Assembly: GCA_963768175.1 (NCBI GenBank)
Contig: CAVYGQ010000001.1
Coordinates: forward strand, 510,305 to 574,304
Direction of reading: 5' to 3'
Origin: Candidatus Doudnabacteria bacterium
GTDB lineage: Bacteria; Patescibacteriota; Doudnabacteria; UBA920
DNA length: 64,000 nt
In this document: piece by piece, positions 1 to 64,000 of the stretch
How the letters are laid out: each line of letters begins with the position of its first letter
Numbering within the stretch: the first letter of the stretch is position 1
Position numbers and translations under genes: made by a program
The notes under the pieces: generated by a model
Told to the model about the DNA's origin: nothing
The model's input: only the letters and a program-made list of their open reading frames with translations
Database searches by the model: none

Positions 1-1788
1 TGAATTGGCAACTACAATATTCCCCGAGGCCGCGGGCGGCCCGAGCTGAATGACCATTTTTTGGTACCAAAGGTAGGTTGTCGGTGCAATTTTCACAATC
101 GCCTGTCCACCGCCAACGGTAACCGTCGGGCTTGAACCAAAATTATTGCCGTAAATCGTAACGTAAACGCCGTTATTATTTTCCCCGCCGGTGTTCGGGC
201 CGGATATTAAATCTGTAAAAAACAAAACCGGCGCGCCGTTGCCGGAAGGCGGTGGCTGGACTGCGGTAACCGTTACGACGGTTTGGGCGGTCACGCTGCC
301 GCTGCTGTTGGTGGCAGTCAACGTGTAAGTAGTGGTATTAGAGGGGCTGACTGTTATTGAAGAGCCGCTGAGTGTGCCCACGCCGTTATCAATGGACAAT
401 GAGCTGGCTCCGGAGACCGACCACGACAAAGTGGCCGATGAACCGGAGTTTATGGAAGACGGCGAGGCGGAAAAGGAAGAGATGGTGGGGGCGGGCGTGG
501 AATTTGAAACGGTAACGGGCACGGCAGACGTAGTTGTTTGGTTGCCGGCCGCGTCACTGGCTAAGGCGGTCAAAGTGTGCGAACCATTGCTGGCGGCCGC
601 GGTGTTCCAAGAATAAGAATATGGCGCTACCGTAATTAATGAGCCAAGGTTGCTGCCGTCAAGTTTAAATTGCACGCCCGCCACCCCGACATTATCGGAC
701 GCGCTGGCAATAACGGAAATTGTGCCGGTCACTGTACCGCCGGAAGTTGGGGATGTAATGCTTACTGTGGGAGGCGTAGTGTCGGAAGAAGAAACTGTCA
801 CTGTAGTTTGGGCAGTCACGGTGCCGGCGGAATTGGTTGCCGTTAAAATGTAAGTCGTGGTTTGCGTCGGCGAAACAGAAACCGATGAGCCGGAGACCGT
901 ACCTACTCCGTTATTTATAGAAAGTGCCGGTGCCGGGCTGCCTGAAACCGACCACGACAATGTGGCCGACGAGCCGGCGGTTATGGAAGACGGCGAGGCG
1001 GAAAAAGAAGAAATCGCAGGCGCAGTTGAGGAAGAGCCTCCGGAAGCAGCCTTAAAAGTCACAACCAGTGCCCCGATTTCATAATCGGAGCCGTGGGTGA
1101 AGCTTCCGGTAGCGGCGTATTGGCCGGCGGCGGAAACAATTTGGTCTTCGGCAAAAGAGCCTCCTTGGGTTTTGCGGGCGGCAAAACCGCTGCCGGCCGT
1201 CCAGACCGGAATGTCAGATTGAGCCTCGCCGGCAAAACCCCACAATACTTCATTGGCCTGGGCGGTAGTAGCCGTAGTGCCGCTTGTAAAACTGGAACCG
1301 CTGTTATAACCGTTGTCATATTTTTGTGATTGGTCCAGGGGCGCCGTAGTGTCCGCCCCGCTGTATTCGCTGACAATTACGTCTATTCCCCCATATGGCG
1401 CGGCAACCGTAACCGAGGTGGCGCCGGCCGCGATATTTTTTGCGTAATAAACCGCGAACCTGTTGCTGGAAACACTCAGGCTGGAAGCAAGAGTAAACGA
1501 GTCGCTTTTATTATCCGCTACCGAAGTCGGCAAACCGTTGGATGAATTAACACCCACAACCAGCAAGTCCCCGACCGAGGTGGCGGCCAAACTTACGCTG
1601 ACCGAAGTTCCGCCGCTTGTGGTGTTGCCGGCGGTTTGGACTTGCATTATGGTGCTGGCTCCCAATACCTGACCCGAAGCATTTAAAAGCTCCTGCCAGG
1701 TTAGGGCCTGGGCGCTTTGGAATGCCAAAACCCATCCGATTGTTAAAAATGCAAAAAATTTTAAGCTTTTTCTTTTTAGTTTGTTCAT
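1..1788 (-). CDS. Large secreted repeat-containing surface protein, N-terminal part; ORF runs off the window start. Signal peptide MNKLKRKSLKFFAFLTIGWVLAFQSAQA, then Ser/Thr/Gly-rich tandem Ig-like repeats.
   Basis: Hand translation of the minus strand from ATG at 1788 gives a clean signal peptide and an open frame toward position 1. The plus-strand ORFs 332-616 and 857-1084 are near-identical antisense shadows of two tandem repeat units. No stop in this frame within the window, which is consistent with its absence from the ORF track. Confidence 0.55.
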   Translation of the reverse strand, partial: MNKLKRKSLKFFAFLTIGWVLAFQSAQALTWQELLNASGQVLGASTIMQVQTAGNTTSGGTSVSVSLAATSVGDLLVVGVNSSNGLPTSVADNKSDSFTLASSLSVSSNRFAVYYAKNIAAGATSVTVAAPYGGIDVIVSEYSGADTTAPLDQSQKYDNGYNSGSSFTSGTTATTAQANEVLWGFAGEAQSDIPVWTAGSGFAARKTQGGSFAEDQIVSAAGQYAATGSFTHGSDYEIGALVVTFKAASGGSSSTAPAISSFSASPSSITAGSSATLSWSVSGSPAPALSINNGVGTVSGSSVSVSPTQTTTYILTATNSAGTVTAQTTVTVSSSDTTPPTVSITSPTSGGTVTGTISVIASASDNVGVAGVQFKLDGSNLGSLITVAPYSYSWNTAAASNGSHTLTALASDAAGNQTTTSAVPVTVSNSTPAPTISSFSASPSSINSGSSATLSWSVSGASSLSIDNGVGTLSGSSITVSPSNTTTYTLTATNSSGSVTAQTVVTVTAVQPPPSGNGAPVLFFTDLISGPNTGGENNNGVYVTIYGNNFGSSPTVTVGGGQAIVKIAPTTYLWYQKMVIQLGPPAASGNIVVANS

Positions 1789-1971
1789 ATTTATTTTTTG
1801 TGCTTTTCCAAGCACGTTAGTAATAAAAAAGCAGAGTTAACCGGCGAAAAGATTAATCTCTGCATGAGAAAGTTTTAAAATATATTTTTCGGCTTTTATC
1901 TGGTAATTCGGATATGGCATAAATTTAAAAAATTCATAAAGGTAAAATTATTATAGCATATCTGATATTTT

Positions 1972-2898
1972 TTACATAACGATGTCCCGTGGTTTTTTTT
2001 GCCGAATATTGTGGCCGCCAAATTGCTTGCGAAGCAGCGCTACGAGCTTATTGGAAAATTTTTGTTGGTTTTTCGGCTCTAAGGATTCCTGCCGAACTTT
2101 AAAAGAATCTTCAATGACGCGGGCGTCAACTCCCAGCTCTTTGGCAGCCTGGATTGTCCACTCGCCTTCGCCGGTGGATTCAATTACGCCCGAGGTATTT
2201 TTAACGTCTTCTTTTTCAAAAATGTTTCGCGTTAAATCCACCAGCCAAGACTTTATGACCGAGCCTTCCTGGTAAATTTTGGTAACTTGCGCTAAATCCA
2301 ATTTAAAATCGGACGCATTTAAAACGCCATAACCTTCGGCAATGGCTTCCATCATGCCGTATTCGATGCCGTTGTGCACCATTTTAACAAAATGCCCGGC
2401 GCCGTTTTCGCCAACCAGTCCGTAATTTTCCCCGCTGGACAAAGCCTTAAAAATTGGCTCAATTTTCGGCCAAAACAATTTTGGCCCGCCGACCATTAAG
2501 GCAAAACCGTTCTGTTCCCCCCACACGCCGCCGCTGGTGCCGCAATCAAAGTAGGCCACTCCTTTTGCTTCCATTTCCCGGGCGCGGCGGATGGAATCTT
2601 TATAAAAACTGTTGCCGCCGTCTATCACTATATCCGCCAAATTAAAATATTTACTCAGCTCGTTGTTCAAAAAATCGTCCACCGCCGTATGCGGCAGCAT
2701 CAGCCAAAAAACCGCCCTTTCGCTGCCTATAGCTTTTATAAGCTCGGCAATATTGCCAAAGGTTTTAACCCCGGCCTTGGCGACTTCCTGCCGCGGCCCC
2801 TCGCTGCGGTTCCATGCCAAAACCTCAAAGCCTTTATTGTGCAGTCGTCGAGCAATTTGGCTGCCCATTTTTCCTAAACCAAAAACCACAATTTGCAT
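1972..2898 (-). CDS. gnd: 6-phosphogluconate dehydrogenase (decarboxylating), short Gnd/YqeC-like form
   Basis: N-terminal Rossmann motif MQIVVFGLGKMGSQIARRL, GGNS...GTSGG motif and 6PGDH C-terminal domain. The ORF track starts 14 codons upstream (2940), but the canonical start is the internal Met at 2898. Confidence 0.8.
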   Translation of the reverse strand: MQIVVFGLGKMGSQIARRLHNKGFEVLAWNRSEGPRQEVAKAGVKTFGNIAELIKAIGSERAVFWLMLPHTAVDDFLNNELSKYFNLADIVIDGGNSFYKDSIRRAREMEAKGVAYFDCGTSGGVWGEQNGFALMVGGPKLFWPKIEPIFKALSSGENYGLVGENGAGHFVKMVHNGIEYGMMEAIAEGYGVLNASDFKLDLAQVTKIYQEGSVIKSWLVDLTRNIFEKEDVKNTSGVIESTGEGEWTIQAAKELGVDARVIEDSFKVRQESLEPKNQQKFSNKLVALLRKQFGGHNIRQKKPRDIVM

Positions 2899-2907
2899 AA
2901 GTTTATT

Positions 2908-2996
2908 CACATGATTGACATGATTGATCAAGAATGACAAGATTGTCAGACCTTAATCATGTCAATCATTTAATTCTTTTGATTCTTGTCAATCAT
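2908..2996. promoter_or_regulatory. Cluster of palindromes and inverted ATGATTGACA motifs between zwf and gnd
   Basis: ATGATTGACATGATTGA (2911-2927). Perfect palindrome TGACAAGATTGTCA (2935-2948). ATCATGTCAATCAT (2956-2969) is the reverse complement of the upstream copy. TTGATTCTTGTCAATCAT (2979-2996). Confidence 0.35.
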
Positions 2997-4489
2997 TTCG
3001 TCCACCACTCTTTGGCGTCCCTCTTTATCCATTCATCCGCCTCCTTGGGGCCGTTGGACCTGGGCTTGTAAATATGGTTCGGCAGATTCCTGAACTCTTT
3101 GGCCTCGGTAATGCTGTCCACAAACTTCCAGCTGGCCTCTATTTCGTCGCTGCGGATGAACAAACGCTGGTCGCCTTCCAAAAAATCCAACAGCAAACGT
3201 TCATAAGCTCCCGGTATTTCCCCCTTAAAGGCGCGCCCGTAGCCGAATTCAAAATCGCCGCGGTGGAGGTTTACGCCAAAACCGGGAATTTTGTTGTTAA
3301 TCTGCAAATGCACCGATTCGTCCGGCTGGATTTGGAAAGTTAAGACGTTCGGCGCGTAGCCTTCAAACAAACTGCGGACCGGCTCGCGGAAATGGATGGA
3401 AATTTGGGTCAGCTTTTTGGAAAGTTTCTTGCCGGTTTTTAAATAAAAAGGCACGCCGGCCCAGCGCGGCAAATTGACGTAAGTTTTCAGCGCAAAGAAC
3501 GTTTCCGTCCGGCTTTGCTCCCCCGACTCGCGTGCCCAGGGCGAAACCGCGACTTCTTTTGCGTAACCCTGATACTGCCCCTTAACCAACCGCGCAGCCA
3601 ATTTTTCCGGCGTAAACGGCTCTAAAGCCTGCAGGACTTTTATTTTTTCGTCGCGGATGAATTCCGCCGTCAGTTTATACGGCTCGTCCATGGCGATTAA
3701 CGCCAACATCTGCAAAATATGGTTTTGCAAAAAATCTTTTATGGCGCCGGTGGAATCGTAATAGCCAATCCGCCCGGCCGCGCCGTCCTTTTCCAAAACC
3801 GAAATTTCCACATGGTCTATAAAGCGGTTATTCCATAGCGGCTCAAACAAGCTGTTGGCAAACCTTACCACCATCAGGTTCTGCACGGTTTCCTTGCCCA
3901 CATAGTGGTCAATGCGGTAAATTTGGTCCTCGGTAAAATATTTCAGCAGCAGCTGGTTTAAATTTTGCGCGGATTTTAAATTAAACCCGAACGGCTTTTC
4001 CAGCAACACCCTGACTTTGCGCTCATGCTCGGCGCAGGAAACCAGCAGACCCGAAGCTTTTAAAATTTTAGTGATAGGAGCAAACTGCTGGGGGTTGGTG
4101 GCAAAATAAAACAGGCGATTAAAGCAGACGTGTTTGGGCTGGTCGTGGTCGGCCAAAATTTTGGCCAAATCGGTAAACTGCTCCGCATGGTCAAAATCCC
4201 CGGAATAATATATCAAATGTTTTAAAAATGCGGATTTCTTGGTCGCGCTCAATTTTTTTACGACGCGGGATTTCTTGATTATAAAATTCAAATACGCTTT
4301 TGCCGTAAACGGGCGCCTGGCCACGCAAACCAACTTAAAAGTTTTTGGCAGCAATTTGTGCTCGTCCATATGCAAAAGAGCCGGGATTAAATAATCCGCG
4401 CTTAAATCCCCGGTCGCGCCAAAAATAGTTAAAATGGTCGGCGGCAAGTTTTGGCTAATACTATGGGAATGTATGTCTTCTTTGGCCAT
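2993..4489 (-). CDS. zwf: Glucose-6-phosphate 1-dehydrogenase
   Basis: Diagnostic RIDHYVGKE active-site motif, N-terminal NADP-binding GATGDL, length 498 aa. Confidence 0.9.
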   Translation of the reverse strand: MAKEDIHSHSISQNLPPTILTIFGATGDLSADYLIPALLHMDEHKLLPKTFKLVCVARRPFTAKAYLNFIIKKSRVVKKLSATKKSAFLKHLIYYSGDFDHAEQFTDLAKILADHDQPKHVCFNRLFYFATNPQQFAPITKILKASGLLVSCAEHERKVRVLLEKPFGFNLKSAQNLNQLLLKYFTEDQIYRIDHYVGKETVQNLMVVRFANSLFEPLWNNRFIDHVEISVLEKDGAAGRIGYYDSTGAIKDFLQNHILQMLALIAMDEPYKLTAEFIRDEKIKVLQALEPFTPEKLAARLVKGQYQGYAKEVAVSPWARESGEQSRTETFFALKTYVNLPRWAGVPFYLKTGKKLSKKLTQISIHFREPVRSLFEGYAPNVLTFQIQPDESVHLQINNKIPGFGVNLHRGDFEFGYGRAFKGEIPGAYERLLLDFLEGDQRLFIRSDEIEASWKFVDSITEAKEFRNLPNHIYKPRSNGPKEADEWIKRDAKEWWTK

Positions 4490-4552
4490 AAAATTGGCTA
4501 TTGCCCATTAAATATACCATAAATCCCCGGTGCAAAAAAGCCCGCGCCACGA

Positions 4553-4583
4553 CAAGGGGCATCCTTTTGTAGCAAAAGGATGC
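4553..4583. terminator. GC hairpin GGGGCATCCTTTTG-tag-CAAAAGGATGCCCC between the AI-2E gene and zwf; weak U-tract
   Basis: Perfect 14-bp stem seen directly. The flanking T-run is weak in both orientations. Confidence 0.3.
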
Positions 4584-4605
4584 CCCTTATTATGGTTAGT
4601 CGTTA

Positions 4606-5628
4606 TTATTCTTTCCCCTTAATCTCCGTCCGGTATATTTCCACCAGCGCCACAAAAATTGCCATAAGTATCGGCCCAAGCAATACGCCCAAAACGCCAA
4701 AGCTCACAATCCCGCCCAAGATGGCGAATATGGTCAACAGTGGATGCAGCCGCACCCGGGAAGAAACCAGCTTGGCGGCCAAAATGTTGTCTATTAGCGC
4801 CACGCTAAAACCCGCCCAAATTGCCAGGCCAACCGCGCCAGCCACATTGCCGGTTAAATATAAATAGCAGACTGCCGGTATCCAGACCAAAGATGTTCCG
4901 AAAGTCGGCACAAAAGCCGCCACAAACATCGCGCACCCCCACAACAAAGAGTTGGGCAGGTCAAAAATGGTAAAACCAATAAAAGCTGCCGTGGAAATTG
5001 TCAGCACCACCAAAAACTGTCCCTTAACCACGCCGCTAACCGCTTGCGTAAGTTTGGTAAATAAAATATTTTCGTTGGCCTGGGAAAGCGGTAAAAGATC
5101 TATCAACAATTTTTTAATTTTCTCCCAGTCGCGCAGTAAAAAGAAAGTGCTGAAGGCCACTACTATTAAAGAGCCAAACAGCCAGCCCAAGCTGGAAAGC
5201 AGCCCCGACAGGCTGGTAAAAGCCTGGCCAGTGAGCTGAGAAGCCCAGGTGTGAAGATCGACGTTAAAACTTAAAGTTAATTGCTGTAAAGACGGTGGCA
5301 GATTTTGGATAAAATTATTTGACTGCCCGGCCAAATTGTCCAAGTTGAGCGATTTATAAAAATTCGCCAGTTCAAAAAAGACCTGTTGGCCAATTAGAAG
5401 AACCGGCCCGGCAATAATTGCCGCGATTAGCAATACCACAAATCCGGCCGACATGTTAGGCATTTTTGTATGCTGAACTATGCGGTTATAAAATGGATGG
5501 AACAGCACGGCCAAAACCACGGCAAAAGCCAGCAGTTCCCAGAACGGCCAAAAAATCTTTAATATAATTAAAGCGACAATTGCCAATAGCACAAAGAAGC
5601 TGATGGTTTGGGTTTTTTGTTTCAACAT
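4606..5628 (-). CDS. AI-2E family (PerM/UPF0118) transporter, multi-pass membrane protein
   Basis: About 8 hydrophobic helices with a typical AI-2E topology pattern; 340 aa. Confidence 0.65.
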   Translation of the reverse strand: MLKQKTQTISFFVLLAIVALIILKIFWPFWELLAFAVVLAVLFHPFYNRIVQHTKMPNMSAGFVVLLIAAIIAGPVLLIGQQVFFELANFYKSLNLDNLAGQSNNFIQNLPPSLQQLTLSFNVDLHTWASQLTGQAFTSLSGLLSSLGWLFGSLIVVAFSTFFLLRDWEKIKKLLIDLLPLSQANENILFTKLTQAVSGVVKGQFLVVLTISTAAFIGFTIFDLPNSLLWGCAMFVAAFVPTFGTSLVWIPAVCYLYLTGNVAGAVGLAIWAGFSVALIDNILAAKLVSSRVRLHPLLTIFAILGGIVSFGVLGVLLGPILMAIFVALVEIYRTEIKGKE

Positions 5629-6154
5629 AAGGTTTGATACTGATATACGGATTAATACTGACCCGCCTGCCTACGCCTTCTGCCAAATTTTGATGGATAT
5701 TGATAATAAAATCAATAACCAACATCCATCGGACAGGCACAGACGGCATTGGCGGGCAGGTGATACAGATAATACGGATGTGTGATATCAGTATTATCAG
5801 TATAATCCGCATGCATTAGTATATCGGTATCTTATAAATATTATAGCAAATTTTTGCGAAAAAAGCATTTTGAATAAAGTACCGGTAGTTAGCCCATTCA
5901 TGGGCTGTTATGTTTTCTTATGAAGACAGCTGATAAATCAGCTAACTACACTACATGGCTGCCAACATTGACAAAACGCCAATATTTATGCTATATTTGT
6001 AGCGCAAACCCGGAAGAAGCGGGGTTTTTATTTGAAAATATAGAACACGGATTTACGGATAAAGAACGGATCTACCGATATCTACCGATTCTAACAAACA
6101 ATATCCGTAGACATCCGTTGATCCGAATCCAATCAGTAGATCCGTGTTAATTTT

Positions 6155-8134
6155 ATGAAACGCGACAACATCCGCAACATCGCCATAATCGCCCACGTTG
6201 ACCACGGCAAGACTACTTTGGTTGACGCCATGCTCAAGCAAACCCATACGGTTAAGGACAACCCCGAGACCAAAGATTTAATTATGGACAGCATGGATTT
6301 GGAGCGCGAGCGCGGCATTACCATTCGGGCGAAAAACGCTTCGCTTATTTATAACGGCATTCACCCCGTTAAATCCGCCGAAGGCGGGGCTGCTTCGCAG
6401 CCATTTAACGGGGTGAAAATTAACCTCATAGATACGCCGGGCCACACGGATTTTGGCGGCGAAGTGGAGCGGACTTTGCGTATGGCCGACGGCGTACTTT
6501 TACTGGTGGACGCCAAAGAAGGCCCTATGCCGCAAACCAAATTCGTGCTTAAAAAAGCTTTGGAGCTCGGTCTTAAAGCCATTGTCGTAATTAATAAAGT
6601 AGATAAACCAGACGCACAGGTGGAAGAGTCCACCAATAAAACTTTTGATTTATTTGTAAAACTGGATGCCAAAGATCACCAACTGGATTTCCAAATTATT
6701 TACGCGGCGGGCAGTTTGGGTTTGGCCGATACCGATTTAGAAAGTTTAAGATCCAAAATCAAAAGCCATGCCGCGCCGGATGTTGCTCCCCTATTTGAGT
6801 CCATAATTAAATTTATTCCAGCACCCGACGTAAAACCTGAAGATCCTTTTGCCATGCTGGTTTTGGCTTTGGTTTACGACAACTACAAAGGCAAAATGGG
6901 CATTGGTAAAATTATTTCCGGCTCCATTAAAAAAGCGCAAACCATTTGCAGAATCAAGACCGACGGCCAGCGCGACAACGGCAAAATTACTTCCTTACAA
7001 ATGTATGAAGGTTTGGCGCCCGTGAACGTGGAAGAAGCCGTAGCCGGCGACATTGTGGCCATTGGCGGCTTTGACGACATTTCCATTGGCGAAACTTTAA
7101 CCGATCCCCTAAATCCCATCCATTTGGAGCCGGTAGAAATAGAGCCGCCCACAATTAAAATGACCTTTGGCGTGAACACTTCCCCGTTTGCCGGCAAAGA
7201 GGGCAAGTTTGTGACCTCCCGCAATTTGCGGCAGCGGCTTTACAAAGAGCTGGAAATAAACGTGGCGCTTAAAGTTGCCCCGTCCGAAGAAGGAGCCGAA
7301 AGCTTTTTGGTTAGCGGACGCGGCGAACTGCATTTGGGAGTTTTGATTGAAACGATGAGGAGAGAAGGTTTTGAACTGCAGGTTTCCCAGCCGCAGGTTA
7401 TTTACCATTATGCTCCAAAATCTCACCCCCACCTAGCCTCCCCCCTCAAGGGGGAGGAAAACAAAGTTTCCCTCCCTGGAGTGGAGGGGTCAGGGGAAGG
7501 TGATATGATTAAGCTTGAGCCCTACGAAATTGTCAGCATAGATGTGCCCAGCGAATATCAGGGCGCGGTAATAGAAAATTTGGGCAAGCGCGGCGGGGAA
7601 ATGCAAGGCCTGGACACCAGCTCAAGCGGCGAAATGCACGCGGAATATCTTATCCCCACCAGAGGGCTTATTGGCCTAAAAAGCTTATTGCTTACCCAAA
7701 CGCGCGGCACCGTAATAATGAACAATTTATTTGACAGCTATAAACCCGTACACGAAATAGATTCCCACGCCAATGACCACGGCAGTTTAATTTCCAGCGA
7801 AACCGGCGTATCCAACGCTTACGGCCTTAACAACGCGCAGGAGCGCGGCATCCTGTTTATCGGCCCAGCCGTGGATGTTTACGAAGGCATGGTAGTAGGA
7901 AAAAACTCTGTAGATACGGACTTGGAATTAAACGTCTGTAAAACTAAAAAACTCACCAACATCCGCTCCTCCGGCACGGACGAAGCCATAATCTTAACCC
8001 CTCCCCGCCCCATTGAGCTGGACTTTGCGTTGGAATACATCGGCCCTGACGAGTTGGTGGAAGTTACCCCCAAGAGCATTCGCATTCGCAAAAAAATCTT
8101 GAACGCCACCGAACGCAAACGCGCCGCCCGCTAA
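6155..8134 (+). CDS. typA: Translational GTPase TypA/BipA (carries two in-frame insertions)
   Basis: [13 protein letters not shown]1 motif, [20 protein letters not shown], and the BipA C-terminal domain. Length 659 aa versus about 600-610 for canonical BipA. Confidence 0.9.
6359..6418 (+). repeat. Palindromic element inserted in-frame in typA. It is a perfect 14-bp terminal inverted repeat ATTCACCCCGTTAAAT / ATTTAACGGGGTGAA enclosing two nested hairpins (CCGCCgaaGGCGG and GGCTGCttcGCAGCC).
   Basis: Seen in sequence. Encodes [18 protein letters not shown] inserted between YNG and [11 protein letters not shown] of the otherwise canonical G domain. AACGG is duplicated at both junctions. Confidence 0.65.
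7421..7504 (+). repeat. Second GC-rich hairpin-bearing in-frame insertion in typA. Hairpins are CCTCCCCC-TCAA-GGGGGAGG and CCCTCC-ctggagt-GGAGGG. Outer ends TCACCCCC...GGTGA resemble the first element.
   Basis: Encodes about 34 extra residues ([34 protein letters not shown]) between the conserved QVIY and IKLEPYE segments. Confidence 0.45.
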
Positions 8135-8136
8135 CC

Positions 8137-8200
8137 TACCTGTCATTCCGGCCTCCGAGCCGGAATCCATATCACGCAAAACCCCGCCAACCGGCGGGGT
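8137..8200. terminator. Bidirectional intrinsic terminator after typA. Main hairpin AAAACCCCGCC-AACC-GGCGGGGTTTT, preceded by a second hairpin ATTCCGGC-ctccga-GCCGGAAT.
   Basis: Perfect stems with an A-tract and a T-tract, so it works on both strands (typA on plus, the 8213 gene on minus). Confidence 0.6.
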
Positions 8201-8212
8201 TTTAAATTAAAG

Positions 8213-8965
8213 TCAAACTTCCAAATCAAAGGAAATATTTTTTTCTACCCACAGAAGTCCTTTTTTAGTTAAATGCGCGGAATCGTTCCGAAAATCTAAT
8301 CTACCATCAACATTTAATTCGTTTAGCTGCCGTCGCAAAACTCCCTTGTTAGTATATCCTGTCCAATCAAAAATATCGTCCAAAGAAATATTTTCCGGAT
8401 ATTTCTGGTAACAAAAAACAAGGACTTTTTCTTTTACATTTAACTTTGAATTTAGACATTTTAGCCGGCCACCAATTTCTTCAATTATTGGTACTTTTCG
8501 TTCAATAATCTTTTTAATTTCAGCCTGAGCTTCACAGGGAGTCATTTGCGTTTCTAAACGAACCAGCTCGGCAACAATCCAATTGGCTGCATTAAGCACA
8601 AATATAGAATCCACCTCATTTACGTCTACCGCACCTGGGTGTGCTACATTCCGCTTATTGCGAAAATCCAAAATAAGCTCAGCCAACCCGAGGATGTGAA
8701 AGCGTAAAGATTCATCGAGGCTTACATTTTTCCGCACAGCGGAAGCTATAACAAGTCGCTTAATTTGAGTCCCAATTGCAGTATACTTACTCGAATGTTT
8801 ATATTCTAAAATCCGAAAAACAATTTCTGCAAATCGTCCGCCGTCTAACTGACTTGGTTCCCAACGCCCAAGAAAATACTGCTGGTGCAGTTTTTGAAAT
8901 TCAGTTTGAAGATCATTGACTAGACTGCCCGGCAAATTACTTAGGTGTTGGGTTAGTGGGTTCAT
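8213..8965 (-). CDS. Hypothetical protein with a putative HEPN-like Rx4-6H motif (FRNKRNVAHPG); possible Abi or toxin-like nuclease
   Basis: 250-aa ORF in a low-GC islet. The R-x6-H motif is embedded in a predicted helical region. The assignment rests on the motif only. Confidence 0.45.
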   Translation of the reverse strand: MNPLTQHLSNLPGSLVNDLQTEFQKLHQQYFLGRWEPSQLDGGRFAEIVFRILEYKHSSKYTAIGTQIKRLVIASAVRKNVSLDESLRFHILGLAELILDFRNKRNVAHPGAVDVNEVDSIFVLNAANWIVAELVRLETQMTPCEAQAEIKKIIERKVPIIEEIGGRLKCLNSKLNVKEKVLVFCYQKYPENISLDDIFDWTGYTNKGVLRRQLNELNVDGRLDFRNDSAHLTKKGLLWVEKNISFDLEV

Positions 8966-9350
8966 TGGTTAGAAATTTACTAAAAAATTTTTCCCCTGTT
9001 TGTGAAAGATCGAGGCTCCCATCTATCGACCTCACATACCCATCCTTAATTGCTCTACTTAATAATGTATTCGCATATTTACCATCAAATTTTCCGTTCT
9101 TCCAGCCTTCTTTTAATTCTACTTCAGTGAGTGGCTGCCGTTTCAAAATTTTTTCGTAATACCCAACAATAACACCAATTTTTTCTTGCCCCGATTTAAA
9201 ATCTTTACCCTTTATAATTTCTGCCAAGGCAGGTTGTTTACCTTTGCCCGTTCCAAGATCCGTGGTTTGAATTCCACCCTTTTCAAGTATGGTGATCCTT
9301 TTCTCGTGATCATTGAGTTGTTGAACTATTTGCTCTAAGTTGTGTGCCAT
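8937..9350 (-). CDS. Hypothetical small protein with a helical N-terminus and a possible winged-helix segment (TLLSRAIKDGYVR)
   Basis: 137-aa ORF that overlaps the downstream gene by 29 bp, suggesting an operon. Confidence 0.45.
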   Translation of the reverse strand: MAHNLEQIVQQLNDHEKRITILEKGGIQTTDLGTGKGKQPALAEIIKGKDFKSGQEKIGVIVGYYEKILKRQPLTEVELKEGWKNGKFDGKYANTLLSRAIKDGYVRSIDGSLDLSQTGEKFFSKFLTNEPTNPTPK

Positions 9351-9378
9351 AATAATTAATTAATGCTAATATGTAGAC

Positions 9379-9795
9379 CTATTTTCTTTCTGCGTAAGCC
9401 CATTTTTCTTTCCCTTCAGGATTTTGAGCAGGGACTCGAACTAAAACTCGATTTTGAACCAAACGTATCAACGCTGTTGAAATAACTTGGCGCGTATAAT
9501 GGAAGCCGGCTTGTTGTAACTTCTGTAAAACCTGGGGTAAAGTCTTCGGACTTTTTAAATCACCGTCTTTTAATAAAAGCAAAATTCCACCCTTTGGCCC
9601 TTTAAACTTAAGCACTTTTGGATGCTCCTTATTCTTTGCTGTTAGTACAGAACTCTCCCCCATATTCTTAGCTAATTCGGTTAAAAGCGATTGTATTTCG
9701 CTAATAATATCAAGGTTTCTTTTGTTTGTATCCATAAATATATGTTTAATTATTACATCTTGATTAGTATATACCGTATTCTTCCTTATTGTCAA
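9379..9795 (-). CDS. Hypothetical small protein with a C-terminal winged-helix DNA-binding-like segment (BlaI/MarR-like: QVISTALIRLVQNRVLVRV)
   Basis: 138-aa ORF. A likelier start is the internal Met at about 9735. Confidence 0.45.
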   Translation of the reverse strand: MTIRKNTVYTNQDVIIKHIFMDTNKRNLDIISEIQSLLTELAKNMGESSVLTAKNKEHPKVLKFKGPKGGILLLLKDGDLKSPKTLPQVLQKLQQAGFHYTRQVISTALIRLVQNRVLVRVPAQNPEGKEKWAYAERK

Positions 9796-10116
9796 GGGCT
9801 AAATTTAAAACTAAAATGATTACACAAGTAAACAAATTATTAAATACGTTCAATGAAAGTAAATAAACCTTTCAAATAAAGCTAAATTTGGAATTTAAAA
9901 TAAACAGTTTTGTTAATCTTAATAATCACATAAAAATGTCCAGCTACTAACTTTGGACCTAATATAAAGGGTCACATGCTTTTCATAACCCTAAAATGAC
10001 TATTTTGGGCAGGGGGGTTATAATACCCATATAACCATATGTGCGGAGCGTTTTCCATTTTACATCCTATGGCCAAGCTCTAATTCGCGCGAATAGGAGA
10101 ACGCTAAAAATCATAA

Positions 10117-10147
10117 AACCCCGGGGCTTTGGCTTCGGGGTTTTGGT
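10117..10147 (-). terminator. Hairpin plus U-tract immediately after the hicA stop
   Basis: AAAACCCCG...CGGGGTTTT stem with a T/A run on both sides. Confidence 0.4.
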
Positions 10148-10341
10148 TATTTTAGATGTATTGTCGGCAGCCCTAAATCTTTACAAATCTTTTTGCCTAA
10201 AAAAGTGTTTATTTCTTTATGTCTTGGTACCGCGGAAACTTGGCCCGAGGTCGGATTAATGAATATTGTGTGCGAACTGCCCTCACGCTCAACTAAACAA
10301 CCAAAAGATAAAATATACCTCACCAGGGCTTTACGCTTCAT
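10147..10341 (-). CDS. hicA: HicA family toxin (mRNA interferase)
   Basis: 64 aa with MKRKALVRYILSFGCLVEREGSSHTIFINPTSGQVSAVPRH, matching the HicA consensus (K.L....G....R..GSH..F.HP.....T.P.H). Confidence 0.75.
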   Translation of the reverse strand: MKRKALVRYILSFGCLVEREGSSHTIFINPTSGQVSAVPRHKEINTFLGKKICKDLGLPTIHLK

Positions 10342-10346
10342 AAAAG

Positions 10347-10555
10347 CTAAGCTAAAACAAGGGTCTCTTTGGTAACTTTAGCTTTGCCCAATTCCTTGCG
10401 AAAATATTTATTGCGCGCGGACAATACTAAAGTCAAAGCTTCTTTTAAGTTCTTTTCGGCTTCTTTTTTTGTCCGCCCTTGGGTGTTGGCCCCGGAACTT
10501 CCAATACCCACGCGGAATAATATTTGCCTGATTTTTTATAAATTGCCGTATACAT
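10347..10555 (-). pseudogene. hicB: HicB-family antitoxin interrupted by a -1 frameshift at a GGGG run near 10490
   Basis: Hand translation: frame 1 gives MYTAIYKKSGKYYSAWVLEVPG, then the reading frame shifts to ANTQGRTKKEAEKNLKEALTLVLSARNKYFRKELGKAKVTKETLVLA. The stop lies 5 bp upstream of the hicA ATG. Confidence 0.5.
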
Positions 10556-10634
10556 GAAAAGGTTTTGTTAGCTTAACTTAATATTATATCGCCTCCGGCA
10601 TACTGTCAATCGCCTTCCCCCATAAAGCACGCAA

Positions 10635-11615
10635 TTAAGTCAACAATTGCGAAACTATCAGGTCCAAAAGTAACCTTGGCGGAGCGCTGGAACTTTTTAG
10701 CTCTTCGTCCAAAGCTTCCAGCTTATTTAGGAAATCCAAGATTTTTTTGGGCGGAAAGCGCGCGGCGATTTTTTTCATTACGAACAGCCGGCCCGGTTTC
10801 CAGCCGGTGATTTCCAAAATTTGGTTTTCCGATTTTTTTGCCGCCATAAAATCCTGCACCGCCGCGACATTCCTGAATTGCTCGGAAAGCAAAGCGTTTA
10901 GCTGGATTATTCCAATTTTCTCGTCACTGCCAGTCTGTTCTTTTAAAAAGCGATGCAAAAGCCCCATGGCTTTTTGCTTTTGGTTGTCGGCAATCGCGTT
11001 GGTTAAATCAAACACGTCCACTTCCCCGTTTTCCGAAACCAAATCCTCCACTTCTTTAGTTCCTATTTCCGCCTTTCCGGCAAAAGCCAAAAGCTTTTTT
11101 ATTTCGCTGTCCGCCTGCCACAAACTAAAAACTTCTTCTGCCGATGTTACCTTGCCTGCTACTTTAATTTCTTTTCCGTTGTCGCGCCCCAAACGGACAG
11201 CCAGCAAATCTACGGCTTCCTTGCTCATTGCGCCGCCATAAAACTTAACCCGCTTGGCTATCCATTCGTTTAACTCCCTGCCGTGCGGCAAAACAAATTC
11301 TTTTATAGTGATTTTTTTATTCGATAGCAATTCTTTGTTTTCCTTTTTCCTTTTGTCTAAAGCTTTAAGGGAAATTACTATATTATTGGCTGTTGCGATC
11401 ATTTTTTCAATTTCCGGCTTCGTAAATTCTGGCATAACGTTTTGCAGCATAAAAACCTTCGGCTTGGAAAACAAATCCGTTTCTAAAAACTGGCCGTTAT
11501 TGGGCAATTGATCACCTTCCGAAAACATTACCAAATCGGCTCCTTTGTCTTTAACTAAAGAGTCTATAAAATCTTTTTTGGAAAAATCATCCGGACCTAA
11601 AAGAAGTATAAGCAT
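10635..11615 (-). CDS. holA: DNA polymerase III delta subunit (HolA-like)
   Basis: Family-level call only: 326 aa starting MLILLLGPDDF, position adjacent to tRNA genes. Confidence 0.55.
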   Translation of the reverse strand: MLILLLGPDDFSKKDFIDSLVKDKGADLVMFSEGDQLPNNGQFLETDLFSKPKVFMLQNVMPEFTKPEIEKMIATANNIVISLKALDKRKKENKELLSNKKITIKEFVLPHGRELNEWIAKRVKFYGGAMSKEAVDLLAVRLGRDNGKEIKVAGKVTSAEEVFSLWQADSEIKKLLAFAGKAEIGTKEVEDLVSENGEVDVFDLTNAIADNQKQKAMGLLHRFLKEQTGSDEKIGIIQLNALLSEQFRNVAAVQDFMAAKKSENQILEITGWKPGRLFVMKKIAARFPPKKILDFLNKLEALDEELKSSSAPPRLLLDLIVSQLLT

Positions 11616-11622
11616 AAAGACT

Positions 11623-11657
11623 TGAGTTTATTGGAAATTTAGTGTAAAATATCGGAG
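11623..11657 (+). promoter_or_regulatory. Candidate sigma70-like promoter for tRNA-Lys (TTGAGT, 17-bp spacer, TAAAAT)
   Basis: -35/-10-like hexamers with 17-bp spacing, about 15 bp upstream of the tRNA 5' end. Confidence 0.3.
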
Positions 11658-11670
11658 ATAGTATCGTCAC

Positions 11671-11746
11671 GGGTTGGTAGCTCAGTTGGTAGAGCAGCGG
11701 CCTCTTAAGCCGCTTGTCGTGGGTTCGATCCCCACCCAACCCACCA
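11671..11746 (+). tRNA. tRNA-Lys(CTT), CCA encoded
   Basis: Hand fold: acceptor GGGTTGG/CCAACCC, D-arm GCTCAGTTGGTAGAGC, anticodon stem GCGGC/GCCGC with loop CTCTTAA, T-arm GTGGGTTCGATCCCCAC, then ACCA. Confidence 0.9.
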
Positions 11747-11937
11747 AGTCAAAACATTCAGGATTTTCAGTATACTTTTTTGGGCGACGCTGTGCGTCGC
11801 CCATTGTGTCTATGGGGAAAACTGCAATTCACGATTTTTTAAAAACAGGTTCAGTAGGAATTCCGACCCAATAAAAAATCGCCTACCCAAAAAAGCAATA
11901 GATAATGCTTTCTATTCTATAACTATCCTAACAAGCT

Positions 11938-12186
11938 TTACTCTTCCAGTTTAGAAACAACAGCACCGACATCTACCTTTTGGGCAACCTTCACCCCAAT
12001 CACTTCTTTAGCCTTAGCCACTGAGACAGCGGCGTGCTCCAATTGCATGGAATCCACCACTTGTTCAAACTCGGCATGCTTGTCTTGAATCTTGATTTTG
12101 TCACCCACTTTTAAGGCGCCGGAGAGCTCAATAATGGCCACTCCGATCTTCCCGTAATAATGGGTAACTTTGCCAATTTCTTTCAT
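11938..12186 (-). CDS. Small beta-barrel protein, possibly EF-Tu domain-2-like; no confident family assignment
   Basis: 82 aa with MKEIGKVTHYYGKIGVAIIELSGALKVGDKIKI. Confidence 0.4.
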   Translation of the reverse strand: MKEIGKVTHYYGKIGVAIIELSGALKVGDKIKIQDKHAEFEQVVDSMQLEHAAVSVAKAKEVIGVKVAQKVDVGAVVSKLEE

Positions 12187-12214
12187 AGTAAGTTAATTAT
12201 AGCAGAAAACTTAA

Positions 12215-12290
12215 TGGCGCACCCGGTAGGGTTTGAACCTACTGCCTCGTGGTCCGAAGCCACGCGCTCTATACTTCACCCTGTCGCTCA
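12215..12290 (-). other. tRNA-like remnant. It has a canonical T-arm (GTAGGTTCAAACCCTAC), a CCA end and an anticodon-like hairpin (CGTGG-CTTCGGA-CCACG), but no pairable acceptor or D stems.
   Basis: Hand folding fails for the acceptor stem (5 of 7 pairs) and the D stem (0 of 4 pairs). It could be a degenerate duplicate of the adjacent tRNA-Arg. Confidence 0.3.
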
Positions 12291-12367
12291 TGGTGCCCTC
12301 GGCAGGAATTGAACCCACATTACTGGTTCCGAAGACCAGCGCTCTAATCCATTGAGCTACGAGGGCT
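12291..12367 (-). tRNA. tRNA-Arg(TCG), CCA encoded
   Basis: Reverse complement folds as acceptor GCCCTCG/CGAGGGC, D-arm GCTC-AATGGATTA-GAGC, anticodon stem CTGGT/ACCAG with loop CTTCGGA, T-arm GTGGG-TTCAATT-CCTGC (two G-U pairs), then ACCA. Confidence 0.75.
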
Positions 12368-12532
12368 TAACATGAGCGACAGGGCAAGAATGCTTGTCCG
12401 CCGAAGTCCGCATCAAGCGGACGAAGGTGGAAGCTACGGAGTCTCGCCATAAGTTTCAAGTATCATTATAACCAAAATAGGCAATCTTTACCAACGGAAG
12501 GTTACCTGTATCTTATCCTATGATTGTTGCGT

Positions 12533-12590
12533 GAGGACTGTCCTTTTCAGAGATATTGCCGTGGAAAGGACAGTCCTCTTTTCTTATAAG
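12533..12590 (+). terminator. Strong intrinsic terminator: 14-bp perfect stem GAGGACTGTCCTTT / AAAGGACAGTCCTC followed by TTTTCTT on the plus strand
   Basis: The U-tract is present only in the plus orientation. It lies just downstream of the minus-strand pil operon end at 12591, so it may act on both strands. Confidence 0.6.
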
Positions 12591-12908
12591 CTACTGCGTA
12601 GGCTGTAACACAACCTGGGTAGCGAAAGGGTTATTGGTAATTCCTCCCGTAGGCTGAAAGTTGTCCGCCTGCTGTATCCTGCTTACCGCCTGGTTGTAAG
12701 CATCAAAATTAATCTTAACCTGTTTTTCGTGCCCAATAACCGGCGCCTGGTTGATGTCGGAGACCACCGAAAAGGAATTCCTAACCTGGAAAATCTCCAA
12801 GACCACTATAAGCAAAAATACCGCAAAAAACAGCCATCTTAAATTTTTAACCAAGCTGCCGAAAAAATTCTTTACGCTCACTAAATTTAAGTTTATGTTT
12901 TTTGCCAT
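12591..12908 (-). CDS. Small single-pass membrane protein, last gene of the pilus operon (hypothetical pilus assembly component)
   Basis: 105 aa, one TM helix, 1-bp gap to the pilO-like gene. Confidence 0.45.
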   Translation of the reverse strand: MAKNINLNLVSVKNFFGSLVKNLRWLFFAVFLLIVVLEIFQVRNSFSVVSDINQAPVIGHEKQVKINFDAYNQAVSRIQQADNFQPTGGITNNPFATQVVLQPTQ

Positions 12909-12909
12909 A

Positions 12910-13464
12910 TCATTTTTTTAAATAAAAATTCGCCGTCATGCTTGCGGTCACGTTTCCGCCGTCGGCGGCCTCTATGGAAATATTGGTCGGGTTGGTAATA
13001 AATTTTAAATGCTCGAGGCTCTCAATAAAATTTACGACCTGGAAAAAATCTCCGCTTAAACTTATGCTGTACGGCACTATGGCTATCGGGGTTACGGTAT
13101 TGGCGCTTTGCAAAGAGTTAATGGTTCCCGCAACTCCCGAAAGCTGCATTTTTAAATTATACTTGGCGGCCAGATTTTCCAAAGTCTGTATTTCATTTAC
13201 CAGTGAAATATCGCTGGTAAAAAAATCTTCTGGCTGCGGCGATTTTTCATTCGCCAGTTTATCCAAATCGGCCTGGGCCTGTTTATAGCTGGCGTATTGA
13301 GCCTGCAAAGCCGCCAAGTTACTTCTCTCCTGGGCCATAGAATCCAAAGTGGCTTGATTTTGGTTATCAAGCAGTTTGAACAAATACATGAACATCACCA
13401 CGCTTAAAATCAGCCACACCAGTAGCAGTAATATTATTTTATTTTTTGCGGATATCTTTCTCAT
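12910..13464 (-). CDS. pilO: Type IV pilus assembly protein PilO-like
   Basis: N-terminal TM helix, coiled-coil, then a periplasmic domain. Position after pilM and pilN. Confidence 0.55.
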   Translation of the reverse strand: MRKISAKNKIILLLLVWLILSVVMFMYLFKLLDNQNQATLDSMAQERSNLAALQAQYASYKQAQADLDKLANEKSPQPEDFFTSDISLVNEIQTLENLAAKYNLKMQLSGVAGTINSLQSANTVTPIAIVPYSISLSGDFFQVVNFIESLEHLKFITNPTNISIEAADGGNVTASMTANFYLKK

Positions 13465-13477
13465 ATGCCAATTACAA

Positions 13478-14035
13478 TTACTGCTGTAAAAGTTTATCCT
13501 GAATTTTAAAAGTAAAATGGTAATTCACGTTCACCGGGTTTACCACATTTTCCAAAGGATAATCTATGCCGTAAAAATCATCGGTGTCCCGTAAAATATT
13601 ATTGTAAAGCGCAATTACCAAATCACGAGTGGGGCTAAGTCCAGTAATATTGATTGTTTTTTGGATTGGGTTAATGGTAAAAGTGCTGATTTTAACACCG
13701 GGCGGCGGCAAAGGCGCAAAAGCCTTAATTACCTTAGACCAATGGGGCGAGCTATTGGCTAAATTCAGGTAATCTGAAACCAAATTATTAACCGCTGCGA
13801 TTTTGGCTTTAATTTCGGTATTTTGCTGTTTGTTTACCTGGCTCTGCAGCTGCGCGACCTGTTGCTTAATGGCATTATCCTCATACTGCAAATAAAATTT
13901 TGTGGCAAACTGGGCTAAAAAAACCAAAATAAAACTGACCAAAGAAAGATTGACTACAACCCAGAGGCTATGTAGTATAATTTCGTAGCGCAGTTCCTGC
14001 TGTCTGGTTTTGGGTAAAAGATTGATGGTCTTCAT
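13478..14035 (-). CDS. pilN: Type IV pilus assembly protein PilN-like
   Basis: INLLP motif at the N-terminus, single TM helix, coiled-coil. Likely start at the internal Met (MKTINLLPK). Confidence 0.6.
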   Translation of the reverse strand: MKTINLLPKTRQQELRYEIILHSLWVVVNLSLVSFILVFLAQFATKFYLQYEDNAIKQQVAQLQSQVNKQQNTEIKAKIAAVNNLVSDYLNLANSSPHWSKVIKAFAPLPPPGVKISTFTINPIQKTINITGLSPTRDLVIALYNNILRDTDDFYGIDYPLENVVNPVNVNYHFTFKIQDKLLQQ

Positions 14036-14039
14036 CGCT

Positions 14040-15146
14040 TTAATTGGCCTCGTAGGCGGCGCCTCTAGCGGCAAGGCCTATTGCCGTGGCAAAACTCAAA
14101 CTTTCTAAAACGCCTAAGTGTTCGCTATTGGTTATTTTTAAATTTTGCAAAGGGTTAGCTAATTCCACGTTGGACACTCCCACTTCCGAAAGCTGGGTCG
14201 CCAGAAATTCCGGCAAATTCTTAAGCTTACCGCTGCCGCCGGCAATAATAACCCTTTGGACTTGGTTTAAAGAATGCTCGCCATGAAATTTTAGGATATT
14301 TTTTATCTCCGCGGCCAAATTATATAATACCGGTAAAAGCTCGGTCTTGATATTCGGGTATTCCGTGGTGTTAGCAATACCGACTTTTTTCTTAATTTCT
14401 TCGGCTTTGCTGCTGGAAACGCCGAGGGCCCTGGCAATACTTTCGGTAAAAGTATTGCCGGCAATAGGGATGGTAGAAGTAAACTGTAAATTGCCCTGTT
14501 CTACCATTATTAAACTGCTGCGGAAACTGCCCAAGTCTACCAAAAGCGAAGTTTCCAGGCTAGCGGGTTTTACAGCCGCCCTTAAACAACTCTGCGATTC
14601 CACTTCCATCGCCACGGTTTTTAGCCCGGCTTTATCCAAGACCTCCAAATACTTGTCAACGAATTCCTTAGGAGAAGCAATCATTAAAACATTCATTTTG
14701 CCCACTTCGGCTAGGCCTGCTTCAACCCGGCCTGCCTCGCCTGGCTGTCCGACGATTTTTTGCCAGTCCAAATAAACCTGATCTATGGGCAAAGGAATAA
14801 AACTCTCGGCTTCAAACGGCACGGCGTTATTGGCTTCACTATCGCTCATTTGTGGAATTTGAATAACACGCACAAAAGATTTGGATTCCGGAAGGCTGGC
14901 AATCACATGGTTAGTATCAAACTTGCCGTATTGCGGCTTATCCAAGGACTGTTTTAACAAAAAGCTAAAAGTTTTAACATCCGTTATCACATCATTAATA
15001 ATTAAGCCTTTTGGCAAAAAAGCCTCATGATAACTTTTTAACCTAAACTGTTTGGCCTGTTGTTCCAGCCTCACAATTTTTAAGGAATTGGCGCTTACAT
15101 CGAGGCCAAAACTGGGCAAAGTTTTAGAAAGGAAGTTAAACTTCAT
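14040..15146 (-). CDS. pilM: Type IV pilus assembly ATPase-like protein PilM (actin/FtsA fold)
   Basis: GLDVSANSLKIV N-terminal motif and actin-like fold signature. Likely start MKFNFLSK (the ORF track extends to 15188). Confidence 0.75.
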   Translation of the reverse strand: MKFNFLSKTLPSFGLDVSANSLKIVRLEQQAKQFRLKSYHEAFLPKGLIINDVITDVKTFSFLLKQSLDKPQYGKFDTNHVIASLPESKSFVRVIQIPQMSDSEANNAVPFEAESFIPLPIDQVYLDWQKIVGQPGEAGRVEAGLAEVGKMNVLMIASPKEFVDKYLEVLDKAGLKTVAMEVESQSCLRAAVKPASLETSLLVDLGSFRSSLIMVEQGNLQFTSTIPIAGNTFTESIARALGVSSSKAEEIKKKVGIANTTEYPNIKTELLPVLYNLAAEIKNILKFHGEHSLNQVQRVIIAGGSGKLKNLPEFLATQLSEVGVSNVELANPLQNLKITNSEHLGVLESLSFATAIGLAARGAAYEAN

Positions 15147-15150
15147 AAAT

Positions 15151-16359
15151 TTAGCTAGCATTCTGATAAATACTGTATATAGGGGCAATTAGGGCCAAAG
15201 CCAGCAGACCGACAACCGCTCCGATAGTCAAAATAAGCAGCGGCTCAATTACGGAAGCCAAATTTTTTAAGGTGTCATCAACCTCGGCTTCATAGTGAAT
15301 GGCCAGCTGTTCCAAAATTTCCTGCGTACTGCCGCTCTCCTCACCCACGGCTACCATTTGCTGCACCAATACGGGAAAAAGTTTTTCGCTTTTGCTTAAG
15401 GACTCGGCCAGAGGCTTGCCTATCCTGACGTCTTCCGCGGCCTGCACCAGCAGTTCCTTATAAAGCACGTTATCCAACGATTCCGCCACTACTTCTAATC
15501 CCTGAACTATCGGAACTCCGCTTTTAAGCATGGAACTTAAAATTCTGGCAAACCGCGCCAAATTTATTTTTTTTACGATTCCCTTTACCACAAAAAGATT
15601 CAGGCCAACAATACTGGAAGTCCGCTTGCCGGCCGCGGTGCGAAAAAAAGCGACGGACACAACAGCAATACCTATCATTCCCCCAATTGCCAAAACGGCA
15701 TGGTGGCTCATAAGATTGGATATGGCGATGACAATGCGGGTGGTAAGCGGGAGGGCAACGCCCTGCTCGGTAAAAATGGACATTAAGCTCGGCAGGACAA
15801 AAATAGACATAAGCACCCCAATGACAATCATAGCTATCACAATAACCGAAGGATACATCATGGCTCCCTTGACCTTGCTCTTTAAATCGGCTTCCCGCTC
15901 AAGCTGGATGCTTAAATATTCCAGGCTCCTGTCGAGGTTGCCGGAAAGTTCGCCGATTTTTATCATGCTCGTGACAATATTCGGAAACACGCTGGGATAT
16001 TTTGACAAAGCCTCGGCCAGGCTTTTCCCCTGCTGAACCTGATTATAAACATCACTAAGAATGTCCTTAAATTTTTTGTTGTGCGTTTGCTTGACCAAAA
16101 TTTGCAAACAACGGCTTATGGATATCCCGGCTTTGAGCATAACGCCCAAATTTTGCACAAAGTTAATTTTTTCGGACAGTGAAACAAAGGAAAAATTTTT
16201 TAAAAAGGAAAAAGTGGTTTTTGCCCCCTGCTCGCGGATTTCCGTAGGCAAAAGGCCCTGCTCTTTAAGCAGGTGCCCGGCCGTAGCCAAATTCGCCGCC
16301 TCAATTGAGGAGCTTTCTTTGCGGCCGTCTTTGGTTATGGCTGTGTAGGTGAATTCCAT
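15151..16359 (-). CDS. pilC: Type IV pilus inner-membrane platform protein PilC (GspF family)
   Basis: Two T2SS-F repeats and three TM segments; 402 aa. Confidence 0.8.
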   Translation of the reverse strand: MEFTYTAITKDGRKESSSIEAANLATAGHLLKEQGLLPTEIREQGAKTTFSFLKNFSFVSLSEKINFVQNLGVMLKAGISISRCLQILVKQTHNKKFKDILSDVYNQVQQGKSLAEALSKYPSVFPNIVTSMIKIGELSGNLDRSLEYLSIQLEREADLKSKVKGAMMYPSVIVIAMIVIGVLMSIFVLPSLMSIFTEQGVALPLTTRIVIAISNLMSHHAVLAIGGMIGIAVVSVAFFRTAAGKRTSSIVGLNLFVVKGIVKKINLARFARILSSMLKSGVPIVQGLEVVAESLDNVLYKELLVQAAEDVRIGKPLAESLSKSEKLFPVLVQQMVAVGEESGSTQEILEQLAIHYEAEVDDTLKNLASVIEPLLILTIGAVVGLLALALIAPIYSIYQNAS

Positions 16360-16374
16360 AATAATTTAAATTCG

Positions 16375-16500
16375 AAGCACTAAGTCCGAAGTTCGAAACA
16401 AATTCAAATATCTAAATAATAAATTCTAAACTCGAGATATCCCTGTTTAAATATTAAATATTTGTATTTAGATATTGTTTCGGATTTCGATATTCGAATT
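16375..16500. repeat. Long imperfect palindrome (about 45-bp arms) in the pilB-pilC intergenic region. The core inverted repeat is AAATATCTAAATA / TATTTAGATATTT, flanked by TTCGAA and TTTCGAT direct repeats.
   Basis: Seen in sequence; AT-rich, with no ORF. Confidence 0.4.
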
Positions 16501-16507
16501 TCGATTT

Positions 16508-18262
16508 TTATTCCTTTGATACTCTCACCAGTTCCTCAATAGTCGTAATACCCCGTGCCGCCTTAATAAAACCGTCTTCCCACATTAAAATCATACCTTC
16601 TTTTTCCCCCTGTTCCTGAATTTCCTGGGAGCTTTTATGGGCCATGATCATTTGGGCTATAGCCGGAGTCACCTCCAATATTTCGTGAATGCCCAACCGG
16701 CCCCGGTAGCCGGTTTTGGAACACTTATCACAGCCCTCGCCTCTGTAAAACTTTACTTCTTTTAAGCTTTTGCATTTGGCCGGAGCCACTCCCGCGCGCG
16801 TTAAGACCGGCAAAAGTTTGTCCAAATGGAATTGCTTGGACAAAGCTTCTATCGCGGCATCATCCAAAACAAACGGTTTTTGGCAGTCTTTGCAAATTAC
16901 CCTGACTAACCTCTGGGCCAAAACGGCGTTTATGGTAGAAGCGATTAAGTATGGCTCCACGCCAATGTCTAAAAGCCTGGGCAGGGCCGAGGCCGCGTCG
17001 TTGGTATGCAAAGTGGAAAACACAATGTGCCCGGTCATGGCGGCGTGGACCGCCTCTTCGGCGGTTTCCTTGTCGCGGATTTCGCCGATCATAATAATAT
17101 TCGGGTCTTGCCGAAGCAACGCCCGCAGACCCACATCAAAAGTCAAACCGATTTTAGGATTAACCTGCATCTGGTTGGCGCCGACAATCCGGTATTCAAC
17201 GGGGTCTTCAATGGTGGAAATATTGACGCTTTTTGTATTAAGCATGGACAGCACAGTATACAAAGTCGTGGATTTTCCGCTGCCGGTCGGGCCGGTAACC
17301 AAAAGCATGCCGTGGGGTCTTTTTACGTTGCGGTTAATGACTTCATACGAATCTTTTTCAAAACCCAGCTCTTCCAAAGTCATGGCTTTGGCCGATTCGT
17401 CCAAAAGCCGGATAACGACTTTTTCACCGTCAAAAATCGGAATGGTGGATACGCGCAAAGAAAACTTATAGCCGTCTTTTTCTATTTTAAACCTTCCGTC
17501 CTGCGGCAGGCGATGCTCATCTATTTTTAGGTTGGAGATAACTTTAATGCGCGCAACAATTGCCGCCTGGATGACTTTAGGCAATGTCATAACATCGTGC
17601 AGGACTCCGTCTATGCGGTAACGCACGGTCACGGCGTTTTCCTGGGGCTCTATGTGGATGTCGCTGGCCTTTTCCAATACCGCGTATTCCAGCAGCGTGT
17701 CCACCACGCGGATAACCGGAATTTCCTCGGCCATTTTTTTTAAATTATCATCCTTCGCGCTTTCCCCTTCCGCTTGAGCAGCCAAGGGTTTGGATGACGG
17801 CGAAAACAAATGTTTTATTTCCTTTTCCAGGGAGGAATGGTATTTGGAAAGGCCAAAATCCAAACTGGCGCGGCCGATTAAAAAAGTCTTGATTTTCAGG
17901 CCGGTCTTTTTTTGGATAAACTCTTTGGTCTGGATATCTTCCGGATCCTGCATGGCTAAAGACAGCTCGTCCTTAGTTTTGGCAAAGCTAATAACCTGAT
18001 GGCGGTGGGCAATAGGCTCCGGCACCAAATTGAGCACGTCCTGGGGAATTTGCAGGGTGGTTAAATCTATAATCGGAGCACTAAGCAGCTGGCTTTTAAG
18101 CGCCAAAAGTTGCTGTTCAGTTACCGCTTTCTTTTCAATTAAAAAATCTTCCCAAGTTGTTGGGATTTTTACCTGAGACAAATCCTTTTCCAAAACTTCC
18201 AGCTTGTCCTCGGTTAAAATTTTATTTTGTTTTAAAGCCGTGTTTAACTCTTGTTTGTCCAT
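16508..18262 (-). CDS. pilB: Type IV pilus assembly ATPase PilB (GspE family)
   Basis: Walker A GPTGSGKST, GspE N-terminal domain, and the tetracysteine motif CKDC...CDKC. Confidence 0.85.
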   Translation of the reverse strand: MDKQELNTALKQNKILTEDKLEVLEKDLSQVKIPTTWEDFLIEKKAVTEQQLLALKSQLLSAPIIDLTTLQIPQDVLNLVPEPIAHRHQVISFAKTKDELSLAMQDPEDIQTKEFIQKKTGLKIKTFLIGRASLDFGLSKYHSSLEKEIKHLFSPSSKPLAAQAEGESAKDDNLKKMAEEIPVIRVVDTLLEYAVLEKASDIHIEPQENAVTVRYRIDGVLHDVMTLPKVIQAAIVARIKVISNLKIDEHRLPQDGRFKIEKDGYKFSLRVSTIPIFDGEKVVIRLLDESAKAMTLEELGFEKDSYEVINRNVKRPHGMLLVTGPTGSGKSTTLYTVLSMLNTKSVNISTIEDPVEYRIVGANQMQVNPKIGLTFDVGLRALLRQDPNIIMIGEIRDKETAEEAVHAAMTGHIVFSTLHTNDAASALPRLLDIGVEPYLIASTINAVLAQRLVRVICKDCQKPFVLDDAAIEALSKQFHLDKLLPVLTRAGVAPAKCKSLKEVKFYRGEGCDKCSKTGYRGRLGIHEILEVTPAIAQMIMAHKSSQEIQEQGEKEGMILMWEDGFIKAARGITTIEELVRVSKE

Positions 18263-18265
18263 TTG

Positions 18266-18365
18266 CCCGCCTAAATTTTGCCATTTTTGGCACGTTTAAT
18301 TGTTCATCCGCCGTTTGGTTTACTAATACATCCCTATAAGTATTGTATAGCAAAATTTAGGCGGG
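18266..18365 (-). promoter_or_regulatory. 16-bp perfect inverted repeat (CCCGCCTAAATTTTGC ... GCAAAATTTAGGCGGG) starting 4 nt upstream of the pilB start codon; candidate 5'-UTR hairpin or operator
   Basis: Seen in sequence; the arms are separated by about 68 bp. Confidence 0.4.
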
Positions 18366-18703
18366 TGAATTTTTGTTTCTTATACCTTAATTCGCTTAAT
18401 TATTATACCACAAAAAAACTATAGCTCAAAATAAATAAACAAATTCACACGAATACCGCAAACGAATAAACACAAATCCGAGATTCGTGTTTTCGTGCCT
18501 ATTTGTTATTAATTTATGTTAATTGGTGGCTAGCGATCCTGCCTTTCGACCCATTTGACTTAACTCAGGGTCGCCTCGAGTATAACCAAGATGGCGACAG
18601 GCTCAAGACAGGGTCTAGCGACCATGCCCGCCTTCTTGTAAAGCTTTCGACTTCGCCAAGGCTTCGTCGGACGAGTCGGCGGACTGCGGTCTATAATATA
18701 AAA

Positions 18704-20005
18704 TTATCTCCCCTGCCAGGTAAAAATGTAATAGATGGTTTTGAGAATAATTTCCAAATCAAACAGGAAACTGCGGTGTTTAATATAGTAGAGATCGTAT
18801 TGCAGTTTAAGCTTGGTTTCTTCCAGGCTTCCGGCGTAAATGTTCAGCTGGGCCCAGCCGGTTATGCCGGGTTTTACCAAATGCCTTTCGTCGTAAAACG
18901 GAATTTGTTTTTTTAAGTCCTCAACAATGTGCGGCTGTTCCGGGCGCGGTCCGACTAAGCTTATGTGACCAAGCAACAAATTAACAAACTGCGGCCATTC
19001 GTCTATGCGGCTCATGCGCAAAAATTTGCCGACCTTGGTTATGCGGGGATCGTTGACCGAAGTCCAGGTATTGGTGGGTCCGCCGCTCATGCTGCGGTAT
19101 TTATAAACTTTAAACAGCCGCCCCTGTTTGCCCACGCGCTCCTGCACAAACAGCACCGGGCCCGGGCTGGTTAATTTAATCGCTAGCGCGCAAAACGGAT
19201 AACTGATTAAAAATGCCAGCAGGCCGACAACGCCAAACAGAATATCAATTGTCCTTTTTACCAGATTGTAAAACCGCTTTTCCTGGTAATTGATGTTTTC
19301 CAAAAACCAAATTTCGTTGATTTGCGAAAGGTAAACGCGACGCAACAGCTGTTCGTAAAAAGTTTTGTGGTTGTAAAAACGCACGCCGGCGGTGCGCAGC
19401 TGGTAAAGCTGTTCGGCAATCTGCGAGTTAGCCTGGAGGTTGTCCGGCAAAATTACGCTGGAATTTTTATCCAAAGACGCCGTGGCCAAACTTTGCTGGT
19501 TCAAATGGCCCAAAACTTTATAACCCAAATATGCGTGCTGCACAATAGCCTCCTGCAACTCGGCCAGCTCGTTGTTAAAAGAAAAAAGATAAACGGATTC
19601 GGTCAGCCGGTTTTTAAACGCGTACTTGACCAGCAAATACCAAAGTAGCAGTAAAACAAACGCCACGCCTACCAGTAAAAGCAAAATGCGCCTGGGAGTT
19701 AAAATTAAGTTGGGCTGGAAATAAAAATAAATAATGGCCAAAACCAAATTTATGGCCATGGCCGAGATCAAATTAAAAAACAAACTGCTGTAGCGCCGAA
19801 ACGCCCGGATGTCAAACAGGCCGTGGATATAAAACACCAACGTCCAAAAAATATAAATTACGGTAAAGGCCTTCAGGTGGGCCTGCCAGTCTACGCCGCT
19901 TAAATTTCCCCCGTAACGAAGGAACACAGCCAGCCATAAGCTTAAATAAAGCAGGCAAATATACGGCAAAACTATTAATAAGAAACGCAGGCTTGGACGC
20001 GACAT
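18704..20005 (-). CDS. Polyprenyl-phosphate hexose-1-phosphate transferase (WbaP/PglC-type bacterial sugar transferase); priming enzyme of the glycan locus
   Basis: 4-5 N-terminal TM helices plus the C-terminal sugar-transferase domain (KLTSPGPVLFVQERVG...YRSM...PGITGWAQ). Confidence 0.8.
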   Translation of the reverse strand: MSRPSLRFLLIVLPYICLLYLSLWLAVFLRYGGNLSGVDWQAHLKAFTVIYIFWTLVFYIHGLFDIRAFRRYSSLFFNLISAMAINLVLAIIYFYFQPNLILTPRRILLLLVGVAFVLLLLWYLLVKYAFKNRLTESVYLFSFNNELAELQEAIVQHAYLGYKVLGHLNQQSLATASLDKNSSVILPDNLQANSQIAEQLYQLRTAGVRFYNHKTFYEQLLRRVYLSQINEIWFLENINYQEKRFYNLVKRTIDILFGVVGLLAFLISYPFCALAIKLTSPGPVLFVQERVGKQGRLFKVYKYRSMSGGPTNTWTSVNDPRITKVGKFLRMSRIDEWPQFVNLLLGHISLVGPRPEQPHIVEDLKKQIPFYDERHLVKPGITGWAQLNIYAGSLEETKLKLQYDLYYIKHRSFLFDLEIILKTIYYIFTWQGR

Positions 20006-20030
20006 AAAAGAATAAATTACAAATGAAACG

Positions 20031-20780
20031 CTAAAAACCCATAATAATCCGCAATTTTAGTATTATTTTGGCCGGATAATAATTCGGGTAGCCCTCCCGG
20101 TTAATTTGCATTTGCTCAAGCTGCTCCCTTAAAATACTGCGGAACCTCTCCTTATTATAGTGCGGCAAGGTGTAGTTGGTAAATACCTCTTGGAAATTAT
20201 ACACTTTACCAAGCTTGCCCAGCCTGAGCCATAAGCCGTAATCTTCGGCTTCATCACGCCGGCCGGGCAAAAAACCGCCCGATCTTAATGCCTCTTCCCG
20301 CTTGAACATGACGGTGGAGGTAAAAAAATTGTTTCTCAAAAGCATGGTGGAGCGGATATCCTTGTCGGTTTCTACCCGAAATTTGGCGCCTAATGACTTA
20401 TCCGCGTCTATCATCATTATGCCGCCTCCCGTTAGTACGACATCCGGATATTTTTGGAAATAGTCAATTTGTTTTTGCAGCTTTTGCGCGTCCACCCATT
20501 CGTCGTCGTCGTCAAGCGGGGCAATATACTGTCCCAAGCTTTCCTGCAAAGCTTCGTTGCGGCTAAAAATTTTACCTTTTGACTGCTGATGATTAATATC
20601 TTTAAGCGGCATGCCTTGCCTTTTAAATTGCTCTATTACGGACGCCGTTTCGTCGGTGGAGCTGTCATTAATCAACACAACCTCGTAATCACCAAAACTT
20701 TGGCTGGCAACGCTCCGCAAAGCCCGGACCAATAACGGAGCGCGGTTTTTTGTTAAAATATTTACCGATATCAAAGGCAT
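20031..20780 (-). CDS. Glycosyltransferase family 2
   Basis: ISVNILTKN...DSSTDET and a DDDD motif. Confidence 0.7.
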   Translation of the reverse strand: MPLISVNILTKNRAPLLVRALRSVASQSFGDYEVVLINDSSTDETASVIEQFKRQGMPLKDINHQQSKGKIFSRNEALQESLGQYIAPLDDDDEWVDAQKLQKQIDYFQKYPDVVLTGGGIMMIDADKSLGAKFRVETDKDIRSTMLLRNNFFTSTVMFKREEALRSGGFLPGRRDEAEDYGLWLRLGKLGKVYNFQEVFTNYTLPHYNKERFRSILREQLEQMQINREGYPNYYPAKIILKLRIIMGF

Positions 20781-20784
20781 AAAT

Positions 20785-21603
20785 TTACTTTTTAATTTCC
20801 GCAAAATAATTGGTGGTCAAAAAAATCTCCTCGGTTTCACTGTACACTTTTATAGGATACAGCCCGTTTTTTAAAATCCGGTAAATATTATAATCGTTGC
20901 CCAAAAGCCGGAAAAAATCCTTAAAATAAATCCTGGAATCTATAGCCGTGCCGCCGAACTCAAACTGCAGAAAGCGGATTTTTTTGGCCTTGAGCATTTG
21001 CGCGGCTCCGCGCAAAATCGCCAGTTCGTGGCCTTCCACGTCAATTTTCAAAAAATCAATAAACCCGATAGGGTTCTGCGAACAAAAACTGTCCAAAGTT
21101 GCCAGTTGTACGGTTTCGCGCTTGTTCAAAAAAATCTTACTTTCAGCCAGGTCACGGTCATAAAGCGAAGCCAGCTCGCTTCCGCCGGCATCCTCAAACA
21201 GGACCGCGGTTTTATCGGTATCGCTCAAACCGAGATTAAAAGTTTTGATATTTTTAAAGGCTTGCGCCTGTGATTTTAGTTTGGCAAAGCCCGAAGCGGA
21301 AGGCTCAAAGGAATAAATCACAAACGGACGGCGGCTTTGTTCAAAAATCTCATTCAGCAATAAGCTGTAATTGCCGGCATTGGCCCCGACGTCAAAAAAG
21401 ACAGCCGGCCGTCCTAAAACGAATTTTAATAACGACCGGCAAACATATTCTGCGGCGAACTTTTCCCCGCTGGTCCGGAAATTTCCCGCCCCGCCCGCAT
21501 TCATGCCTTTTAAGGAAAGCAAATAAAGGTTCCGGAATAAAAACTGGAATTGTTTTTTGCCCAGCCAGGGACTTAGGAAAAATTTTAGGATTTTTTTTGA
21601 CAT
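20785..21603 (-). CDS. FkbM-family SAM-dependent methyltransferase
   Basis: FDVGANAGNYS motif with FkbM domain layout. Confidence 0.6.
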   Translation of the reverse strand: MSKKILKFFLSPWLGKKQFQFLFRNLYLLSLKGMNAGGAGNFRTSGEKFAAEYVCRSLLKFVLGRPAVFFDVGANAGNYSLLLNEIFEQSRRPFVIYSFEPSASGFAKLKSQAQAFKNIKTFNLGLSDTDKTAVLFEDAGGSELASLYDRDLAESKIFLNKRETVQLATLDSFCSQNPIGFIDFLKIDVEGHELAILRGAAQMLKAKKIRFLQFEFGGTAIDSRIYFKDFFRLLGNDYNIYRILKNGLYPIKVYSETEEIFLTTNYFAEIKK

Positions 21604-22808
21604 TATTTTGCTAATGTAACTTCCTCATTAGATTTACCAAAAACTGTTTGCTTAAAAAACCGCCAAAGCTTAACCGGCCAATCTTTGTCCATGCACGGCC
21701 GCTCGATTAACAAATAAAACACCCCGCAAAACACCAAAACGCATGGTAACATAATAGCAGATTGGACCAATAAAGTCAGCGGGTAAGAGCCGGCGAAACG
21801 GATAAAGGTAATATGGTTGCCTACGGCCGAGATTACGGTGTCATGCCACAAATAAATGGAATAGCACATGCCGCCAATGATGGCTAGCCAGCGCAGACTA
21901 AAAATCCGTTTCCATAGTCCGTCCGTTAAGGCCAGCATAAAAACCCCAAAGAGCAAAACTATAAAAATATACTCATTGTATAAATGGGAATATAAATCCA
22001 GATAAGGCATGGCGGCCAGCATCAGCAGCCCCCCCGTAAAACTTAAGGAGCGGCTAATTTTAAGTTGCCAGCCATTAAGGTAAAAATCCAGCAGCAAAAA
22101 TCCGAGCAAAAAATATTGGATAAAATTATAGACCGCCAAATACGGCGTCGGAAAGATATGCTGAAGCAGGATCGCCAAAACAATTGCGTTTGTTAAAATT
22201 GTCCTGCGGTAAATTTTCGGCAGCTTTAAGATTAGCACCAAAACAGGCAACAAAATATAAAATTGAATTTCTATTTCCAACGACCAAAGCACCGGCGACA
22301 GCGGCGTTTGGTTAACGAACAAAATATTGTGCATGTAAATTAAAGACGAACCGACAACCGGAAATAAGCCCCAAAAACTTTTGTCCGGAAAAAATGAGCC
22401 AAACTGGTGGCTGCCGAAAAAAACCAGCAACACGGCCAAAGCCAAAACCGTTAAAATGTAAGGCGGCTCCAGCCTGGTCAGTCTCCGCAAAAAATATTTT
22501 TTTATGCTGACCGGTTTGCCGTTTTGCCAAAAAGCTTTGGCAAACGGCATAGCCAAAATAAAACCGCTGATGGCAAAAAACAGCAGCACTCCTTTGCGAC
22601 CGTTAATATAAAACATATAATAAAGCGGCCAGACAGCTTGGGGCCTGACCGAGGCGGCAAAGACCACCTTGTTGGTTACAAAGGTATTTATGTGCTCAAA
22701 AATCACCAGCAGCAAGGCTAAAAACCTTAAACCGTCTATTTGGGGGATGAACGCGGTGGAGACGGTTTTGCGCTGCAGGTGGCTGTATAAATCGCCAATT
22801 TTAAACAT
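21603..22808 (-). CDS. Acyltransferase family 3 (OatA-like membrane O-acyltransferase)
   Basis: About 10 TM helices; conserved H and R near the N-terminus (FEHINTF). Confidence 0.65.
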   Translation of the reverse strand: MFKIGDLYSHLQRKTVSTAFIPQIDGLRFLALLLVIFEHINTFVTNKVVFAASVRPQAVWPLYYMFYINGRKGVLLFFAISGFILAMPFAKAFWQNGKPVSIKKYFLRRLTRLEPPYILTVLALAVLLVFFGSHQFGSFFPDKSFWGLFPVVGSSLIYMHNILFVNQTPLSPVLWSLEIEIQFYILLPVLVLILKLPKIYRRTILTNAIVLAILLQHIFPTPYLAVYNFIQYFLLGFLLLDFYLNGWQLKISRSLSFTGGLLMLAAMPYLDLYSHLYNEYIFIVLLFGVFMLALTDGLWKRIFSLRWLAIIGGMCYSIYLWHDTVISAVGNHITFIRFAGSYPLTLLVQSAIMLPCVLVFCGVFYLLIERPCMDKDWPVKLWRFFKQTVFGKSNEEVTLAK

Positions 22809-22859
22809 ATAATTGTCAGAGTTTACGCCGTCCCTAAAAGCGGCGACGTGGTACTCATG

Positions 22860-23594
22860 TCATTTCGTGAATTCAAACATCCCGCAGGCATACCAAGCCT
22901 GTTCGTAATCTTGCCATTGGGTGTTTTCGTAATACCTGCCGTCGTCCCCGACCGCGGAAAAACTTAAAAGCTTAAGGCCGGAAAAATATTCCAAAATGGT
23001 TTTGGGGTTGTGCACGCGGTGGGCGTTAAAATAAGTAGCGGGCTTGCCCACCGGCAAAGCAAAATACAGCTTGCCGCCCGGGGCCAAAACCCGCGCCAGC
23101 TCCAAGCAGGCTTTTTGCGTGCCCAGCGGATCCAAGGGGTCGCCGTACCTGCCCAGACCGATGTGCTCGGCCACGTGCAGGCAGGACAAAGACTTTAAGG
23201 AATTATCCGGATACGGCATGGCCAAAATACTGCCTTGGGTAACTTCAAAATTGTCAAAGTCCGGCTTCACCGGCCTGATATCCACAAAAGTGGTAGGGGC
23301 AACCGTAGAGGCCATGGACAAAAAACGGATGGACGAACCCACGTCCACATGGTTGCTTGGCCGGGCATGTTGCAAAAATTTAAACGCCCAGCGGTCCATA
23401 TAAACATAATGCTTGTCAAAAGTATGTGACGAGGGGTCTTTATCAAAAACCAAAGGCAATACGTAAAAAGGCGTGCGGATATTTTCGCTCCTTAACATGG
23501 CGCGGTATTTAAACAAGTCGCGTCCATACCAAAACGGGGCTTTAATTAAAGCCTTAAGTAGGCGCCAAATTCTGCGAAAAATCTTTTTTATCAT
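22860..23594 (-). CDS. Putative SAM-dependent methyltransferase (DUF268-like)
   Basis: VDVGSS motif I-like and a D/E acidic loop. Weak assignment. Confidence 0.35.
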   Translation of the reverse strand: MIKKIFRRIWRLLKALIKAPFWYGRDLFKYRAMLRSENIRTPFYVLPLVFDKDPSSHTFDKHYVYMDRWAFKFLQHARPSNHVDVGSSIRFLSMASTVAPTTFVDIRPVKPDFDNFEVTQGSILAMPYPDNSLKSLSCLHVAEHIGLGRYGDPLDPLGTQKACLELARVLAPGGKLYFALPVGKPATYFNAHRVHNPKTILEYFSGLKLLSFSAVGDDGRYYENTQWQDYEQAWYACGMFEFTK

Positions 23595-23694
23595 AACCTT
23601 TTCAGAATTTACAGGGTAAAAGGGTAAAATAAACTCTAAGGTAAGCCGGAGCTACTTTTACAGTTGATAAAATTCCTGAGGGGTAACTTTAAAT

Positions 23695-24615
23695 TCAATC
23701 TTTTATAACGTCTAAAAATTTTTGGGCAACAACCGCATTGGTAAAATTTTGCAGATGATATTGCCGGGGAGAAAAATTATTGATTTGCGATAAGAAACCC
23801 TCCAGCCTGTCTGCGAAATCTTCGCTGCCGGAAAAAAACACTCCCACCTGCGAGGTTAAATAAGGCGCCGGGCTGCTGGTTTGCCATTCATAATTTTTTG
23901 TTTTTAAATGGCCGCCACTGTACACCAAAGTAGGAACATTAAACATCCAGGCCTCATGCAGGGCCAGCCCCTGGCTTTCGGAAGCCGATAAAAAAACCAT
24001 AAACTTACTCTTGGCCAACTTTTTTAAATAATCAACCCTGGCGTATTTCCCGTATTCTGCCACAAAATAAGGAATTTTTCTTGCGACCAAAACCTTAAGT
24101 ACTGCCAAAAAAGTTTTATTGTCGGGATTTTTTTTATAAACCACACAGCCGGTCCGTTCTTTAGCCAGGACGGTATCGGCCAAAGTTTCCACGCCAGCGG
24201 CCCAAACCCGGATTTTTTGCTTGAATCCGGGGTGAAAAGAATCGCAATACTCGCCGACCCATGGACTGGGCACCAAATAAACATCAATTTCCGGATGGTA
24301 AATAAGGCCCTTGTGCTGAAGCGGGAACGAAGTAATCCCCGGACCGGCAACAATCTTTTTTATTAAACCAGCTTGCTTCTTTTTGATGATTGCTTTAAGC
24401 GTGAAAGCGCCGCTAATCACACATGCGACGTCTATGGGCTGAGCCAAAGGCTGATTCAGAAAAAAAGGGACGTTAAGCTCCCGCAGTCCGCTGTACAAAC
24501 TTTGCTCCATGGCGCCAAGGCCTCCCCGGCTACGGCCGATCAGTTTTTTTACCCAATTTTTCGCCGCCCCCCGCGCGGTAAAAGCCTCGTCAAAAATATA
24601 TAACGGTTGCTCCAT
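23695..24615 (-). CDS. Putative GT-B fold glycosyltransferase, short form
   Basis: ESQGLALHEAW E-x7-E-like motif in the C-terminal half. Confidence 0.4.
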   Translation of the reverse strand: MEQPLYIFDEAFTARGAAKNWVKKLIGRSRGGLGAMEQSLYSGLRELNVPFFLNQPLAQPIDVACVISGAFTLKAIIKKKQAGLIKKIVAGPGITSFPLQHKGLIYHPEIDVYLVPSPWVGEYCDSFHPGFKQKIRVWAAGVETLADTVLAKERTGCVVYKKNPDNKTFLAVLKVLVARKIPYFVAEYGKYARVDYLKKLAKSKFMVFLSASESQGLALHEAWMFNVPTLVYSGGHLKTKNYEWQTSSPAPYLTSQVGVFFSGSEDFADRLEGFLSQINNFSPRQYHLQNFTNAVVAQKFLDVIKD

Positions 24616-24620
24616 ATTAA

Positions 24621-25232
24621 TTATTTGGGTTTGCGCCCGTGCCTGGCCGCAATATGGTCAAAATAATCCTGGAAGTAACTGGTAATCAAATGCAGTATCG
24701 CGTTGTGTACGCTTTCCACCACGGAATATTTTCCGGCTTGGGTTTTGATTAAAATTTTTGCGTCGGCAAGTTTGTTAAGCTGCCCGCCGGTAAAGCCCGA
24801 CAAGCCGATAACCGGAATATGCCGGCTTTTGGCCAGCTCCACGGCCTTAATAATGTTTTTAGACTTACCGGAACTGCTGATGGCAATAACGCAGTCGCTT
24901 TCCTGCAGGTAATTCTGCAGGGGTCCGGCAAAAACCATTTCATAACCCACGTCATTGGCCCAGGCGGACAGCTCCTCTTCCGTGCTCGGCAAGCGCATAG
25001 TCTGAAAGCGCTTGGTTTGGGAGCTTAAATTGTGGTCAAACACCGTTTTATTGAAATCCGCCACCCAGTGCGTGGCCATGGCCAGCGATCCGCCATTGCC
25101 GAAAACATAAATCCGCCCGTCCCGCTCGTAAACCGATTGGATAATATTAATAGCCTTGGCTATTTCTTCCGCGGGCAATTGTTTTAACTGCAACGCCACT
25201 TCGTCCGCGAATTTTTCAATATAGTTAAGCAT
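24621..25232 (-). CDS. gmhA: Phosphoheptose isomerase (SIS domain)
   Basis: VFGNGGSLAMATH...SSSG SIS motifs; 203 aa. Confidence 0.7.
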   Translation of the reverse strand: MLNYIEKFADEVALQLKQLPAEEIAKAINIIQSVYERDGRIYVFGNGGSLAMATHWVADFNKTVFDHNLSSQTKRFQTMRLPSTEEELSAWANDVGYEMVFAGPLQNYLQESDCVIAISSSGKSKNIIKAVELAKSRHIPVIGLSGFTGGQLNKLADAKILIKTQAGKYSVVESVHNAILHLITSYFQDYFDHIAARHGRKPK

Positions 25233-25269
25233 AAATATTCATAGAAAAATTTAATTATTAACCGAAGAA

Positions 25270-26265
25270 TTAAATAATATATCCACGCCGGATTGGGAAA
25301 ATCCAAACGGGATTTCCCAAGACTTCCCGTAATTTATTTTTTTTCGCCTGCTTGTCCAAAACGGCTTTTATCTTTTCGTGATTTCTTGGCGGAGCCAAAA
25401 ACAGCAGGCAGCCGCCGCCGCCAGCTCCCAAAATTTTTCCGCCCCAGGCACCGGCCTTTATACCGGTTTCATATAAAGAGTCAATCTGCGTATTACTGAC
25501 GTTCACGCCTAGGCTTTTTTTCCTAAGCCAGCCCTCGTGGAGCATTTCCGCGGCCGCCTTAAAATTGCCGGCTACGATATAATCCCGGAATTTCGGCACG
25601 GAATCGGACATTTTTTTATAGGTTTCAAAATTTTCGGAAACTTTTTTGCTCTGTTCGCCCAGCACGCTGGAAGCATTTCTGGTTATGCCAGTATAATAAA
25701 GCAGTAAGTGGTCTTCCAAAGCGGTCCGGACTTTAAAATCCAAAAACACCGGTTCAACCAAAACGCTGCCGTCGGGATTAAAAGTTATAACGTTAAAACC
25801 ACCAAAAGCCGCCGCGTATTGGTCCTGCTTGCCTATAGGTTCCTTTAAAATATCAATTTCCAACCGGCTGGCGGCTTCCGCGGCTTGGGCTTTGCCGATG
25901 GTCTTGCCCATATAAGCATTCAGAGCCTTAATTAGCGCCACGGAAAAACTGGAAGATGAGCCGAGCCCGGTTTTTGCGGGCAAATCCATAAACGAAGCAA
26001 TTTCCATACCCTTGCTAACCAAGCCTAAATCCAGCAAAGACTCCCGGAAACGGTCATGAATTAAGTCTTTCGGGTGTTTAACGACTTCCGTTTCCCGATA
26101 CTTCATTATGAACTCATGCAAAAAATCCGCCGGGTTTACCACAATGTAAACAAACTTGTCTATGGTGGTGGAAATTACCCTGCCCGGATAGCGGCTGTAA
26201 AAACTTTTTAAGTCGGTCCCTCCTCCCACAAAGCTTATCCGTAAAGGCGCGCGCGCGATAATCAT
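25270..26265 (-). CDS. hddA: GHMP kinase, D-glycero-alpha-D-manno-heptose 7-phosphate kinase-like
   Basis: RAPLRISFVGGGTDL N-terminus and the GHMP motif PAKTGLGSSSS. Confidence 0.7.
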   Translation of the reverse strand: MIIARAPLRISFVGGGTDLKSFYSRYPGRVISTTIDKFVYIVVNPADFLHEFIMKYRETEVVKHPKDLIHDRFRESLLDLGLVSKGMEIASFMDLPAKTGLGSSSSFSVALIKALNAYMGKTIGKAQAAEAASRLEIDILKEPIGKQDQYAAAFGGFNVITFNPDGSVLVEPVFLDFKVRTALEDHLLLYYTGITRNASSVLGEQSKKVSENFETYKKMSDSVPKFRDYIVAGNFKAAAEMLHEGWLRKKSLGVNVSNTQIDSLYETGIKAGAWGGKILGAGGGGCLLFLAPPRNHEKIKAVLDKQAKKNKLREVLGNPVWIFPIRRGYII

Positions 26266-26327
26266 AGTTTTTAAATTAAATCATACTTTATTAAGTTTAG
26301 CATTTTCCCGCAAACTTGAAAACCGCC

Positions 26328-27686
26328 CTATTTTGGGCGGTTTTGATCTCTTTTACCGGTAATTTCCCGAGTCGCGCTTAAAACATTTTTATAGATTCTA
26401 AAAAGTTTTTTCGTGCCAAATTTGTTGTCGTGGCAGGCGTAACCCGTGGCCACGCCCAAAAATTTGACCCCGGAGTTTTCCGCGGTTTTGGCGTCGCGGC
26501 AGGAGTCGCCGATAAAAAAACTTTTTTTCAAATTTATGTTTAAATCCCCGGCTGCCTGCCTGACCAGGCCGATTTTTGGCTTGCGGCATTCGCAATCAAT
26601 GGCATACTTTTTTACCGGATGCAGCACCGTGCCGTCTGCTTTATGGTGCGGGCAAACGTATATGGCGTCCAAAAAAGCACCCCTTTGGCCCAACTCCCAT
26701 TCCAGTTTGTTGTGGATTTCCCTAACTCCTGCTTCGGTAATATACCCGCGGGCAATTTGCGGCTGGTTGGTTAAAACAACGGCCAAAACTCCGGCCTCGT
26801 TCAGCAGCCGCACGGCTTTTGCCGCAAAAGGATAAATATGCAAATCTTCCAAACGGCTTAACTGGTTAACTTCTTTATTTAAGACGCCGTCGCGGTCTAA
26901 AAACACGGCGGGCCGCGCGGATTTAAAACTGCCTTTAGCAAATTTCCCCTGCGCGAAATCCCGCCTGACCTGGAGCAGGCGCTTAGGCGTGCCCATGTCT
27001 TTAAAATATTCAGCCGACCGATAAGCCAACAGCACCTTGCCTTGCGCAAGCAGCTTGGGAAAAATTGTATGGCCCAAATCCGAGCCTTGATATTTTTTTA
27101 AATAGGGAAAAATTTTCGGGCTTAAAATCCGCGCGCCGGTGGTGACTAAATTTTGGAAGCTTTGCCCTGGTGGATGTGGCTTGGTATGGAAAGCCACAAT
27201 ACAATGAGTGTCGTCCTCTTCCACCAAATCGCTGTCAAACGGATGGTTATTGGGGTGGACTACCAAACTGGCAATTTGCCCGCGGCGATTCTGACGGTGG
27301 AAATTAACAAAACGCGAAATATCAAAATTCATCATTACGTCACCATATAGCAGTAAAAAATCATCCTTAATTTTGCCGCTTAGCGCGGCCACGCGGTCGG
27401 CCGTATTCATCTCCACCGGCCCCTGGCTAAGATGCAGGCGCATGCCGAACCGGCGGCCACTGCCGCAATATTCAGCAATCTTTTCCGCCAAATAGCCGGT
27501 CAAGATATAAACGTCTTTAATGCCGGCACCGGCCAAAAGGCGCAGCTGGTGCTCAAGTACTGGCTTGCCGAAAACGGGTACAAGCGGCTTAGGTAATTTT
27601 TTGGTCAGGCGGCCAAGGCGCTTCCCCTGCCCGCCGGCTAAAATTACAGCTTTCATAATTTTTTTATTTTTTCTGATAAGCGCCAA
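26328..27686 (-). CDS. Bifunctional protein: N-terminal sugar-1-phosphate nucleotidyltransferase (HddC-like) fused to a C-terminal HAD-IIIA D,D-heptose 1,7-bisphosphate phosphatase (GmhB-like)
   Basis: N-terminus AVILAGGQGKRL...KPLVPV. C-terminus VFLDRDGVLN...CPHH...CRKPK. Confidence 0.7.
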   Translation of the reverse strand: MALIRKNKKIMKAVILAGGQGKRLGRLTKKLPKPLVPVFGKPVLEHQLRLLAGAGIKDVYILTGYLAEKIAEYCGSGRRFGMRLHLSQGPVEMNTADRVAALSGKIKDDFLLLYGDVMMNFDISRFVNFHRQNRRGQIASLVVHPNNHPFDSDLVEEDDTHCIVAFHTKPHPPGQSFQNLVTTGARILSPKIFPYLKKYQGSDLGHTIFPKLLAQGKVLLAYRSAEYFKDMGTPKRLLQVRRDFAQGKFAKGSFKSARPAVFLDRDGVLNKEVNQLSRLEDLHIYPFAAKAVRLLNEAGVLAVVLTNQPQIARGYITEAGVREIHNKLEWELGQRGAFLDAIYVCPHHKADGTVLHPVKKYAIDCECRKPKIGLVRQAAGDLNINLKKSFFIGDSCRDAKTAENSGVKFLGVATGYACHDNKFGTKKLFRIYKNVLSATREITGKRDQNRPK

Positions 27687-28435
27687 GAGCGGAATCCTAA
27701 AATAGCATTGGCTAATTTCGCCAAAGGATAGCGGCCGGCAAACATCTTAATTAATAATTGCTGTTTACGGTAAAAACCCAAAAGTTTTTCCGGAGAATAG
27801 CTTGGCACGCGGTAATCAGTATAAACTTCTTGGCTATTGTGCATTTGGCCCAAAAGTCCCAGCCGCAGCCAGCAATAATAATCTTCCGCGTAATCGTTTT
27901 CCAAAAAAATAAATCCGCCGGCCCGCTCAGCCGCCTCCCTCCGAAACATAACCGTGGATGTGAAAAAATTATTTCGCAGCAGCATGGTGCGGCGGATGCT
28001 CCAGTCGGCTTGCACGCGGAATTTAATTCCCAAAAATTTGCCGCTGTCGTCTACTTTCCTGACACCCGCCCCAAGCAAAACCACGCCGCTATGGCTGTTT
28101 AAAAAGGCTGCTTGCTTGGCAAGCTTGTTTTTGTCAATCCAAACATCATCGTCATCCAATGCGGCTACAAAAGCTCCGCGGCAAGCTTTTAGTACCCGCT
28201 GGCGGTTTTCGGTAATGCTAACTTGCGGATTATGGTAAAGGCGGGTAATCGGTATCCCCTGGGACTGCAACTGTTCAATGACTTCCCGGGTGTTGTCGGT
28301 AGAATTATTATCGCCCACCACGATTTCAAAATCGCCAAAGCTTTGCCCAGCCGCGCTTAACACCGCCCGTTTCAGCAATTTTGAACGGTTGTAGGTAAGG
28401 ATCATCACGGAAACTTGCGGAATGGTTTGGTTCAT
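27653..28435 (-). CDS. Glycosyltransferase family 2
   Basis: VSVMILTYNRS...DNNSTDNT and a DDDD motif. A paralog of the 20031 gene (shared RTMLLRNNFFTSTVMF). Confidence 0.7.
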   Translation of the reverse strand: MNQTIPQVSVMILTYNRSKLLKRAVLSAAGQSFGDFEIVVGDNNSTDNTREVIEQLQSQGIPITRLYHNPQVSITENRQRVLKACRGAFVAALDDDDVWIDKNKLAKQAAFLNSHSGVVLLGAGVRKVDDSGKFLGIKFRVQADWSIRRTMLLRNNFFTSTVMFRREAAERAGGFIFLENDYAEDYYCWLRLGLLGQMHNSQEVYTDYRVPSYSPEKLLGFYRKQQLLIKMFAGRYPLAKLANAILGFRSWRLSEKIKKL

Positions 28436-29325
28436 AAAATAAATGTCTCGATCAATTTAGCGTGGACTTTTGTGTGCAGAGCCAAATACATGCTGACGCC
28501 GTCGGGAACGGCTTTTGGCAGGCCGGCTATTTCCGACAACTTCTCCCCCGCCTGCAAAAAGATCCGGTAACCCAGCTGATTTAAAAACTCAAAAGTCTTA
28601 TTAAAATTTTGGTTATAAAAATTGCCGGCTTTAATTGTCTTGGCGGACTCATACCAAATTACCGGCTTAAACGAGCCCAAAAGACCGGCACAGCCCTGCA
28701 GGACATCCAGTTCCAGCCCTTCCACGTCAATTTTCATAAAATCCGGGCCAGGTAAGTTTTCCGCCTTGGCAAAATCATCCAGCCTTACAATTTTTACCGT
28801 CCTGGACGCCCCAGCCTGCTTGCCCACAAATTCCCGGTTAAAACTGCTGCCGGTGCCGGCCAAAAATATTTGCTGCTGACCGTTTTGGTTGCTTAAGCCC
28901 ACATTGTAAACTTTGCAAAGATTCTCCAGCCGGTTTAATTTTATGGTTTCTTCCTCCACCCGTTTAAACTCCAATACCGGTTCAAAAGCGTAGCTGCTTA
29001 TTTTCCCCTGCCCTAAAAAAGCCGCCAAAATGCCGAAATATCCGGTGTTGGCGCCGACATCAAAAAAAGTCAGGCGTGGCTTTTCCGCAAGCAGGTATTG
29101 TAACAAATTGGTAACCAGCTTGCTGCCGTCTGCCTCTATTACGCCATTAGACAAAATGCCGTTGGCAATGTCAGAGCTGTCCAATATCCAACCCGCGTAC
29201 CAAAAGCCCAAAGACGACTTCACCGCGGTCAGGGTGTTTTGGCTGGCTTTGGGGAAATAGGCAATTTTTTTGCCCGTCAGCTTTTCCAAAACTTTTAAAA
29301 ATTTGGTAAAAATAAATTGCTTCAT
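28432..29325 (-). CDS. FkbM-family methyltransferase
   Basis: FFDVGANTGYFG motif. Confidence 0.6.
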   Translation of the reverse strand: MKQFIFTKFLKVLEKLTGKKIAYFPKASQNTLTAVKSSLGFWYAGWILDSSDIANGILSNGVIEADGSKLVTNLLQYLLAEKPRLTFFDVGANTGYFGILAAFLGQGKISSYAFEPVLEFKRVEEETIKLNRLENLCKVYNVGLSNQNGQQQIFLAGTGSSFNREFVGKQAGASRTVKIVRLDDFAKAENLPGPDFMKIDVEGLELDVLQGCAGLLGSFKPVIWYESAKTIKAGNFYNQNFNKTFEFLNQLGYRIFLQAGEKLSEIAGLPKAVPDGVSMYLALHTKVHAKLIETFIL

Positions 29326-29329
29326 GTAT

Positions 29330-29935
29330 TTACTTTGCCATTGACTCCCACTTGGTCTGCCGGATTTTTAACCTCGGGTCGGAAACCAGTAAATGCCAAA
29401 TTACCGCCTGAAAGCCTTCGGTGTGCGGGGTAATTTTGTCCGCTCCGGCCTCGGGCACCAAAACGCAGGCGTCCGCGACTTCGGCCGTATACCCGCCTTT
29501 GGGCCCGACAATCCCGCCGATTTTGCAGCCGACTGTCTTGCCGTATGCCAAAGCCTCAACCAGATTCGGGCTGATATTTTTTTCCTTGTTGCCGCCGCCG
29601 ACGGAAAAAACCAGCAGCATATCCTGGGACCGAAGTTTGCTGCCCTTGAGCCATTCCACAAACACGCTGGCCCAGCCTTCGTCGTTGACTCTAGCCGTAA
29701 GTTCGGAAGCGTTGTCCGTGGGCACATAAGTTTCTATGCCGCAAATCTTGCGGAAATCGCAGGACGCGTGTGAAGCATGCCCCGCTCCGCCGCCCACGCC
29801 CAAAATAAACAGACGCCCCCCCTTGCCACGCGTGTCCGCGAGCAAATTAATCAAGCTGTCAATGCTGGGCACGTCCAGTTTGGAAATAATTTCTGCCGAT
29901 TCCTGTAAATATTGTTTGATGAAATCTTGCGTCAT
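29330..29935 (-). CDS. SIS-domain sugar-phosphate isomerase (second GmhA-like paralog)
   Basis: LFILGVGGGAGHASHASCDF with an SIS fold. Confidence 0.65.
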   Translation of the reverse strand: MTQDFIKQYLQESAEIISKLDVPSIDSLINLLADTRGKGGRLFILGVGGGAGHASHASCDFRKICGIETYVPTDNASELTARVNDEGWASVFVEWLKGSKLRSQDMLLVFSVGGGNKEKNISPNLVEALAYGKTVGCKIGGIVGPKGGYTAEVADACVLVPEAGADKITPHTEGFQAVIWHLLVSDPRLKIRQTKWESMAK

Positions 29936-29939
29936 AAAT

Positions 29940-30986
29940 TTAAACCATTAATTTTTTAATTTTTTCCAACTTGTTACTTTTAGCGGAGCAGTATAAAGCT
30001 TCCAAAGCCAAAACGACTTCAACGTTGTCTTGGGCGCTGGCCAAAGGCTGACGCTTTAAAATAATTGCCTGTCTGAATTCCTTCCACTCTTCCTTCCAGG
30101 AAACATCTTCCCCGACAAACTCAAAAATTTCTTCCAAAGGCGCGCGCCCCTGCCCGACATCCGTGCCTAAGGTTAAAGTCTCTACCCCATAGCTTTTGCC
30201 CAGACCGTTGATAATCAAGTAGCCTTTGTTGCCGTAAATTTCAAAATTAAACCTGTTTTTCCACTGCGTCAGGCTGGCATGGAAAAAAACATTGGCGCCG
30301 CCGGCGGACTCCAAAAGGGCAAAAGAATTGTCCTCCAGCCGGCTTTTGTGCCAATATACATTCTTGTTGACGGCAAAAGCTGACTTAAACTTGCCCAAAA
30401 ACCAAAATGCCAAATCTATAATATGCACGCCTTGGTCAAACAATTCCCCTCCGGGGGAATATTTTTTTTGCATGCGCCACTCTAAATCGTAGCCTGGCCT
30501 GGCGCCATGGCCGTAAACGCTGCGGATGTACATGGCCTTGCCGATTTTACCGGCTTTGTAAAGTTCAAAAGCTTTTGCCACGGCCGGATGGTGGCGGTGG
30601 TTAAAGCCGACTTTTAAAATTTTGCCGCTCTTTTGGGCGGCCTTGCTTACGGCCAAGGCGTCCTTGGATAAACTGCCCAAAGGTTTTTCCACCAAAACAT
30701 TTTTTTTGGCCGCCAAAACTTTTAGCGCCAAGCCCAAATTAACATCGGTAGTGGCAGCAATAACCACGGCATCAACTTTGCTGTTGTTAAAAATGGCGCC
30801 TAAATCCCGGACGGCGGCCGCGTGGGCGGCATTAGCCAGGGCTTGAGCTTTTTTGAAATTGATGTCGTAAACTGCAACCACTCGGTCAGTTTTTAAATCT
30901 AAAATCGCCTGGACCCTTTTAGCCCCAATGTTGCCGGCGCCGATTATGGCGATGTTTAATTTACGGTTTTTTATCCCGTTAGGCAT
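29940..30986 (-). CDS. Gfo/Idh/MocA family NAD(P)-dependent oxidoreductase
   Basis: IAIIGAGNIGAKR Rossmann motif and a Gfo/Idh/MocA C-terminal domain. Confidence 0.7.
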   Translation of the reverse strand: MPNGIKNRKLNIAIIGAGNIGAKRVQAILDLKTDRVVAVYDINFKKAQALANAAHAAAVRDLGAIFNNSKVDAVVIAATTDVNLGLALKVLAAKKNVLVEKPLGSLSKDALAVSKAAQKSGKILKVGFNHRHHPAVAKAFELYKAGKIGKAMYIRSVYGHGARPGYDLEWRMQKKYSPGGELFDQGVHIIDLAFWFLGKFKSAFAVNKNVYWHKSRLEDNSFALLESAGGANVFFHASLTQWKNRFNFEIYGNKGYLIINGLGKSYGVETLTLGTDVGQGRAPLEEIFEFVGEDVSWKEEWKEFRQAIILKRQPLASAQDNVEVVLALEALYCSAKSNKLEKIKKLMV

Positions 30987-31057
30987 ATAATTTTATGCGC
31001 GATTTATTAATCAAACTGCTTATTTTATCTGTCTTTGTTCCCCGATAAACGAAATGT

Positions 31058-31915
31058 CTAATGGGATTCATAAAAATATTTGTTATCAATTCTCCTTAAA
31101 GTATAGCTCGAATTTCGATTAATTTCGTCCACTATTTTTTTGCTGAATGTTTTCCAACCGTCCCACTTGACGGATATCAACTTGCCGGTTAGGTTATGGG
31201 ATTTGGTGGAACATAAAAATAAAATCAGTTCCGCCGCCAGTTCGGCGGAATCTCCGCCGCTTTGCTTTTGTTTTAAGGCCGCGTAGAATTCGCTGTCCCC
31301 GGCTTTTTTGCCGGCTTTTAAAGTTTCTGCTAAAAACTTGGTGTTAATCGCCCCCGGCGCAATGGAGTTAACCTGAATATGGTATTTCTCGTACTCCCGC
31401 GCCAAATTTTCCGTCAGTCTGACTACCGCGGCTTTGGAAACGGCATAGGCGCTAAAATTCGGCCGCGGCTGTACTGCGCCGCCGCCCGACATATTAATAA
31501 TTTTCCCGCTTTTCTGTTTGGCCATTTTCGGCAATACCGCCATGGCCATATGCACCGTCCCTAAAAGGTTTATGGCAATTGTTTTTTGCCAATCCTTAGC
31601 CGAAACTTTAGCGGTCTCCCCCACCGGCCCCAATATTCCGGCGCAATTTACCAAAACGTCAACCCGTTTGAATTTGGATAAAACTTTTTTTACCGCCGCC
31701 CGGGCCTGCCGAAAATCTGAAACATCGGCAGCCACTGTCAAACAAGGGGAAATAGCCAATAAAATTTTTGCGGCCGTGTTTAATTTTGCGCGGCTGCGAC
31801 CAACTAAGGCCACAGACGCACCGGCTTTGGCAAAAGCCAAAGCCGCGGCCCAGCCGATGCCGCTGGCGCCTCCGGTTATTACCACAACTTTATTTTTAAA
31901 TTCTTTTCCCGTCAT
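31058..31915 (-). CDS. Short-chain dehydrogenase/reductase (SDR)
   Basis: VVVITGGASGIG, NAG, and YxxxK (YAVSKAA) motifs. Confidence 0.75.
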   Translation of the reverse strand: MTGKEFKNKVVVITGGASGIGWAAALAFAKAGASVALVGRSRAKLNTAAKILLAISPCLTVAADVSDFRQARAAVKKVLSKFKRVDVLVNCAGILGPVGETAKVSAKDWQKTIAINLLGTVHMAMAVLPKMAKQKSGKIINMSGGGAVQPRPNFSAYAVSKAAVVRLTENLAREYEKYHIQVNSIAPGAINTKFLAETLKAGKKAGDSEFYAALKQKQSGGDSAELAAELILFLCSTKSHNLTGKLISVKWDGWKTFSKKIVDEINRNSSYTLRRIDNKYFYESH

Positions 31916-31919
31916 AATT

Positions 31920-32909
31920 TTAAATTTTGGAAATTACCTCCGCCCCCTCAAGGCTAAATTTATACGGCATTTGGGTCATGCCCGCGTGTTGCATAATTTT
32001 TATAAAACTCTCCCGTTCTTTGGGGACAAAAAACAAAAACAGCCCGCCACCGCCGCTGCCCATAATCTTCCCGCCTTCGGCGCCGTTTTTTAAGGCCAAA
32101 TCGTACAGTCCATCCAGCCACGGGTCCGACATTTTGGCGGAGATGGTTTTTTTGGTCAGCCAATGCTCGTGCAACAGTTTGCCGAAATTTTTTATGCTGC
32201 CTTTTTCCATTTCGGCTTTCAGCTGCCGGCCAATGTCTTTAATTTTGAGCATGGCGGTTTCCGTCTGCGAGCCGCTGATTTTGGCTTTTTCACTTTGCTC
32301 CTGCAGAATGCTGACGGTGTCGTGCTTTTGATGGGTATAAAAAATTAAGGTTTTTTGCTCCAACTCGCTAATTAACTCTTGGCTGAAATTTGGCCGCCTG
32401 ACTTCCACTTTTCCATTTTTTTCTATTTCCATTTCCACAAACCCGCCAAAAGCAGCTAAATATTGGTCCTGCTTGCCCACTGGCTTATTTAAAATATCCA
32501 CTTCTATATGGTAAGCCAGCTCGGCCAAATCCTGCGGCCCAATGTCCTTTCCCTGCCAAGCGTACAAAGCTTTTAACAAACCGACAATATAACTGCCCGA
32601 AGAGCCCATGCCGGTGCCGGGAGGCAAATCTGCAAACGAGACAATTTCCATTCCCTGGGCCGGGATTTGCACGGCTTTTAAAGATTCCCTGGCTAAATCG
32701 TGCTTAACTTCCTCCAGAGTATTGGCAACTTCGGCATCGGAGTGAGTTACGCGGATTAAATTTTCCACCGCGGACTTGTTTAGCCCAATGTACAGATATT
32801 TGTCTATGGTGGCGCTGAACAAAAACCCGCCGTGCTTTTGATAAAAAGCCGGTAAATCCGTGCCCCCGCCGCCTAGGGGGATCCTAAAAGGCGTTCGTGT
32901 AATAATCAT
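31920..32909 (-). CDS. GHMP sugar kinase (second heptose-7-P kinase-like paralog)
   Basis: RTPFRIPLGGGGTDL...PPGTGMGSSGS. Confidence 0.7.
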   Translation of the reverse strand: MIITRTPFRIPLGGGGTDLPAFYQKHGGFLFSATIDKYLYIGLNKSAVENLIRVTHSDAEVANTLEEVKHDLARESLKAVQIPAQGMEIVSFADLPPGTGMGSSGSYIVGLLKALYAWQGKDIGPQDLAELAYHIEVDILNKPVGKQDQYLAAFGGFVEMEIEKNGKVEVRRPNFSQELISELEQKTLIFYTHQKHDTVSILQEQSEKAKISGSQTETAMLKIKDIGRQLKAEMEKGSIKNFGKLLHEHWLTKKTISAKMSDPWLDGLYDLALKNGAEGGKIMGSGGGGLFLFFVPKERESFIKIMQHAGMTQMPYKFSLEGAEVISKI

Positions 32910-33619
32910 TTGCCGATAAAATATTGGTTAGCTTTTTCTAAATATTCCAAAGTATCCACCCCAAATAATGCTTCTTTAGGGTCAATAATGTAGGCCTGAA
33001 GTGGCATTTGCTGTTTTAACATTTCGGGAAAAACTTCTTTGCCAAAATCATAAAACCGATTTTCGGGAATAAGCTTAAATATTTCCGGCGTGCATTTGTA
33101 AACCCCGCCGTTTACGTAAGGGATTTCGGGCCGGCTGATGCCTTCGTAAAAGCCGGTTATTAAACCGTCGCTGACTTCCACTACCCCGCCGGCCGCGCCG
33201 CTGTTGGGGTTAACCGTCCGATCAAACAATAATACGGAACACGCGGACTTTAGAGGCTGATTCGCAATTCCCAAAAAATCCAGATCAAAAACATTGTCGC
33301 CGTAAACCACTAAAAATTCTCTTTCGTCCGTAAACTCGTCTTCAACTTTTTTTAAGCCTCCAGCAGTGCCCAAAATTTCCGGTTCAAAAGAATATTTTAT
33401 TTCAACGCCCCACTTGCCGCCGTTGCCAAAATAATTCGGCACCGCCTCCGGAAAATAATGGGTGTTAATTACCAAATCCCCGACGCCGGCCTTTTTTAGC
33501 TGGCCAATGGTCCGCTCCAAAATTTTTTTGCCCCCGACCTCCAACATAACTTTGGGCTGGCTTTCAGTAAGAGGCCGAAGGCGCGTGCCCAAACCAGCGG
33601 CTAAAATAAAAGCTTTCAT
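32906..33619 (-). CDS. Sugar-1-phosphate nucleotidyltransferase
   Basis: KAFILAAGLGTRLRPLT...KVM N-terminal motif. Confidence 0.65.
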   Translation of the reverse strand: MKAFILAAGLGTRLRPLTESQPKVMLEVGGKKILERTIGQLKKAGVGDLVINTHYFPEAVPNYFGNGGKWGVEIKYSFEPEILGTAGGLKKVEDEFTDEREFLVVYGDNVFDLDFLGIANQPLKSACSVLLFDRTVNPNSGAAGGVVEVSDGLITGFYEGISRPEIPYVNGGVYKCTPEIFKLIPENRFYDFGKEVFPEMLKQQMPLQAYIIDPKEALFGVDTLEYLEKANQYFIGK

Positions 33620-34557
33620 TTTCCTGATACGTACTGCTTAATGTAATCTATACTTTCCTGCAATCCCTGCTCCAAAGAGGTTTTCGGCTCCCAGCCAAGC
33701 GCTTTGGCCTTGGTAATATCCGCCAAATTTTCCTGGGCTTCGCCTTCCAAATTAGGCTTAAATTCCGGTTCCAATTTACTGCCAATTAACCTTTGGATGA
33801 TTTGGAAAATTTCCAAAACGGAAACATTTTTCCCGGTGCCCAAATTATATACCTGGCCGTTGGTTCGGTCGTCGTCCATGGCTAACATATGAAAGTCGTT
33901 TATGTCGTCCACATAAATAAAATCGCGGCGTTTGCTGCCGTCGCCGTAAATTACCGGCCTTTCGCCCTTTAAAAGTTTGATAATAAAGGCGGAAAACACC
34001 GGCGGAATGCTGCGGCGGTAATCCTGCCTTGGCCCATATACATTAAAATAACGCAGGGCCGTGGTTTTTATCCCGGAAAAACGTTCAAAGCCTTGGGCAA
34101 AATATTTGGAAGCCATTTTGGCGCAGGCGTAAAAACTTTCCGGATGCTCGTCCTCTTCCGGGGTTGGTAAAATTTTACTGCCTTCGTAAATGGCGGAACT
34201 TTCCGCGTAAATTACCTTCCTGACTTTAGCGGCTACGGCGGCGACAAAAATGTTTACCGTACCGGTCACGTTAATGTCCGCGGTCTCTACGGGATCTTTT
34301 TGGCAATCGGAAATAGAATTTTTCGCGGCCATATGGAAAACCGTATCCACGCCTTTAAATACCGGATAAATATCTTTGGAGCGGATATCCAATTTGTAAA
34401 ACTTGACGCCCTGGGGAATTTGCTCTTTTGGCCCGTAAGCTAAATTATCTATCCCCAAAACTTCATAGCCTTCTTTTAAAAGCCGGTCTGCCAAATTGCT
34501 GCCGATGAATCCGGCCACTCCTGTAATTAATACTTTTTTTGGCATAAATTTAAGCAA
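33616..34557 (-). CDS. NAD-dependent epimerase/dehydratase (extended SDR)
   Basis: VLITGVAGFIGS Rossmann motif and YxxxK. Confidence 0.75.
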   Translation of the reverse strand: MLKFMPKKVLITGVAGFIGSNLADRLLKEGYEVLGIDNLAYGPKEQIPQGVKFYKLDIRSKDIYPVFKGVDTVFHMAAKNSISDCQKDPVETADINVTGTVNIFVAAVAAKVRKVIYAESSAIYEGSKILPTPEEDEHPESFYACAKMASKYFAQGFERFSGIKTTALRYFNVYGPRQDYRRSIPPVFSAFIIKLLKGERPVIYGDGSKRRDFIYVDDINDFHMLAMDDDRTNGQVYNLGTGKNVSVLEIFQIIQRLIGSKLEPEFKPNLEGEAQENLADITKAKALGWEPKTSLEQGLQESIDYIKQYVSGK

Positions 34558-34623
34558 TAAATCTAATGAAAACTAACTAATCTTACCATAAATTAGCCGG
34601 ATTCACAAACAAGGCGACCGTTT

Positions 34624-35265
34624 TTATTTTACAATTTCCAATATTTCTTTTAAACTTTTTGCCTCGTAAAATGCCGGTTTTTTAAAATTTTTATCAGCGG
34701 CGGGATATTTGTAATCCTTATTATATTCTGTGCGGATAAAAATATTTTTTGTGCCCGCGGCAATCCCCGCTTCCATATCCTTGCCCGAATCTCCCACCGT
34801 GTAGCATTCCGCCAAATCCAAATGATAATCTTTGGCCGCATCCAAAAGCAACCCGGGTTTCGGCTTGCGGCAATTGCAGTTGTCGGCTTTATCATGCGGA
34901 CAGACATAAATTGCATCTATGGCCGGGATGTTGGTCTTTAAAAAATCATTCATTCTCATCAGTTCTTCCCAGCTCATCTTTTTCCGTGCCACGTCCGGCT
35001 GGTTGGTATGGACAATATTCAGCCACCCGCGCATTTTCAGCTCGTTTAAAACTTCCGCAGCGCCGGCCACCAGCTTGAAATCCTCAAATTTTTGCGGGCC
35101 GACGTTTTTTTCACCATCAAAGGGCCTAAACGCCAAAACGTGGTTTAGCACGCCGTCGCGATCCCAGAGAATTGCTTTACCCCGCCCCACTTTTCCCAAA
35201 TTTTTGTTTATACCCATAAAATATTTTTTTGATTTATTAAACTCCCAAATTGAAATCTCTTCCAT
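34624..35265 (-). CDS. gmhB: HAD-IIIA phosphatase, D,D-heptose 1,7-bisphosphate phosphatase-like (second GmhB paralog)
   Basis: ILWDRDGVLN...CPHDKADNCNCRKPKPG zinc-binding motif. Confidence 0.65.
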   Translation of the reverse strand: MEEISIWEFNKSKKYFMGINKNLGKVGRGKAILWDRDGVLNHVLAFRPFDGEKNVGPQKFEDFKLVAGAAEVLNELKMRGWLNIVHTNQPDVARKKMSWEELMRMNDFLKTNIPAIDAIYVCPHDKADNCNCRKPKPGLLLDAAKDYHLDLAECYTVGDSGKDMEAGIAAGTKNIFIRTEYNKDYKYPAADKNFKKPAFYEAKSLKEILEIVK

Positions 35266-35282
35266 AAAAAGTGGGGCGGGGT

Positions 35283-36506
35283 TTATTCATAATAAAACTT
35301 CCTTATAAAATTATACGTCTTGGGAAATTTAAGGGTAAATAATTTCCCCCAAAAAAACGGCATGGCTTTTAAATTATGCCAATATAAAATTATATAACCC
35401 TTAACTTTACCGAAAAAAGTGTTGTGGTAATACCTTTGGCAGGCCGCCGCAAAATCCGCGTTAATTTTTTTGCTCCATTTTTCCATGCCAAAAATTTCCA
35501 GCGCCCTAGAGCGCGCCAGCTGCCCCATAGACCGAATTTGATTCTTATGCTCCACCACCCATTTCATATTTTCAAAATAAGCGTCAACATCGCCGGCCTC
35601 GCACCAGCGCGCAAACGACGGGTCAAGCAAGTCCAAATGGTCGTTGTGTACGGGCGATTTGTGGGTTAAAATCGGATTGCCAGCCAGCATAGCTTCGGCT
35701 ATTGCTATTCCGACGGTCTCGCCGTCCTTGCGGGCATGGGCCAGCACGTCTATTTCATGGTAAAACTCCGCCAGCTTGTTGAAATCGGTAATTGCCGGGC
35801 GGAACTCCATATTTTTTACGCCCAGCTCTAATGCCAACTTTTTCCAAGCCGGCGGCGGGCAAACCACAATGTATTTTACCTTATCTCCATAAGTTTCCTC
35901 GAGTTTTTTAAAAGCCTTTAGCGCAATAGGGTCAAAAATATCATCATTCCCCCGGCCAATACGGCCAAATACGACCGTGCCCGAAACCAGGGGCTTATTT
36001 AAAATTTCCGGGGAATAATCGGTAAGCGGGTTAAAAAACCATTCCACATTTTCCACTCCCCGGCTCTTTATCCTTTCTCGGTTGCCCCGGCCCGAAACAT
36101 AAACTTTGTAAACATTGCCATTGCTAAAATAATGCCCGAACGGCGAAACTAAAACCAGCGGGATGCCGGCCGGGATTCTGTTTATGGGAAATTGGTAATG
36201 GGCGAACACGGGAGTATGAACGCACTGAATTGAATATTTTTTTATGATTTGGCTCAAAGTTGGCATCATATTTAAACAGCGGAACGGCTCGCGCTCCTGC
36301 CTTTTGGAAAAACTAAACGGCACCAATATCACTCCGGCGGCTTCCAACTCTTTAGCCTCCTGCTCGTCGCGGTTTGGCCCATGGGCAAAAAATACCCGAA
36401 AGTTTGGGGCTAAAATTTTTGCTATCTGGCGCTCAAGTTTTTGCGTGCTACCGTAAAAAAATCCCTGCTCGTCAAAAATTAAAATGTTAGGTTTTAGCAT
36501 CTTCAA
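35283..36506 (-). CDS. GT-B fold glycosyltransferase (GT1/GT4-like)
   Basis: HARKDGETVGIAIAEAMLAGNPIL (E-x7-E region). Confidence 0.5.
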   Translation of the reverse strand: MKMLKPNILIFDEQGFFYGSTQKLERQIAKILAPNFRVFFAHGPNRDEQEAKELEAAGVILVPFSFSKRQEREPFRCLNMMPTLSQIIKKYSIQCVHTPVFAHYQFPINRIPAGIPLVLVSPFGHYFSNGNVYKVYVSGRGNRERIKSRGVENVEWFFNPLTDYSPEILNKPLVSGTVVFGRIGRGNDDIFDPIALKAFKKLEETYGDKVKYIVVCPPPAWKKLALELGVKNMEFRPAITDFNKLAEFYHEIDVLAHARKDGETVGIAIAEAMLAGNPILTHKSPVHNDHLDLLDPSFARWCEAGDVDAYFENMKWVVEHKNQIRSMGQLARSRALEIFGMEKWSKKINADFAAACQRYYHNTFFGKVKGYIILYWHNLKAMPFFWGKLFTLKFPKTYNFIRKFYYE

Positions 36507-37341
36507 TCTCGGCTAAAATTTGTTTTTTACCTTTCTGATATTCCGCTTCCTCTTTTTCAACTGTAATACCATGTTCCAACTCATACATCCTGGTAGCCAC
36601 CATAAGCCGGAAAAACATAAATAACATACCGTTAAGCAAACCAATCTTGCCTAGCCTCCAGCCGCCTTTTAAATAAAATATGCGGAAATAGTTTAACATA
36701 CTGCCAAAAGTATAACGCAGGCTGAATTTGCGTACGCCGTTTTCAAATTTATACTTGGCCGCCTCATTGGCGTAGCGCATGTGGCCTTGGATAAACCGGT
36801 TCAAATCATACAGGCTAAAATGGTAAACTGCCGCCCGCTCGTCATAAGGCAGCGCCAAGTCCTCTTCCGGCTTGCCCAAAAAAGTCCCTAAATTATGGAT
36901 ATAATTGCCTTTAAAGGTTACATATTCCTTGATGAAAAAGCATGGATATTTGGCCCGCAACATGACATGGTGAAAGTCTCCCCACATATAAGTATAAACC
37001 GGCAAAAATACCCGCTTGTAAAAACTCTGGCGCGACAGCTCCACCATTTTATCCAGCAATTTTTTAGTCAGCAAATTGTCTACCCAGCCGTAATACATCC
37101 ATTCTGTCTTGCATAAAGTTTTGGCAAAATCCAAAACTTCTTCCGTATCCGCATAAGGCTTGTCGCTTTTAGGCCGCAAGTAAAATTTGGCGCCGAATTT
37201 TTCCGCCACTTCTTTGGTATTGTCCGTGCTGCCGCCGTCTAAAATAATAACTTCTCCATATTTTGTCAAGTTGCGAATAGCATACTCTATTCGGAACGCT
37301 TCGTTATACGCTGCTAAAAAAAACGTGATATTACTTTGCAT
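36487..37341 (-). CDS. Glycosyltransferase family 2
   Basis: ITFFLAAYNE...LDGGSTDNT. Confidence 0.65.
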   Translation of the reverse strand: MQSNITFFLAAYNEAFRIEYAIRNLTKYGEVIILDGGSTDNTKEVAEKFGAKFYLRPKSDKPYADTEEVLDFAKTLCKTEWMYYGWVDNLLTKKLLDKMVELSRQSFYKRVFLPVYTYMWGDFHHVMLRAKYPCFFIKEYVTFKGNYIHNLGTFLGKPEEDLALPYDERAAVYHFSLYDLNRFIQGHMRYANEAAKYKFENGVRKFSLRYTFGSMLNYFRIFYLKGGWRLGKIGLLNGMLFMFFRLMVATRMYELEHGITVEKEEAEYQKGKKQILAEIEDAKT

Positions 37342-37386
37342 TATTATATTGTTTTAAAAATTCTGTAACCTTGTCCGTCATATATT

Positions 37387-38560
37387 TTATTTTATCGGCA
37401 GAACTCCCTGATGACACCCCAAAACCATGCCGGTTTTCATAATTCGCTCGGTATTGGGATATTCTTTCTGTGCCAGCCGGCGGGGAATTTTTTTAAAGCC
37501 GGGCTGCTTTAAAATATTGCCCGTAAAAATCGGGCGGGTTTGGATATTGGAATTCTCCAAAAATGTTACTAAGTCAAAACGCGAAAACGGGGCGGAAAAT
37601 TTTATGATTATGGGAAAAGACAGCCAGACGGTATCGGCGTTTTCCGTAGTTTTGGGTAAGATAAAATATTTTTCGTATTTTTGGAAAAATCGGTATAACC
37701 GGTTAAAGCTGTCTTTTCGGATTTTAGCGAACTTTGGCAGTCTTTTCAGCTGCTCCAGGGCAAAGGCTGAAGAAATTTCCAGAGGCAAAAAATTGTAGCC
37801 AATTTCGCTAAAAATAAATTTATTATCATACGGCACACCGCCGATCTTGCTTCTGAAACGATTAGCTAAAATTTCCGAATTTTGTTTCTCGCCAAAAAGG
37901 GACGACTGCCGCCCCAGCCGCGCAATACTACCAAACGATCCGCCCAAGCTGGATTGTTAACGCAGACCATTCCCCCGCCACCAGCCCCGTTTATGATATG
38001 CGAACCATAAAAACTGGTAGTGGTAATGTCGGAATATCTACCAGTTGGCCGGCCGGCAAATTAACCGCCCAGGGTGTCGCAGGAGTCCTCAATAAAAAAC
38101 AATTTGTGTTTTTTTGCAATGGCAGCCAAGCGCTTCATGTTGGGATGTTTCCCAACAGGGAAGGTATCATCAACGCGCGGGTTTTTTTGGTAATGGCCTT
38201 TTCTAATTGTTCAATATTTATTAAATAGGTGTTTAAATCCACATCCACAAAAACCGGTACCAGTCCTTTTTGAATTATCGGAGCTACTGCAGTTGAAAAA
38301 GTCAGTAATGGTGTAATTACTTCGCTGCCCTTGGGCAATTGAAGCAATTCAAATGCAAGCAAATTTGCCGAAGAACCACGATCGACCATAATCCCGTAAT
38401 TTTTCTGAAAAATTTTGGCAATTTTTTTTTCAAACAGCTTGGTTCTGTTTCCCAAAGCGGTATTGTCTTTTAATACTCCCACAACGGCATTAATTTCCTC
38501 TTTACCGTGGACAGATAACGCATACGGTACACGCATATTTTGTAATTTTTTTTTCGGCAT
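37387..38560 (-). pseudogene. DegT/DnrJ/EryC1/StrS-family PLP aminotransferase disrupted by at least 3 frameshifts
   Basis: N-terminal ORF 38135-38560 and C-terminal ORF 37387-37947 are both DegT-like. Hand translation of the 37948-38134 gap shows the middle segment (MKRLAAIAKKHKLFFIEDSCDTLGG, then ...TSFYGSHIINGAGGGGMVCVNNPAWADRLVVLRGWG) in three different frames, with breaks at A/T/G homopolymers. Confidence 0.6.
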
Positions 38561-38725
38561 GGATATAATTAATTAGTAATATTTTTAATTGTCTTTATTA
38601 TAACTACTTTATCGTTATTTAGCAAAAGGGCGGACTTGTATCCAACCTTATTAACCAATTATATAATTTCCCTCTCCCAGTTGAATGAATTGCTCTTATC
38701 AAAAGAATTTAACTCTGCCCAAACT

Positions 38726-39748
38726 TTAATGAAACCGGAAATTGTCATCAAGCCTGCCTTTACTTTGCAAATCTTGAATTGTTTGCAAACGGAAGTAGCG
38801 CGGTTTCAGCCATTCTTCCTTGGTCAGGCCGTGGTTTATATAAGCCTCGTACAACTCCGCAATCCCCTTACGCAATGTCCATTGAGGATTATAGCCAGGT
38901 AACGTGGTTTCAATTTTTTTAAAACTTACTCGATAATTACGCAAATCAGCTGAAGCGCCAGGTGAAAATGCCACCGATGAATTTGGAACTATCTCGGCTA
39001 CTATCTCGGCCACATCTCGTATACGAAAATTCTCACCGGTACGGCCTACATTAAATGCCTGATTATGCACAAGAGCGATAGGCGCTGTTAGACAACATTT
39101 AAAGGCATCTATAATATCAGCAATATGGACGAGTGGCCGCCAGGCGCTGCCATCGCTTTTAAGGAGCACTTTTCCTTCTGTCACGGCGTATCCAACTAGG
39201 TTATTCACAACAAGGTCGGCGCGCAAGCGGCGGGAAACTCCGTAAGCTGTAGAATTGCGCAAGTATACAGGGCTAAACTTACTGTCGGCCAGCTTGGATA
39301 GCGCCTGCTCAACCAGGACTTTCGACTGTCCATACTCAGTGACCGGATTAAAAACAGCTTCTTCGTTAACATAGCCGCCTGCACTTGCACCGTAGAGGCT
39401 ACAGGAAGAGGCAAAAAGAAATCGCGTTACCCCGGCCTTTTTGGCTGCACGGGCAAGCTTCATTGAAGCATCAAAATTTATCTGAGTGGTTATTGGCGGT
39501 TTTAGCCTGCCCAAAGGGTCACTAGACAGCGCAGCCAGATGGATTACCGCGTCAAAACCCTTACAATGTTCAAATGTTACATCGCGCAAGTCAATGTTAT
39601 ACTCTGTAATTTTATCCGGAGGGTTGATAAAATCACAACCGTCGTAATAACCTACGTCCAGCCCTACTATCTCGTGTCCCGCAGCACGCAAGGCTGAAAC
39701 CATTTCAACACCGATATAACCCCTATGGCCAGTAATCAATATTCTCAT
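38726..39748 (-). CDS. NAD-dependent epimerase/dehydratase
   Basis: ILITGHRGYIG Rossmann motif; 340 aa. Confidence 0.7.
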   Translation of the reverse strand: MRILITGHRGYIGVEMVSALRAAGHEIVGLDVGYYDGCDFINPPDKITEYNIDLRDVTFEHCKGFDAVIHLAALSSDPLGRLKPPITTQINFDASMKLARAAKKAGVTRFLFASSCSLYGASAGGYVNEEAVFNPVTEYGQSKVLVEQALSKLADSKFSPVYLRNSTAYGVSRRLRADLVVNNLVGYAVTEGKVLLKSDGSAWRPLVHIADIIDAFKCCLTAPIALVHNQAFNVGRTGENFRIRDVAEIVAEIVPNSSVAFSPGASADLRNYRVSFKKIETTLPGYNPQWTLRKGIAELYEAYINHGLTKEEWLKPRYFRLQTIQDLQSKGRLDDNFRFH

Positions 39749-39842
39749 TTTGCCGGTTTTAATTATAAATAATTTTATTTGACTTTTAGTTTAAGTTTGA
39801 AAATTTTAGGCAGAGGCTGTTAATTGCAAGCCAAACTTACAA

Positions 39843-40595
39843 TCACGGCCACAGTTTCCAAAAAGGATCCTTTTGCCAAAAGATATTTAATTCTTCCATA
39901 TCCTTGTAAGTATCCATGGCTTTCCAAGGGCCTTCATGCTCAAAAACACTTAATTCCCCTTTTTCAATCAAAGGTACAAAAGCTTCCTCTATCATGGAAT
40001 TCGGCTTCAAGTAATCAAAAAATTCCTTTTTAAAAACCATAAATCCGCCATTAATGTAATCTTGAGAAGGGATATGCCTGATCTCATTAACATTGTCCTT
40101 GTTCCGCGACATAGAAACAATGGTGACCTGGTGGAAACCTTTAATTTTTTTGGTAATGTCGTCCTTTTCAATTAACCCAAAACGGGTGGCCGGATGCACG
40201 CCCGTCAGAGTGCCGATGGTGTTTTGCCGGCGGTGAAAATCCAGAAGCCTTTTGATATCAATGTTTGCCACGCCGTCGCCATAGGTCACCATAAAATCTT
40301 CCTTATCCAAAAAAGCACTCAACCTCCTGATCCTCTCTCCTGTTAAGCTTTTTTGACCGGTATCCACGCACGCGACACTCCAGCCTTCTTCTTTATTGGC
40401 GTCAAAATAATCTTTAATCATTTCCCCTTTATAGCCCAGGGCCAAAATAAAATCCGTAAAACCGTAAGAAGCGTAAATTTTCATTATGTGCCATAAACTC
40501 GGCTTGCCGCCAACTTCCACCAATGGCTTTGGCTTAAATTCTGTTTCTTCCTTCAGGCGTGTGCCTTCGCCGCCGCACAAGATAATAACTTTCAT
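39843..40595 (-). CDS. rfbF: Glucose-1-phosphate cytidylyltransferase
   Basis: MKVIILCGGEGTRLKEETEFKPKPLVEVGGKP matches RfbF closely. The ORF track start at 40637 is probably 14 codons too long. Confidence 0.75.
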   Translation of the reverse strand: MKVIILCGGEGTRLKEETEFKPKPLVEVGGKPSLWHIMKIYASYGFTDFILALGYKGEMIKDYFDANKEEGWSVACVDTGQKSLTGERIRRLSAFLDKEDFMVTYGDGVANIDIKRLLDFHRRQNTIGTLTGVHPATRFGLIEKDDITKKIKGFHQVTIVSMSRNKDNVNEIRHIPSQDYINGGFMVFKKEFFDYLKPNSMIEEAFVPLIEKGELSVFEHEGPWKAMDTYKDMEELNIFWQKDPFWKLWP

Positions 40596-40681
40596 AAATT
40601 TAAAAATTAAGTGCCTGCCGTTTGTAAAATACTCCACCGTTTGCTTTAATCCTTGATCAAGCCCTACCGTCGGCCGCCAGT

Positions 40682-41542
40682 TTAAATATTTTTTGGCCTT
40701 GCCACTGTCCAGCCCAAGCGCATTAGTTCTCCCGGCCGGTCGGGCTCGTATTTTGGCCCAATGTCCGGCCGGCCAAGCAAAGCGGCAATTTTTTTATAAA
40801 CCGTATTCAAACTTGTTTCTTTGCCGGTGCTTAAATTAAATATCGGTACCACCCCTTTTTGAGGTTTATAATCCAAAACCATTAAATTAGCCCTGACGAC
40901 ATCACCGATATATAAATAGTCCCGCGTTTTTTTCCCGTCGCCGTAAATTGCCGCCTGTCGGCCGCTGTTTATTGAACGGATGTAATCGGCCATGGCCCCG
41001 CCCACCTGCCGCGGCCCGTAAGTCGTGGAATAACGGAAAATGACAAAATCCAAACCATAAGTCTTGCCGTAAAATTGCACATAATTTTCTACCGTGGCTT
41101 TGGAAATAATATAAGGGTTGTCCGGCAAAACGGGTTCGCTTTCTTTGGTCGGCAAATGTCTGGCATTGCCGTAAACAAAACTGGAAGAAGAAAACACGGC
41201 CTTTTTGGCGCCATAGCGCCGGCAGTATTCCAAAGTCTTTAGGCTGCCGGTAATGCTGCCGCAGTCATATAAAGGATCTTTAACGGATTTAGGCACGTTG
41301 GTGTTAAAACCAAGCATAAAAACAATTTCCGGTTTTTCCTTTTTAAAAACCCGCTCAAATTTTGGATCATTCATGTCCATTTTATAAAACACCGCTTTGG
41401 GATGAACGTTTTCGCGCCGGCCGGTGCTTAAATTATCTACGATGACGACTTTTGCCCCGCGTTCAACCAGCGCCGCCACCAAGTGCGAGCCAATGAATCC
41501 AGCCCCTCCGGTCACCATAATTTTTTTGCCTTTTAGGTCCAT
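40682..41542 (-). CDS. NAD-dependent epimerase/dehydratase (short form)
   Basis: IMVTGGAGFIGSHL and YxxxK. Confidence 0.7.
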   Translation of the reverse strand: MDLKGKKIMVTGGAGFIGSHLVAALVERGAKVVIVDNLSTGRRENVHPKAVFYKMDMNDPKFERVFKKEKPEIVFMLGFNTNVPKSVKDPLYDCGSITGSLKTLEYCRRYGAKKAVFSSSSFVYGNARHLPTKESEPVLPDNPYIISKATVENYVQFYGKTYGLDFVIFRYSTTYGPRQVGGAMADYIRSINSGRQAAIYGDGKKTRDYLYIGDVVRANLMVLDYKPQKGVVPIFNLSTGKETSLNTVYKKIAALLGRPDIGPKYEPDRPGELMRLGWTVARPKNI

Positions 41543-42450
41543 AAATTATTTTTTTGATTTGCTAAAAAATGCGCCACACGCATCAATAACCAAAAAGGGT
41601 ACCTTAAACCAGTGTAAACCAGTTGCCAGCGGCTTTCCATAAATTCTTTGTAATGAGGGGCTAAACTTTGCAACAAAACCCATTGGCCGCTTTGCAACAC
41701 ATTTTCCAAATTGTATTTTTTTGCCCTATTATAATACCAAAAATCCAGCTTATAATATACCCCAAAGCGCAAGGCTATAACCGCGGCTTCAATCTCCTGC
41801 CAAGGCGCTTTGCCGGTGGAAAGCCCTAAGCCTTCGTCCAAATAATAACCTAAATTCCCGGGAGTCTTTTTGCCCTCCGCGGCCAGCGCCAGCCTGGCGG
41901 CGTAATCAAAATCCGCGCCGCTTTTAAACTGCTCGTCCCAGTAGCCGATTTTTTGGCACAGGCTTTTGCGCCACATATAAAACGGCCCCGCATACATAGA
42001 TTGCACAAAAGCCTTCCTGTTAAATTCCGGCACCGTGGCCTGCCTGCCTAAAGCGGCCTGCCATTTAATTACGACTATAAAATCACCGTAAGTAAAACCC
42101 ACACCCGAATTTTCGTCCAAAGTCTTTGTCATTTTTTCCAAAGAGTCGGCGGTGCGCAAATCATCCACGTTCCAAATGCAAACGTATTCCCCTAAAGCGG
42201 CTTTTATGGCGCGGTTGGTGGAAACGGCCAACGGCTCCTTGGGCACAACAATGTGGTTGATTAAATCCGGATGTCTTTGCCGGAACTGCCTGACTATTTC
42301 CAGCTCCTGCTGTGAAGGCTCGTTGTGCACCAGCACAATTTCCGTTTGGTCCGCAATGGTTTGCGCGGCGCAGTTCGCCAAAAACGCCGGCAAATATTTT
42401 TCTCCCTTATAGCAGGAAACAATGGCGCTGACCTTAATATGCTTTGTCAT
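41533..42450 (-). CDS. Glycosyltransferase family 2
   Basis: VSAIVSCYKGEKYL and a DD motif. Confidence 0.6.
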   Translation of the reverse strand: MTKHIKVSAIVSCYKGEKYLPAFLANCAAQTIADQTEIVLVHNEPSQQELEIVRQFRQRHPDLINHIVVPKEPLAVSTNRAIKAALGEYVCIWNVDDLRTADSLEKMTKTLDENSGVGFTYGDFIVVIKWQAALGRQATVPEFNRKAFVQSMYAGPFYMWRKSLCQKIGYWDEQFKSGADFDYAARLALAAEGKKTPGNLGYYLDEGLGLSTGKAPWQEIEAAVIALRFGVYYKLDFWYYNRAKKYNLENVLQSGQWVLLQSLAPHYKEFMESRWQLVYTGLRYPFWLLMRVAHFLANQKNNLWT

Positions 42451-43273
42451 CGGGGGTATAAATTTTTTTGATGGGTCTTAAGGCTTTCCGTATAAAGTTA
42501 GCGGCTTTAGCGTGTTTATCCGCCCATTGGCGGGCTTTGTCGTAAAATCTCCGGTATGGCTGGCTGTCCAAATCTTTTTTTAAAGCATAAAATTTCCTGT
42601 GCCCAATACGGGACGATGCCAAAGCCGCGGCAAGAATGGGGTTTTCGTAAACTTTTTCTTTTTTATACCTCAATAAGCCAAATCCGTTGCCGTGGCACCA
42701 GGAAGTCAGGTCCCATTTTTCAAAAGGCAATTCCCGGAAGAGTTTGGCCTTGTCTTTTATGTAAATATCGTCAATTAAAATAAAAGCGCCGTCTTTAAGC
42801 AAAGGTTCGTAAACGTCGTATTCGTCTTTGACCTGCTGGTAAAAATGTACGGTGTCGGTAAAAAGAAAATCTATATCGTGCGGAATGTCGCCTTGATAAA
42901 TATTTAAATCCAGCGCGTCGCCCCAGACAAAACGCACCCGCGTGTCCTTGAATACCTCTTCAGGGACATAACGTTGGTCTTTATCTATATCAACTGTTGT
43001 GAGTTTGGCCTGCGGAGGCAGCTCGGAGTACATCATAACCGTGCTTATGCCGTAAGCGTTTCCCAGCTCCAAAATATTTTGGGGCTTAAAATACCGCACA
43101 AATAAAGGCAAAAACTGATAATAAAACCCACCCTGGCCCTGGACAATATAAGACATAACCAATTTATCGTCTTGCGCCAGCCTCAATAGGTTTAGCGGAA
43201 CTTGGTAACGCTTGCCTTCTATTTCGCCGCGGATTTTTTGCAATAGCTCCTGCACTTCCTGTTTTTCTAACAT
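42434..43273 (-). CDS. Putative SAM-dependent O-methyltransferase (CmcI/cephalosporin-hydroxylase-like fold)
   Basis: ILELGNAYGIST motif I-like and a D-rich motif. Weak assignment. Confidence 0.4.
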   Translation of the reverse strand: MLEKQEVQELLQKIRGEIEGKRYQVPLNLLRLAQDDKLVMSYIVQGQGGFYYQFLPLFVRYFKPQNILELGNAYGISTVMMYSELPPQAKLTTVDIDKDQRYVPEEVFKDTRVRFVWGDALDLNIYQGDIPHDIDFLFTDTVHFYQQVKDEYDVYEPLLKDGAFILIDDIYIKDKAKLFRELPFEKWDLTSWCHGNGFGLLRYKKEKVYENPILAAALASSRIGHRKFYALKKDLDSQPYRRFYDKARQWADKHAKAANFIRKALRPIKKIYTPDDKAY

Positions 43274-43288
43274 ATTTTTTTAAAAAAA

Positions 43289-44029
43289 TTAATGGCTCTT
43301 ATTTTTATCGGGAAAATTTAGCTTATTTTTATATTTTCTGTAAATCAAATACAAAGAAGGAGGATACCCCTTCAGCCGCGCCAGAAATTTTATAAAATCC
43401 TCTTCACTGTTTTTTTTATCTGTCAGATAATCCAAGACATCAATCCCCCCATGCTGGTAATTTTCAAAAAATCCAAAATCGCCTTCCCACAAAATTTTAA
43501 AAAACCTGGCGTCGCCTTGAGGCGGGGTATGATGGGCCAACCAAGGCAAATGAACCCAAGGATATTTAAATGTAAAGCGTATTTTACCTTCAAATAAATC
43601 CAAAATCCAATGGTGGTGCACCGCTCCAGCTAATTTTTTGGCTTCTATGCCATAAGAAGTTTCGTAAAGCCTGGACGGGGTTTCAATATACCCGGCCTTG
43701 CCAACGCGCAAAATTTCGCTGCAAACCCATATTGGGTCGCGAATATCTTCTAAGACATGGGAACAAATGACAAAATCAAAAAACTTGTCGGCAAAAGGAA
43801 ACGGCTTGCGGTCACAAATATCATGCTCAATCCAGGTTTCTTTGGTACATTTTAATTTATCCCCGCCCCAAATTTGGTTTCTGTTCATTTTTTCAAAGGT
43901 AACATAATCCATAATATAATCCGCGCGAGCGCAGGGAGCGGCCGCTCCGCCGACGTCTAAAATTTTAAAATCAGCCGGAAGATCCTTAACAATTTCGCTT
44001 TTATCTCTTTGGGTCGAATGTAAAGGCAT
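43289..44029 (-). CDS. Putative class I SAM-dependent methyltransferase
   Basis: ILDVGGAAAP motif I and an acidic motif II. Confidence 0.45.
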   Translation of the reverse strand: MPLHSTQRDKSEIVKDLPADFKILDVGGAAAPCARADYIMDYVTFEKMNRNQIWGGDKLKCTKETWIEHDICDRKPFPFADKFFDFVICSHVLEDIRDPIWVCSEILRVGKAGYIETPSRLYETSYGIEAKKLAGAVHHHWILDLFEGKIRFTFKYPWVHLPWLAHHTPPQGDARFFKILWEGDFGFFENYQHGGIDVLDYLTDKKNSEEDFIKFLARLKGYPPSLYLIYRKYKNKLNFPDKNKSH

Positions 44030-44078
44030 GAATTCTTGACTTTATCACAATAAAATTTTAATAATTATTTCAGTTTAG

Positions 44079-44936
44079 CTACTTTTTTGGTATGCTTGTG
44101 GCTGGCCGGTTTTTTGGCCAATACTCTTTTATAAACTTTTTTAAACGCAATATTAAACCAGGATCGGAAACGCCGGGCCAAAATTTCACCGGATGGGTAA
44201 AATCAAATTTATTCCTGAAAGGAACATATGTTGTATTGTCCAAAGAAATGCGAATAGAAAAATAAGACCTTAAATCTTTAGCTTCAATCCCATAGTACCG
44301 TAAAACCGTGTGAGGAATTTGCTCAGTACCTCCAACCGGAAATTGTTCTAGCTTTGTATCATCTAACAATAAAAGATTTTCCCTGCTGGTTGCTATAAAG
44401 TCACCATTGCCAGACAGGATAGTAGGGACACCCTCGAAAGAATAAGGAAAATTTTGTATAAGCACTTTCTCATAGGTTTTAAAAATTTTATCTTTAACGT
44501 CCCCTTCCGAGATATAATGCCTTAAAAACGGAAACAGATCTCTTGCGCTCTCTTTGCTTTTCATGCCTTTTTGCCAATTAGGAAATGGCTGGCCAATAAC
44601 GGCATATTCACCTGAACCAACAAGCTTGCTAATTTCATGGTCGGCCGGCTTAACTAAAACATCGTAATCGTGCGCTATCCAAAAATCTATTTCCGGATAT
44701 TTTTTTGCAGCATTCTTCCAGACCAAAAATTGTTGGCCTAAAATACTTCCATTTAACCCTTTACCTAAATAGGGAAAAAGTTTAAAATTCTCCGTCTCCA
44801 AAAACTGGCCGGCGTCAACCGTGGCCTGATTGTAAGCAATGACCAAAAAATCCGTGCGTCCGCCGGATAAATAATATTCCTTAATCGGCAAAATCAATTC
44901 CTGCCGGTGGGTTAAAATAAGCCTTCCTAGTTTCAT
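44079..44936 (-). CDS. Hypothetical protein (possible glycosyltransferase-like), no recognisable motif
   Basis: 285-aa ORF embedded in the glycan locus. Confidence 0.35.
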   Translation of the reverse strand: MKLGRLILTHRQELILPIKEYYLSGGRTDFLVIAYNQATVDAGQFLETENFKLFPYLGKGLNGSILGQQFLVWKNAAKKYPEIDFWIAHDYDVLVKPADHEISKLVGSGEYAVIGQPFPNWQKGMKSKESARDLFPFLRHYISEGDVKDKIFKTYEKVLIQNFPYSFEGVPTILSGNGDFIATSRENLLLLDDTKLEQFPVGGTEQIPHTVLRYYGIEAKDLRSYFSIRISLDNTTYVPFRNKFDFTHPVKFWPGVSDPGLILRLKKFIKEYWPKNRPATSIPKK

Positions 44937-44941
44937 AAAAA

Positions 44942-45685
44942 TTATTTAAGAGCCGCCATTTTAGCCTGGTCTTTGATAAAGCTTTCCAAGTCTTCCGGAG
45001 TGGCCCAGCCGAACATTTTTTCCGTCGCCACTTCAAAAATTTTTACTTTTTTATCCTGCAAAATTAACTCGTTGTAAACCGGGCAAATAAAAAATTCATT
45101 GTTGGAACGAATATCTTTTTTTATCATGTTTTCCGCGGCAACGACAAAATCACCACCATGCCTAAAATAGTAAATTCCCGCCGAAGCATTGTCGCTTATA
45201 GGGTCTTTCTCGGCCGTCTCCATTACCAAACCGTCTTTGCCAACTTTGGCAAACGACCATTTCGGGTGGGTAGATTTAAAGGTCAAAATCAGGCCGTCAA
45301 CGACTTGGGTTTGGGCTGTCTTTAAAAATTTATTTATGTCAAAATCCACATACTGGTCCGAACCCGCAACTACCAGCTCACCTTCGCCGTCAATAAATTC
45401 CTTGGCCAGCAAAACCGTACAAGCAGCGCCAGCCGTTGGGGCGTTCAGTACGACAACTTTGCAATTCGGCGCGATAATTTGGAGCATGGAGTTAAGCTTA
45501 TACTTTTCGTATAAATCCCTTAGGCAGACAAAAATAAAACGGTGCTCCGCTTTGGGAGTCAAGTTCCTGACCACCCACTCAATCATAGGGCGGCCATTGA
45601 TTTCAATGAGCGGCTTGGGGAAAGTATAGCCTTTTTCCGCAAATCTCTTTCCCGCGCCGGCCATGGGTATAATAATGTTGACCAT
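44942..45685 (-). CDS. Sugar-phosphate nucleotidyltransferase (LicC/IspD-like fold)
   Basis: IIIPMAGAGKRF...KPL N-terminal motif. Confidence 0.55.
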   Translation of the reverse strand: MVNIIIPMAGAGKRFAEKGYTFPKPLIEINGRPMIEWVVRNLTPKAEHRFIFVCLRDLYEKYKLNSMLQIIAPNCKVVVLNAPTAGAACTVLLAKEFIDGEGELVVAGSDQYVDFDINKFLKTAQTQVVDGLILTFKSTHPKWSFAKVGKDGLVMETAEKDPISDNASAGIYYFRHGGDFVVAAENMIKKDIRSNNEFFICPVYNELILQDKKVKIFEVATEKMFGWATPEDLESFIKDQAKMAALK

Positions 45686-45689
45686 AAAA

Positions 45690-46403
45690 TTAGGGTTTAA
45701 TTATATAAGCTGTAGGGCAATTGAAATCCAAAATACGGATTTGCACGTCTTTATTTTCAAAAAATTTGTCCACGCCCAAAGACTCTGACCACTGGTGATA
45801 GGCATACTCGTCGAACACCACCAACCCTCCCCGGCTGACTCTGGAATAAAAAGCTTCCAAGGCCTTTTGGGTCGGCTCGGCCAAATCCAAATCCAAATAT
45901 AATAAAGAAATTTTAAAACCCGGGCGTTTTGCCACGAATTCCGAAGCGGTTTTATTAATATCCCCCCTGACTAATTCGTAATCCGCCCCGGAAAAACCGG
46001 CAGATTCAATTTTTTCCCTGACCCAGGATTCCGCCCCGGCCTCGTGCTTAAAGTTCCTGTCTTCAAATAATTCCTTCATTCTAAGCTTGTCGGTACCTGA
46101 CAAAGATTTTACCAAACTGTCCGTGTCAAAAAAATCAAAACCAATGACCTTTTTCATGGAATTAGGAAACAAAAGTTTCTTTATTTTCAGCCACGACAGC
46201 ATGCCAGAACCTTTAAACACGCCGCATTCCACTATATCCCCGGGTACTTGCCGGGTTTGTTCGGCTAAAAGCGCGCGGGCCAAAAGCTTGCCTAAAACTT
46301 TTGTGTCGTCGCTAAAAATAAAATCGTTAAACGCGTCGTAAATTTTTTGGCTGGTATTAATGGCCGCTCTTTCGGCATTGATAAACTCACTTTGTTTGCT
46401 CAT
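45690..46403 (-). CDS. TylF/MycF-family (macrocin-type) SAM-dependent O-methyltransferase
   Basis: PGDIVECGVFKGSG motif typical of the TylF family. Confidence 0.55.
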   Translation of the reverse strand: MSKQSEFINAERAAINTSQKIYDAFNDFIFSDDTKVLGKLLARALLAEQTRQVPGDIVECGVFKGSGMLSWLKIKKLLFPNSMKKVIGFDFFDTDSLVKSLSGTDKLRMKELFEDRNFKHEAGAESWVREKIESAGFSGADYELVRGDINKTASEFVAKRPGFKISLLYLDLDLAEPTQKALEAFYSRVSRGGLVVFDEYAYHQWSESLGVDKFFENKDVQIRILDFNCPTAYIIKP

Positions 46404-46419
46404 AAAAATAAGGTTAATG

Positions 46420-47241
46420 TTATGGCTGCCGTTTATGGCAATTGGCTAAAAAATAATCCAAATCTTCGGGCGTTCCCAAACCCCAGACTTCGGGCAGTAC
46501 GGCGGCCCGCAAGCGCATCCCTTTATTTAACAAACGCTGGTAAAGCGGCGCGATGTAAAATTCCCCTTTGCCGGAAGAACCGCTGGTTTCATTTTTTGCC
46601 ATGACTTGTTCCGCTTCCCGCAAAAAATATTTGGCCTTAAAAAAATAATAAGCCCCAATGTTGGCCGGCGCGCCTTTTTTCATCAGCTCCGGATCCTTTT
46701 CGCCCACCTGGATAATTTCATCCGTGCCGGGCTTCAGCAAAGAATAGCTCCACCTGGCAATGCCGTCGTTGGGCGGAGTAAACACGGGAATAATACCCGC
46801 GTTTTCTTTGAACTGGTTAATAATTGCCTGCCCTAGAATTGAGCCGTCAAAATAATGGTCCGAATCGGAAAATATCACGTCTTCCTCGGGATCCAAAAAC
46901 GGCTTTGCCTGATAGGCGGTTTCCGCCGCCCCGCGGGTGACTTGCGGCAAAACAATGACATTTACGTCCCACGAATAAATTTCCTTAAGTCTCTTTTCTA
47001 TTTGGTAGTTATCGTTATGTTCTTTTAAAATAATAAAAATTATGTCTTTGGGTGCCACCTTCAAGACGCCGTTGACGGTTTGCCCGGGATGCTCTACAAA
47101 CGGCAAAGAACCCGTAGCCCACCTGACCATCGGGAAACCTCTGATATTAATAAAAGGCTTGGGTTTGCTGTATTCGGGGTTTTTATCCGCCACTCTGGCG
47201 AATCTGGTTCCCAAACCGGCCATGGGTATAACCAATTTCAT
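46420..47241 (-). CDS. Sugar-phosphate nucleotidyltransferase
   Basis: LVIPMAGLGTRF N-terminal motif. Confidence 0.55.
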   Translation of the reverse strand: MKLVIPMAGLGTRFARVADKNPEYSKPKPFINIRGFPMVRWATGSLPFVEHPGQTVNGVLKVAPKDIIFIILKEHNDNYQIEKRLKEIYSWDVNVIVLPQVTRGAAETAYQAKPFLDPEEDVIFSDSDHYFDGSILGQAIINQFKENAGIIPVFTPPNDGIARWSYSLLKPGTDEIIQVGEKDPELMKKGAPANIGAYYFFKAKYFLREAEQVMAKNETSGSSGKGEFYIAPLYQRLLNKGMRLRAAVLPEVWGLGTPEDLDYFLANCHKRQP

Positions 47242-47245
47242 AAAT

Positions 47246-47569
47246 TTATCCGATTAAATGTTTATCATCCGGTACCGACGGAATTTTTATGACCACGGTC
47301 GCCCCTGATTGCAAACACTTAAAATCCGCCGGCTCACCGGGAGGCAAGTCAACAATGTCACCCTGCCCCAATTCCTTATTGTTCATCAAAAATTTTCCGT
47401 TGACTATGGCCGTAATTTCGCGGGCAATCTTGTGGACATGTTTCTTTTCGGTATCGCCGGAACGATAATCTTTTATGGCTACCTCAAAGCCTTCGTTTTT
47501 ATAAAGCGAGGGAACAAAATTCCCGACCAGCCAGCCTTTGGTAAAATTTTCCAAACGGTTAATTTGCAT
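47246..47569 (-). CDS. Small cupin-domain protein
   Basis: 107-aa beta-rich protein with conserved His (HVHKIAREITAIVNG). Confidence 0.35.
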   Translation of the reverse strand: MQINRLENFTKGWLVGNFVPSLYKNEGFEVAIKDYRSGDTEKKHVHKIAREITAIVNGKFLMNNKELGQGDIVDLPPGEPADFKCLQSGATVVIKIPSVPDDKHLIG

Positions 47570-47570
47570 A

Positions 47571-48188
47571 TTAAAACAAATGGGGCAGATGATTTTTAAA
47601 AATATACAGGTTCACGTCATTGGCATTATCCACGACAATAACCTTTGCTCCCGAAGCTTTCGCGGCCGCAACTCCGTGCGGCGCGTCTTCCACTATGATT
47701 GTTTCTTTCGGTAAAACGTGCAACTTTTTCATAGCGGTAAGATATATTTCCGGATGGGGCTTATTGTGCTTAACATCCTGATTGGAAAGCAATAAATCAA
47801 AATAATCTTTTAACAGGGCATTTTGGAGCATAACTTCCACGGTTTCGCGTATAGAGTTGGAACATACGCCAAGTTTAATGCCGGCTTTTTTAAGACATTT
47901 TAGCATGAGCTGCTTGTCAAAAGACGGCCTGGTGTTGACAAAAAGGGCACGGCGCGTATTTTGTTGCTTAAGATCATAAATTAACTTGTGCAGAGCCTGC
48001 GGGAAACCCTTGTCTTGGGTCAATTTCTCCAGCTTGGTGTAGGTTGGCAAACCGTTATAAAAAGCCTCGTGCTCTTTGCGGCTGATGGCAAAACCAAAAA
48101 TCTCCAAAGCCCGATTTAAAGCCTCGTAGTGCCACTCTCGGGCATCCACCAAAACCCCGTCTAAATCAAAAAGTATCGCTTTTATCAT
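47571..48188 (-). CDS. HAD-IA family hydrolase (beta-phosphoglucomutase-like phosphatase)
   Basis: AILFDLDGVLVD motif I, S/T motif II, and K...DA motif III. Confidence 0.65.
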   Translation of the reverse strand: MIKAILFDLDGVLVDAREWHYEALNRALEIFGFAISRKEHEAFYNGLPTYTKLEKLTQDKGFPQALHKLIYDLKQQNTRRALFVNTRPSFDKQLMLKCLKKAGIKLGVCSNSIRETVEVMLQNALLKDYFDLLLSNQDVKHNKPHPEIYLTAMKKLHVLPKETIIVEDAPHGVAAAKASGAKVIVVDNANDVNLYIFKNHLPHLF

Positions 48189-48197
48189 AATCTATGT

Positions 48198-48872
48198 TCA
48201 TTTTGACAAAATTCCCTTTAGCAGTAAAGGGTAATCCGTGCAAATGCCGTCAGCCTGCCAAAAGATAAAATCCTGCCAACGCTTTTGCGTATCCTCCAAA
48301 GAAAAATTATGCAAGTCAGGCGAAATGCAATAAACAAGCCTGCCGGCCTCCTTTAATTCTTTTAAGTCCTGCCGCTTGCTCCAAAAAGAATCAAACTCGT
48401 CCAGCCAAATAATTCTGGATTCCTTAACTTCTAAAGCCCTCAAAACAGTCTCGTTACGATCGCTGACCCGAACGGCACACTCCAGCTCGGGAGCGAGCTG
48501 ATGAATACGGTCAATATAATTTTGGGGGTCCGCGCCCAAAACTTCAAGATCAAAATCAAACAAAAAAACGTTGCTTAACACCCCTTGGATTTTTAAAAAT
48601 TCAACCAAATCCTGCTCGTAGCCAAGTTCTTTAATATTTAGGGCAATTTCACAGAATTGTTCTTTCCAAATTTTAGTGTGCTCTAGGGCATCATGTTCCG
48701 CATCCGGCTTGCGCCTCGGGTCGTGGGAAATGTAAAATTCACCGGAAGGAAGCCGGCGAATATCGGTTTCAAAAAACCGGCAATTCCCCACAGCTCGCCT
48801 AAGCTGGCTCAAAGTATTTTCTGCCAACTCATTTTTCCCATCAAGTAAGTAGCGGTGACTGATAATTTCCAT
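48198..48872 (-). CDS. Glycerophosphodiester phosphodiesterase-like (GDPD fold)
   Basis: ISHRY...ENTLSQL...FETDIRRLPSGEFYISHD resembles the GDPD HR...EN...E.D...HD pattern. Confidence 0.4.
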   Translation of the reverse strand: MEIISHRYLLDGKNELAENTLSQLRRAVGNCRFFETDIRRLPSGEFYISHDPRRKPDAEHDALEHTKIWKEQFCEIALNIKELGYEQDLVEFLKIQGVLSNVFLFDFDLEVLGADPQNYIDRIHQLAPELECAVRVSDRNETVLRALEVKESRIIWLDEFDSFWSKRQDLKELKEAGRLVYCISPDLHNFSLEDTQKRWQDFIFWQADGICTDYPLLLKGILSK

Positions 48873-48879
48873 ATTTGCT

Positions 48880-50430
48880 TTATAAGTCTTGCTTATTTCC
48901 CAGCAGCAAACGCGATCTAATTTTTTGCCAAAAAGCCATAAATAAATTCCTGTCTTCCTTTTCCATAAAACCTAAAGCCACATAAATCCCCAGGTAGACC
49001 AACACCGCCAAAGGACCAACAACTATTAAGCTGGCGAGGTTCACCACCAACCTTTGCACCAGATAATGCATTAATAAAAAATACAGGACGGTGACAGTTA
49101 AAATTTTTGAATATAAAACCCCATAATATCTGCCCATGTCCGCCAGTCCCAGATACTTTTTTTCCACCCAGTAAAAAATCAACGGCACCGGCAAAACCGC
49201 ACCCAAATAAGCCCAAGCCGCGCCGACAATACCCCACCTCGGCACCAACAAAAGCAACAAAATAATATTCAACACGGCCAAGGACACGGACACAAAGGTT
49301 AAAAATTTTACCTTGTTTAAGCCGAGCAAAAAATTGTTCAGCGTACCGAGCAGGGCTAATAGGAAATAAGTGACGGCCAAAATAATCAAAATGGCGGCAC
49401 CTTTATCCGCAAAGTCTTTGCCCAGCCAATAAAACAAAATCTGATAAGCAAATGCGATAATCGCCGAGGTGCAAGCGGCAGCCAGTAAGCTTATGTTACG
49501 TATGGCCTTCCGGTAAATTGACTGAATCTGTACGGCTTTTTTTTCGCCCGTAATGGCACTGGTTACCGGGAAAAGCACACCAACCAAGCTACCGGTAATA
49601 CCATAAGTTTTTTGGGCGACATTTCCCGGAAGGCTGTAATAAGACAGTGACGACGTGCCGGAAAATATCGGCACAATGAACCGGTCCAGCTGAATTAAAG
49701 AGTTAGAGGCAAAATTGCTCACGGCGGCCAAAATACCGAAACGGTAAGCTGTTGCCATGGAAGGCTTATCCCAATCAAAATTAAGCTTAATGTGGGGCAG
49801 GAGCTTTTTAAAATTGTGGCGCAGCGCAACCAGCGCTATCAAGATGGTAAAAATATTAATAATTAAAATAGCTTTGAGCTTAAAACCCAAAAGGACGGCA
49901 ACCAAAACGCCCACGTTAAACAAAAACAGCTGGCTTAAGTTAATTTTGGTTATAACGTCAAAGCGCTGCAACGCCGCTGGCACGCCAGCATATAAAGTGC
50001 TGATGCTGGTAAAAAAAAATAAAATTCCCCCCAAAAGGAAAACAGTAAATATGTGCGGCTGATTTTGGGAGGCTATGTGGAAAAGCGACAAAAAAAACTT
50101 TCCCAGAACCAAATAAATTACCATTCCCAAAGCTCCAATGCCTATATAGAGCAAATTGGCGGAACTAATCAGCTTTTGCACACCGTCGGAATTGCCTTCC
50201 GCATTGTATTGGGAAATATATTTAATTAATGCCGTACTTAAACCCAAATCCAACAAAGCCATAAAGGCCGCTATGGTATTGACCAAAATATAAATGCCGT
50301 AATCAGCCACCCCTAATTTATGCACGATTACCGGGGTAATAAAAATGGAAAATAAAATCGGCACCGTGTAACCAATAAAGGTATAAGCGGAATTTTTTAA
50401 GGTTTTATGGGAAAGCGATTGTTCGGCCAC
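48880..50430 (-). CDS. wzx: Polysaccharide flippase (Wzx-type, MOP superfamily)
   Basis: About 14 TM helices; 516 aa. Confidence 0.7.
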   Translation of the reverse strand: MAEQSLSHKTLKNSAYTFIGYTVPILFSIFITPVIVHKLGVADYGIYILVNTIAAFMALLDLGLSTALIKYISQYNAEGNSDGVQKLISSANLLYIGIGALGMVIYLVLGKFFLSLFHIASQNQPHIFTVFLLGGILFFFTSISTLYAGVPAALQRFDVITKINLSQLFLFNVGVLVAVLLGFKLKAILIINIFTILIALVALRHNFKKLLPHIKLNFDWDKPSMATAYRFGILAAVSNFASNSLIQLDRFIVPIFSGTSSLSYYSLPGNVAQKTYGITGSLVGVLFPVTSAITGEKKAVQIQSIYRKAIRNISLLAAACTSAIIAFAYQILFYWLGKDFADKGAAILIILAVTYFLLALLGTLNNFLLGLNKVKFLTFVSVSLAVLNIILLLLLVPRWGIVGAAWAYLGAVLPVPLIFYWVEKKYLGLADMGRYYGVLYSKILTVTVLYFLLMHYLVQRLVVNLASLIVVGPLAVLVYLGIYVALGFMEKEDRNLFMAFWQKIRSRLLLGNKQDL

Positions 50431-50448
50431 AATTTGTCCTTGCGTAAA

Positions 50449-51429
50449 TTAATGCTGAAGCTGCTGATTTATCCAGTCATAAGTCTTCTTTAGCCCGACT
50501 TTTAAAGGCTGGCTGGGCGACCAGTTGAGCTTTTCCTTAAGGAGCCGGTTGTCGGAATTCCTGCCCCGCACTCCCAACGGCCCGTCTATGTGCTTAATGG
50601 TAAGTTTTTTCCCGGCAATTTCCATGGCCATTTCCGCCAGTTGGTTAATTGTGACCATTTCCTCGGAGCCGATGTTTACCGGCCCGCGGAAATCTTTGGC
50701 GGCCATAAGCCTCATTACGCCTTCCAGACATTCGTCAATATACAAAAATGACCGGGTTTGCAGGCCGTCGCCCCAAATTTCAATTTCCCCACCGTCTTTT
50801 GCCTCGGCCACTTTGCGGCAAATGGCCGCCGGCGCCTTTTCCCGGCCGCCCTGCCAGGTACCCTGGGGGCCGAAAATGTTGTGGAAACGGGCGATTTTGA
50901 CGTTCAAATTATAATTGCGAACAAAAGACAAATACATCCGTTCGCTGAATAATTTTTCCCAGCCGTATTCGCTGTCAGGCTGGGCCGGATAAGCCGAATC
51001 CTCGCTACATTTCGGATTATCGGGATCCAGCTGGTTGTAAGCCGGATACATACAGGCCGAGGAAGAATAAAAAAATTCTTTTATGCCAGCCTTTTGGCCA
51101 AAATGCGCGGCGTTTAAATTTATAAGCGCGGAATTATGCATGACGTCGGCATCGTGCTGCCCGGAAAACACATAACCGGCGCCGCCCATATCCGCGGCCA
51201 GCTGATAAACCTCATCAAAGTCGCGGTCTAAAATTTTTTGCCAGACTTCCGGCTTACGCAAATCGGCAATAACAAAGTCATCCGCCTCGGTCTTGCCGAA
51301 CTCCGGATATTTTAAATCCACTCCCCTGACCCAGGCGCCATCCTGTTTGAGCCTTTTAACCAAATGACTGCCAATAAAGCCGCCGGCGCCGCAGACTAAA
51401 ACCTGTTTGTTGTGAATTTGTTTGTTCAT
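50449..51429 (-). CDS. NAD-dependent epimerase/dehydratase
   Basis: VLVCGAGGFIGSHL and YxxxK. Confidence 0.7.
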   Translation of the reverse strand: MNKQIHNKQVLVCGAGGFIGSHLVKRLKQDGAWVRGVDLKYPEFGKTEADDFVIADLRKPEVWQKILDRDFDEVYQLAADMGGAGYVFSGQHDADVMHNSALINLNAAHFGQKAGIKEFFYSSSACMYPAYNQLDPDNPKCSEDSAYPAQPDSEYGWEKLFSERMYLSFVRNYNLNVKIARFHNIFGPQGTWQGGREKAPAAICRKVAEAKDGGEIEIWGDGLQTRSFLYIDECLEGVMRLMAAKDFRGPVNIGSEEMVTINQLAEMAMEIAGKKLTIKHIDGPLGVRGRNSDNRLLKEKLNWSPSQPLKVGLKKTYDWINQQLQH

Positions 51430-51439
51430 AATTGTAATG

Positions 51440-51685
51440 TTACCAATCTTTTACTTTTGAAATAGTTTTCGTTTTTAATTTTTGGTAAGCGCCGGTGGCT
51501 TTTACGTCCAGCTCCGGAGACAGCAAAGTTAAAATCTCATGCCCCATAATCCGGTACTGTTTGCCGATTTTATTGGCGCGCAACAGGCCGGACTTTAGCA
51601 TGCGCTTAACCGTACTATTACTGATTTTCAGCAACTTTTGGGTTTCTTCGGTGGTATAAACTTCGTTGGGTTTTATTTCAGGCAT
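51440..51685 (-). CDS. Small helix-turn-helix DNA-binding protein, excisionase/MerR-like HTH_17 family
   Basis: YTTEETQKLLKISNSTVKRMLKSGLLRANKIGKQYRI matches the excisionase-family HTH consensus. Confidence 0.55.
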   Translation of the reverse strand: MPEIKPNEVYTTEETQKLLKISNSTVKRMLKSGLLRANKIGKQYRIMGHEILTLLSPELDVKATGAYQKLKTKTISKVKDW

Positions 51686-51767
51686 AAGGCAATTTAAAAA
51701 TTTAAATATAAAAAGATTTAAAGATTACATTAGAATATTTAATCTTTCAAAGTCCAGATACTGCTGA

Positions 51768-51867
51768 GTTGATGACGGTCTTCTGGCGTGAATGTTTTAA
51801 AACGATCAATTTTAACCAAAATTTAAAATTTTTAAGAACGTATTTGCCAGAAGACCGTCATCAAACG
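51768..51867. repeat. 19-bp perfect inverted repeat (TTGATGACGGTCTTCTGGC / GCCAGAAGACCGTCATCAA) separated by an AT-rich spacer of about 60 nt
   Basis: Seen in sequence, between the HTH gene start and the stop of the CgeB-like glycosyltransferase gene. Confidence 0.4.
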
Positions 51868-51938
51868 TATGATCTAAATACACCCCCATTATATCAAGAG
51901 GTGTATTTAGGTGTCAATAAGTGTCAATAGAGGCCAAA

Positions 51939-53012
51939 TTACATTATTTTAGAGAAGATATCCACAAAGCGCCGCTGATAAGTATGCTCTTTAATTGTCC
52001 TTTGGTAGCCGGCTTGGGCTATTTGTTTTCTTTGTTCTTCGTGCACCAAAAAGTACCGGCATTTTTCCGCCATGTCCACGGCATTCTTAAACACCGCTAT
52101 TTCTTTTTCGAGTTCGTAATACTCGGCCAAATTATCATCAACGATTTGTGTCAACAAAAATCCGCCGCAAGCCGGAATCTCAAAAGTCCGGCCCTTTATA
52201 GCGCGCCTGCGCATGGACAAAAATGCTCGGGCGTTGGAAACCAAATGGTGGCCGTCAAACCGCAAGCTCCCCTGTTGTTTTTTGACCACTAACTTAGCGG
52301 CATTGCGCAATAGCCCTCTTAGGCCGTAATTGTGGGTTTCCGAAAAATTCAAATTTATTTTGCTGTAGGAAAAAATCTCCAACATTTTCTGCTGGCTCGC
52401 CCGGCCAGCCGGCCAACCATTGCCATAGCTTTCGGCAGGCAACCGATGATTCCTTAAATAATCAATATATTTTCCCCGATTGCCGTAATTCTTTCCCACG
52501 AAAGTTATATTATAGCTTCCGATTTTCCGATTTTCCGATTTTCCGGCCGGTTGGTATAAAAATGTATTAGCCGCCCATTGTGTTTTTATGACATTGGTAA
52601 TGCCATAATGGCGGTAAATTTCCAATGCGCTTGAATCCGTAGTGGACACCATGGTAAACAGCGACGCCCAGTAGCGGGAAAAAACCGGTATACGCCAGTG
52701 GTCATCGGCAAACCAGTTAAAAGTTTTGGTTTTGGTCTTTTTGGTAATATAAGAAATAGTTTCTTTTTCCAATTCTTCTGAAAATAAAAAACAGAATAGC
52801 AAATCCGGCTTGGTCTCCTCAACGGTTGCAATCAGCAGGCGGTTCATCTCCTCCCTGCCGAGAGCCGATGTTTGCTCATCTGTGGCAAAAAATTCCGCCT
52901 CAACGCCGGGCATGCGCTTTAGTGCGTCAAAAAAATTCGCATACTCCATGGACAGCCCCAAAGAGGGTTTGCCATAGTCGTATTTAAAGCTGCAAAAGAG
53001 GATTTTAGTCAT
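51939..53012 (-). CDS. CgeB-like glycosyltransferase (Glyco_trans_1_2 family)
   Basis: C-terminal KGRTFEIPACGGFLLTQ matches the CgeB family motif. Confidence 0.5.
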   Translation of the reverse strand: MTKILFCSFKYDYGKPSLGLSMEYANFFDALKRMPGVEAEFFATDEQTSALGREEMNRLLIATVEETKPDLLFCFLFSEELEKETISYITKKTKTKTFNWFADDHWRIPVFSRYWASLFTMVSTTDSSALEIYRHYGITNVIKTQWAANTFLYQPAGKSENRKIGSYNITFVGKNYGNRGKYIDYLRNHRLPAESYGNGWPAGRASQQKMLEIFSYSKINLNFSETHNYGLRGLLRNAAKLVVKKQQGSLRFDGHHLVSNARAFLSMRRRAIKGRTFEIPACGGFLLTQIVDDNLAEYYELEKEIAVFKNAVDMAEKCRYFLVHEEQRKQIAQAGYQRTIKEHTYQRRFVDIFSKIM

Positions 53013-53184
53013 TTAAAAATTTAAAAATTTAAAAAATAAAATAATTTAAAAATCCTGGCTTTGCAAATAATCAAACAAAACCCGGCCTTGCCTGCCGCCC
53101 CACAAATTTAAGCTAAGCAACTTCATATTGTTGTTGGTGTTTTTTTCAAAAACCTGCGGCTCTAAAAACGGCCGGCAAAGGCCT

Positions 53185-53841
53185 TTAAATCCGGGCTTGC
53201 TTTAAAGCCGCCTCGTATCTTTGGGCGAATTCGTCTATACTGCCTTGGGTTTTGGGATGGGTAAAACCGGCTTCCAAAAGCTCCGGGCTGACAGTTAAAA
53301 TGTCGCCCCTGGTCAGCATAGCCATTTCCAAATCCGCCGGGGTGCGCAGGCTACCGACAATAATTTCGGACTTCAGCCCGTTTTGGACAATAAATTCCTT
53401 GGCGCGGTTGATTTCCCTGACCGAATCCACACCTGCGTCGCGGCCGCGGCAAAAAAACTGGCTGACATAGTCGGCACCCTGCTGCGCCGCTAATGCCAAT
53501 TGCCGAAAAGTCATTAAAGCGGTAACGTTTAATTTATAGCCCTCCGCTTTTAAAATACGGATGGCCTGCATCCCGTGGATATTGCCGGGGATTTTGATAA
53601 TTATATTTGACCCTATGGTAGCCAGCTTCCTGGCATCCTGACAAATTTGCTCGGTGGAATTGGCGTAAACCACTTCCGCGCTTATCGGCAAAGTCGGCAC
53701 CAAGGCGCACATTTGAGCCAACTTCTCTTCCTGCTTTATTCCCTCTTTGCTCATAATAGCCGGATTGCTGGTCACGCCGTCCACTAACTTTTGGTATTTT
53801 TTTATGGCCTCCAAATTCGCTGTATCCAAATAAAACTTCAT
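53185..53841 (-). CDS. tal: Transaldolase / fructose-6-phosphate aldolase (TalC/FsaA short subfamily)
   Basis: MKFYLDTANLEAI...VTSNP; 218 aa from the internal Met. The ORF track start at 53871 is 10 codons longer. Confidence 0.8.
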   Translation of the reverse strand: MKFYLDTANLEAIKKYQKLVDGVTSNPAIMSKEGIKQEEKLAQMCALVPTLPISAEVVYANSTEQICQDARKLATIGSNIIIKIPGNIHGMQAIRILKAEGYKLNVTALMTFRQLALAAQQGADYVSQFFCRGRDAGVDSVREINRAKEFIVQNGLKSEIIVGSLRTPADLEMAMLTRGDILTVSPELLEAGFTHPKTQGSIDEFAQRYEAALKQARI

Positions 53842-53924
53842 AAATTGGCGGTTAATATTAATTAATATCAAATAATAGCACGGCTAAGCTTTAAAAGCAA
53901 GCCATTGTTAGCTATAATGTCCTT

Positions 53925-55028
53925 ATGCGTTTATTATACATTATAACCTCGGCCGACGGCGGCGGGGCGCAAAAATACGTCTTGGATTTAGCCGAATACT
54001 TTAAAGCGCCGATTGCCGCGGGCAACGAAACCGGCCGGCTTTTTGAACAGGCCAAAGCCCGCGGCCTTTCAACTTTTGGGCTCAAACATTTAAAAAGAAA
54101 CCTGCACCCTCGGCACGATTTTTTGGCCGTTGGGGAAATTTACCGCATTATTAAATTAACCAACCCCGACATTGTCCATCTCAATTCCAGCAAGGCCGGG
54201 GTATTGGGCGCCGTGGCCGCGAAACTGGCCCGCAAAAAAGTAATTTTTACGGCTCACGGCATGTATTACTTTACCAATACGCCGCCGCTTAAAAGATGGG
54301 CTTATGCCTTGGCCGAAAAATTTGCCGCGCTGTTTTGGGACCGGCTCATTGCCGTAAGCAAAAAAGATGCCAGCTTGGCACTAAAATACCACTTGTTGCC
54401 GGCCAAAAACATTAACGCAATTTATAACGGTTTGCCGCCCATCGTTTTTTTACCAAGAGACCAGGCCCAAAAACAATTAGGAGCCAGCCCAGATAAAATA
54501 ATCTTAGGCTGCGTTGCCCAATATTACCACCGAAAAGGCCTTGATATTTTAATTCAGGCGGCCGCGGCTTTGCCGCAACAGCTGAGGCAGAATACGGAGA
54601 TTTTTTTAATCGGACAGGGGCCGGAGCGGACAAATTTGGAAAAACTGATTAGAGACCTGAATCTGCAAAAAACCGTCAGTCTAAAAAACTTCCAAGCCCA
54701 GGCTTCTACCCTGCTTAAGGCTTTGGATGTTTTTGTTTTGCCTTCCCGCTACGAAGGCCTCCCTTACGCCCTTTTGGAAGCCATGCAGGCCGGCTTGCCC
54801 ATAATAGCGACAAAAGTCGGCGGCAACGCCGAGGCTTTGGGCGATGCCGGAGTTCTGGTTGAGCCAGAAAACAGCAAAGCTTTAGCCGAGGCCATCACAA
54901 ATTTAATCGGCAACGAGCCGATGAGAAGCACCCTTTCCCAAAAAGCCTTGGAGCAATCCAAACTTTTTACCGAAGAAAAAATGCTAGCGGAAACCGAAAA
55001 AGTTTACATAAAAATGCTAAATAGATAA
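53925..55028 (+). CDS. Glycosyltransferase family 4 (GT-B)
   Basis: LLYIITSADGGGAQKYV N-terminus and the C-terminal EGLPYALLEAMQAGLPIIAT motif. Confidence 0.75.
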   Translation: MRLLYIITSADGGGAQKYVLDLAEYFKAPIAAGNETGRLFEQAKARGLSTFGLKHLKRNLHPRHDFLAVGEIYRIIKLTNPDIVHLNSSKAGVLGAVAAKLARKKVIFTAHGMYYFTNTPPLKRWAYALAEKFAALFWDRLIAVSKKDASLALKYHLLPAKNINAIYNGLPPIVFLPRDQAQKQLGASPDKIILGCVAQYYHRKGLDILIQAAAALPQQLRQNTEIFLIGQGPERTNLEKLIRDLNLQKTVSLKNFQAQASTLLKALDVFVLPSRYEGLPYALLEAMQAGLPIIATKVGGNAEALGDAGVLVEPENSKALAEAITNLIGNEPMRSTLSQKALEQSKLFTEEKMLAETEKVYIKMLNR

Positions 55029-55086
55029 CAACCAATCAATAGAGGGGACACCTCTTCCAGAGGTGTCCCCTCTATTTCGCATAACC

Positions 55087-57324
55087 TTATTTAAGGGAAT
55101 TTATAAAATCCTGAAAATGCTTGGCATCAGCGGCATCTTGGGTAATTAACGATTGGGCGATGGCAATGGCCTCTTGCTTGTTGCCAAGCTTGGCGTCATC
55201 CTGCGCCAAGGCCCAAAGATCCTGCAAAGCGCTCGGGTCAATTTTTACCGCGAGCCGGTAAACATCCGCGGCAGCGGCAAAATTATTTTGCTTATCGTAT
55301 AAAGCCCCAAGCCAGTCAATTTGCCTGGCCGCGGTGGGCTGGTAGCCGGAGTTTAGAACCTCCCGGGCGGTTTGCATAGCTTTATCGCTTTGGTTGGAAT
55401 AATAGTAAATAACCGCAAGCTGAAGTTTTGCTTCGTTATCCTGCGGGATATCGCCGACGATTTTTTCATATATGGCCGCCGCTGCCGTTAGATTATTTTG
55501 CGAAATGTCAAGGCGGGCCAGCATTTCCTCGGGCTCCGGGCGCTTGGGCGCCAAATTCACGGCTGTTTGGGCGGCCAATACTGCATTTGGATCCAAAGCG
55601 GTTTTGTTATAAATGGAATTTGCCAAATACAGGTTGGAAAGATCCTGCCAAGCGGTCGGATCGTTAGGCACCCGCTTTACAGCCTCCTGCTCAGCATTAA
55701 TGGCATCCTGCAGATTTTGACTAATGAACTGGGCTGTTACGCCTGAAGGAGGATTGCCCGCCAAACTCGTGGCAAAATCCGCATACTTTAAGATAAATTG
55801 GACGGGGTCAAAATCAAACGGAGAATTTAACCCTTTGTCAAAATAACTTTTGGCAATTTGCGGGTCAACGGCGGCATAGGCATAGCCGAAATTTACGTCC
55901 TTAGCCACCTGTAGGCCGGTAATATTGCCCAAATAAACAACATATAAAATTACCACGGCCGATATGCCGAACGCCACGCCGGAAAACATCGGATCCAAAC
56001 CGGATTTCCTGTTTTTGTTCGGCGCATCAACCGCGCGTGATTCGTGCCACAAATAAGCCATCAAGCCGATATATATAAAAAATGCCATGCTGGCGCCGAC
56101 GGTATCAAAGACGAATAAATTTTGGATTTGGTAAACTATCAGCCCGCAGACCAACAAACAAAATTCCGGCAGGAGCAAAATTTGTTTGCGGAAGGCCGCC
56201 CACATCGCCCAGAGGGAAAACACCAGCAAACCCAGGTAAGCGGCAAAGCCAAAAATTCCGCTGGTCACCAAAACTTCTATTAAATAATTGTGCGGCTTGT
56301 CAAACCAGCTGGGGTCGTACTGGTAAATTGCGGGGTTGTAATATTTATTGGAAATAAAATAATAATTTTCCGGCCCCACGCCCAAAATCGGATGGTCTTT
56401 ATAGCCCTTAAGCGCCACCCCCCACTGTATCAGCCTGGCCTCAGTATTAACGTCGTTAAGGTTAAACACGCGATGCAGCATCCCCCCTTGCGGAAGATCG
56501 GCATGAAACGTAAACAGTAAAACAACAATAACTCCGAATGCCACGACTAAGGAGCCACCCCATATCCTAATTTTCCTGGCAGGATTTAAAACAACATATA
56601 AGACCGCCGCGACAAAAATACCGATACCCAAACCCACCACGCAGCCGCGGGTCTCGCTCAAAAAAATTACCCAAGCCTGGAGCAGTACAAATACCCAATA
56701 CATAATTTTTTTCCATACCGCCTCTTCCGAAACGGCAAAAAACGCGGCCAAAAACATCGGAATTACCATGAAACTGGCAATGAATATCGGGTTGCCAAAA
56801 GTGCCGGAAACCCTGCGGGTAAGAAGGGTCGTTAAGTAAAAAATGATTATGCGTCAACTGGACCATAACGCCGTCCAAAGAAAGGGTTACTCCAATGCCG
56901 ACCAAAAACTGTAAAAATAGACGCAAATAACGGACATTCATTTGCCCTATCATTAAAACGTAAAAATATAGCAAACAAAGATGGGCTAAATAAAACACGC
57001 CGCCCATGCGCTCAAAGTTGCCCCAAATGCTGCGCAAAGGATTAACCCCGAACAGTCCGGCAATCAGGTTAAACAAAAAAAAGCCAATATGGAAATAGTC
57101 AGGGGGTTTTTAAACGACGGGCGGTATTGGGGGTAGCGCAAAAATAAATACAAATAAAACGGCAGTGCCAATTCCACCAAAATACGGAGATAAAAAGCTT
57201 TGGAAGTGACAAAAGGAAACAGCAATTCCTTAAATACCATAAATGGCGTCAGCATCGCCAAAGCAACCAAACCGATAAATACAAAAGAAACAAATTTTTT
57301 ATTCACCCCGTTAGAAGTCGCCAT
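55087..57324 (-). CDS. O-antigen ligase/polymerase-like membrane protein (Wzy_C domain) fused to C-terminal TPR repeats. The coding sequence is split over three overlapping ORFs (57064-57324, 56567-57076, 55087-56769) by apparent frameshifts.
   Basis: N-terminal fragment MATSNGVNKKFVSFVFIGLVALAML. The Wzy_C-like region contains LVTSGIFGFAAYLGLLVF. The C-terminal 250 aa are TPR-like. The middle ORF decays into nonsense, consistent with a frameshift near 56.8 kb. Confidence 0.5.
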
Positions 57325-57859
57325 GGTTTTGGTATTTAGATAAAATGATATTAATTTAATGATTTATACCCCGAAAAAATTTTTAAATAACTTCTAACGG
57401 GGTTCATTGTTCGTGGGTCAATTAAGCTATACGATAACTTTACATAATACCGGGTGATTTTTCAAGCAAACATAAAATTTTCAAAAGGGAATCTTTGACC
57501 ATTACATCCTAAAACGCACCAAAACCGCCGTAAATATCGTATTAATAGTCAGACGGAAGGCCGTGCCCCGGCCGAATTTTCAATGTCCTAAAAAGGGTGT
57601 ATAATTATAAAGGATAAATAGATAATTATTAACATTTGAAACAAACAACATTTATTCACCCTGTTAGAAGCTTTAACCATTAAATTGGGGCTTTTAGAAC
57701 AGGGGGTTAAAGTTAAAAAAAATAACACAAAAATATGAACCCCGTTAGACATTTAACTCAAAATAATATTTTTGTAAAATTAAGCATCATTAAAATTATG
57801 AAAAATCTAAAAACAAAAATCATATCTAACGGGGTGAATGCTTCTAACAGGGTAAAAAA
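57301..57859. repeat. Array of at least 6 copies (both orientations) of a roughly 16-bp motif TCTAACGGGGTGAAT / ATTCACCCCGTTAGA between and overlapping the divergent starts of the ligase-like gene and the giant surface-protein gene
   Basis: Copies at 57301 (ATTCACCCCGTTAGAAG), 57391 (CTTCTAACGGGGTTCA), 57651 (ATTCACCCTGTTAGAAG), 57736 (TGAACCCCGTTAGA), 57824 (ATCTAACGGGGTGAATG) and 57841 (CTTCTAACAGGGTA), plus a degenerate copy at 57692. The motif matches the terminal inverted repeat of the typA insertion at 6359. Confidence 0.55.
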
Positions 57860-60513
57860 TAGTTTAACAATCAAGCTTACGGCTGCGGTCTTTGCTTTGT
57901 CCGTATTTGGGGCGGCAGGCACGGCTTTAGCTGCCACGCCGATTTTACAGGTAACCCAAAGCGGCAACAGCTATGTGCTTACGGTCAATAATGCCGATGC
58001 CAATGCCACGGTGAGCCTATACGAAAAACAGAGCGCTTCGCTATGGTCGGTAATCAGCAGTTGGGGCCAAACAAGCAGCAGCGGTAGCTTTAGTGCCACG
58101 CAGCCTTTGGCGTTTGACGGCAGCGGTAACGCCCTGCAATTGTATGTAATGGTCGACGGCCTGCAATCCTCTATAGTCAATGTTTATTCCAGCGGCACCT
58201 GTACCACCAACTGCGGCACCGGCACGCTTAGCCTAAGCCAGATGCTGGTAAATTTAAGCACCAACCAGACCAATGTTGTTACGGCCTACCCGACCAGCGG
58301 CAACATTTACGTTTCCGGCAACAGCAACGCCAATGCCGTAAATTACTCCTTAAACGGCAACCAAATCACCGTAACGGGTGTGGCCACGGGCAGCAGCATT
58401 ATTACCGTCTGCTCAAATGGCGGCAGCCAGTGCGGCACCATAACGGTTTCGGTTAACGGCGCGACTACCACCGGCATCACTTTTGACAACAGCAGCCCCA
58501 CCATTACGCTCGGCCAAAGCCTGAACGTCAATATTTACAGCAGCACGGGCAGCAGCAACGGCTTTTACGTTTCCAGCAACAGCAATGCCAACTCCGTAAA
58601 CGTCACGCAAAGCGGCAGCACGCTGACGATTTACGGCCAGCAGGTCGGCACGGCCAGTATTTCCGTCTGCCAGACCGGCACGTCGTTTTGCGGTACGCTG
58701 TCAGTGACTGTGGGCAGCAACGGCGGCCAAGCCGGCATGACCATAAGCACCAACACGCTCACTTTGCGCCCGGCCAGAGCGGCACGGCCACCGTGTCCAA
58801 TACCTACGGCTCCCTCTACATTTTCAATAACTCCAACAGCAGCGTAATAAGCGCCGGCATCAGCGGCCAGACCGTGACTGTTTACGCGATAGTCGCAGGC
58901 TCAAGCACGTTGAGCATCTGCCAAAACGGCTATAGCGGCTGCGTCAGCCTGTACGTGCAGGTCAGCGGCAGCAACAACTCCATTAGCGGCAGTTTGTCGT
59001 TCGGCACGGCCAATCCGGTTTTAACTATCGGCCAAAGCCAGAGCGATACCATTTATCCCCCAAACGGCAACTCAAACGGCTTTTACATTTCCAGTAACAG
59101 CAACAGTAACGCGGTCAGTACCACAATCAGCGGTTCAACTTTAACGATGTTCGGCCAGAACACCGGTACGGCAACTATTAAAGTTTGCAGCAACGATAAT
59201 TCTTACTGCGGCAATGTTTACGCCACGGTCAACGGCTATAGCGGCGGCGTGACATTCAGCCAGAGCACGGTTAATTTGAATCTCAACCAAAACTCCAGCA
59301 TTACCGTATCCGGCGGCACCGGAAGCTATGTGCTAACCAGCAATACCGGCCCGAACGTGGTTGCGGCCTCATTGACCGGCAGCACGCTGTATTTGAACGC
59401 TTTAAATAACGGCAGCGCCACCATTACGGTTTGCCAAAGCGGCAACACTTCGGCCTGCGGCCAGGTTATTGTAACTGTCGGCGGTTCAAGCAACGGCAAC
59501 AACATTATTACCTTCAGCAACAGCAGCCCGGCCGTGGCAGTCGGCCAAAGCCAGACCGTAACCGTCTACACCACCAACGGCTGGACCGGAAATTATTCCG
59601 TAACAAGCAACAGCAATTCAAACGCGGCAACCGTCAGCGTAACAGGCACTTCAATTAACATTACCGGCATACAAAACGGCAGTACTATTATCACCGTTTG
59701 CCAAACCGGCAGTTCGGTTTGCGGCACCCTGACCGCCACAATCGGTACCGGCGCTACCTCCAGCCCGGTTACTTTTGCCACCACCGGCCTGCCAGCCGGA
59801 ACTGTGGGTTTAAGCTACGGCTACCAGCTTCAGGCCCAGGGCGGCGCGGGAAGTTACACTTATTTCCTACCTTCGGGAAGTTTGCCGGCCGGGATTACGC
59901 TTTCCACTGGCGGGTTAATCCAAGGCATCCCCACTGCCACCGGTACCACCAGTTTTACCCTACAGGTTACCGACAGCGGCGGCACCAGCCAAAACTTGAA
60001 TTTCAGCATTACCGTAAACCCCGCTTCTCCGTCTGCCACAACTCCACAAGCTGCAGGCAATGGCACTTATACAAACGGCCAACTGATTAACGAAAACGGC
60101 ACCATATCAATCGTATACAAAAACACCAAAACCCCCTTTGCCAATGCCGCGGCATTTTTGGGTCTGGGTTTTAAGTTCAGCGATGTGTGGCGGTCAGCAA
60201 TTCCGGCTTGCCGCTTTCCAATAAAATAGTAGTGACGGCCGACGGCGGCCACCCGCGCGGCAGCTGGCTGTTAGTCGGTTCTACGGTTTACTTCCTAACC
60301 CCGAACGGAATGATTCCGATACCAAGCTGGGCAATATTCCTCAGTAACGGCGGCCAAGCAGGTTTTCTGGTCAAGGCCAACAGTTACGACCTTAATTTCC
60401 CCAAACTTCCACTAATGGTAGACAATGATGCAAGGTTGAAAATAATGCTAAAAAGTGACCCCACCTCGACAGAGAGGACACCCGAAACCGCGGATCGAAA
60501 TCCCACCCTTTAA
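57798..60513 (+). CDS. Giant secreted Cys-containing tandem-repeat surface protein. It has a signal peptide, about 8 tandem repeats of roughly 85 aa each with two Cys, a putative Ig (He_PIG-like) domain, and a C-terminal F-x-S-A-x-A-F-x-G-L-G-F module. It is interrupted by at least 2 frameshifts (near 58.75 kb and 60.19 kb).
   Basis: ORFs 57735-58847, 58688-60229 and 60187-60513 are consecutive pieces of one repetitive protein. The signal peptide is MKNLKTKIISNGVN...AVFALSVFGAAGTALA. Confidence 0.55.
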
Positions 60514-60844
60514 ACAAGCGGTTTTTTTATAGGGCTATTAAGTCTCCTAATAAGCCTGTTTTTGGGCGTAACTGTTTACCTGCTTGCCACGCCACACTGG
60601 AAATATTTGATATTGTCGTTTGCAAGGACATGCAAGTCAGTACCTTTGGTCATAACACATAAAAGGTAAGGGTGCGTTAGGTGATAAATAACGCCGCAAT
60701 TGGACAAGGAAATTACCGGCCGTTCGGATTTGAGATATCCACGTTTCGCCGAATTTTTGGGCCACCACGGTCCCTTTGGCAGCGCCTGCCACCAAACCTT
60801 GGCTCTATTCGGCTTGGGACATTATTTTCAAAGCCTTTTCCGAA

Positions 60845-61552
60845 TTACTCCCGGCTTAAATAGGTGGCGTTATAAAGTACCCGCAAGAGCAAAGAATATT
60901 GCTTTGCGGAAATAGCATAATTATTGTCGTTGTCCGGGTTAGGCAAGCCCAAGTCGGTATAAATCTCATTAAAACATTGCTGATTGATATTGTTCAAAAC
61001 ACATTTTTTGCCCCGTTGTCGGAAGAGATTATCATGGCTTCTATTAATTGTTCCACGGTATAACTCTTGCCGACTTGCAAATTTGAAGGGTTTCAAAAGG
61101 TACGCCGTTAATTTGATCCGCGGTGCTGGTGGAATATACCAAAGTTTTTTGCAAAACCGACGGATAGTTTCCGCTTCCTTATAAAATAAGTAATCATAAC
61201 GGCGACCTTCATCATGCTGGCCGGGGCGTAAGCGGTATTTTCGTTAATGCCCACCCAGCGGCCCAAAGTCAAATCGCGGAAATAAAAAGAAAAACCCTGC
61301 AATTGGGAATTATTCTTTCGGCTTACGGCGTTTTGTACTTCATTTATTAAGCAGGTATTCGTCAAATTCCTTAACATTGCCCGGAAGGTCATAGCCCAGC
61401 AAGGGATTAATATACTGTATAAGCATTGTCGTTTTGGCGCGAAGGCTTAACCTGGTCGGCGATATTTTTAATGACGCCATTGTATAAAAATGCCAACAGA
61501 CGGAAGCCACCAATATTCCGGCGATAAAAGCCAGAACGCAATAAACCACCAA
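60845..61552 (-). pseudogene. Possible class A beta-lactamase-like or penicillin-binding-type serine hydrolase split into 3 frames (SxxK-like APASMMKV)
   Basis: Three consecutive short minus-strand ORFs. The N-terminal one has a TM helix; the middle one has a GINENTAYAPASMMKVAVMI motif. Weak assignment. Confidence 0.3.
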
Positions 61553-61664
61553 ACACGGCGATTTTGGAAAAATTTGGTTTTATTTTCGGAATCTTGTTGC
61601 ATTGTAAATTTACAGATTCAATCTATAATTCCCAATTATAGCACACGCCTATGCAATACTGAAA

Positions 61665-61738
61665 GGTGAGCAAAGATTCCCTCAATTGCTCACCTAAATC
61701 AAAACCCCGCTCTGCCTTATGGCGGGGCGGGGTTTTTA
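61665..61738. terminator. Two consecutive hairpins: AGGTGAGCAA...TTGCTCACCT (61665-61696) and AAAACCCCGC...GCGGGGTTTTT (61702-61738). Likely a bidirectional terminator downstream of the minus-strand giant gene.
   Basis: Perfect 10-bp and 8-bp stems with flanking A-tracts and T-tracts. Confidence 0.55.
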
Positions 61739-61789
61739 TTTAGTTTCTTCAATTTCTTCTTATTTCTCAATTTCTACTTCTACGGGCTA

Positions 61790-64000
61790 AGCTGTCCGGT
61801 TACGCGGACAGACATAACGCCGGATTGCTGGAGAATATTTATCCGCGGCATTGGCCGGGACAACATCGGCAAGTTTATAGCCCCAGGTACCAAGCACATC
61901 CATGGAAGGGATACCCATTAAGCTAGCCGGGCCAACCAGTTGGACTGTGCCGTTGTTATTTACCAAAACGCCTGGGCGATGCGCGCTTGCGGCATCGCTG
62001 ATGTTGGAGTTCGTGGCCTAAAACGAGACATCGCCGGTAGTTGTGTGTTTAAAGCTAAAACCCAAACCGGTAAACACGGCGGCCGAAGTAAAGGCCGCCC
62101 TTTTGCCGCCGGTAATAAGATAGCAAGTGCCTTTTACGGCGTAGGAGTTGTCGGTCTGAGCAGACAATTTTGCCGTCCATGGGAGGAATAAACGCGCTAT
62201 CCTGACGTTAAAAGCCTCATCGGCCGCGTTAGCAGGCACTACCTGGCTAAACGACAAATAACCGTAAGACAAAACGCTCCGCCGGAAGTAAAGGCCCTGC
62301 GCGTCCCGTCCGGCATGACAAACCACACCGTGCCGTCCGAAGTCAAAACCGCCGACCCCGGGGCGTGCGCCCCTGCCGTGCCGGGCGCTTGAAGGCCGCC
62401 TCCATTTGAAGGAGGATTCAACAACCGTAGCCGATCCGACCGCAACAGTTACCGTTTGGGTAACCGTGCCGCCGCTGCCGGTAACAGTTAAAATATAAGT
62501 GGTAGTGACCGCAGGAGTCACGGTTTTTGTGCCGGAAACAGCCACAGTCCCAATCCCTTGGTTAATACTAACAGCCGTAGCGTTAGTGGTCGTCCAAGTC
62601 AAAATGGCCGACTGTCCGGTGGTAATAGTAGTATAGTTGGTGCTAAAAAGGCTGTAGGAGCCGGGCAGTATAAGACCCACCGCCGCCTCCACCTCCGCCG
62701 CCTCCGTAATAAGCCAAAGGACCAATACTGGCAGAAGTGGCGCTATCGTGCCCGTTGGCGGTAAATTTCAAAGTAAACGTTTCGTTTGGTTGAGAATAAG
62801 TTAAGGTGCTAAAGGTAGCCAACCCGGCTCCCCCGGCGGTATTTGCCGTGGCATTAGTTAAGGGCCGTTTTCTGAAACTACGCTCGCGGTAACAGTCACC
62901 CCATCGGCCACATTATTACCCTGCTGATCGACGACTTGGACAACCGGTTGGGTGGAAATCGGATAAATCGTATAAGTTCCGCTTCCTGCAGGCTGTGGGG
63001 TTATAGTTAGAGCATAAGCCGCACCGGGATTTAAAGCCAAAACCGAAGTTGTGGCGCTGTTGTAACCGTTAGACTGGAATTTTACGACAAACTGGCTTCG
63101 CCGTGATTTTTAAAATACTCCCAAGAAAGGTGGAAAAAGTAGCTAAACCGGATACCGTGGTTGTGGAAGTATTCCGCAAAACGCCGGTGCCCGATGTGGT
63201 AGTGGCGGTCACGCTAGTACCATCAGTCACATTATTGCCATAAACATCCTGGACTAAAATTACCGGCTGGGTTTGCAAAGCCGTATCTCAACTGTGCCGT
63301 TGGTGTTGGCAGTGCGGGCGTGTTTAAGGTTAAAACGCCGTTCCTGCTCGGATTGACAGTTATGCCGCTCTGACTGCCGGTCTTGGGGGAATCGGTCACG
63401 GTTACGCTCTGCGTGCCCGACTTTATCAGAACCAAGCCATTAGTAAAGGCATGGGTCCCCGCTGTCGCCGCCGATGAAAGTATAGGCGGAAGGCAAAGTG
63501 GCTGACGCGTCACTGGAAGAAAATGTGATAGTCCCCAAATAATCGGTCTTGATGTTATTATTGTGTCATAACCAATAACCACAGGCGTGGTGGTGCCGGC
63601 GGCAGTCGGGCTGGCAATGCCGGTTACGGTAAAGTGGTCAATTGCTCCGGGATTAACAGTTACCACGTTGGATGCCGGAGTTGGAGTCAGTGAGCCTGAA
63701 GACCCGATAATGGTAGTAGTGCCGGTTACGGTGCGGGTAACATTATTAAACGTCGCCAAACCGGAAACGGCATTAGTACCGGTGCCATTAATTACAAGAC
63801 CGGTATTCGGCGTAACCGTAACCGCATCTGTATCGGTGAGGTCTGGTTGCCGAACTGGTCGGTAATTTGAATGGTAAATAAGTCCAGGTTGTCCGGGCTG
63901 GCCGTAGCGGTAGTAGGCCGGTTGCTGTTATTGCCCTCATACCAACTTATTTTTTGTCCCCACGACCGTGGCCAATGTGCCAAAAATTAGTCGAGCCGTC
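61790..64000 (-). CDS. C-terminal part of another giant surface protein with Ig-like (Big-type) repeats and a C-terminal F-x-S-A-x-A-F module. It is fragmented into at least 6 ORFs by frameshifts and continues past the window end.
   Basis: ORFs 62018-62725, 62239-62445, 62858-63040, 63069-63278, 63232-63759 and 63792-63983 all contain (Q)PVVQVVDQQGNNVADGVTVTA-type repeats. Hand translation of 61790-62017 gives a further in-family C-terminal segment VLVNNNGTVQLVGPASLMGIPSMDVLGTWGYKLADVVPANAADKY. Confidence 0.5.

Follow-up and report, generated by a model that had tools for sequence, protein, structure and literature searches.

Two putative NDP-heptose gene sets in a mosaic surface-glycan locus of a Doudnabacteria genome

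Sugars that are made without a phosphomutase, as in the heptose pathways, have a kinase-plus-phosphatase strategy as their hallmark. The 6-deoxyheptose systems of Campylobacter and Yersinia contain a GMD/DmhA-type 4,6-dehydratase. In the lincosamide pathway, a transaldolase (LmbR), an isomerase (LmbN), a kinase (LmbP), a phosphatase (LmbK) and a nucleotidyltransferase (LmbO) are followed by the epimerase LmbM and the oxidoreductases LmbL and LmbZ (PMC4351081, Table 2). We analysed a stretch of 64,000 nucleotides from a Candidatus Doudnabacteria genome (the window), in which two heptose-type gene sets lie close together; the second set carries an enzyme of the GalE-like epimerase type and no such dehydratase.

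Gene content of the locus

A glycan-assembly locus of ~35 kb (~18.7-53.9 kb) lies entirely on the minus strand of the window, and its centre, positions 24621-35265, comprises 12 ORFs, all on that strand. These contain two full four-activity sets, each consisting of a SIS isomerase, a GHMP anomeric kinase, a HAD-IIIA phosphatase and a nucleotidyltransferase (Pfam and NCBIfam). In set 2 they are joined by a Gfo/Idh/MocA oxidoreductase, a classical SDR and a GalE-like epimerase.

Set 1
24621..25232, minus strand, SIS isomerase, GmhA-like (gmhA TIGR00441, 89 bits; cut-off 209)
25270..26265, minus strand, GHMP kinase, HddA-like (NF049969, 164 bits)
26328..27686, minus strand, NTP_transferase + HAD-IIIA fusion, HddC-GmhB type (NTP_transferase at residues 12-245, HAD-IIIA at 258-443)

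Between the sets
27653..28435, minus strand, GT2 glycosyltransferase (Glycos_transf_2, 85 bits)
28432..29325, minus strand, FkbM-family methyltransferase (Methyltransf_21, 72 bits; TIGR01444, 89 bits)

Set 2
29330..29935, minus strand, SIS isomerase ("SIS2"; GmhA models and structures only, weak, 40 bits)
29940..30986, minus strand, Gfo/Idh/MocA oxidoreductase (Pfam GFO_IDH_MocA and C3 domain)
31058..31915, minus strand, classical SDR oxidoreductase (adh_short, 187 bits)
31920..32909, minus strand, GHMP anomeric kinase, HddA-like (NF049969 HddA, 178 bits; next family 81 bits)
32906..33619, minus strand, sugar-1-phosphate nucleotidyltransferase (Pfam NTP_transferase, 109 bits)
33616..34557, minus strand, extended SDR of GalE-like 4-epimerase type (GalE 155, TviC 153, HldD 126, gmd 52 bits)
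34624..35265, minus strand, HAD-IIIA phosphatase, GmhB-like (PRK08942 GmhB, 120 bits, cut-off 178; domain models TIGR01656 and TIGR01662 pass)

Every gene of both sets was assigned to its expected family by Pfam and NCBIfam. The sequence-only reading, which had placed two heptose gene sets here, was borne out in families and coordinates, the latter coinciding exactly with ORF ends; its description of set 2 as a full isomerase, kinase, phosphatase and nucleotidyltransferase logic plus extra redox enzymes was equally correct. The FkbM and GT2 genes that separate the two sets were absent from it. Overlaps of 4 nt or gaps of ~5 nt join several of the genes, an arrangement resembling a single operon. 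The junction of GT2, set 1 and downstream genes is confirmed by an independent assembly from short reads (L091, Logan ERR10755942), which matches window positions 18711-27919 at 99.9% identity. The probable true start of the set 1 fusion is the ATG at 27656, since a 442-aa homologue (P0124) starts 10 codons later, and the true start of the set 2 phosphatase may be an internal Met, because its orthologues span 178-200 aa; those in L004, L007 and L008 are 57-64% identical to it.

The same minus-strand array holds a Wzx flippase, an initiating transferase, several glycosyltransferases and several methyltransferases, including:

18704..20005, minus strand, initiating phosphoglycosyl transferase, Bac_transf (PF02397, 198 bits), at the downstream end of the glycan locus
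23695..24615, minus strand, conserved 306-aa protein (unk306), no family match
35283..36506, minus strand, GT1/GT4-type glycosyltransferase (Glycos_transf_1), upstream of set 2
48880..50430, minus strand, Wzx-type flippase (Polysacc_synt_3, Polysacc_synt, MatE and MurJ matches)

The Bac_transf gene also adjoins pilB in the related loci L007 and L090, a conserved position. The GT1 gene is a candidate for the transferase of the set 2 product: it lies upstream of set 2 in every CPR relative, adjoining it or, in L004, one gene off, and L004, L007 and L008 have orthologues of 58-69% identity there. A homologue 47% identical to it adjoins set 1 in L090. The FkbM gene, which likely encodes a sugar O-methyltransferase, follows SIS2 in CPR relatives and occupies the same position in L007 and L008. 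The GT2 gene has no counterpart at the same position in L007 and is part of a block absent from that locus. In relatives the unk306 gene follows set 1 or set 2 on the downstream side (36-37% identity for the L004, L007 and L090 orthologues); its product has zero Pfam or NCBIfam matches and zero TM segments, and, judging from a GT-B-like "ESQGLALHEAWMFNVPTLV" motif, it is possibly a divergent GT-B glycosyltransferase. Also nearby is a gene of the DegT family, RfbH-like at 392 bits, that belongs to a CDP-dideoxyhexose module.

Core enzymes of the two sets

The kinases show the clearest family assignment. On the HddA model their scores (178 bits for set 2, 164 bits for set 1) compare with <=95 bits for all other GHMP models, a lead of ~70-100 bits over other GHMP families in both cases, and both match the solved heptose kinases 3K85, 4N3O and 4USK at 136-164 bits. 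More specifically, the scores are 3K85 (164), 4N3O (154) and 4USK (149 bits) for set 2 and 4USM (157), 4USK (156) and 3K85 (151 bits) for set 1. No SIS family other than GmhA was matched by SIS2 among models and structures. SIS2 and the set 1 isomerase (GmhA1) both keep the GmhA catalytic residues H61, D94, S119, S124 and H180, with Asp replacing E65. SIS2 is only ~25% identical to known GmhA and its phosphate loop is altered (T120V, S121G and a 6-residue insertion), so that its substrate may be a different ketose phosphate.

Both nucleotidyltransferases score higher on UTP/GTP hexose-1-phosphate and MurU models than on HddC. For set 2 the NCBIfam scores are 125 bits for Arch_glmU, 123 for mannose-1-phosphate guanylyltransferase, 115 for MurU and 81 for HddC, with 109 bits against the solved UTP-glucose-1-phosphate uridylyltransferase 8X7S. 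The proposal that set 1 leads to GDP-heptose is thus upheld in its four-activity D-alpha-D-heptose logic but finds no support for GDP as the nucleotide. The curated equivalog cut-offs of GmhA, HddA, GmhB and HddC are reached by no enzyme of either set. With its fused transferase-phosphatase, set 1 is a compact module of a type often seen in CPR, DPANN archaea and Bacteroidales.

Occurrence of the modules in relatives and across phyla

Counterparts in the two sets share 26-40% identity (kinases 40%, SIS proteins 26%), which speaks against a recent duplication. In L007, whose PilB is 82% identical, the order is GT2-GT1-set 2-FkbM-unk306-AcylT3-GT2-Bac_transf-PilB, without set 1. The syntenic locus L090 carries set 1, then GT1, then the same downstream genes as the window, without set 2. 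The window therefore combines both modules, with set 2 alone in L007 and set 1 alone in L090; as relatives carry either module at the same chromosomal site, the modules are interchangeable blocks of a hypervariable locus. Paralogous duplication, which the sequence-only reading had implied, was rejected on the 26-40% identity and the single occurrence of each set in syntenic relatives, and the two are unrelated modules.

Set 2 represents, in Patescibacteria (CPR), a cassette of wide distribution whose signature protein is SIS2. We confirmed 587 SIS2 homologues among species representatives from ~15 phyla, with 60-77% identity across phyla, and >8000 clusters of database homologues at 64-77% identity. 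Across phyla the genes keep a fixed order, usually epimerase, NDP-sugar dehydrogenase, SDR, Gfo, GHMP, NTP-transferase, SIS, HAD and transaldolase. Among 53 loci with enough flank, genes within 8 kb of SIS2 encode HAD (46/53), transaldolase (42/53), GHMP (42/53) and NTP-transferase (35/53) proteins. Gfo (26/53), SDR (19/53) and both together (19/53) fit an optional modifier module; in gene-order maps of relatives the SDR gene is always beside the Gfo gene. Most non-CPR phyla have a cassette with its own transaldolase and often also an NDP-sugar dehydrogenase (found in 14/53 loci), which the epimerase gene adjoins, suggesting a separate uronic-acid branch. No transaldolase is found inside the window cassette or in other CPR versions. 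Carriers include Lawsonia intracellularis, Rhizobium jaguaris and Rhodoblastus sphagnicola; copies in Lawsonia and Rhizobium carry generic annotations only, and a literature search aimed at the cassette found no paper describing it.

The genes zwf, gnd and tal, which had been thought to flank the heptose sets, lie at a distance:

1972-2940, gnd, ~20 kb downstream of the heptose sets
2993-4489, zwf, ~20 kb downstream of the heptose sets
53185..53871, minus strand, TAL/FSA-family protein (TIGR00875, 158 bits; cut-off 246), first gene of the minus-strand array

The remainder of the glycan locus separates the sets from zwf/gnd, together with a type IV pilus operon, tRNAs, holA and typA. Positions 1-1971, before gnd, hold no tal but code for a surface protein rich in repeats. 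With 75-80% identity to Doudnabacteria and Patescibacteria proteins, TypA supports placing the organism among the Patescibacteria (CPR) as Doudnabacteria-like. The sole TAL/FSA-family gene, 18 kb upstream of the sets, has an orthologue (67% identical) in the Saccharibacteria contig L010, immediately upstream of the phosphatase gene of the cassette, and its product is only 31% identical to the cassette-type transaldolase; it is a possible supplier of sedoheptulose-7-phosphate or else the housekeeping enzyme. A link to transaldolase is hence suggested by the relatives, in which it is part of the cassette, and not by adjacency in the window.

Modifier enzymes and the predicted set 2 product

The Gfo protein matches IolG at 125 bits (cut-off 355) and UDP-GlcNAc 3-dehydrogenase at 87 bits, and its matches among solved structures, at <=75 bits, are dehydrogenases and ketoreductases acting at C-2/C-3 of sugars or inositol. 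Its reaction is probably an oxidation or reduction at a secondary hydroxyl or ketone of the ring. The classical SDR has generic SDR matches only, all under cut-off. For the extended SDR the best solved match is 4ZRM, the T. maritima UDP-glucose 4-epimerase (219 bits). It reads "AESSAIYEG...YACAK", without the dehydratase Asp-Glu pair after the catalytic Ser/Thr. Of the two activities proposed earlier, epimerase or dehydratase, the GalE-like epimerase type is retained; the dehydratase was rejected on the missing pair, the 52 bits for gmd and the GalE-like best match. Furthermore, no GMD/DmhA-type 4,6-dehydratase (family models) and no cupin epimerase (Pfam) was found in the set 2 region, so the suggested likeness to the Campylobacter and Yersinia systems fails. 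Given their generic matches, the Gfo, SDR and epimerase proteins could serve another sugar of the repeat unit.

We favour, with moderate confidence, a mosaic glycan locus of Wzx type in which two alternative NDP-heptose modules are stacked, set 2 yielding a redox-modified heptose. In the order of steps that we infer, each module would convert a ketose phosphate, presumably C7, to an aldose phosphate by its SIS isomerase, phosphorylate the anomeric position by its GHMP kinase, remove the terminal phosphate by HAD-IIIA and attach a nucleotide by its nucleotidyltransferase. The Gfo/SDR pair would most likely epimerise the heptose or NDP-heptose at a ring hydroxyl, by oxidising and then re-reducing it, and the GalE-like enzyme may add a 4-epimerisation, giving a configurationally modified NDP-heptose.

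It is unlikely, by our estimate, that both sets give the same plain NDP-heptose, by redundancy or recent mosaic insertion, with the Gfo, SDR and GalE-like enzymes serving other repeat-unit sugars, for example in UDP-hexose/uronic-acid epimerisation. This would agree with the closeness of the extended SDR to UDP-glucose and UDP-GlcNAc(A) 4-epimerases, with the pairing of epimerase and NDP-sugar dehydrogenase at the cassette edge in other phyla, with the core being kept in the approximately half of cassettes that lack Gfo/SDR, and with one module sufficing in relatives. However, every CPR copy has Gfo and SDR between its kinase and isomerase genes, and other phyla have them between dehydrogenase and kinase, inside the cassette and not at its edge. 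In CPR copies the genes for phosphatase and transferase flank that of the epimerase, with stop codons overlapping start codons, and two diverged full sets (26-40%) for one product would be uneconomical in a ~1 Mb genome.

A sugar larger than heptose, such as an NDP-octose made by set 2 and the cassette family through a dedicated transaldolase in a lincosamide-like manner, appears improbable. By enzyme-family inventory, the full cassette (TAL, SIS, GHMP, HAD, NTP-transferase, epimerase, Gfo-type) parallels the Lmb set (PMC4351081, Table 2), transaldolase and kinase show equally tight linkage to SIS2 (42/53 loci, with six HAD::TAL fusions for the transaldolase), and SIS2 is distant from canonical GmhA, with a longer phosphate loop. 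Yet the cassette transaldolase passes the ordinary "transaldolase" equivalog TIGR02134 (343 bits, cut-off 282), which fits ordinary sedoheptulose-7-phosphate chemistry, and the CPR versions, window included, lack it. The RfbH-like DegT gene (392 bits), in its CDP-dideoxyhexose module, does not represent an LmbS-like transaminase step; both kinases are equally close to heptose kinases; and homologous GT1 genes beside either set in relatives suggest similar donors.

Very improbable is a hexose or inositol-type pathway using SIS, GHMP and HAD enzymes on no heptose-type substrate: the best NCBIfam match of Gfo (inositol 2-dehydrogenase, 125 bits), the gmhA score of SIS2 (only 40 bits) and the hexose-1-phosphate and MurNAc-1-phosphate transferase models outscoring HddC would fit it, but the inositol match is far under its cut-off (125 vs 355), as is the GalE match of the epimerase, SIS2 matches GmhA and no other SIS family, the kinase clearly belongs with HddA, GmhB is the top-scoring model for the phosphatase, the kinase-plus-phosphatase strategy is typical of sugars without a phosphomutase, and, judged by family matches, the core enzymes do not side with hexose or inositol pathways.

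On the favoured reading of two stacked modules, the adjacent GT1-type transferase would install the set 2 sugar on a presumptive glycan acceptor and FkbM-type enzymes would O-methylate. This genome has both interchangeable modules, of which relatives have one or the other, placing two unrelated putative NDP-heptose gene sets within one ~35 kb CPR surface-glycan locus.

Gene content of the two sets and their surroundings

ORFs of at least 195 aa were called over 24621-35265 and assigned by Pfam and NCBIfam. All of them lie on the minus strand, with a GT2 glycosyltransferase and an FkbM methyltransferase separating the two sets.

Genes of 24621-35265, in window coordinates
24621-25232, minus strand: SIS protein GmhA1, set 1 (gmhA model, 89 bits)
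25270-26265, minus strand: GHMP kinase HddA1, set 1 (HddA model, 164 bits)
26328-27686, minus strand: NTP_transferase and HAD-IIIA fusion of the hddC-gmhB type, set 1
27653-28435, minus strand: GT2 glycosyltransferase, between the sets
28432-29325, minus strand: FkbM methyltransferase, between the sets
29330-29935, minus strand: SIS protein SIS2, set 2
29940-30986, minus strand: Gfo/Idh/MocA oxidoreductase (Gfo), set 2
31058-31915, minus strand: classical SDR, set 2
31920-32909, minus strand: GHMP kinase GHMP2, set 2 (HddA model, 178 bits)
32906-33619, minus strand: sugar-1-P nucleotidyltransferase, set 2
33616-34557, minus strand: extended SDR, set 2
34624-35265, minus strand: HAD-IIIA phosphatase, set 2 (top model GmhB PRK08942, 120 bits)

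These assignments agree with the genes that the sequence-only reading had listed for the two sets; as a list of the locus, it named the enzymes of both sets and left out the two genes between them. Its proposal of two NDP-heptose-type modules, the second with redox modifiers, agrees with the gene content. Many adjacent genes have 4-nt overlaps or gaps of about 5 nt, a spacing that fits co-transcription. Promoter-like and terminator-like sites were no more numerous over 23.5-36.7 kb than in shuffled sequence, and base composition (GC 0.46-0.49 throughout) gave no sign of a foreign origin for set 1. A perfect 10-bp GC-rich palindromic hairpin (AAAACCGCCC...GGGCGGTTTT, 26319-26344) runs over the stop codon of the hddC-gmhB fusion gene, where the 62-nt gap to hddA1 begins, and could act as an internal attenuator or RNA-stability element inside set 1.

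The twelve genes form part of one long minus-strand array, which also holds at least eight glycosyltransferases, several methyltransferases and one acyltransferase_3.

Landmarks of the array and of the DNA downstream
53185-53871, minus strand: TAL/FSA-family gene (tal), first gene of the array
48880-50430, minus strand: Wzx-type flippase, within the array
39843-40637, minus strand: glucose-1-P cytidylyltransferase, with an interrupted RfbH-like gene
18704-20005, minus strand: Bac_transf initiating transferase, end of the glycan-assembly part
2993-4489, minus strand: zwf, downstream, past unrelated genes
1972-2940, minus strand: gnd, downstream

Beyond Bac_transf, the same strand continues downstream with pilB, pilC, pilM, tRNAs (two tRNAs are the only Rfam matches in the window), holA, a YtvI-like permease, zwf and gnd, with typA on the plus strand. 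The description of zwf, gnd and tal as flanking the heptose genes thus holds at the scale of the window only, because zwf and gnd lie 20 kb off, past unrelated genes, and tal stands 18 kb off, at the head of the array. A tal gene beside zwf and gnd was considered and rejected, as the DNA preceding gnd encodes a large repeat-rich surface protein. Large proteins rich in Ser, Thr and Gly, with Ig-like segments in repeated copies, are encoded at 1-1900 (minus strand) and at 60000-64000; they probably belong to the cell surface or the pili, and the glycan locus could use them as substrates. The organism is a CPR (Patescibacteria) bacterium, and its TypA shares 75-80% identity with proteins under the names Candidatus Doudnabacteria or Patescibacteria. 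At 659 aa (6155-8134, plus strand) TypA is longer than in most relatives (611-620 aa) and, since it aligns to the TypA model in two parts, contains an insertion that varies between lineages.

A DegT-family gene at 37387-38560 (minus strand) is split by two frame changes and an in-frame stop. Its intact orthologue in L007, a related CPR locus, is an RfbH-like sugar 3-dehydrase (392 bits), and the gene is grouped with the cytidylyltransferase at 39843-40637 and two SDR genes. The position of the catalytic Lys is taken by His ('SFYGSHIINGAGGGG'), as in E1/ColD-type dehydrases. Since the gene is RfbH-like and lies beside a glucose-1-P cytidylyltransferase, we assign it to a CDP-(3,6-)dideoxyhexose module and not to set 2, and an LmbS/WbpE-like aminotransferase acting on set 2 products was rejected. 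The region is possibly a decayed CDP-3,6-dideoxyhexose module, or an assembly error.

Core enzymes and modifiers

To the known GHMP-type heptose route (GmhA/HddA/GmhB/HddC) both sets are linked by the same four enzyme families, the same predicted reaction order and a GHMP-type (alpha-anomer) kinase, which is not of the HldE type. In contrast to that route, set 1 fuses transferase and phosphatase, and set 2 sits among Gfo, SDR and epimerase genes, accompanied in other phyla also by transaldolase and NDP-sugar dehydrogenase. All proteins of both sets score below the NCBIfam equivalog cut-offs.

HddA (NF049969) is the top GHMP family for both kinases, with a lead of roughly 70-100 bits, at 177.6 bits (set 2) and 164.1 bits (set 1) against an equivalog cut-off of 600. 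Solved heptose-7-P kinases (Bacteroides 3K85, C. jejuni 4N3O and Burkholderia WcbL 4USK) match both about equally well, at 136-164 bits, and mevalonate, fuco- and galactokinases at no more than 63 bits. The two phosphatases pass the HAD-IIIA models TIGR01656 (108 and 122 bits, cut-off 84) and TIGR01662 (74 and 103 bits, cut-off 44.6) and stay below the GmhB equivalog PRK08942 (120 and 135 bits, cut-off 178). For the nucleotidyltransferases, the heptose-1-P guanylyltransferase HddC (NF049965) gives 81.2 bits for set 2 and 48.9 bits for set 1, short of its cut-off of 300, and is outscored by other sugar-1-P transferase models, which leaves the proposed GDP as the nucleotide unproven. Fused proteins built like that of set 1 are common in CPR, DPANN archaea and Bacteroidales. 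Fusions of this type from Bacteroidales and Woesearchaeota (protein matches P0161, P0181, P0185, P0204 and others) carry an extra PRK/uridine-kinase domain (PF00485) and measure about 624 aa.

Identity between the sets is 26% for SIS2 and GmhA1, 40% for GHMP2 and HddA1, 31% for the transferase domains and 33% for the phosphatase domains. Against the GmhA equivalog (TIGR00441 / PRK13936, cut-off 209.45), the SIS proteins score 88.7 bits (set 1) and 40.1 bits (set 2). Both were aligned to an E. coli GmhA sequence, the numbering of which reproduces the published active-site numbering. Relative to this sequence, H61, D94, S119, S124 and H180 are kept in both proteins, and E65 is replaced by Asp and Q172 by Glu in both; SIS2 alone has T120 replaced by Val, S121 by Gly and a six-residue insertion in the phosphate-binding loop. 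In E. coli GmhA, H61, E65, D94, Q172 and H180 are the catalytic and metal residues, and S119, T120, S121 and S124 bind phosphate. SIS2 belongs to a subfamily of its own, apart from known GmhA, that is highly conserved and differs in the phosphate loop.

The modifier genes of set 2 had been likened to the 6-deoxyheptose systems of Campylobacter and Yersinia, an analogy that fails on the enzyme families. The extended SDR matches GalE (155 bits), TviC (153 bits) and the T. maritima UDP-glucose 4-epimerase 4ZRM (219 bits), followed by ADP-heptose 6-epimerase (126 bits), and reaches 52 bits for GDP-mannose dehydratase (gmd, cut-off 415). Where 4,6-dehydratases have an Asp-Glu pair it reads 'ESSAIYEG', the pair being absent, and Pfam and NCBIfam found no cupin domain among the 12 genes; tailoring of the DmhA/DmhB or Campylobacter type is therefore unsupported. 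What set 2 has in common with Yersinia pseudotuberculosis DmhA/DmhB, Burkholderia WcbK and C. jejuni Cj1427/Cj1428/Cj1430 is the concept of tailoring an NDP-heptose after activation, but it has Gfo and a classical SDR in place of a GMD-like 4,6-dehydratase and a cupin C3/C5 epimerase.

Gfo has sub-threshold matches only, to inositol, sugar C-3 and NDP-sugar 3-dehydrogenases and ketoreductases, and scores 63 and 47 bits against the WlbA structures 3Q2K and 3Q2I; the classical SDR has generic matches only. The two genes are always adjacent and occur together, from which we infer an oxidise-then-reduce pair that would invert one ring hydroxyl. The co-occurrence of an NDP-sugar dehydrogenase and Gfo in many copies elsewhere resembles NDP-sugar oxidation of the WbpA/WbpB (WlbA) type, in which an NDP-sugar 6-dehydrogenase is joined by a Gfo/Idh/MocA 3-dehydrogenase, but no aminotransferase or acetyltransferase is linked, and the window copy also has no NDP-sugar dehydrogenase. 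The SDR, as the constant partner of Gfo, suggests re-reduction (epimerisation) over amination.

The SIS2 cassette across phyla and its candidate product

Set 2 is a member of a very widespread and seemingly uncharacterised cassette; no paper on it turned up in literature searches over heptose, the enzyme families concerned (GHMP, MocA, transaldolase, SIS, HddA) and Patescibacteria. SIS2 homologues fill more than 8000 database clusters, and the best 120 are 64-77% identical although their sources are widely different. When one genome per species was scanned by motif, at least 587 SIS2 matches were confirmed, the best 80 of which fall in Patescibacteria, Acidobacteriota, Verrucomicrobiota, Alpha-, Beta- and Gammaproteobacteria and Chlorobi. 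Among the matches listed, proteobacterial carriers include Legionella, Coxiellaceae, Bradyrhizobium, Rhizobium, Rhodoblastus and Pelagibacteraceae, and further sources are Cyanobacteria, Chloroflexia, Geobacteraceae, Myxococcota, Elusimicrobia, Lentisphaerae, Leptospiraceae, Methylomirabilales and Eremiobacterota.

The cassette is made up of SIS, HAD, transaldolase, GHMP and NTP-transferase genes, with or without Gfo, SDR, NDP-sugar dehydrogenase and epimerase. Membership was defined by an SIS protein with motifs of the FILGVGG(S/G)A(G/A) and N(A/C)SHAVND type at 60% identity or more, neighboured by HddA-like GHMP, HAD-IIIA and NTP-transferase genes and a Gfo and SDR pair. Set 2 of the window belongs here, its SIS2 being 64-77% identical to more than 100 listed members. 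To count neighbours, ORFs were called in all fetched loci and searched with the window proteins within 8 kb of SIS2.

Genes near SIS2 in the 53 loci with enough flank
HAD-IIIA phosphatase: 46 of 53
Transaldolase: 42 of 53
GHMP2-type kinase: 42 of 53
Nucleotidyltransferase: 35 of 53
Gfo homologue: 26 of 53
SDR homologue: 19 of 53
Gfo and SDR together: 19 of 53
NDP-sugar dehydrogenase: 14 of 53

A GmhA1-type gene was beside SIS2 in none of the loci examined. The order epimerase, dehydrogenase, SDR, Gfo, GHMP, NTP-transferase, SIS, HAD, TAL (transaldolase) recurs in Bradyrhizobium, Rhizobium, Leptolyngbya, Halieaceae, Geobacteraceae, Legionella, Rhodoblastus and others. Phosphatase and transaldolase are fused at six loci, and one such fusion is present in the called genes of L001. 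The HAD and TAL_FSA fusion of Thermoanaerobaculia and Acidobacteriota (L001, L012, L013, L025, L027, L045 and L056), of 414 aa, unites the first and fourth predicted pathway steps.

On Lawsonia intracellularis plasmid 3 (L092), the cassette bears generic RefSeq names only: 'SIS domain-containing protein', 'HAD-IIIA family hydrolase', 'transaldolase', 'nucleotide sugar dehydrogenase', 'SDR family oxidoreductase', 'Gfo/Idh/MocA family oxidoreductase', 'galactokinase' and 'nucleotidyltransferase family protein'. This copy is interrupted by a flippase-like gene (LPG-synthase TM domain, L092 13972-14955) and bracketed by two hypothetical proteins of about 1090 aa (L092 8530-11814 and 20366-23635), possible giant glycosyltransferases or substrates. 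The Saccharibacteria copy (L010 1173-3121) has neither GHMP kinase nor RmlA-type transferase and instead two opposite-strand genes, one inositol-monophosphatase-like (WDWAGA motif) and the other with a HIT/GalT-like 'HAHY' motif; judged from these motifs, the pair may provide an alternative activation route.

A bolder reading, which we hold tentatively and somewhat on the doubtful side, is that this horizontally spread cassette of 7-9 genes, present in several hundred species of about 15 phyla including Lawsonia intracellularis and rhizobia, makes an undescribed nucleotide sugar, either a redox-epimerised or uronic heptose or a C8 sugar formed via its own transaldolase, as in lincosamide biosynthesis. 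In that pathway LmbR forms octulose-8-P, which LmbN, LmbP, LmbK and LmbO carry on to GDP-octose (PMC4351081, PMC12945683). A lincosamide-like NDP-octose as the specific product would agree with the tight link between SIS2 and transaldolase (42 of the 53 loci). By enzyme family alone, the full non-CPR cassettes also match the Lmb inventory (LmbR, LmbN, LmbP, LmbK, LmbO, LmbM, LmbL, LmbZ and LmbS) in transaldolase, SIS, GHMP, HAD, nucleotidyltransferase, epimerase and NAD-dependent oxidoreductases. However, the cassette transaldolase passes the 'transaldolase' equivalog TIGR02134 (343 bits, cut-off 282), CPR cassettes are without a transaldolase, and a homologous GT1 glycosyltransferase accompanies either heptose module in relatives. 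The window differs further from the lincosamide pathway in having no cassette transaldolase, in its surface-glycan context as opposed to an antibiotic cluster, and in having no linked aminotransferase, since the nearby DegT-family gene is RfbH-like.

Between the TAL/FSA protein encoded in the window and the cassette-type transaldolase, identity is only 31%. The earlier suggestion that tal supplies sedoheptulose-7-P is plausible from relatives more than from this window, because a 67% identical orthologue lies directly upstream of the cassette phosphatase in the Saccharibacteria contig L010.

The CPR form and the mosaic glycan locus

CPR copies follow the order GT1, HAD, epimerase, NTP-transferase, GHMP, (dehydrogenase), SDR, Gfo, SIS. 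L004 (Portnoybacteria), L008 (Doudnabacteria) and L007 have the gene order of the window at 45-77% protein identity, with extra inserted genes in L004 and L007. The FkbM gene follows SIS in L007, L008 and the window and stands between GT1 and HAD in L004. The cassette transaldolase is absent from L004, L007, L008 and the window, and the lack of a linked transaldolase is the one difference between the window copy and the cassette as defined.

L007 shares synteny with the window across Bac_transf, pilB (82% identical), pilC and pilM, and has no set 1, no junction GT2 and no DUF268 gene. In L090, on an 868 kb contig, the downstream genes are those of the window and set 1 is present with a 61% identical fusion protein. 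After it comes a GT1 with 47% identity to the GT1 upstream of set 2 in the window; set 2 is missing from this locus. Relatives thus hold one module or the other, and the window holds both. The two sets, at identities of 26-40%, are alternative modules and not parallel paralogues.

An assembly chimera at the set 1 junction is ruled out by an independent short-read assembly (L091, Logan ERR10755942), which covers window 18711-27919 at 99.9% identity. In hddA1, L091 (2474, 2594) has a 2-bp and a 1-bp deletion relative to window 25324 and 25446-25447, which would put the conserved GGGG motif out of frame. Close to where the DUF268 gene starts, at window 23565/23566, L091 has one additional base, a third indel. 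The differences are due to variation between strains, to set 1 becoming a pseudogene in a sister population or to an error of sequencing.

The 306-aa protein unk306 (23695-24615, minus strand) has no match in Pfam or NCBIfam, and its orthologues in CPR relatives (36-37% identity) lie downstream of either heptose module. As a soluble protein with a GT-B-like 'E..G....EA' motif, it probably represents an unrecognised glycosyltransferase family.

CPR bacteria are attached to hosts, and their genomes measure about 1 Mb; a 35 kb glycan locus with two stacked heptose modules illustrates how much of their coding capacity they devote to surface variation. Because relatives have one module or the other, the site beside the type IV pilus operon stands out as a glycan island of high variability. 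In animals, heptose phosphates and NDP-heptoses also act as innate-immune agonists, which for this organism is a remote consideration only. If the reading of an undescribed sugar is true, bacterial surface glycans contain a widespread component of undescribed chemistry. A new cassette product would add a monosaccharide to the bacterial glycan repertoire, one present in many uncultured lineages (CPR, Acidobacteriota, Verrucomicrobiota), in the veterinary pathogen Lawsonia and in plant symbionts. As a whole, the four core enzymes with their two or three modifiers offer a clear entry point for biochemical discovery.

Follow-up and report, generated by a model that had tools for sequence, protein, structure and literature searches.

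The repeat array at the divergent starts of a ligase-like gene and a surface-protein gene in Candidatus Doudnabacteria is a cluster of MITE-like copies, three in number, with two placed exactly at start codons and one nested. In all likelihood, these are copies of a ~95-bp non-autonomous terminal-inverted-repeat transposon (MITE). Inverted repeats, target-site duplications, empty and filled orthologous sites, nesting, in-frame read-through, and a wide distribution were each directly observed. Throughout, the window denotes the whole 64-kb stretch of DNA that was analyzed (64,000 nucleotides).

Inverted repeats delimit the element copies

A search of the window with TCTAACGGGGTGAAT, allowing up to three mismatches, returned eight matches (Table 1). 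Shuffled sequences gave a mean of 1.64 and a maximum of 4 matches, with 0 of 100 reaching eight. Six of the matches fell within 57301-57857, bearing out the original prediction of at least six copies in both orientations over about 560 bp. That prediction had also equated the motif with the terminal repeat of an insertion in typA, and the typA pair does fit the motif with one or two mismatches. The six clustered matches form three inverted, inward-facing pairs (57301/57393, 57654/57843, and 57735/57825), which are nested or adjacent and do not make up a loose array.

All three units of the array read CCCCGTTAGA...TCTAACGGGG over ~95 bp, with element ends of the form 5'-CCCCGTTAGA(R)(A)(T)...TCTAACGGGG-3'. 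Five copies are present at three loci in the window, and several other MAGs contain 2-5 copies. Window copies measure 50-97 bp (23-232 bp for the family as a whole) and have no coding capacity for a transposase. Copies 1 and 3 are flanked by direct 4-bp repeats, TGAA in gene orientation; in this orientation, both start ATGAA|CCCC and finish GGGG|TGAAT. Two window copies, the outer surface-gene copy and the typA copy, are without a matching duplication.

Elements of the local subfamily carry their own in-frame ATG 9 nt ahead of the right repeat. Their gene-proximal end, in both the window and the relative L002, is ATG-xxx-xCT-TCT-AAC-GGG-GT. This ATG-bearing end faces the gene at all five gene-start sites examined (the ligase, outer surface, and 31-kb sites of the window, and the ligase and surface sites of L002).

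Table 1. Positions of motif matches, element copies, duplications, and candidate start sites in the window.
Feature	Position	Strand	Description
TCTAACGGGGTGAAT match	57301	-	Exact
TCTAACGGGGTGAAT match	57393	+	
TCTAACGGGGTGAAT match	57654	-	
TCTAACGGGGTGAAT match	57735	-	
TCTAACGGGGTGAAT match	57825	+	Exact
TCTAACGGGGTGAAT match	57843	+	
TCTAACGGGGTGAAT match	6359	-	typA
TCTAACGGGGTGAAT match	6404	+	typA
MITE copy 1	57306..57402	-	97 bp, CCCCGTTAGAAG...CTTCTAACGGGG, in ATGAA of the ligase-like gene start
Copy 1 4-bp duplication	57302-57305 and 57403-57406		TTCA on + strand (TGAA in gene orientation)
ATG within copy 1	57322..57324	-	Candidate start; opens the MATSNGVN reading
Alternative ligase start GTG	57304-57306		Element end + duplicated target
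Displaced original ligase ATG	57405-57407		
MITE copy 2 (older, outer)	57659..57852	+	Own 95 bp + 99-bp nested insertion; 5' end of surface-protein gene
MITE copy 3	57740..57834	+	95 bp, nested within copy 2, whose ATGAAT start codon it entered
Copy 3 duplication	57736-57739 and 57835-57838		TGAA
ATG within copy 3	57798..57800	+	MKNLKTKIISNGVN...; candidate surface-protein start
Displaced older surface-protein ATG	57735-57737		
Promoter-like TTTTCA-17-TATAAT	57577..57605	+	Just upstream of copy 2; consensus scan only
Short relative in typA	6364..6413	+	50 bp, in-frame; terminal stem + two inner hairpins
Decayed fifth copy	30974..31066	-	93 bp, TCCCGTTAGG...TCTAATGGGA

Insertion into the start codon of the ligase-like gene

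The ligase-like protein has many homologues of 737-746 aa in Patescibacteria (bearing Doudnabacteria or Patescibacteria group names). Most begin with MNKKF; the window protein and P0008 begin with MATSNGVNKKF, and P0011 with MAVSSGVQNKKF. Precise empty sites, ATGAAY AAAAAATT, were identified at the ligase start of L003, L124, and L125. The corresponding site is filled in the window and in L002 (ATGAA|CCCC...GGGG|TGAAT AAAAAATT), and L127 retains a decayed copy. Comparison of the empty and filled sites therefore assigns the insertion to A|TGAA|Y of codons 1-2. This is the presence or absence among syntenic loci for which the original prediction had proposed to look. The right end together with the duplicated target regenerates GTG-AAT at the ligase start.

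The ligase-like ORF had been read as opening with MATSNGVN, with a copy of the motif overlapping its ATG. The reading is correct but the overlap is not, as the motif corresponds to codons 4-8, directly after the ATG.

A nested insertion at the start of the surface-protein gene

The surface-protein gene, which encodes Ig-like domains downstream, begins with two elements. The older, outer copy 2 has arms ACCCTGTTAGAAGC and GCTTCTAACAGGGT, and its flanks (TTCA and TAAA) do not match. Its orthologue is the L002 copy at 1674-1767, which is without the nested element. Relative to this orthologue, copy 2 has the same two changes in both arms.

Insertion of copy 3 added 99 bp (33 codons) of open, in-frame sequence, which reads MNPVRHLTQ...KIISNGVNASNRV. 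The SNGVN peptide previously read from this ORF is thus present in its translation. With the nested unit and one TGAA taken out, the window sequence becomes ATG AAT GCT TCT AAC AGG GTA AAA, and the L002 counterpart is ATG GAT ACT TCT AAC GGG GTA AAA. As removal restores an L002-like sequence, copy 3 must have landed in the start codon carried by copy 2. The SNGVN N-terminus common to both genes is the repeat translated in one of its two open frames and not a conserved functional peptide.

The promoter-like site just upstream of copy 2 has a -10 region and downstream flank that are conserved in L002. If such promoter-like sites are used, the elements would lie within 5' UTRs or leaders.

Two frameshifts, one near 57079-57088 and a compensating one near 56800, occur in the ligase-like gene of the window; the surface protein, too, is split. 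The frameshifted genes may be pseudogenes, or the frameshifts may be assembly indels.

A short relative in typA and a decayed fifth copy

The typA element folds at -39.8 kcal/mol (z -8.4), and its flanks, TTCA and TGAA, extend the stem; a target duplication was sought at this element and none was recognizable. When compared with solved BipA structures, the insertion comprises exactly 18 residues located directly ahead of the DTPGH motif. It is missing from 117 of the 120 closest TypA proteins. Among the remainder, P0199 has a decayed common copy, and P0161 carries no more than a shorter insert at the same spot. The closest relative, L248, provides an empty site, GGCACCAAAATT, with uninterrupted TAT AAC GGC ACC AAA ATT, and L249 has a decayed typA copy in common with the window.

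The decayed fifth copy separates an SDR gene, which terminates at the TAG of this copy's repeat, from the start of a GFO/IDH/MocA gene opening with MPNGIK.

The element family is distributed across many phyla

One genome per species was scanned with the query ACCCCGTTAGA-N(60-90)-TCTAACGGGGT, which recovered at least 120 stretches. The hosts included many Patescibacteria classes, Omnitrophota, and Planctomycetota (Pirellulales, Brocadiaceae, and Phycisphaerae). Deltaproteobacteria/Thermodesulfobacteriota were also represented (including the closed 3.3-Mb chromosome CP113000.1), as were Nitrospirota, Cloacimonadota, Clostridia, KSB1, and Gammaproteobacteria. A scan of viral contigs gave 0 matches. 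Sites were almost exclusively "- then +" pairs, often nested as "- - + +". Extension of the repeat to 13 nt was weak, and element interiors were mostly unrelated between lineages.

The bases flanking non-redundant elements revealed the target. T was found at -3 in 146 of 157 (93%) and A at +3 in 148 of 157 (94%). In 103 of 158 elements, the left and right flanking dinucleotides were identical (null 24.8 +/- 4.3, maximum 40 in 10,000 shuffles). The duplication is a 4-bp TNNA, most often TAAA/TTTA (54), TGAA/TTCA (23), or TCAA/TTGA (17), with a purine preferred before it and a pyrimidine after it. An independent single-end scan of metagenome contigs likewise gave identical 4-mers for 64 of 114 elements (null 15.6 +/- 3.3). 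Elements in these contigs ranged from 23 to 232 bp, including ~30-bp bare hairpins with duplications. Approximately 35-45% of copies are without matching duplications. These copies retain the T...A, as expected from recombination between copies. A 2-bp duplication combined with a target preference would explain the T...A flanks equally well.

MAGs with multiple copies were considered as proof of independent transposition, and this idea was rejected. The L009/L033 copies were left out of the evidence because they lie within a larger duplicated segment, and those of L012 because they occupy paralogous pilin genes.

Elements are tolerated in two reading frames and at start codons

The repeat is open in two frames, giving NPVR...SNGV (the frame used in the window) and TPLE...LTGF, while the third is closed by TAG/TAA; insertions of 3n length can thus persist inside genes. 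Inserted lengths were divisible by three in 75 of 152 cases from genomes and 55 of 114 from metagenome contigs, where 33% would be expected. This proportion rose to 23 of 27 for copies within long open frames, many of them near the N-terminus. In-frame copies were identified in typA, exonuclease, methyltransferase, ABC-F-like, and pilin genes. In L012 and L044, the element resides within prepilin leaders with G|FTLIE preserved. More generally, the 125 ORFs neighboring family copies are ordinary housekeeping genes by Pfam.

Ends flanked by TGAA were examined for their relationship to downstream genes. Of 74 such ends, 30 led without interruption (GTG AAx) into an ORF of 100 codons or more, compared to 0-1 for the other frames. 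These counts indicate that start-codon insertion is a general habit of the family. The base ahead of the left TGAA was A or G in 35 of 37 cases. RTGAAY includes ATG-AAY, making codons 1-2 of genes that begin Met-Asn/Lys natural targets. Furthermore, the sequence formed by the right end and the duplicated target is ...GGG GTG AAY, so that insertion leaves a start codon in place. The start-codon habit is explained by target preference together with survival of tolerated insertions.

Alternative explanations for the array

The alternative that fares best, which we still regard as unlikely, is that the copies at this locus have been exapted and are now kept as RNA or DNA hairpins controlling translation start or mRNA stability of both genes. 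The copies do pair into stem-loops, as the original prediction had asked, with terminal stems that fold strongly (z -4.4 to -8.4). Start codons lie beside or within the 3' arm, and the ATG-bearing end is oriented towards the gene at each of the five gene-start sites examined. The two both-arm changes in the outer surface-gene copy relative to its L002 orthologue would also agree with a maintained stem, as would matching double changes across the family (15, versus 4 that do not match). However, matching arm changes could equally arise from subfamily-specific ends or arm-to-arm repair, and element interiors are unrelated between lineages. Rfam covariance models yielded only chance-level matches in the window region and none on units in 18 other loci. 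Moreover, relatives manage without the element, and both genes look frameshifted in the window.

The nested, perfect inverted repeats had suggested an inverton or shufflon, in which a recombinase would flip the 57301/57825 or 57393/57735 segment and swap the promoter and 5' ends for phase variation. Several features fit this model: two perfectly complementary 15-nt pairs enclose 509 and 327 nt, a single good promoter-like site lies inside the segment, an exchange would preserve both reading frames given that the repeat is in frame in each gene, and phase variation typically acts on genes for surface glycans and adhesins. We dropped it as very unlikely, since two element copies of opposite orientation fully account for the inverted pairs, an empty site was found, and the targets are duplicated, a feature foreign to inversion sites. 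In addition, the relative orientation is unchanged in L002, where a toxin-antitoxin pair separates the copies, the alternative orientation was seen in no relative, and Pfam searches of window ORFs detected no transposase or recombinase in the annotated parts of the window.

Two further explanations are highly improbable. RAYT-mobilized REP/REPIN sequences, or attC sites of integrons, would also be short palindromes dispersed through genomes, could sit beside toxin-antitoxin genes such as those between the copies in L002, and, for attC, would agree by eye with GTTAGA/TCTAAC in the repeat as the core GTTRRRY/RYYYAAC; yet a single arm is not itself palindromic as in REP, target duplications are present here, unlike REP or attC, and neither a RAYT nor an integrase was found among the neighbors. 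REP/REPIN units are self-palindromic over 20-40 nt, bear a GTAG/CGTC tag, leave the target unduplicated, and are accompanied by a RAYT gene, and attC sites have the order RYYYAAC...GTTRRRY within 57-141 bp and a linked integrase. Every pair here has the reverse order, GTTAGA...TCTAAC, on which ground, together with the lack of an integrase among the neighbors, attC identity was rejected.

Equally improbable is the operator array of the original prediction, with the motif as transcription-factor sites co-regulating the divergent ligase and surface-protein genes: six copies do occupy a 560-bp divergent control region, some overlapping both gene starts and with a promoter-like site between them, but the same 11-mers occur in more than 120 unrelated loci of many phyla as inward-facing pairs with duplicated flanks, some copies are inside coding sequence (typA, exonuclease, methyltransferase, and pilin genes), and the close relatives L003, L124, and L125 have both genes with the motif wholly absent. 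The other possibility that it offered, a hotspot for a small mobile element, is instead supported by motifs that are terminal inverted repeats, by target-site duplications, by empty sites in relatives, and by a nested insertion.

Searches for a mobilizer

No transposase ORF was detected between matching ends (distant left/right pairs sharing a duplication) in ~1.6 Mb of loci, or beside solitary ends in the single-end metagenome sample. Similarly, Pfam analysis of the 125 neighboring ORFs revealed no transposase, RAYT/Y1 transposase, or integrase. The collection-wide scans covered spans of up to 600 bp, which is shorter than full-length autonomous elements.

Comparison with known elements

The elements share with MITEs a small size, terminal inverted repeats, and a target-site duplication with precise empty sites in relatives. 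Among the classical bacterial MITEs are Correia/NEMIS of Neisseria and RUP of Streptococcus pneumoniae, which measure ~100-150 bp, end in inverted repeats, and duplicate a short target (see also PMC10969869). They are found at gene 5' regions, form a hairpin in the transcript, and are mobilized in trans or by an unknown mobilizer. Their duplication is TA, their inverted repeats are longer and unrelated, and each is confined to one genus, whereas the family described here duplicates TNNA and crosses phyla.

Its ends and duplication may also resemble those of IS1380/piggyBac-type elements, in having C-run ends (CC.../CCC...), a 4-bp duplication with outer T and A (TTAA for piggyBac), and TAGA near the tip. 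The target here is TTNA/TNAA and not TTAA, and no such transposase was found among the ORFs neighboring any copy.

A likeness in behavior is provided by the Rickettsia palindromic elements (RPEs), which are ~150 bp and confined to Rickettsia. RPEs are short, palindromic selfish elements found in-frame in unrelated protein-coding genes and translated as extra peptides (PMC10969869). The present family too sits in-frame in genes (typA, exonuclease, methyltransferase, ABC-F-like, and pilin), adding 18 codons to typA and having 3n length in 23 of 27 ORF copies. It differs from RPEs in its size range of 23-232 bp, its sharply conserved 10-13-bp end, and its clear TNNA duplication. It also differs in spanning many phyla (Patescibacteria and others) and in favoring start codons and prepilin leaders. 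QMITE1 of Coxiella burnetii and intragenic ERIC are MITEs that make in-frame fusions with host ORFs (PMC10969869). Both have other ends and duplications, and each is limited to one lineage.

Searches of the literature for the repeat sequence, or for such MITEs in CPR/Patescibacteria, returned general MITE reviews and nothing relevant. The family appears to be undescribed and unusually widespread, consisting of MITEs with RPE-like in-frame behavior; the likeness to RPEs lies in this behavior, and no kinship in sequence is expected.

Proposed mechanism and significance

We propose that the elements insert at 5'-TNNA-3' and duplicate these four bases; most targets are TTNA/TNAA, and R-TNNA-Y is the usual context. 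They would be mobilized in trans, probably by a DDE-type transposase making 4-nt staggered cuts. In the window, one copy inserted at the ligase start and an older copy at the start of the surface-protein gene. A younger copy entered the ATGAAT carried by the older surface-gene copy, and a short relative is located in-frame in typA. Hairpins at 5' ends may also affect expression.

A broader proposal, which we advance tentatively and hold to be somewhat less than probable, is that these elements constitute an undescribed miniature-transposon superfamily in more than ten bacterial phyla. It would have one near-invariant 10-13-bp end, and the R-TNNA-Y target, the GTG-regenerating end, and the two open frames would allow it to land precisely at start codons, within cleaved prepilin leaders, and in-frame in essential genes, thereby rewriting N-termini and 5' leaders. 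The transposase moving it would possibly belong to a new or unexpected family.

For the locus itself, the inverted repeats and the N-terminus common to both genes amount to scars of transposon insertion, which removes the case for a dedicated regulator or a conserved SNGVN signal. Gene callers will mis-set the starts of genes that carry such elements. The element also serves as a marker for horizontal exchange between very distant phyla, and it offers a defined DNA end with which to find its transposase. In the tiny genomes of Patescibacteria and in many uncultured anaerobes, this common miniature transposon persists by occupying start codons, prepilin leaders, and in-frame positions within housekeeping genes such as typA. 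It also gives rise to variation in the N-termini and 5' UTRs of surface genes.

Element copies at gene boundaries and in leader peptides

A decayed fifth copy of the MITE-like element was located in the window, where the TAG of the element repeat serves as the stop codon of the upstream SDR gene and the downstream GFO/IDH/MocA gene begins (MPNGIK) within the opposite arm. Another copy adjoins a DNA methyltransferase gene of L124, one of the relatives compared at the ligase-gene start, and the mutation in its right arm gave rise to the ATG called as the start of that gene (8515).

The element was also found in-frame within prepilin leader peptides, in one case in tandem. These insertions regenerate the G|FTLIE cleavage motif, such that the extra residues would be cut off by prepilin peptidase.

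Bare hairpins of 23-40 bp were present in L136, L150, L168, L213, L247, and other stretches from outside the window. Each consists solely of the paired terminal repeats joined by a loop of 3-10 nt, and the TNNA duplications are intact at many of them. These hairpins represent either minimal mobile units or remnants of internal deletion.

Locations of element copies, split genes, and upstream modules
Feature	Stretch	Positions	Remarks
Decayed fifth element copy	window	30974-31066	intergenic, SDR / GFO/IDH/MocA
Element in prepilin leaders	L012 (Jorgensenbacteria MAG)	2902-3522, 6042-6638	in-frame
Element in prepilin leader	L044 (Omnitrophica MAG)	6333-7022	in-frame
Element copy adjoining DNA methyltransferase gene	L124	8441-8521	right arm mutated to TCTAATGGGGT
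DegT-type aminotransferase gene	window	37387-38560	split by frameshift
Ligase-like gene	window	55087-57324	two compensating frameshifts, one adjoining A8 run
Ig-domain surface protein gene	window	57798-60513	split by frameshift
Beta-lactamase-family fragment	window	61108-61392	
MNT+HepT	L002	1927-2841	upstream of ligase gene
MNT-type nucleotidyltransferase	L125	48-991	upstream of ligase gene
AbiEii	L003	8523-10000	upstream of ligase gene

Repeats and a second insertion at typA

A second hairpin-rich, in-frame insert, unrelated to the MITE-like element, occupies 7410-7496 of the window within typA. It adds 29 residues behind residue 418, and its hairpin arms are CCTCCCCC/GGGGGAGG and GGGAGGAAAAC/GTTTCCCTCCC. 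About 20 of the 120 closest TypA homologues carry variable inserts at this same site, several of them reading SPLPLGEGQGEG. Together, these data suggest another palindromic element family with a hotspot of its own.

Upstream of typA (6040-6150), three ACGGAT hexamers are followed by three ATCCGT hexamers within ~110 bp. Similar CGGAT-rich repeats precede typA in its closest relative, L248. These hexamers may form a structured leader or act as a group of operators.

Split genes and mobile cargo

The split genes of the window and the beta-lactamase-family fragment are either pseudogenes or assembly indel errors. The small defence or toxin-antitoxin modules found in the intergenic region upstream of the ligase gene differ from one relative to another. 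Mobile cargo thus generally settles at this spot.

Follow-up and report, generated by a model that had tools for sequence, protein, structure and literature searches.

A recurring C-terminal module with a predicted EccB-repeat fold in Ig-like surface proteins of a Doudnabacteria-like bacterium

Two genes in the window (the whole 64,000-nucleotide stretch analysed) end in copies of the same module of about 60 aa, which belongs to a large domain family without a model of its own in the Pfam and NCBIfam copies searched. In structure predictions this module folds as the periplasmic repeats of EccB do, and we put the chances that it acts as a non-covalent cell-wall-binding anchor at about even. Both genes would encode secreted, adhesin-like surface proteins, built as strings of Ig-like domains, of a Doudnabacteria-like bacterium of the candidate phyla radiation. 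Bacteria of this radiation have tiny genomes, and their surface display and attachment to partner cells are poorly known.

Two frame-disrupted genes for strings of Ig-like domains

The following features were located in the window:

57798–60513, plus strand: surface-protein gene, about 905 aa once two 1-nt gaps are bridged, starting MKNLK
57798–57932, plus strand: signal-peptide-like N-terminus (from MKNLK to AAGTALA, followed by ATP) with a hydrophobic 15-mer, Kyte-Doolittle 1.95
57933–58211, plus strand: N-terminal domain ending in C-T-T-N-C (C-x3-C), kept in the relatives P0041, P0042, L003 and L009
58212–59752, plus strand: six tandem Ig-like repeats of 73–89 aa, probably Big_2-type, each with C-x6-7-C, found with our own profile
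58763–58767, plus strand: frameshift site 1, a single-base loss between TTG and CG, from orthologue alignment
59768–60019, plus strand: He_PIG (putative Ig) domain, PF05345, E 2.5e-13, 50.7 bits (cut-off 24)
60065–60246, plus strand: C-terminal module 1 (…GTISIVYKNTKTPFANAAAFLGLGFKFSDV…), with frameshift site 2 (~60187) inside it
60247–60441, plus strand: C-terminal module 2 (HPRGSWLLVGSTVYFLTPNGMIPIPSWAIFLSNGGQAGFLVKANSYDL…NDARLK), from a profile match
60439–60445, plus strand: A4 run followed by TAA, putative third indel
61780–64000, minus strand: 3' part of a second surface-protein gene, with Ig-like segments and then three modules; its N-terminus lies outside the window
61783–62379, minus strand: three EccB-repeat-like modules, from profile matches and tblastn

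In the plus-strand protein, the hydrophobic 15-mer falls within the first 60 aa and no transmembrane segment follows downstream (Kyte-Doolittle); by our own reading of the sequence, cleavage of the signal peptide would take place between AAGTALA and ATP. The N-terminal domain matched no family. The first-pass annotation had described tandem repeats of about 85 aa with two cysteines each in this gene, and such repeats are indeed present, but there are six of them, preceded by the C-x3-C domain, and not about eight. Its term "giant" overstates a protein of ~905 aa, while the Ig-like domain that it placed after the repeats was recovered as He_PIG. The protein ends with a 126-aa C-terminal domain made of two modules of ~60 aa.

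When searched with our own repeat profile, the six repeats scored with E-values of 1e-29 to 1e-34. They are rich in serine, threonine and asparagine, and they have diverged, with no tandem repeat at the DNA level. Big_2 (PF02368) reached 20.8 bits in the window, below the cut-off of 22.8, and 42.5 bits in P0042, a relative with the architecture of the plus-strand protein; PF13629 was sub-threshold in the window and above threshold, with 60 bits, in the orthologue L003. Against solved domains, repeat profile A5 matched 7z47_G (8e-7), lambda gpV (2l04, 1e-3) and intimin (0.04). The protein resembles bacterial multi-Ig surface proteins of the Big_2/He_PIG kind, in that the profile of its repeats matches Big_2-type domains and its final Ig domain is He_PIG. 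It differs from Big_2 by the C-x6-7-C pair in the last strands, both cysteines of which are invariant across 27 repeats. To our knowledge this pair is not a canonical Big_2 feature, and a disulfide between its two cysteines is plausible.

As sequenced, the plus-strand gene is split into three overlapping ORFs (57735–58847, 58688–60229 and 60187–60513), the breaks between which are 1-nt gaps at ~58766 and ~60187. Intact orthologues are present in Candidatus Doudnabacteria MAGs, and the intact orthologue L003:3718–6381 (887 aa) is collinear with the plus-strand gene across its three frames. The gene also reads 23 codons past the stop position of the orthologues; one A fewer at 60439–60445 would place the stop at …NDARLK*, matching the orthologue ends, which makes this site probably a third indel. 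The frame disruption is probably a consensus error. The first frameshift is carried by the Logan contig L024 too, with a T/C difference at 58763, 3 nt away.

The minus-strand gene is more heavily disrupted, with about ten or more frame changes over 2.2 kb when counted by eye. In tblastn against intact homologues in L009 and L007, its module region was collinear in frames -2, -1 and -2; the frame is also lost locally within the -1 stretch, and there is an in-frame TAG at 62020–62018. The terminal stop is the TAG at 61782–61780. The Q-P-V-V-x-V-x-D-x-x-G-N motif, earlier read as Big-like repeats, does occur, but only in two exact copies (62950 and 63269, in different frames) and one degenerate copy, and these segments had no Pfam match above threshold. 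The frameshifts, present in both genes, were not mentioned in the first-pass annotation. With the reading frames of both genes broken here, it is only presumed that their products are made, and function in the source organism is not assured.

A widespread module without a family model

The modules of both genes share the core F-x-S-A-x-x-F-x-G-L-G-F and follow the order strand-strand-strand-helix-short helix-strand. The shared core had been recognised before, as had the two to three copies (two in the plus-strand gene and three in the minus-strand gene); the size had been given as ~45 aa, and this proved too short. A profile of the relatives, run against the six-frame translation of the window, matched these two genes only, at plus-strand positions 60065–60441 (E 1e-33 and 1.6e-17) and minus-strand positions 62379–61783 (3e-13 and 6e-9).

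The module domain of the window was below threshold in Pfam, NCBIfam and PHROG. SLH, LysM, CWB2, GW, SH3b, CW_binding, PEP-CTERM and LPXTG gave no Pfam or NCBIfam match at E<=1 to the module, earlier proposed as a possible lineage-specific anchoring or S-layer association domain. An exhaustive HMM search with a limit of E<=1e-3 recovered 3,100 protein clusters (at 50% identity), of which 560 reached E<=1e-30. The module therefore recurs widely and, contrary to the earlier suggestion, is not lineage-specific: one relative is labelled by its source as Actinomycetota, others come from further candidate phyla, and phages have folds and families related to it. It would deserve its own family model, since none exists in the Pfam and NCBIfam copies searched. 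Repeat-rich genes of this kind often come out of metagenome assembly in pieces, and as a result the domain mostly appears in short "hypothetical proteins".

The position of the module in its relatives is strongly biased. Among the 146 best matches, the module pair ends within 10 aa of the C-terminus in 122 and stands directly after the signal peptide in another 16; copy numbers range from 2 to 16, and internal arrays can be as large as 16. An N-terminal hydrophobic segment was found in 117 of 132 relatives and a second transmembrane segment in none of the 132, only 3 of 146 carry an LPxTG-like motif, and the plus-strand protein has no C-terminal hydrophobic segment. The passengers are varied. 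P0180 has seven modules together with the peptidoglycan hydrolase domains Amidase_2 and SpoIID, and P0037 has SpoIID with seven modules; CAP, cupredoxin, an RHS toxin (P0036), NAGPA, fn3, PKD and chagasin also occur. Many different passengers are typical of a targeting module. Counting against a wall anchor, few accessible relatives were seen to carry wall hydrolase domains.

A predicted EccB repeat fold

An AF2 model of the two-module domain reached a pLDDT of 96.3 and a pTM of 0.88, with both modules packed into one compact unit; the pLDDT of the single-module model was 88.9. In both models, DSSP assigned strands at residues 7–10, 13–18 and 21–25, a helix at 28–33, a short helix at 38–40 and a strand at 41–44, and this order recurs in module 2. 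With the two-module query, the top 11 Foldseek matches in the PDB were all EccB (best E 3e-3). The top 10 for the single module were likewise all EccB, with TM-scores of 0.56–0.67, rmsd of 2.4–4.5 Å and probabilities of 0.77–0.97, at E-values of only 0.09–0.4. The predicted secondary structure agrees with the definition of the EccB repeat domain (PF05108 region, R1–R4) (PMC4769845). On these models, the module has the fold of the EccB periplasmic repeat. The earlier suggestion of novelty thus holds for the lack of a Pfam or NCBIfam anchoring family and fails for the fold.

At the sequence level, the window protein did not match PF05108 at E<=1, and the link is visible in multi-copy relatives: P0035, with 16 modules, scored 39.3 bits (cut-off 27) and P0036 scored 25.7 bits, both aligning at PF05108 positions ~169–250. 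Assuming that the profile and EccB1 are numbered similarly, this segment would overlap EccB1 repeat R2.

EccB, a core protein of ESX/type VII secretion (3X3M, 3X3N, 4KK7, 5CYU, 7NPS), is the sole convincing structural match of the module, and the likeness lies in a unit of ~55–60 aa with a four-stranded sheet and two helices. EccB proteins have an N-terminal transmembrane helix and a central core domain, which the window proteins are without; the window modules instead form free-standing arrays that end secreted multi-domain proteins. The possibility that the window protein is itself an EccB protein or type VII component was rejected on its architecture of signal peptide, Ig repeats and modules. 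No ESX/type VII families (EccC, EccD, WXG100 neighbourhood) were found by Pfam in the subset of window ORFs scanned.

A candidate wall anchor, its alternatives and related systems

The architecture fits the surface anchoring proposed in the first-pass annotation: the module is terminal, the proteins appear secreted and carry no membrane or sortase anchor, and the passengers are diverse; binding to the wall and the nature of the ligand are the inferred part. A cleavable signal peptide would direct export. Since there is neither a membrane helix nor a sortase motif, the terminal module array would then be what retains the proteins at the cell surface, most likely by binding peptidoglycan or a wall-linked glycopolymer non-covalently, as LysM, SLH, CWB2 and choline-binding modules do in other monoderm bacteria.

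The strongest competitor, which we nevertheless consider unlikely, is that the module serves protein-protein interaction or oligomerisation, docking to an S-layer or building a surface array, and does not bind a glycan. The relatives with solved structures are all periplasmic domains of EccB, some of them chains of the ESX-5 periplasmic assembly (7nps, 7np7), and these domains assemble within the ESX complex. EccB1 repeats pack against each other via their N-terminal helices (PMC4769845), and the two modules of the window are predicted to form a single unit. Against this, the module is found in 2 to 16 copies, N- or C-terminally, in secreted proteins of very diverse make-up, wall hydrolases among them, as would be more usual for a module that binds a repetitive polymer; nor do the genes have a conserved S-layer protein or partner gene beside them.

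Somewhat less probable again is that the module is the active end of an adhesin and binds the wall of a host or partner bacterium rather than that of the producer. The fold and the associations with wall enzymes speak for this as much as for an anchor on the producer. Episymbionts of the candidate phyla radiation attach to host or partner bacteria, an RHS toxin is found among the relatives, and phage proteins, which act on foreign walls, carry the domain or the fold in the phrog_9616 and actinophage matches. However, a protein whose module binds the host would be left without a hold on its producer, as it has no transmembrane segment, lipobox or sortase motif, and the 16 relatives with the module right behind the signal peptide are a better fit to a basal anchor.

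We regard it as improbable that the proteins are best explained as substrates of the adjoining glycosylation locus, as the first-pass annotation had proposed, with the module or the Ser/Thr/Asn-rich repeats being glycosylated. The plus-strand gene does adjoin a Wzy_C/O-antigen-ligase-like gene with TPR repeats (55087–57324) and a sugar locus of ~35 kb, and some protein O-oligosaccharyltransferases carry Wzy_C. The argument is one of adjacency, however, and flanking genes within 6 kb were common to 0 of 20 related loci; glycosylation would moreover be compatible with an anchor function and not an alternative to it. Very improbable, finally, is a C-terminal sorting domain for an export or attachment machine, processed after export as in T9SS, PEP-CTERM or LPXTG systems: the place of the module at the extreme C-terminus is strikingly fixed across many passenger domains, but N-terminal copies and internal arrays exist too, the hydrophobic tail is absent and no dedicated machine is conserved nearby.

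Returning to the wall anchor, we suggest more tentatively that the two-module unit represents an undescribed large wall-targeting family alongside LysM, SLH and CWB2, through which candidate-phylum bacteria, Actinomycetota-labelled relatives and phages would direct adhesins, toxins and wall hydrolases to peptidoglycan, with the EccB repeats as an embedded offshoot. If so, the terminal module would mark wall-associated proteins, namely Ig-repeat proteins, wall hydrolases (one labelled Actinomycetota) and phage proteins. What the periplasmic repeats of EccB do in type VII secretion has so far been guessed to be peptidoglycan binding, a hypothesis only (PMC4769845), and such a family would give the first testable handle on their ligand.

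Several known systems bear comparison. The phage family phrog_9616 (118 positions, function unassigned) matches the arrays of relatives over ~117 residues, or about two modules (P0035 3e-86, P0037 2.5e-45, P0180 5e-27); the module domain of the window did not match it at E<=0.01. The model of the Rhodococcus phage Weasels2 protein A0A1I9SA71 matched that of the window domain with E 1e-5 and probability 1.0. The uncharacterised phage proteins differ in that they are short and stand alone. Choline-binding (CW_binding_1) repeats were rejected as a counterpart: their PDB matches (E 0.08–3) were non-significant, and the module has 60 aa and a predicted fold with helices. The choline-binding β-hairpin repeat is a different fold. 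We count PlyCB, the cell-wall-binding subunit of the streptococcal phage C1 lysin PlyC (PDB 4F87), among the closest systems. LysM, SLH, CWB2, CW_binding_1/choline-binding, SH3b and GW share with the module the plan of small repeated units at one end of a secreted protein. The LysM/SLH/CWB2-type modules have no sequence match to the window module; like it, they are common to wall hydrolases and to proteins of the adhesin or S-layer type.

Reading frame and architecture of the plus-strand surface protein

No single open reading frame covers the region from 57.7 to 60.5 kb. Three overlapping plus-strand ORFs were found (57735-58847, 58688-60229 and 60187-60513), and three-frame translation showed one protein carried from frame to frame, with frame changes at two sites:

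~58766, plus strand: frameshift site 1, one base absent between ...ACT TTG and CG CCC GGC
~60187, plus strand: frameshift site 2, one base absent in GAT GTG TGG CGG, between GTG and TGG

Bridging both gaps yielded a 905-aa protein starting with MKNLK at 57798. An intact orthologue of 887 aa from a Candidatus Doudnabacteria MAG (L003:3718-6381) was collinear with the three window frames, which matched its residues 4-311, 314-802 and 780-887. Furthermore, in word-indexed protein searches the sequences of relatives ran uninterrupted across the 60187 frameshift. Exact-protein look-ups of ORFs 60187-60513 and 58793-60229 found no record. A third single-base indel, within a homopolymer, is likely, because the orthologues end one or two residues past ...NDARL, 23 codons before the window gene does, and one A fewer in its 3' end, TTG AAAA TAA (60436-60445), gives ...LK-stop.

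The bridged protein begins with a hydrophobic, signal-peptide-like segment, followed by an N-terminal domain of ~95 aa that ends in C-T-T-N-C and is kept in relatives; no family matched this domain. Next come Cys repeats of 73-89 aa, every one with C-x6-7-C. We counted six of these, not the approximately eight proposed in the first-pass annotation. The repeats have diverged at the DNA level, where no tandem repeats were found. A He_PIG domain (50.7 bits), a short Pro/Ala/Ser/Thr-rich linker and a 126-aa C-terminal domain complete the protein. In the window, the Cys repeats scored slightly under the Big_2 and PF13629 thresholds. From their sequences they appear to be a Cys-pair variant of Big_2, because proteins of the same architecture exceed these thresholds (42.5 bits to Big_2 in the relative P0042; 60 bits to PF13629 in L003), a profile of 27 repeats matched solved Big_2-type Ig domains (7z47_G, 8e-7; lambda gpV, 1e-3; also intimin), and both Cys are invariant across the 27-repeat alignment.

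G+C was 0.55 (58001-60000) and 0.52 (62001-64000) in the two surface-protein genes versus ~0.44 in most of the window, a difference that could stem from coding rich in Gly/Ala/Ser/Thr or from another origin of the genes.

Fold and spread of the C-terminal module

The C-terminal domain had no match in Pfam or NCBIfam, in line with the initial description of its module as novel. Structure prediction, proposed at the same time as a check, showed that the module is not novel in fold, which is that of the periplasmic repeats of the type VII secretion component EccB. An AlphaFold2 model of two modules, built from the alignment, was very confident (pLDDT 96.3, pTM 0.88) and consisted of two alike units, each strand-strand-strand-helix-short helix-strand. 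Its top 11 Foldseek matches in the PDB were all EccB periplasmic domains, with nothing else meaningful. The top 10 for a single-module model (pLDDT 88.9) were likewise all EccB (TM 0.56-0.67, rmsd 2.4-4.5 Å, 55-67 columns); E-values of the EccB structural matches were weak, from 3e-3 to 0.4.

At the sequence level, P0035, a relative with 16 modules, matched the EccB family PF05108 with 39.3 bits against a threshold of 27, and P0036 fell slightly under it (25.7 bits). Both align at PF05108 positions ~169-250, which overlaps EccB repeat R2 if the profile and EccB1 are similarly numbered. The phage family phrog_9616 (118 positions, without assigned function) matched ~117-residue stretches of the module arrays of relatives (P0035, 3e-86; P0037, 2.5e-45; P0180, 5e-27), and a Rhodococcus phage protein model matched that of the window domain at E 1e-5. 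A phmmer search of P0035 against the PDB gave no matches. An identity as choline-binding/CW_binding_1 repeats, from a first PDB profile search, was rejected, as the E-values fell short of significance and the fold is predicted to differ; a single-module profile against PDB sequences gave only spurious matches, all to NHL/Pizza propellers at their 'GTVYV' hairpin.

Word-indexed protein searches recovered 34 relatives, mainly fragments, and only 6 short fragments with a single-module profile. When 1.84 billion cluster representatives were searched exhaustively in HMMER, using a profile of 23 sequences, 3,100 proteins matched at E<=1e-3; of these, 1,679 reached E<=1e-10, and 560 reached E<=1e-30. 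The profile search envisaged in the first-pass annotation thus shows that the module recurs in other proteins, and its supposed restriction to one lineage is not upheld.

Disrupted genes and genomic neighbourhood

The minus-strand surface-protein gene, read from 64000 to its TAG stop codon (61782-61780), was far worse than the plus gene: its fragments are spread across all three minus frames, with an estimated at least 10 frame changes over 2.2 kb in the window, counted by eye and not from a computed alignment. Its final 600 nt matched intact homologues in L007 and L009 through frames -2, -1 and -2. Inside the -1 stretch, homologue sequence is lost locally, and an in-frame TAG occurs at 62020-62018. 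Recoding of this stop was ruled out, since the codon is TAG and the standard bacterial code serves well for the remainder of the window. In L007 and L009 a homologue of the block of three modules is found a few kb away from a plus-gene homologue, placed N-terminally in a long protein. At ~62700-62740 on the minus strand, ten consecutive Gly codons (…AYYGGGGGGGGGGSY…) separate the Ig-like part from the last domains and could encode a flexible linker; runs of this sort are prone to length errors. Just 3' of the stop, between the minus gene and the hydrolase gene, a strong terminator-like hairpin lies at 61701-61736 (16 pairs, 10 G-C, then a T-rich tail).

Further genes in the window are split:

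37387-38560, minus strand: DegT/DnrJ aminotransferase gene; Pfam positions 4-124 and 206-346 in separate ORFs
55087-57324, minus strand: Wzy_C O-antigen-ligase-like gene with TPR repeats; three ORFs
60500-61400, minus strand: Beta-lactamase2-family serine hydrolase gene

Frame disruptions are increasingly dense toward the 64000 end, suggesting dropping consensus quality or gene decay. Two Logan-assembly contigs of run ERR10755942 match the window. L023 was identical to 51908-56631. L024 spans 57590-59886 free of gaps, and the 58766 frameshift is therefore present in L024 too. The two sequences differ (T/C) at 58763, which is 3 nt away from frameshift site 1 (CACTTTG versus CACCTTG); CACCCTTG at this site would mend the frame, giving T-L-T-L-A-P-G, consistent with the orthologues.

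Homologous genes were also fragmented in L001, L002 and P0005, which have contig names resembling those of long-read assemblies. The module-bearing ORF is short in both L001 and L002 (125-146 aa); in L002, several small same-strand ORFs precede it upstream of 8001, and L001 has homology to the window repeat region. Here too the large surface-protein gene is probably in pieces, and many short 'hypothetical proteins' carrying the module are therefore likely assembly fragments. On balance, we favour consensus errors over real mutations for the plus-gene indels; for the minus gene, the disruption may be genuine decay or a product of poor resolution in this stretch. L001, a 524-kb metagenome contig, also carries a diversity-generating-retroelement signature at 1142-2493 (bAvd accessory protein and reverse transcriptase), ~6 kb from the module-bearing gene fragment.

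Two large clusters occupy much of the remaining window:

12910-18262, minus strand: type IV pilus assembly cluster; PilB/T2SSE, PilC/T2SSF and PilM by Pfam, two small downstream ORFs PilN-/PilO-like by eye
18704-55028, almost all minus strand: polysaccharide/glycosylation locus of ~35 kb, supported by Pfam for part

Pfam confirmed in the sugar locus a Bac_transf priming transferase, GT4 and Glyco_trans_1_2 transferases, an NAD-dependent epimerase and a Wzx-type flippase. Judged by eye only, the locus also carries nucleotidyl-sugar genes, and the Wzy_C/TPR protein was counted among its genes. A transaldolase-like ORF lies at 53185-53871, and G6PD and BipA are also encoded in the window. Two small adjoining ORFs (64 and 54 aa) at 10147-10511 on the minus strand resemble HicA/HicB-type toxin-antitoxin genes by eye. 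A further secreted surface protein of 605 aa is encoded at 1-1815 on the minus strand (Big_7, E 1.7e-20; homologue in L014). Its N-terminal region has a '...GQVLGAST...' motif that several relatives carry ahead of their C-terminal module; no module match was obtained for this protein.

A candidate mode of surface attachment

Among the best 146 matches, the module pair ended within 10 aa of the C-terminus in 122, at least two C-x-C repeats were also present in 77, and the modules directly followed the signal peptide in 16; copy number ranged from 2 to 16. Of the 132 long relatives, 117 had an N-terminal hydrophobic segment; a second such segment was present in none, and an LPxTG-like motif in only three. 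A survey of 60-odd relatives found Ig-like passengers (Big_2, PF13629, He_PIG, fn3, PKD, Big_7, Big_13), cupredoxin, CAP, chagasin inhibitor, NAGPA and pectate-lyase-like domains and an RHS toxin. The partners further included domains of peptidoglycan hydrolases: P0180 (labelled Candidatus Portnoybacteria) combines Amidase_2, seven modules and SpoIID, and P0037 (labelled SpoIID/LytB protein, Actinomycetota) combines SpoIID with seven modules.

The best-supported mechanism, on architectural and comparative grounds, is non-covalent wall anchoring, to which we give about an even chance. The proteins would be exported by Sec, the Ig-repeat stalk would point outward, and the terminal EccB-repeat-like array would hold the protein by binding the wall. 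That the module is a protein-protein or S-layer docking unit seems unlikely, and that it binds the wall of a partner cell, for which the hydrolase partners could equally speak, is somewhat less likely again.

Genome loci, recovered by a scan with a 6-sequence alignment, bear on the earlier idea that the proteins are substrates of the glycosylation locus. All 20 loci recovered with the domain were MAGs. Most carried the label Candidatus Doudnabacteria, several that of uncultured Candidatus Saccharibacteria, and for two the label went no further than 'uncultured bacterium' or 'bacterium'. Judging by these best matches, the window would belong to this group as well. Across 20-22 related loci, the gene itself alone matched the window; no flank was conserved within 6 kb, sugar genes included. 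The idea is based on an adjacency that is not conserved, and we regard it as improbable. A C-terminal sorting signal would suit the terminal placement but is highly improbable.

The Pfam and NCBIfam copies used contain no model of the free-standing module. Literature on EccB-like, PlyCB-like or EccB repeats, and on EccB with SpoIID, yielded no description of it, and broader literature, on Patescibacteria, surface proteins and binding to the cell wall, offered nothing beyond general reviews of wall-binding domains already known. Relatives are annotated as only a SpoIID/LytB protein in one case and as hypothetical in another, and a phage family with the domain is without assigned function. The module is best filed as a known fold in a new setting, EccB-type repeats that serve as a mobile module at the ends of proteins. 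The module would make a useful domain family, one that could help in studying how candidate-phylum bacteria display surface proteins and what EccB does, and is not surprising in kind. LysM, SLH, CWB2 and choline-binding anchors follow the same logic as that proposed here for the module array.
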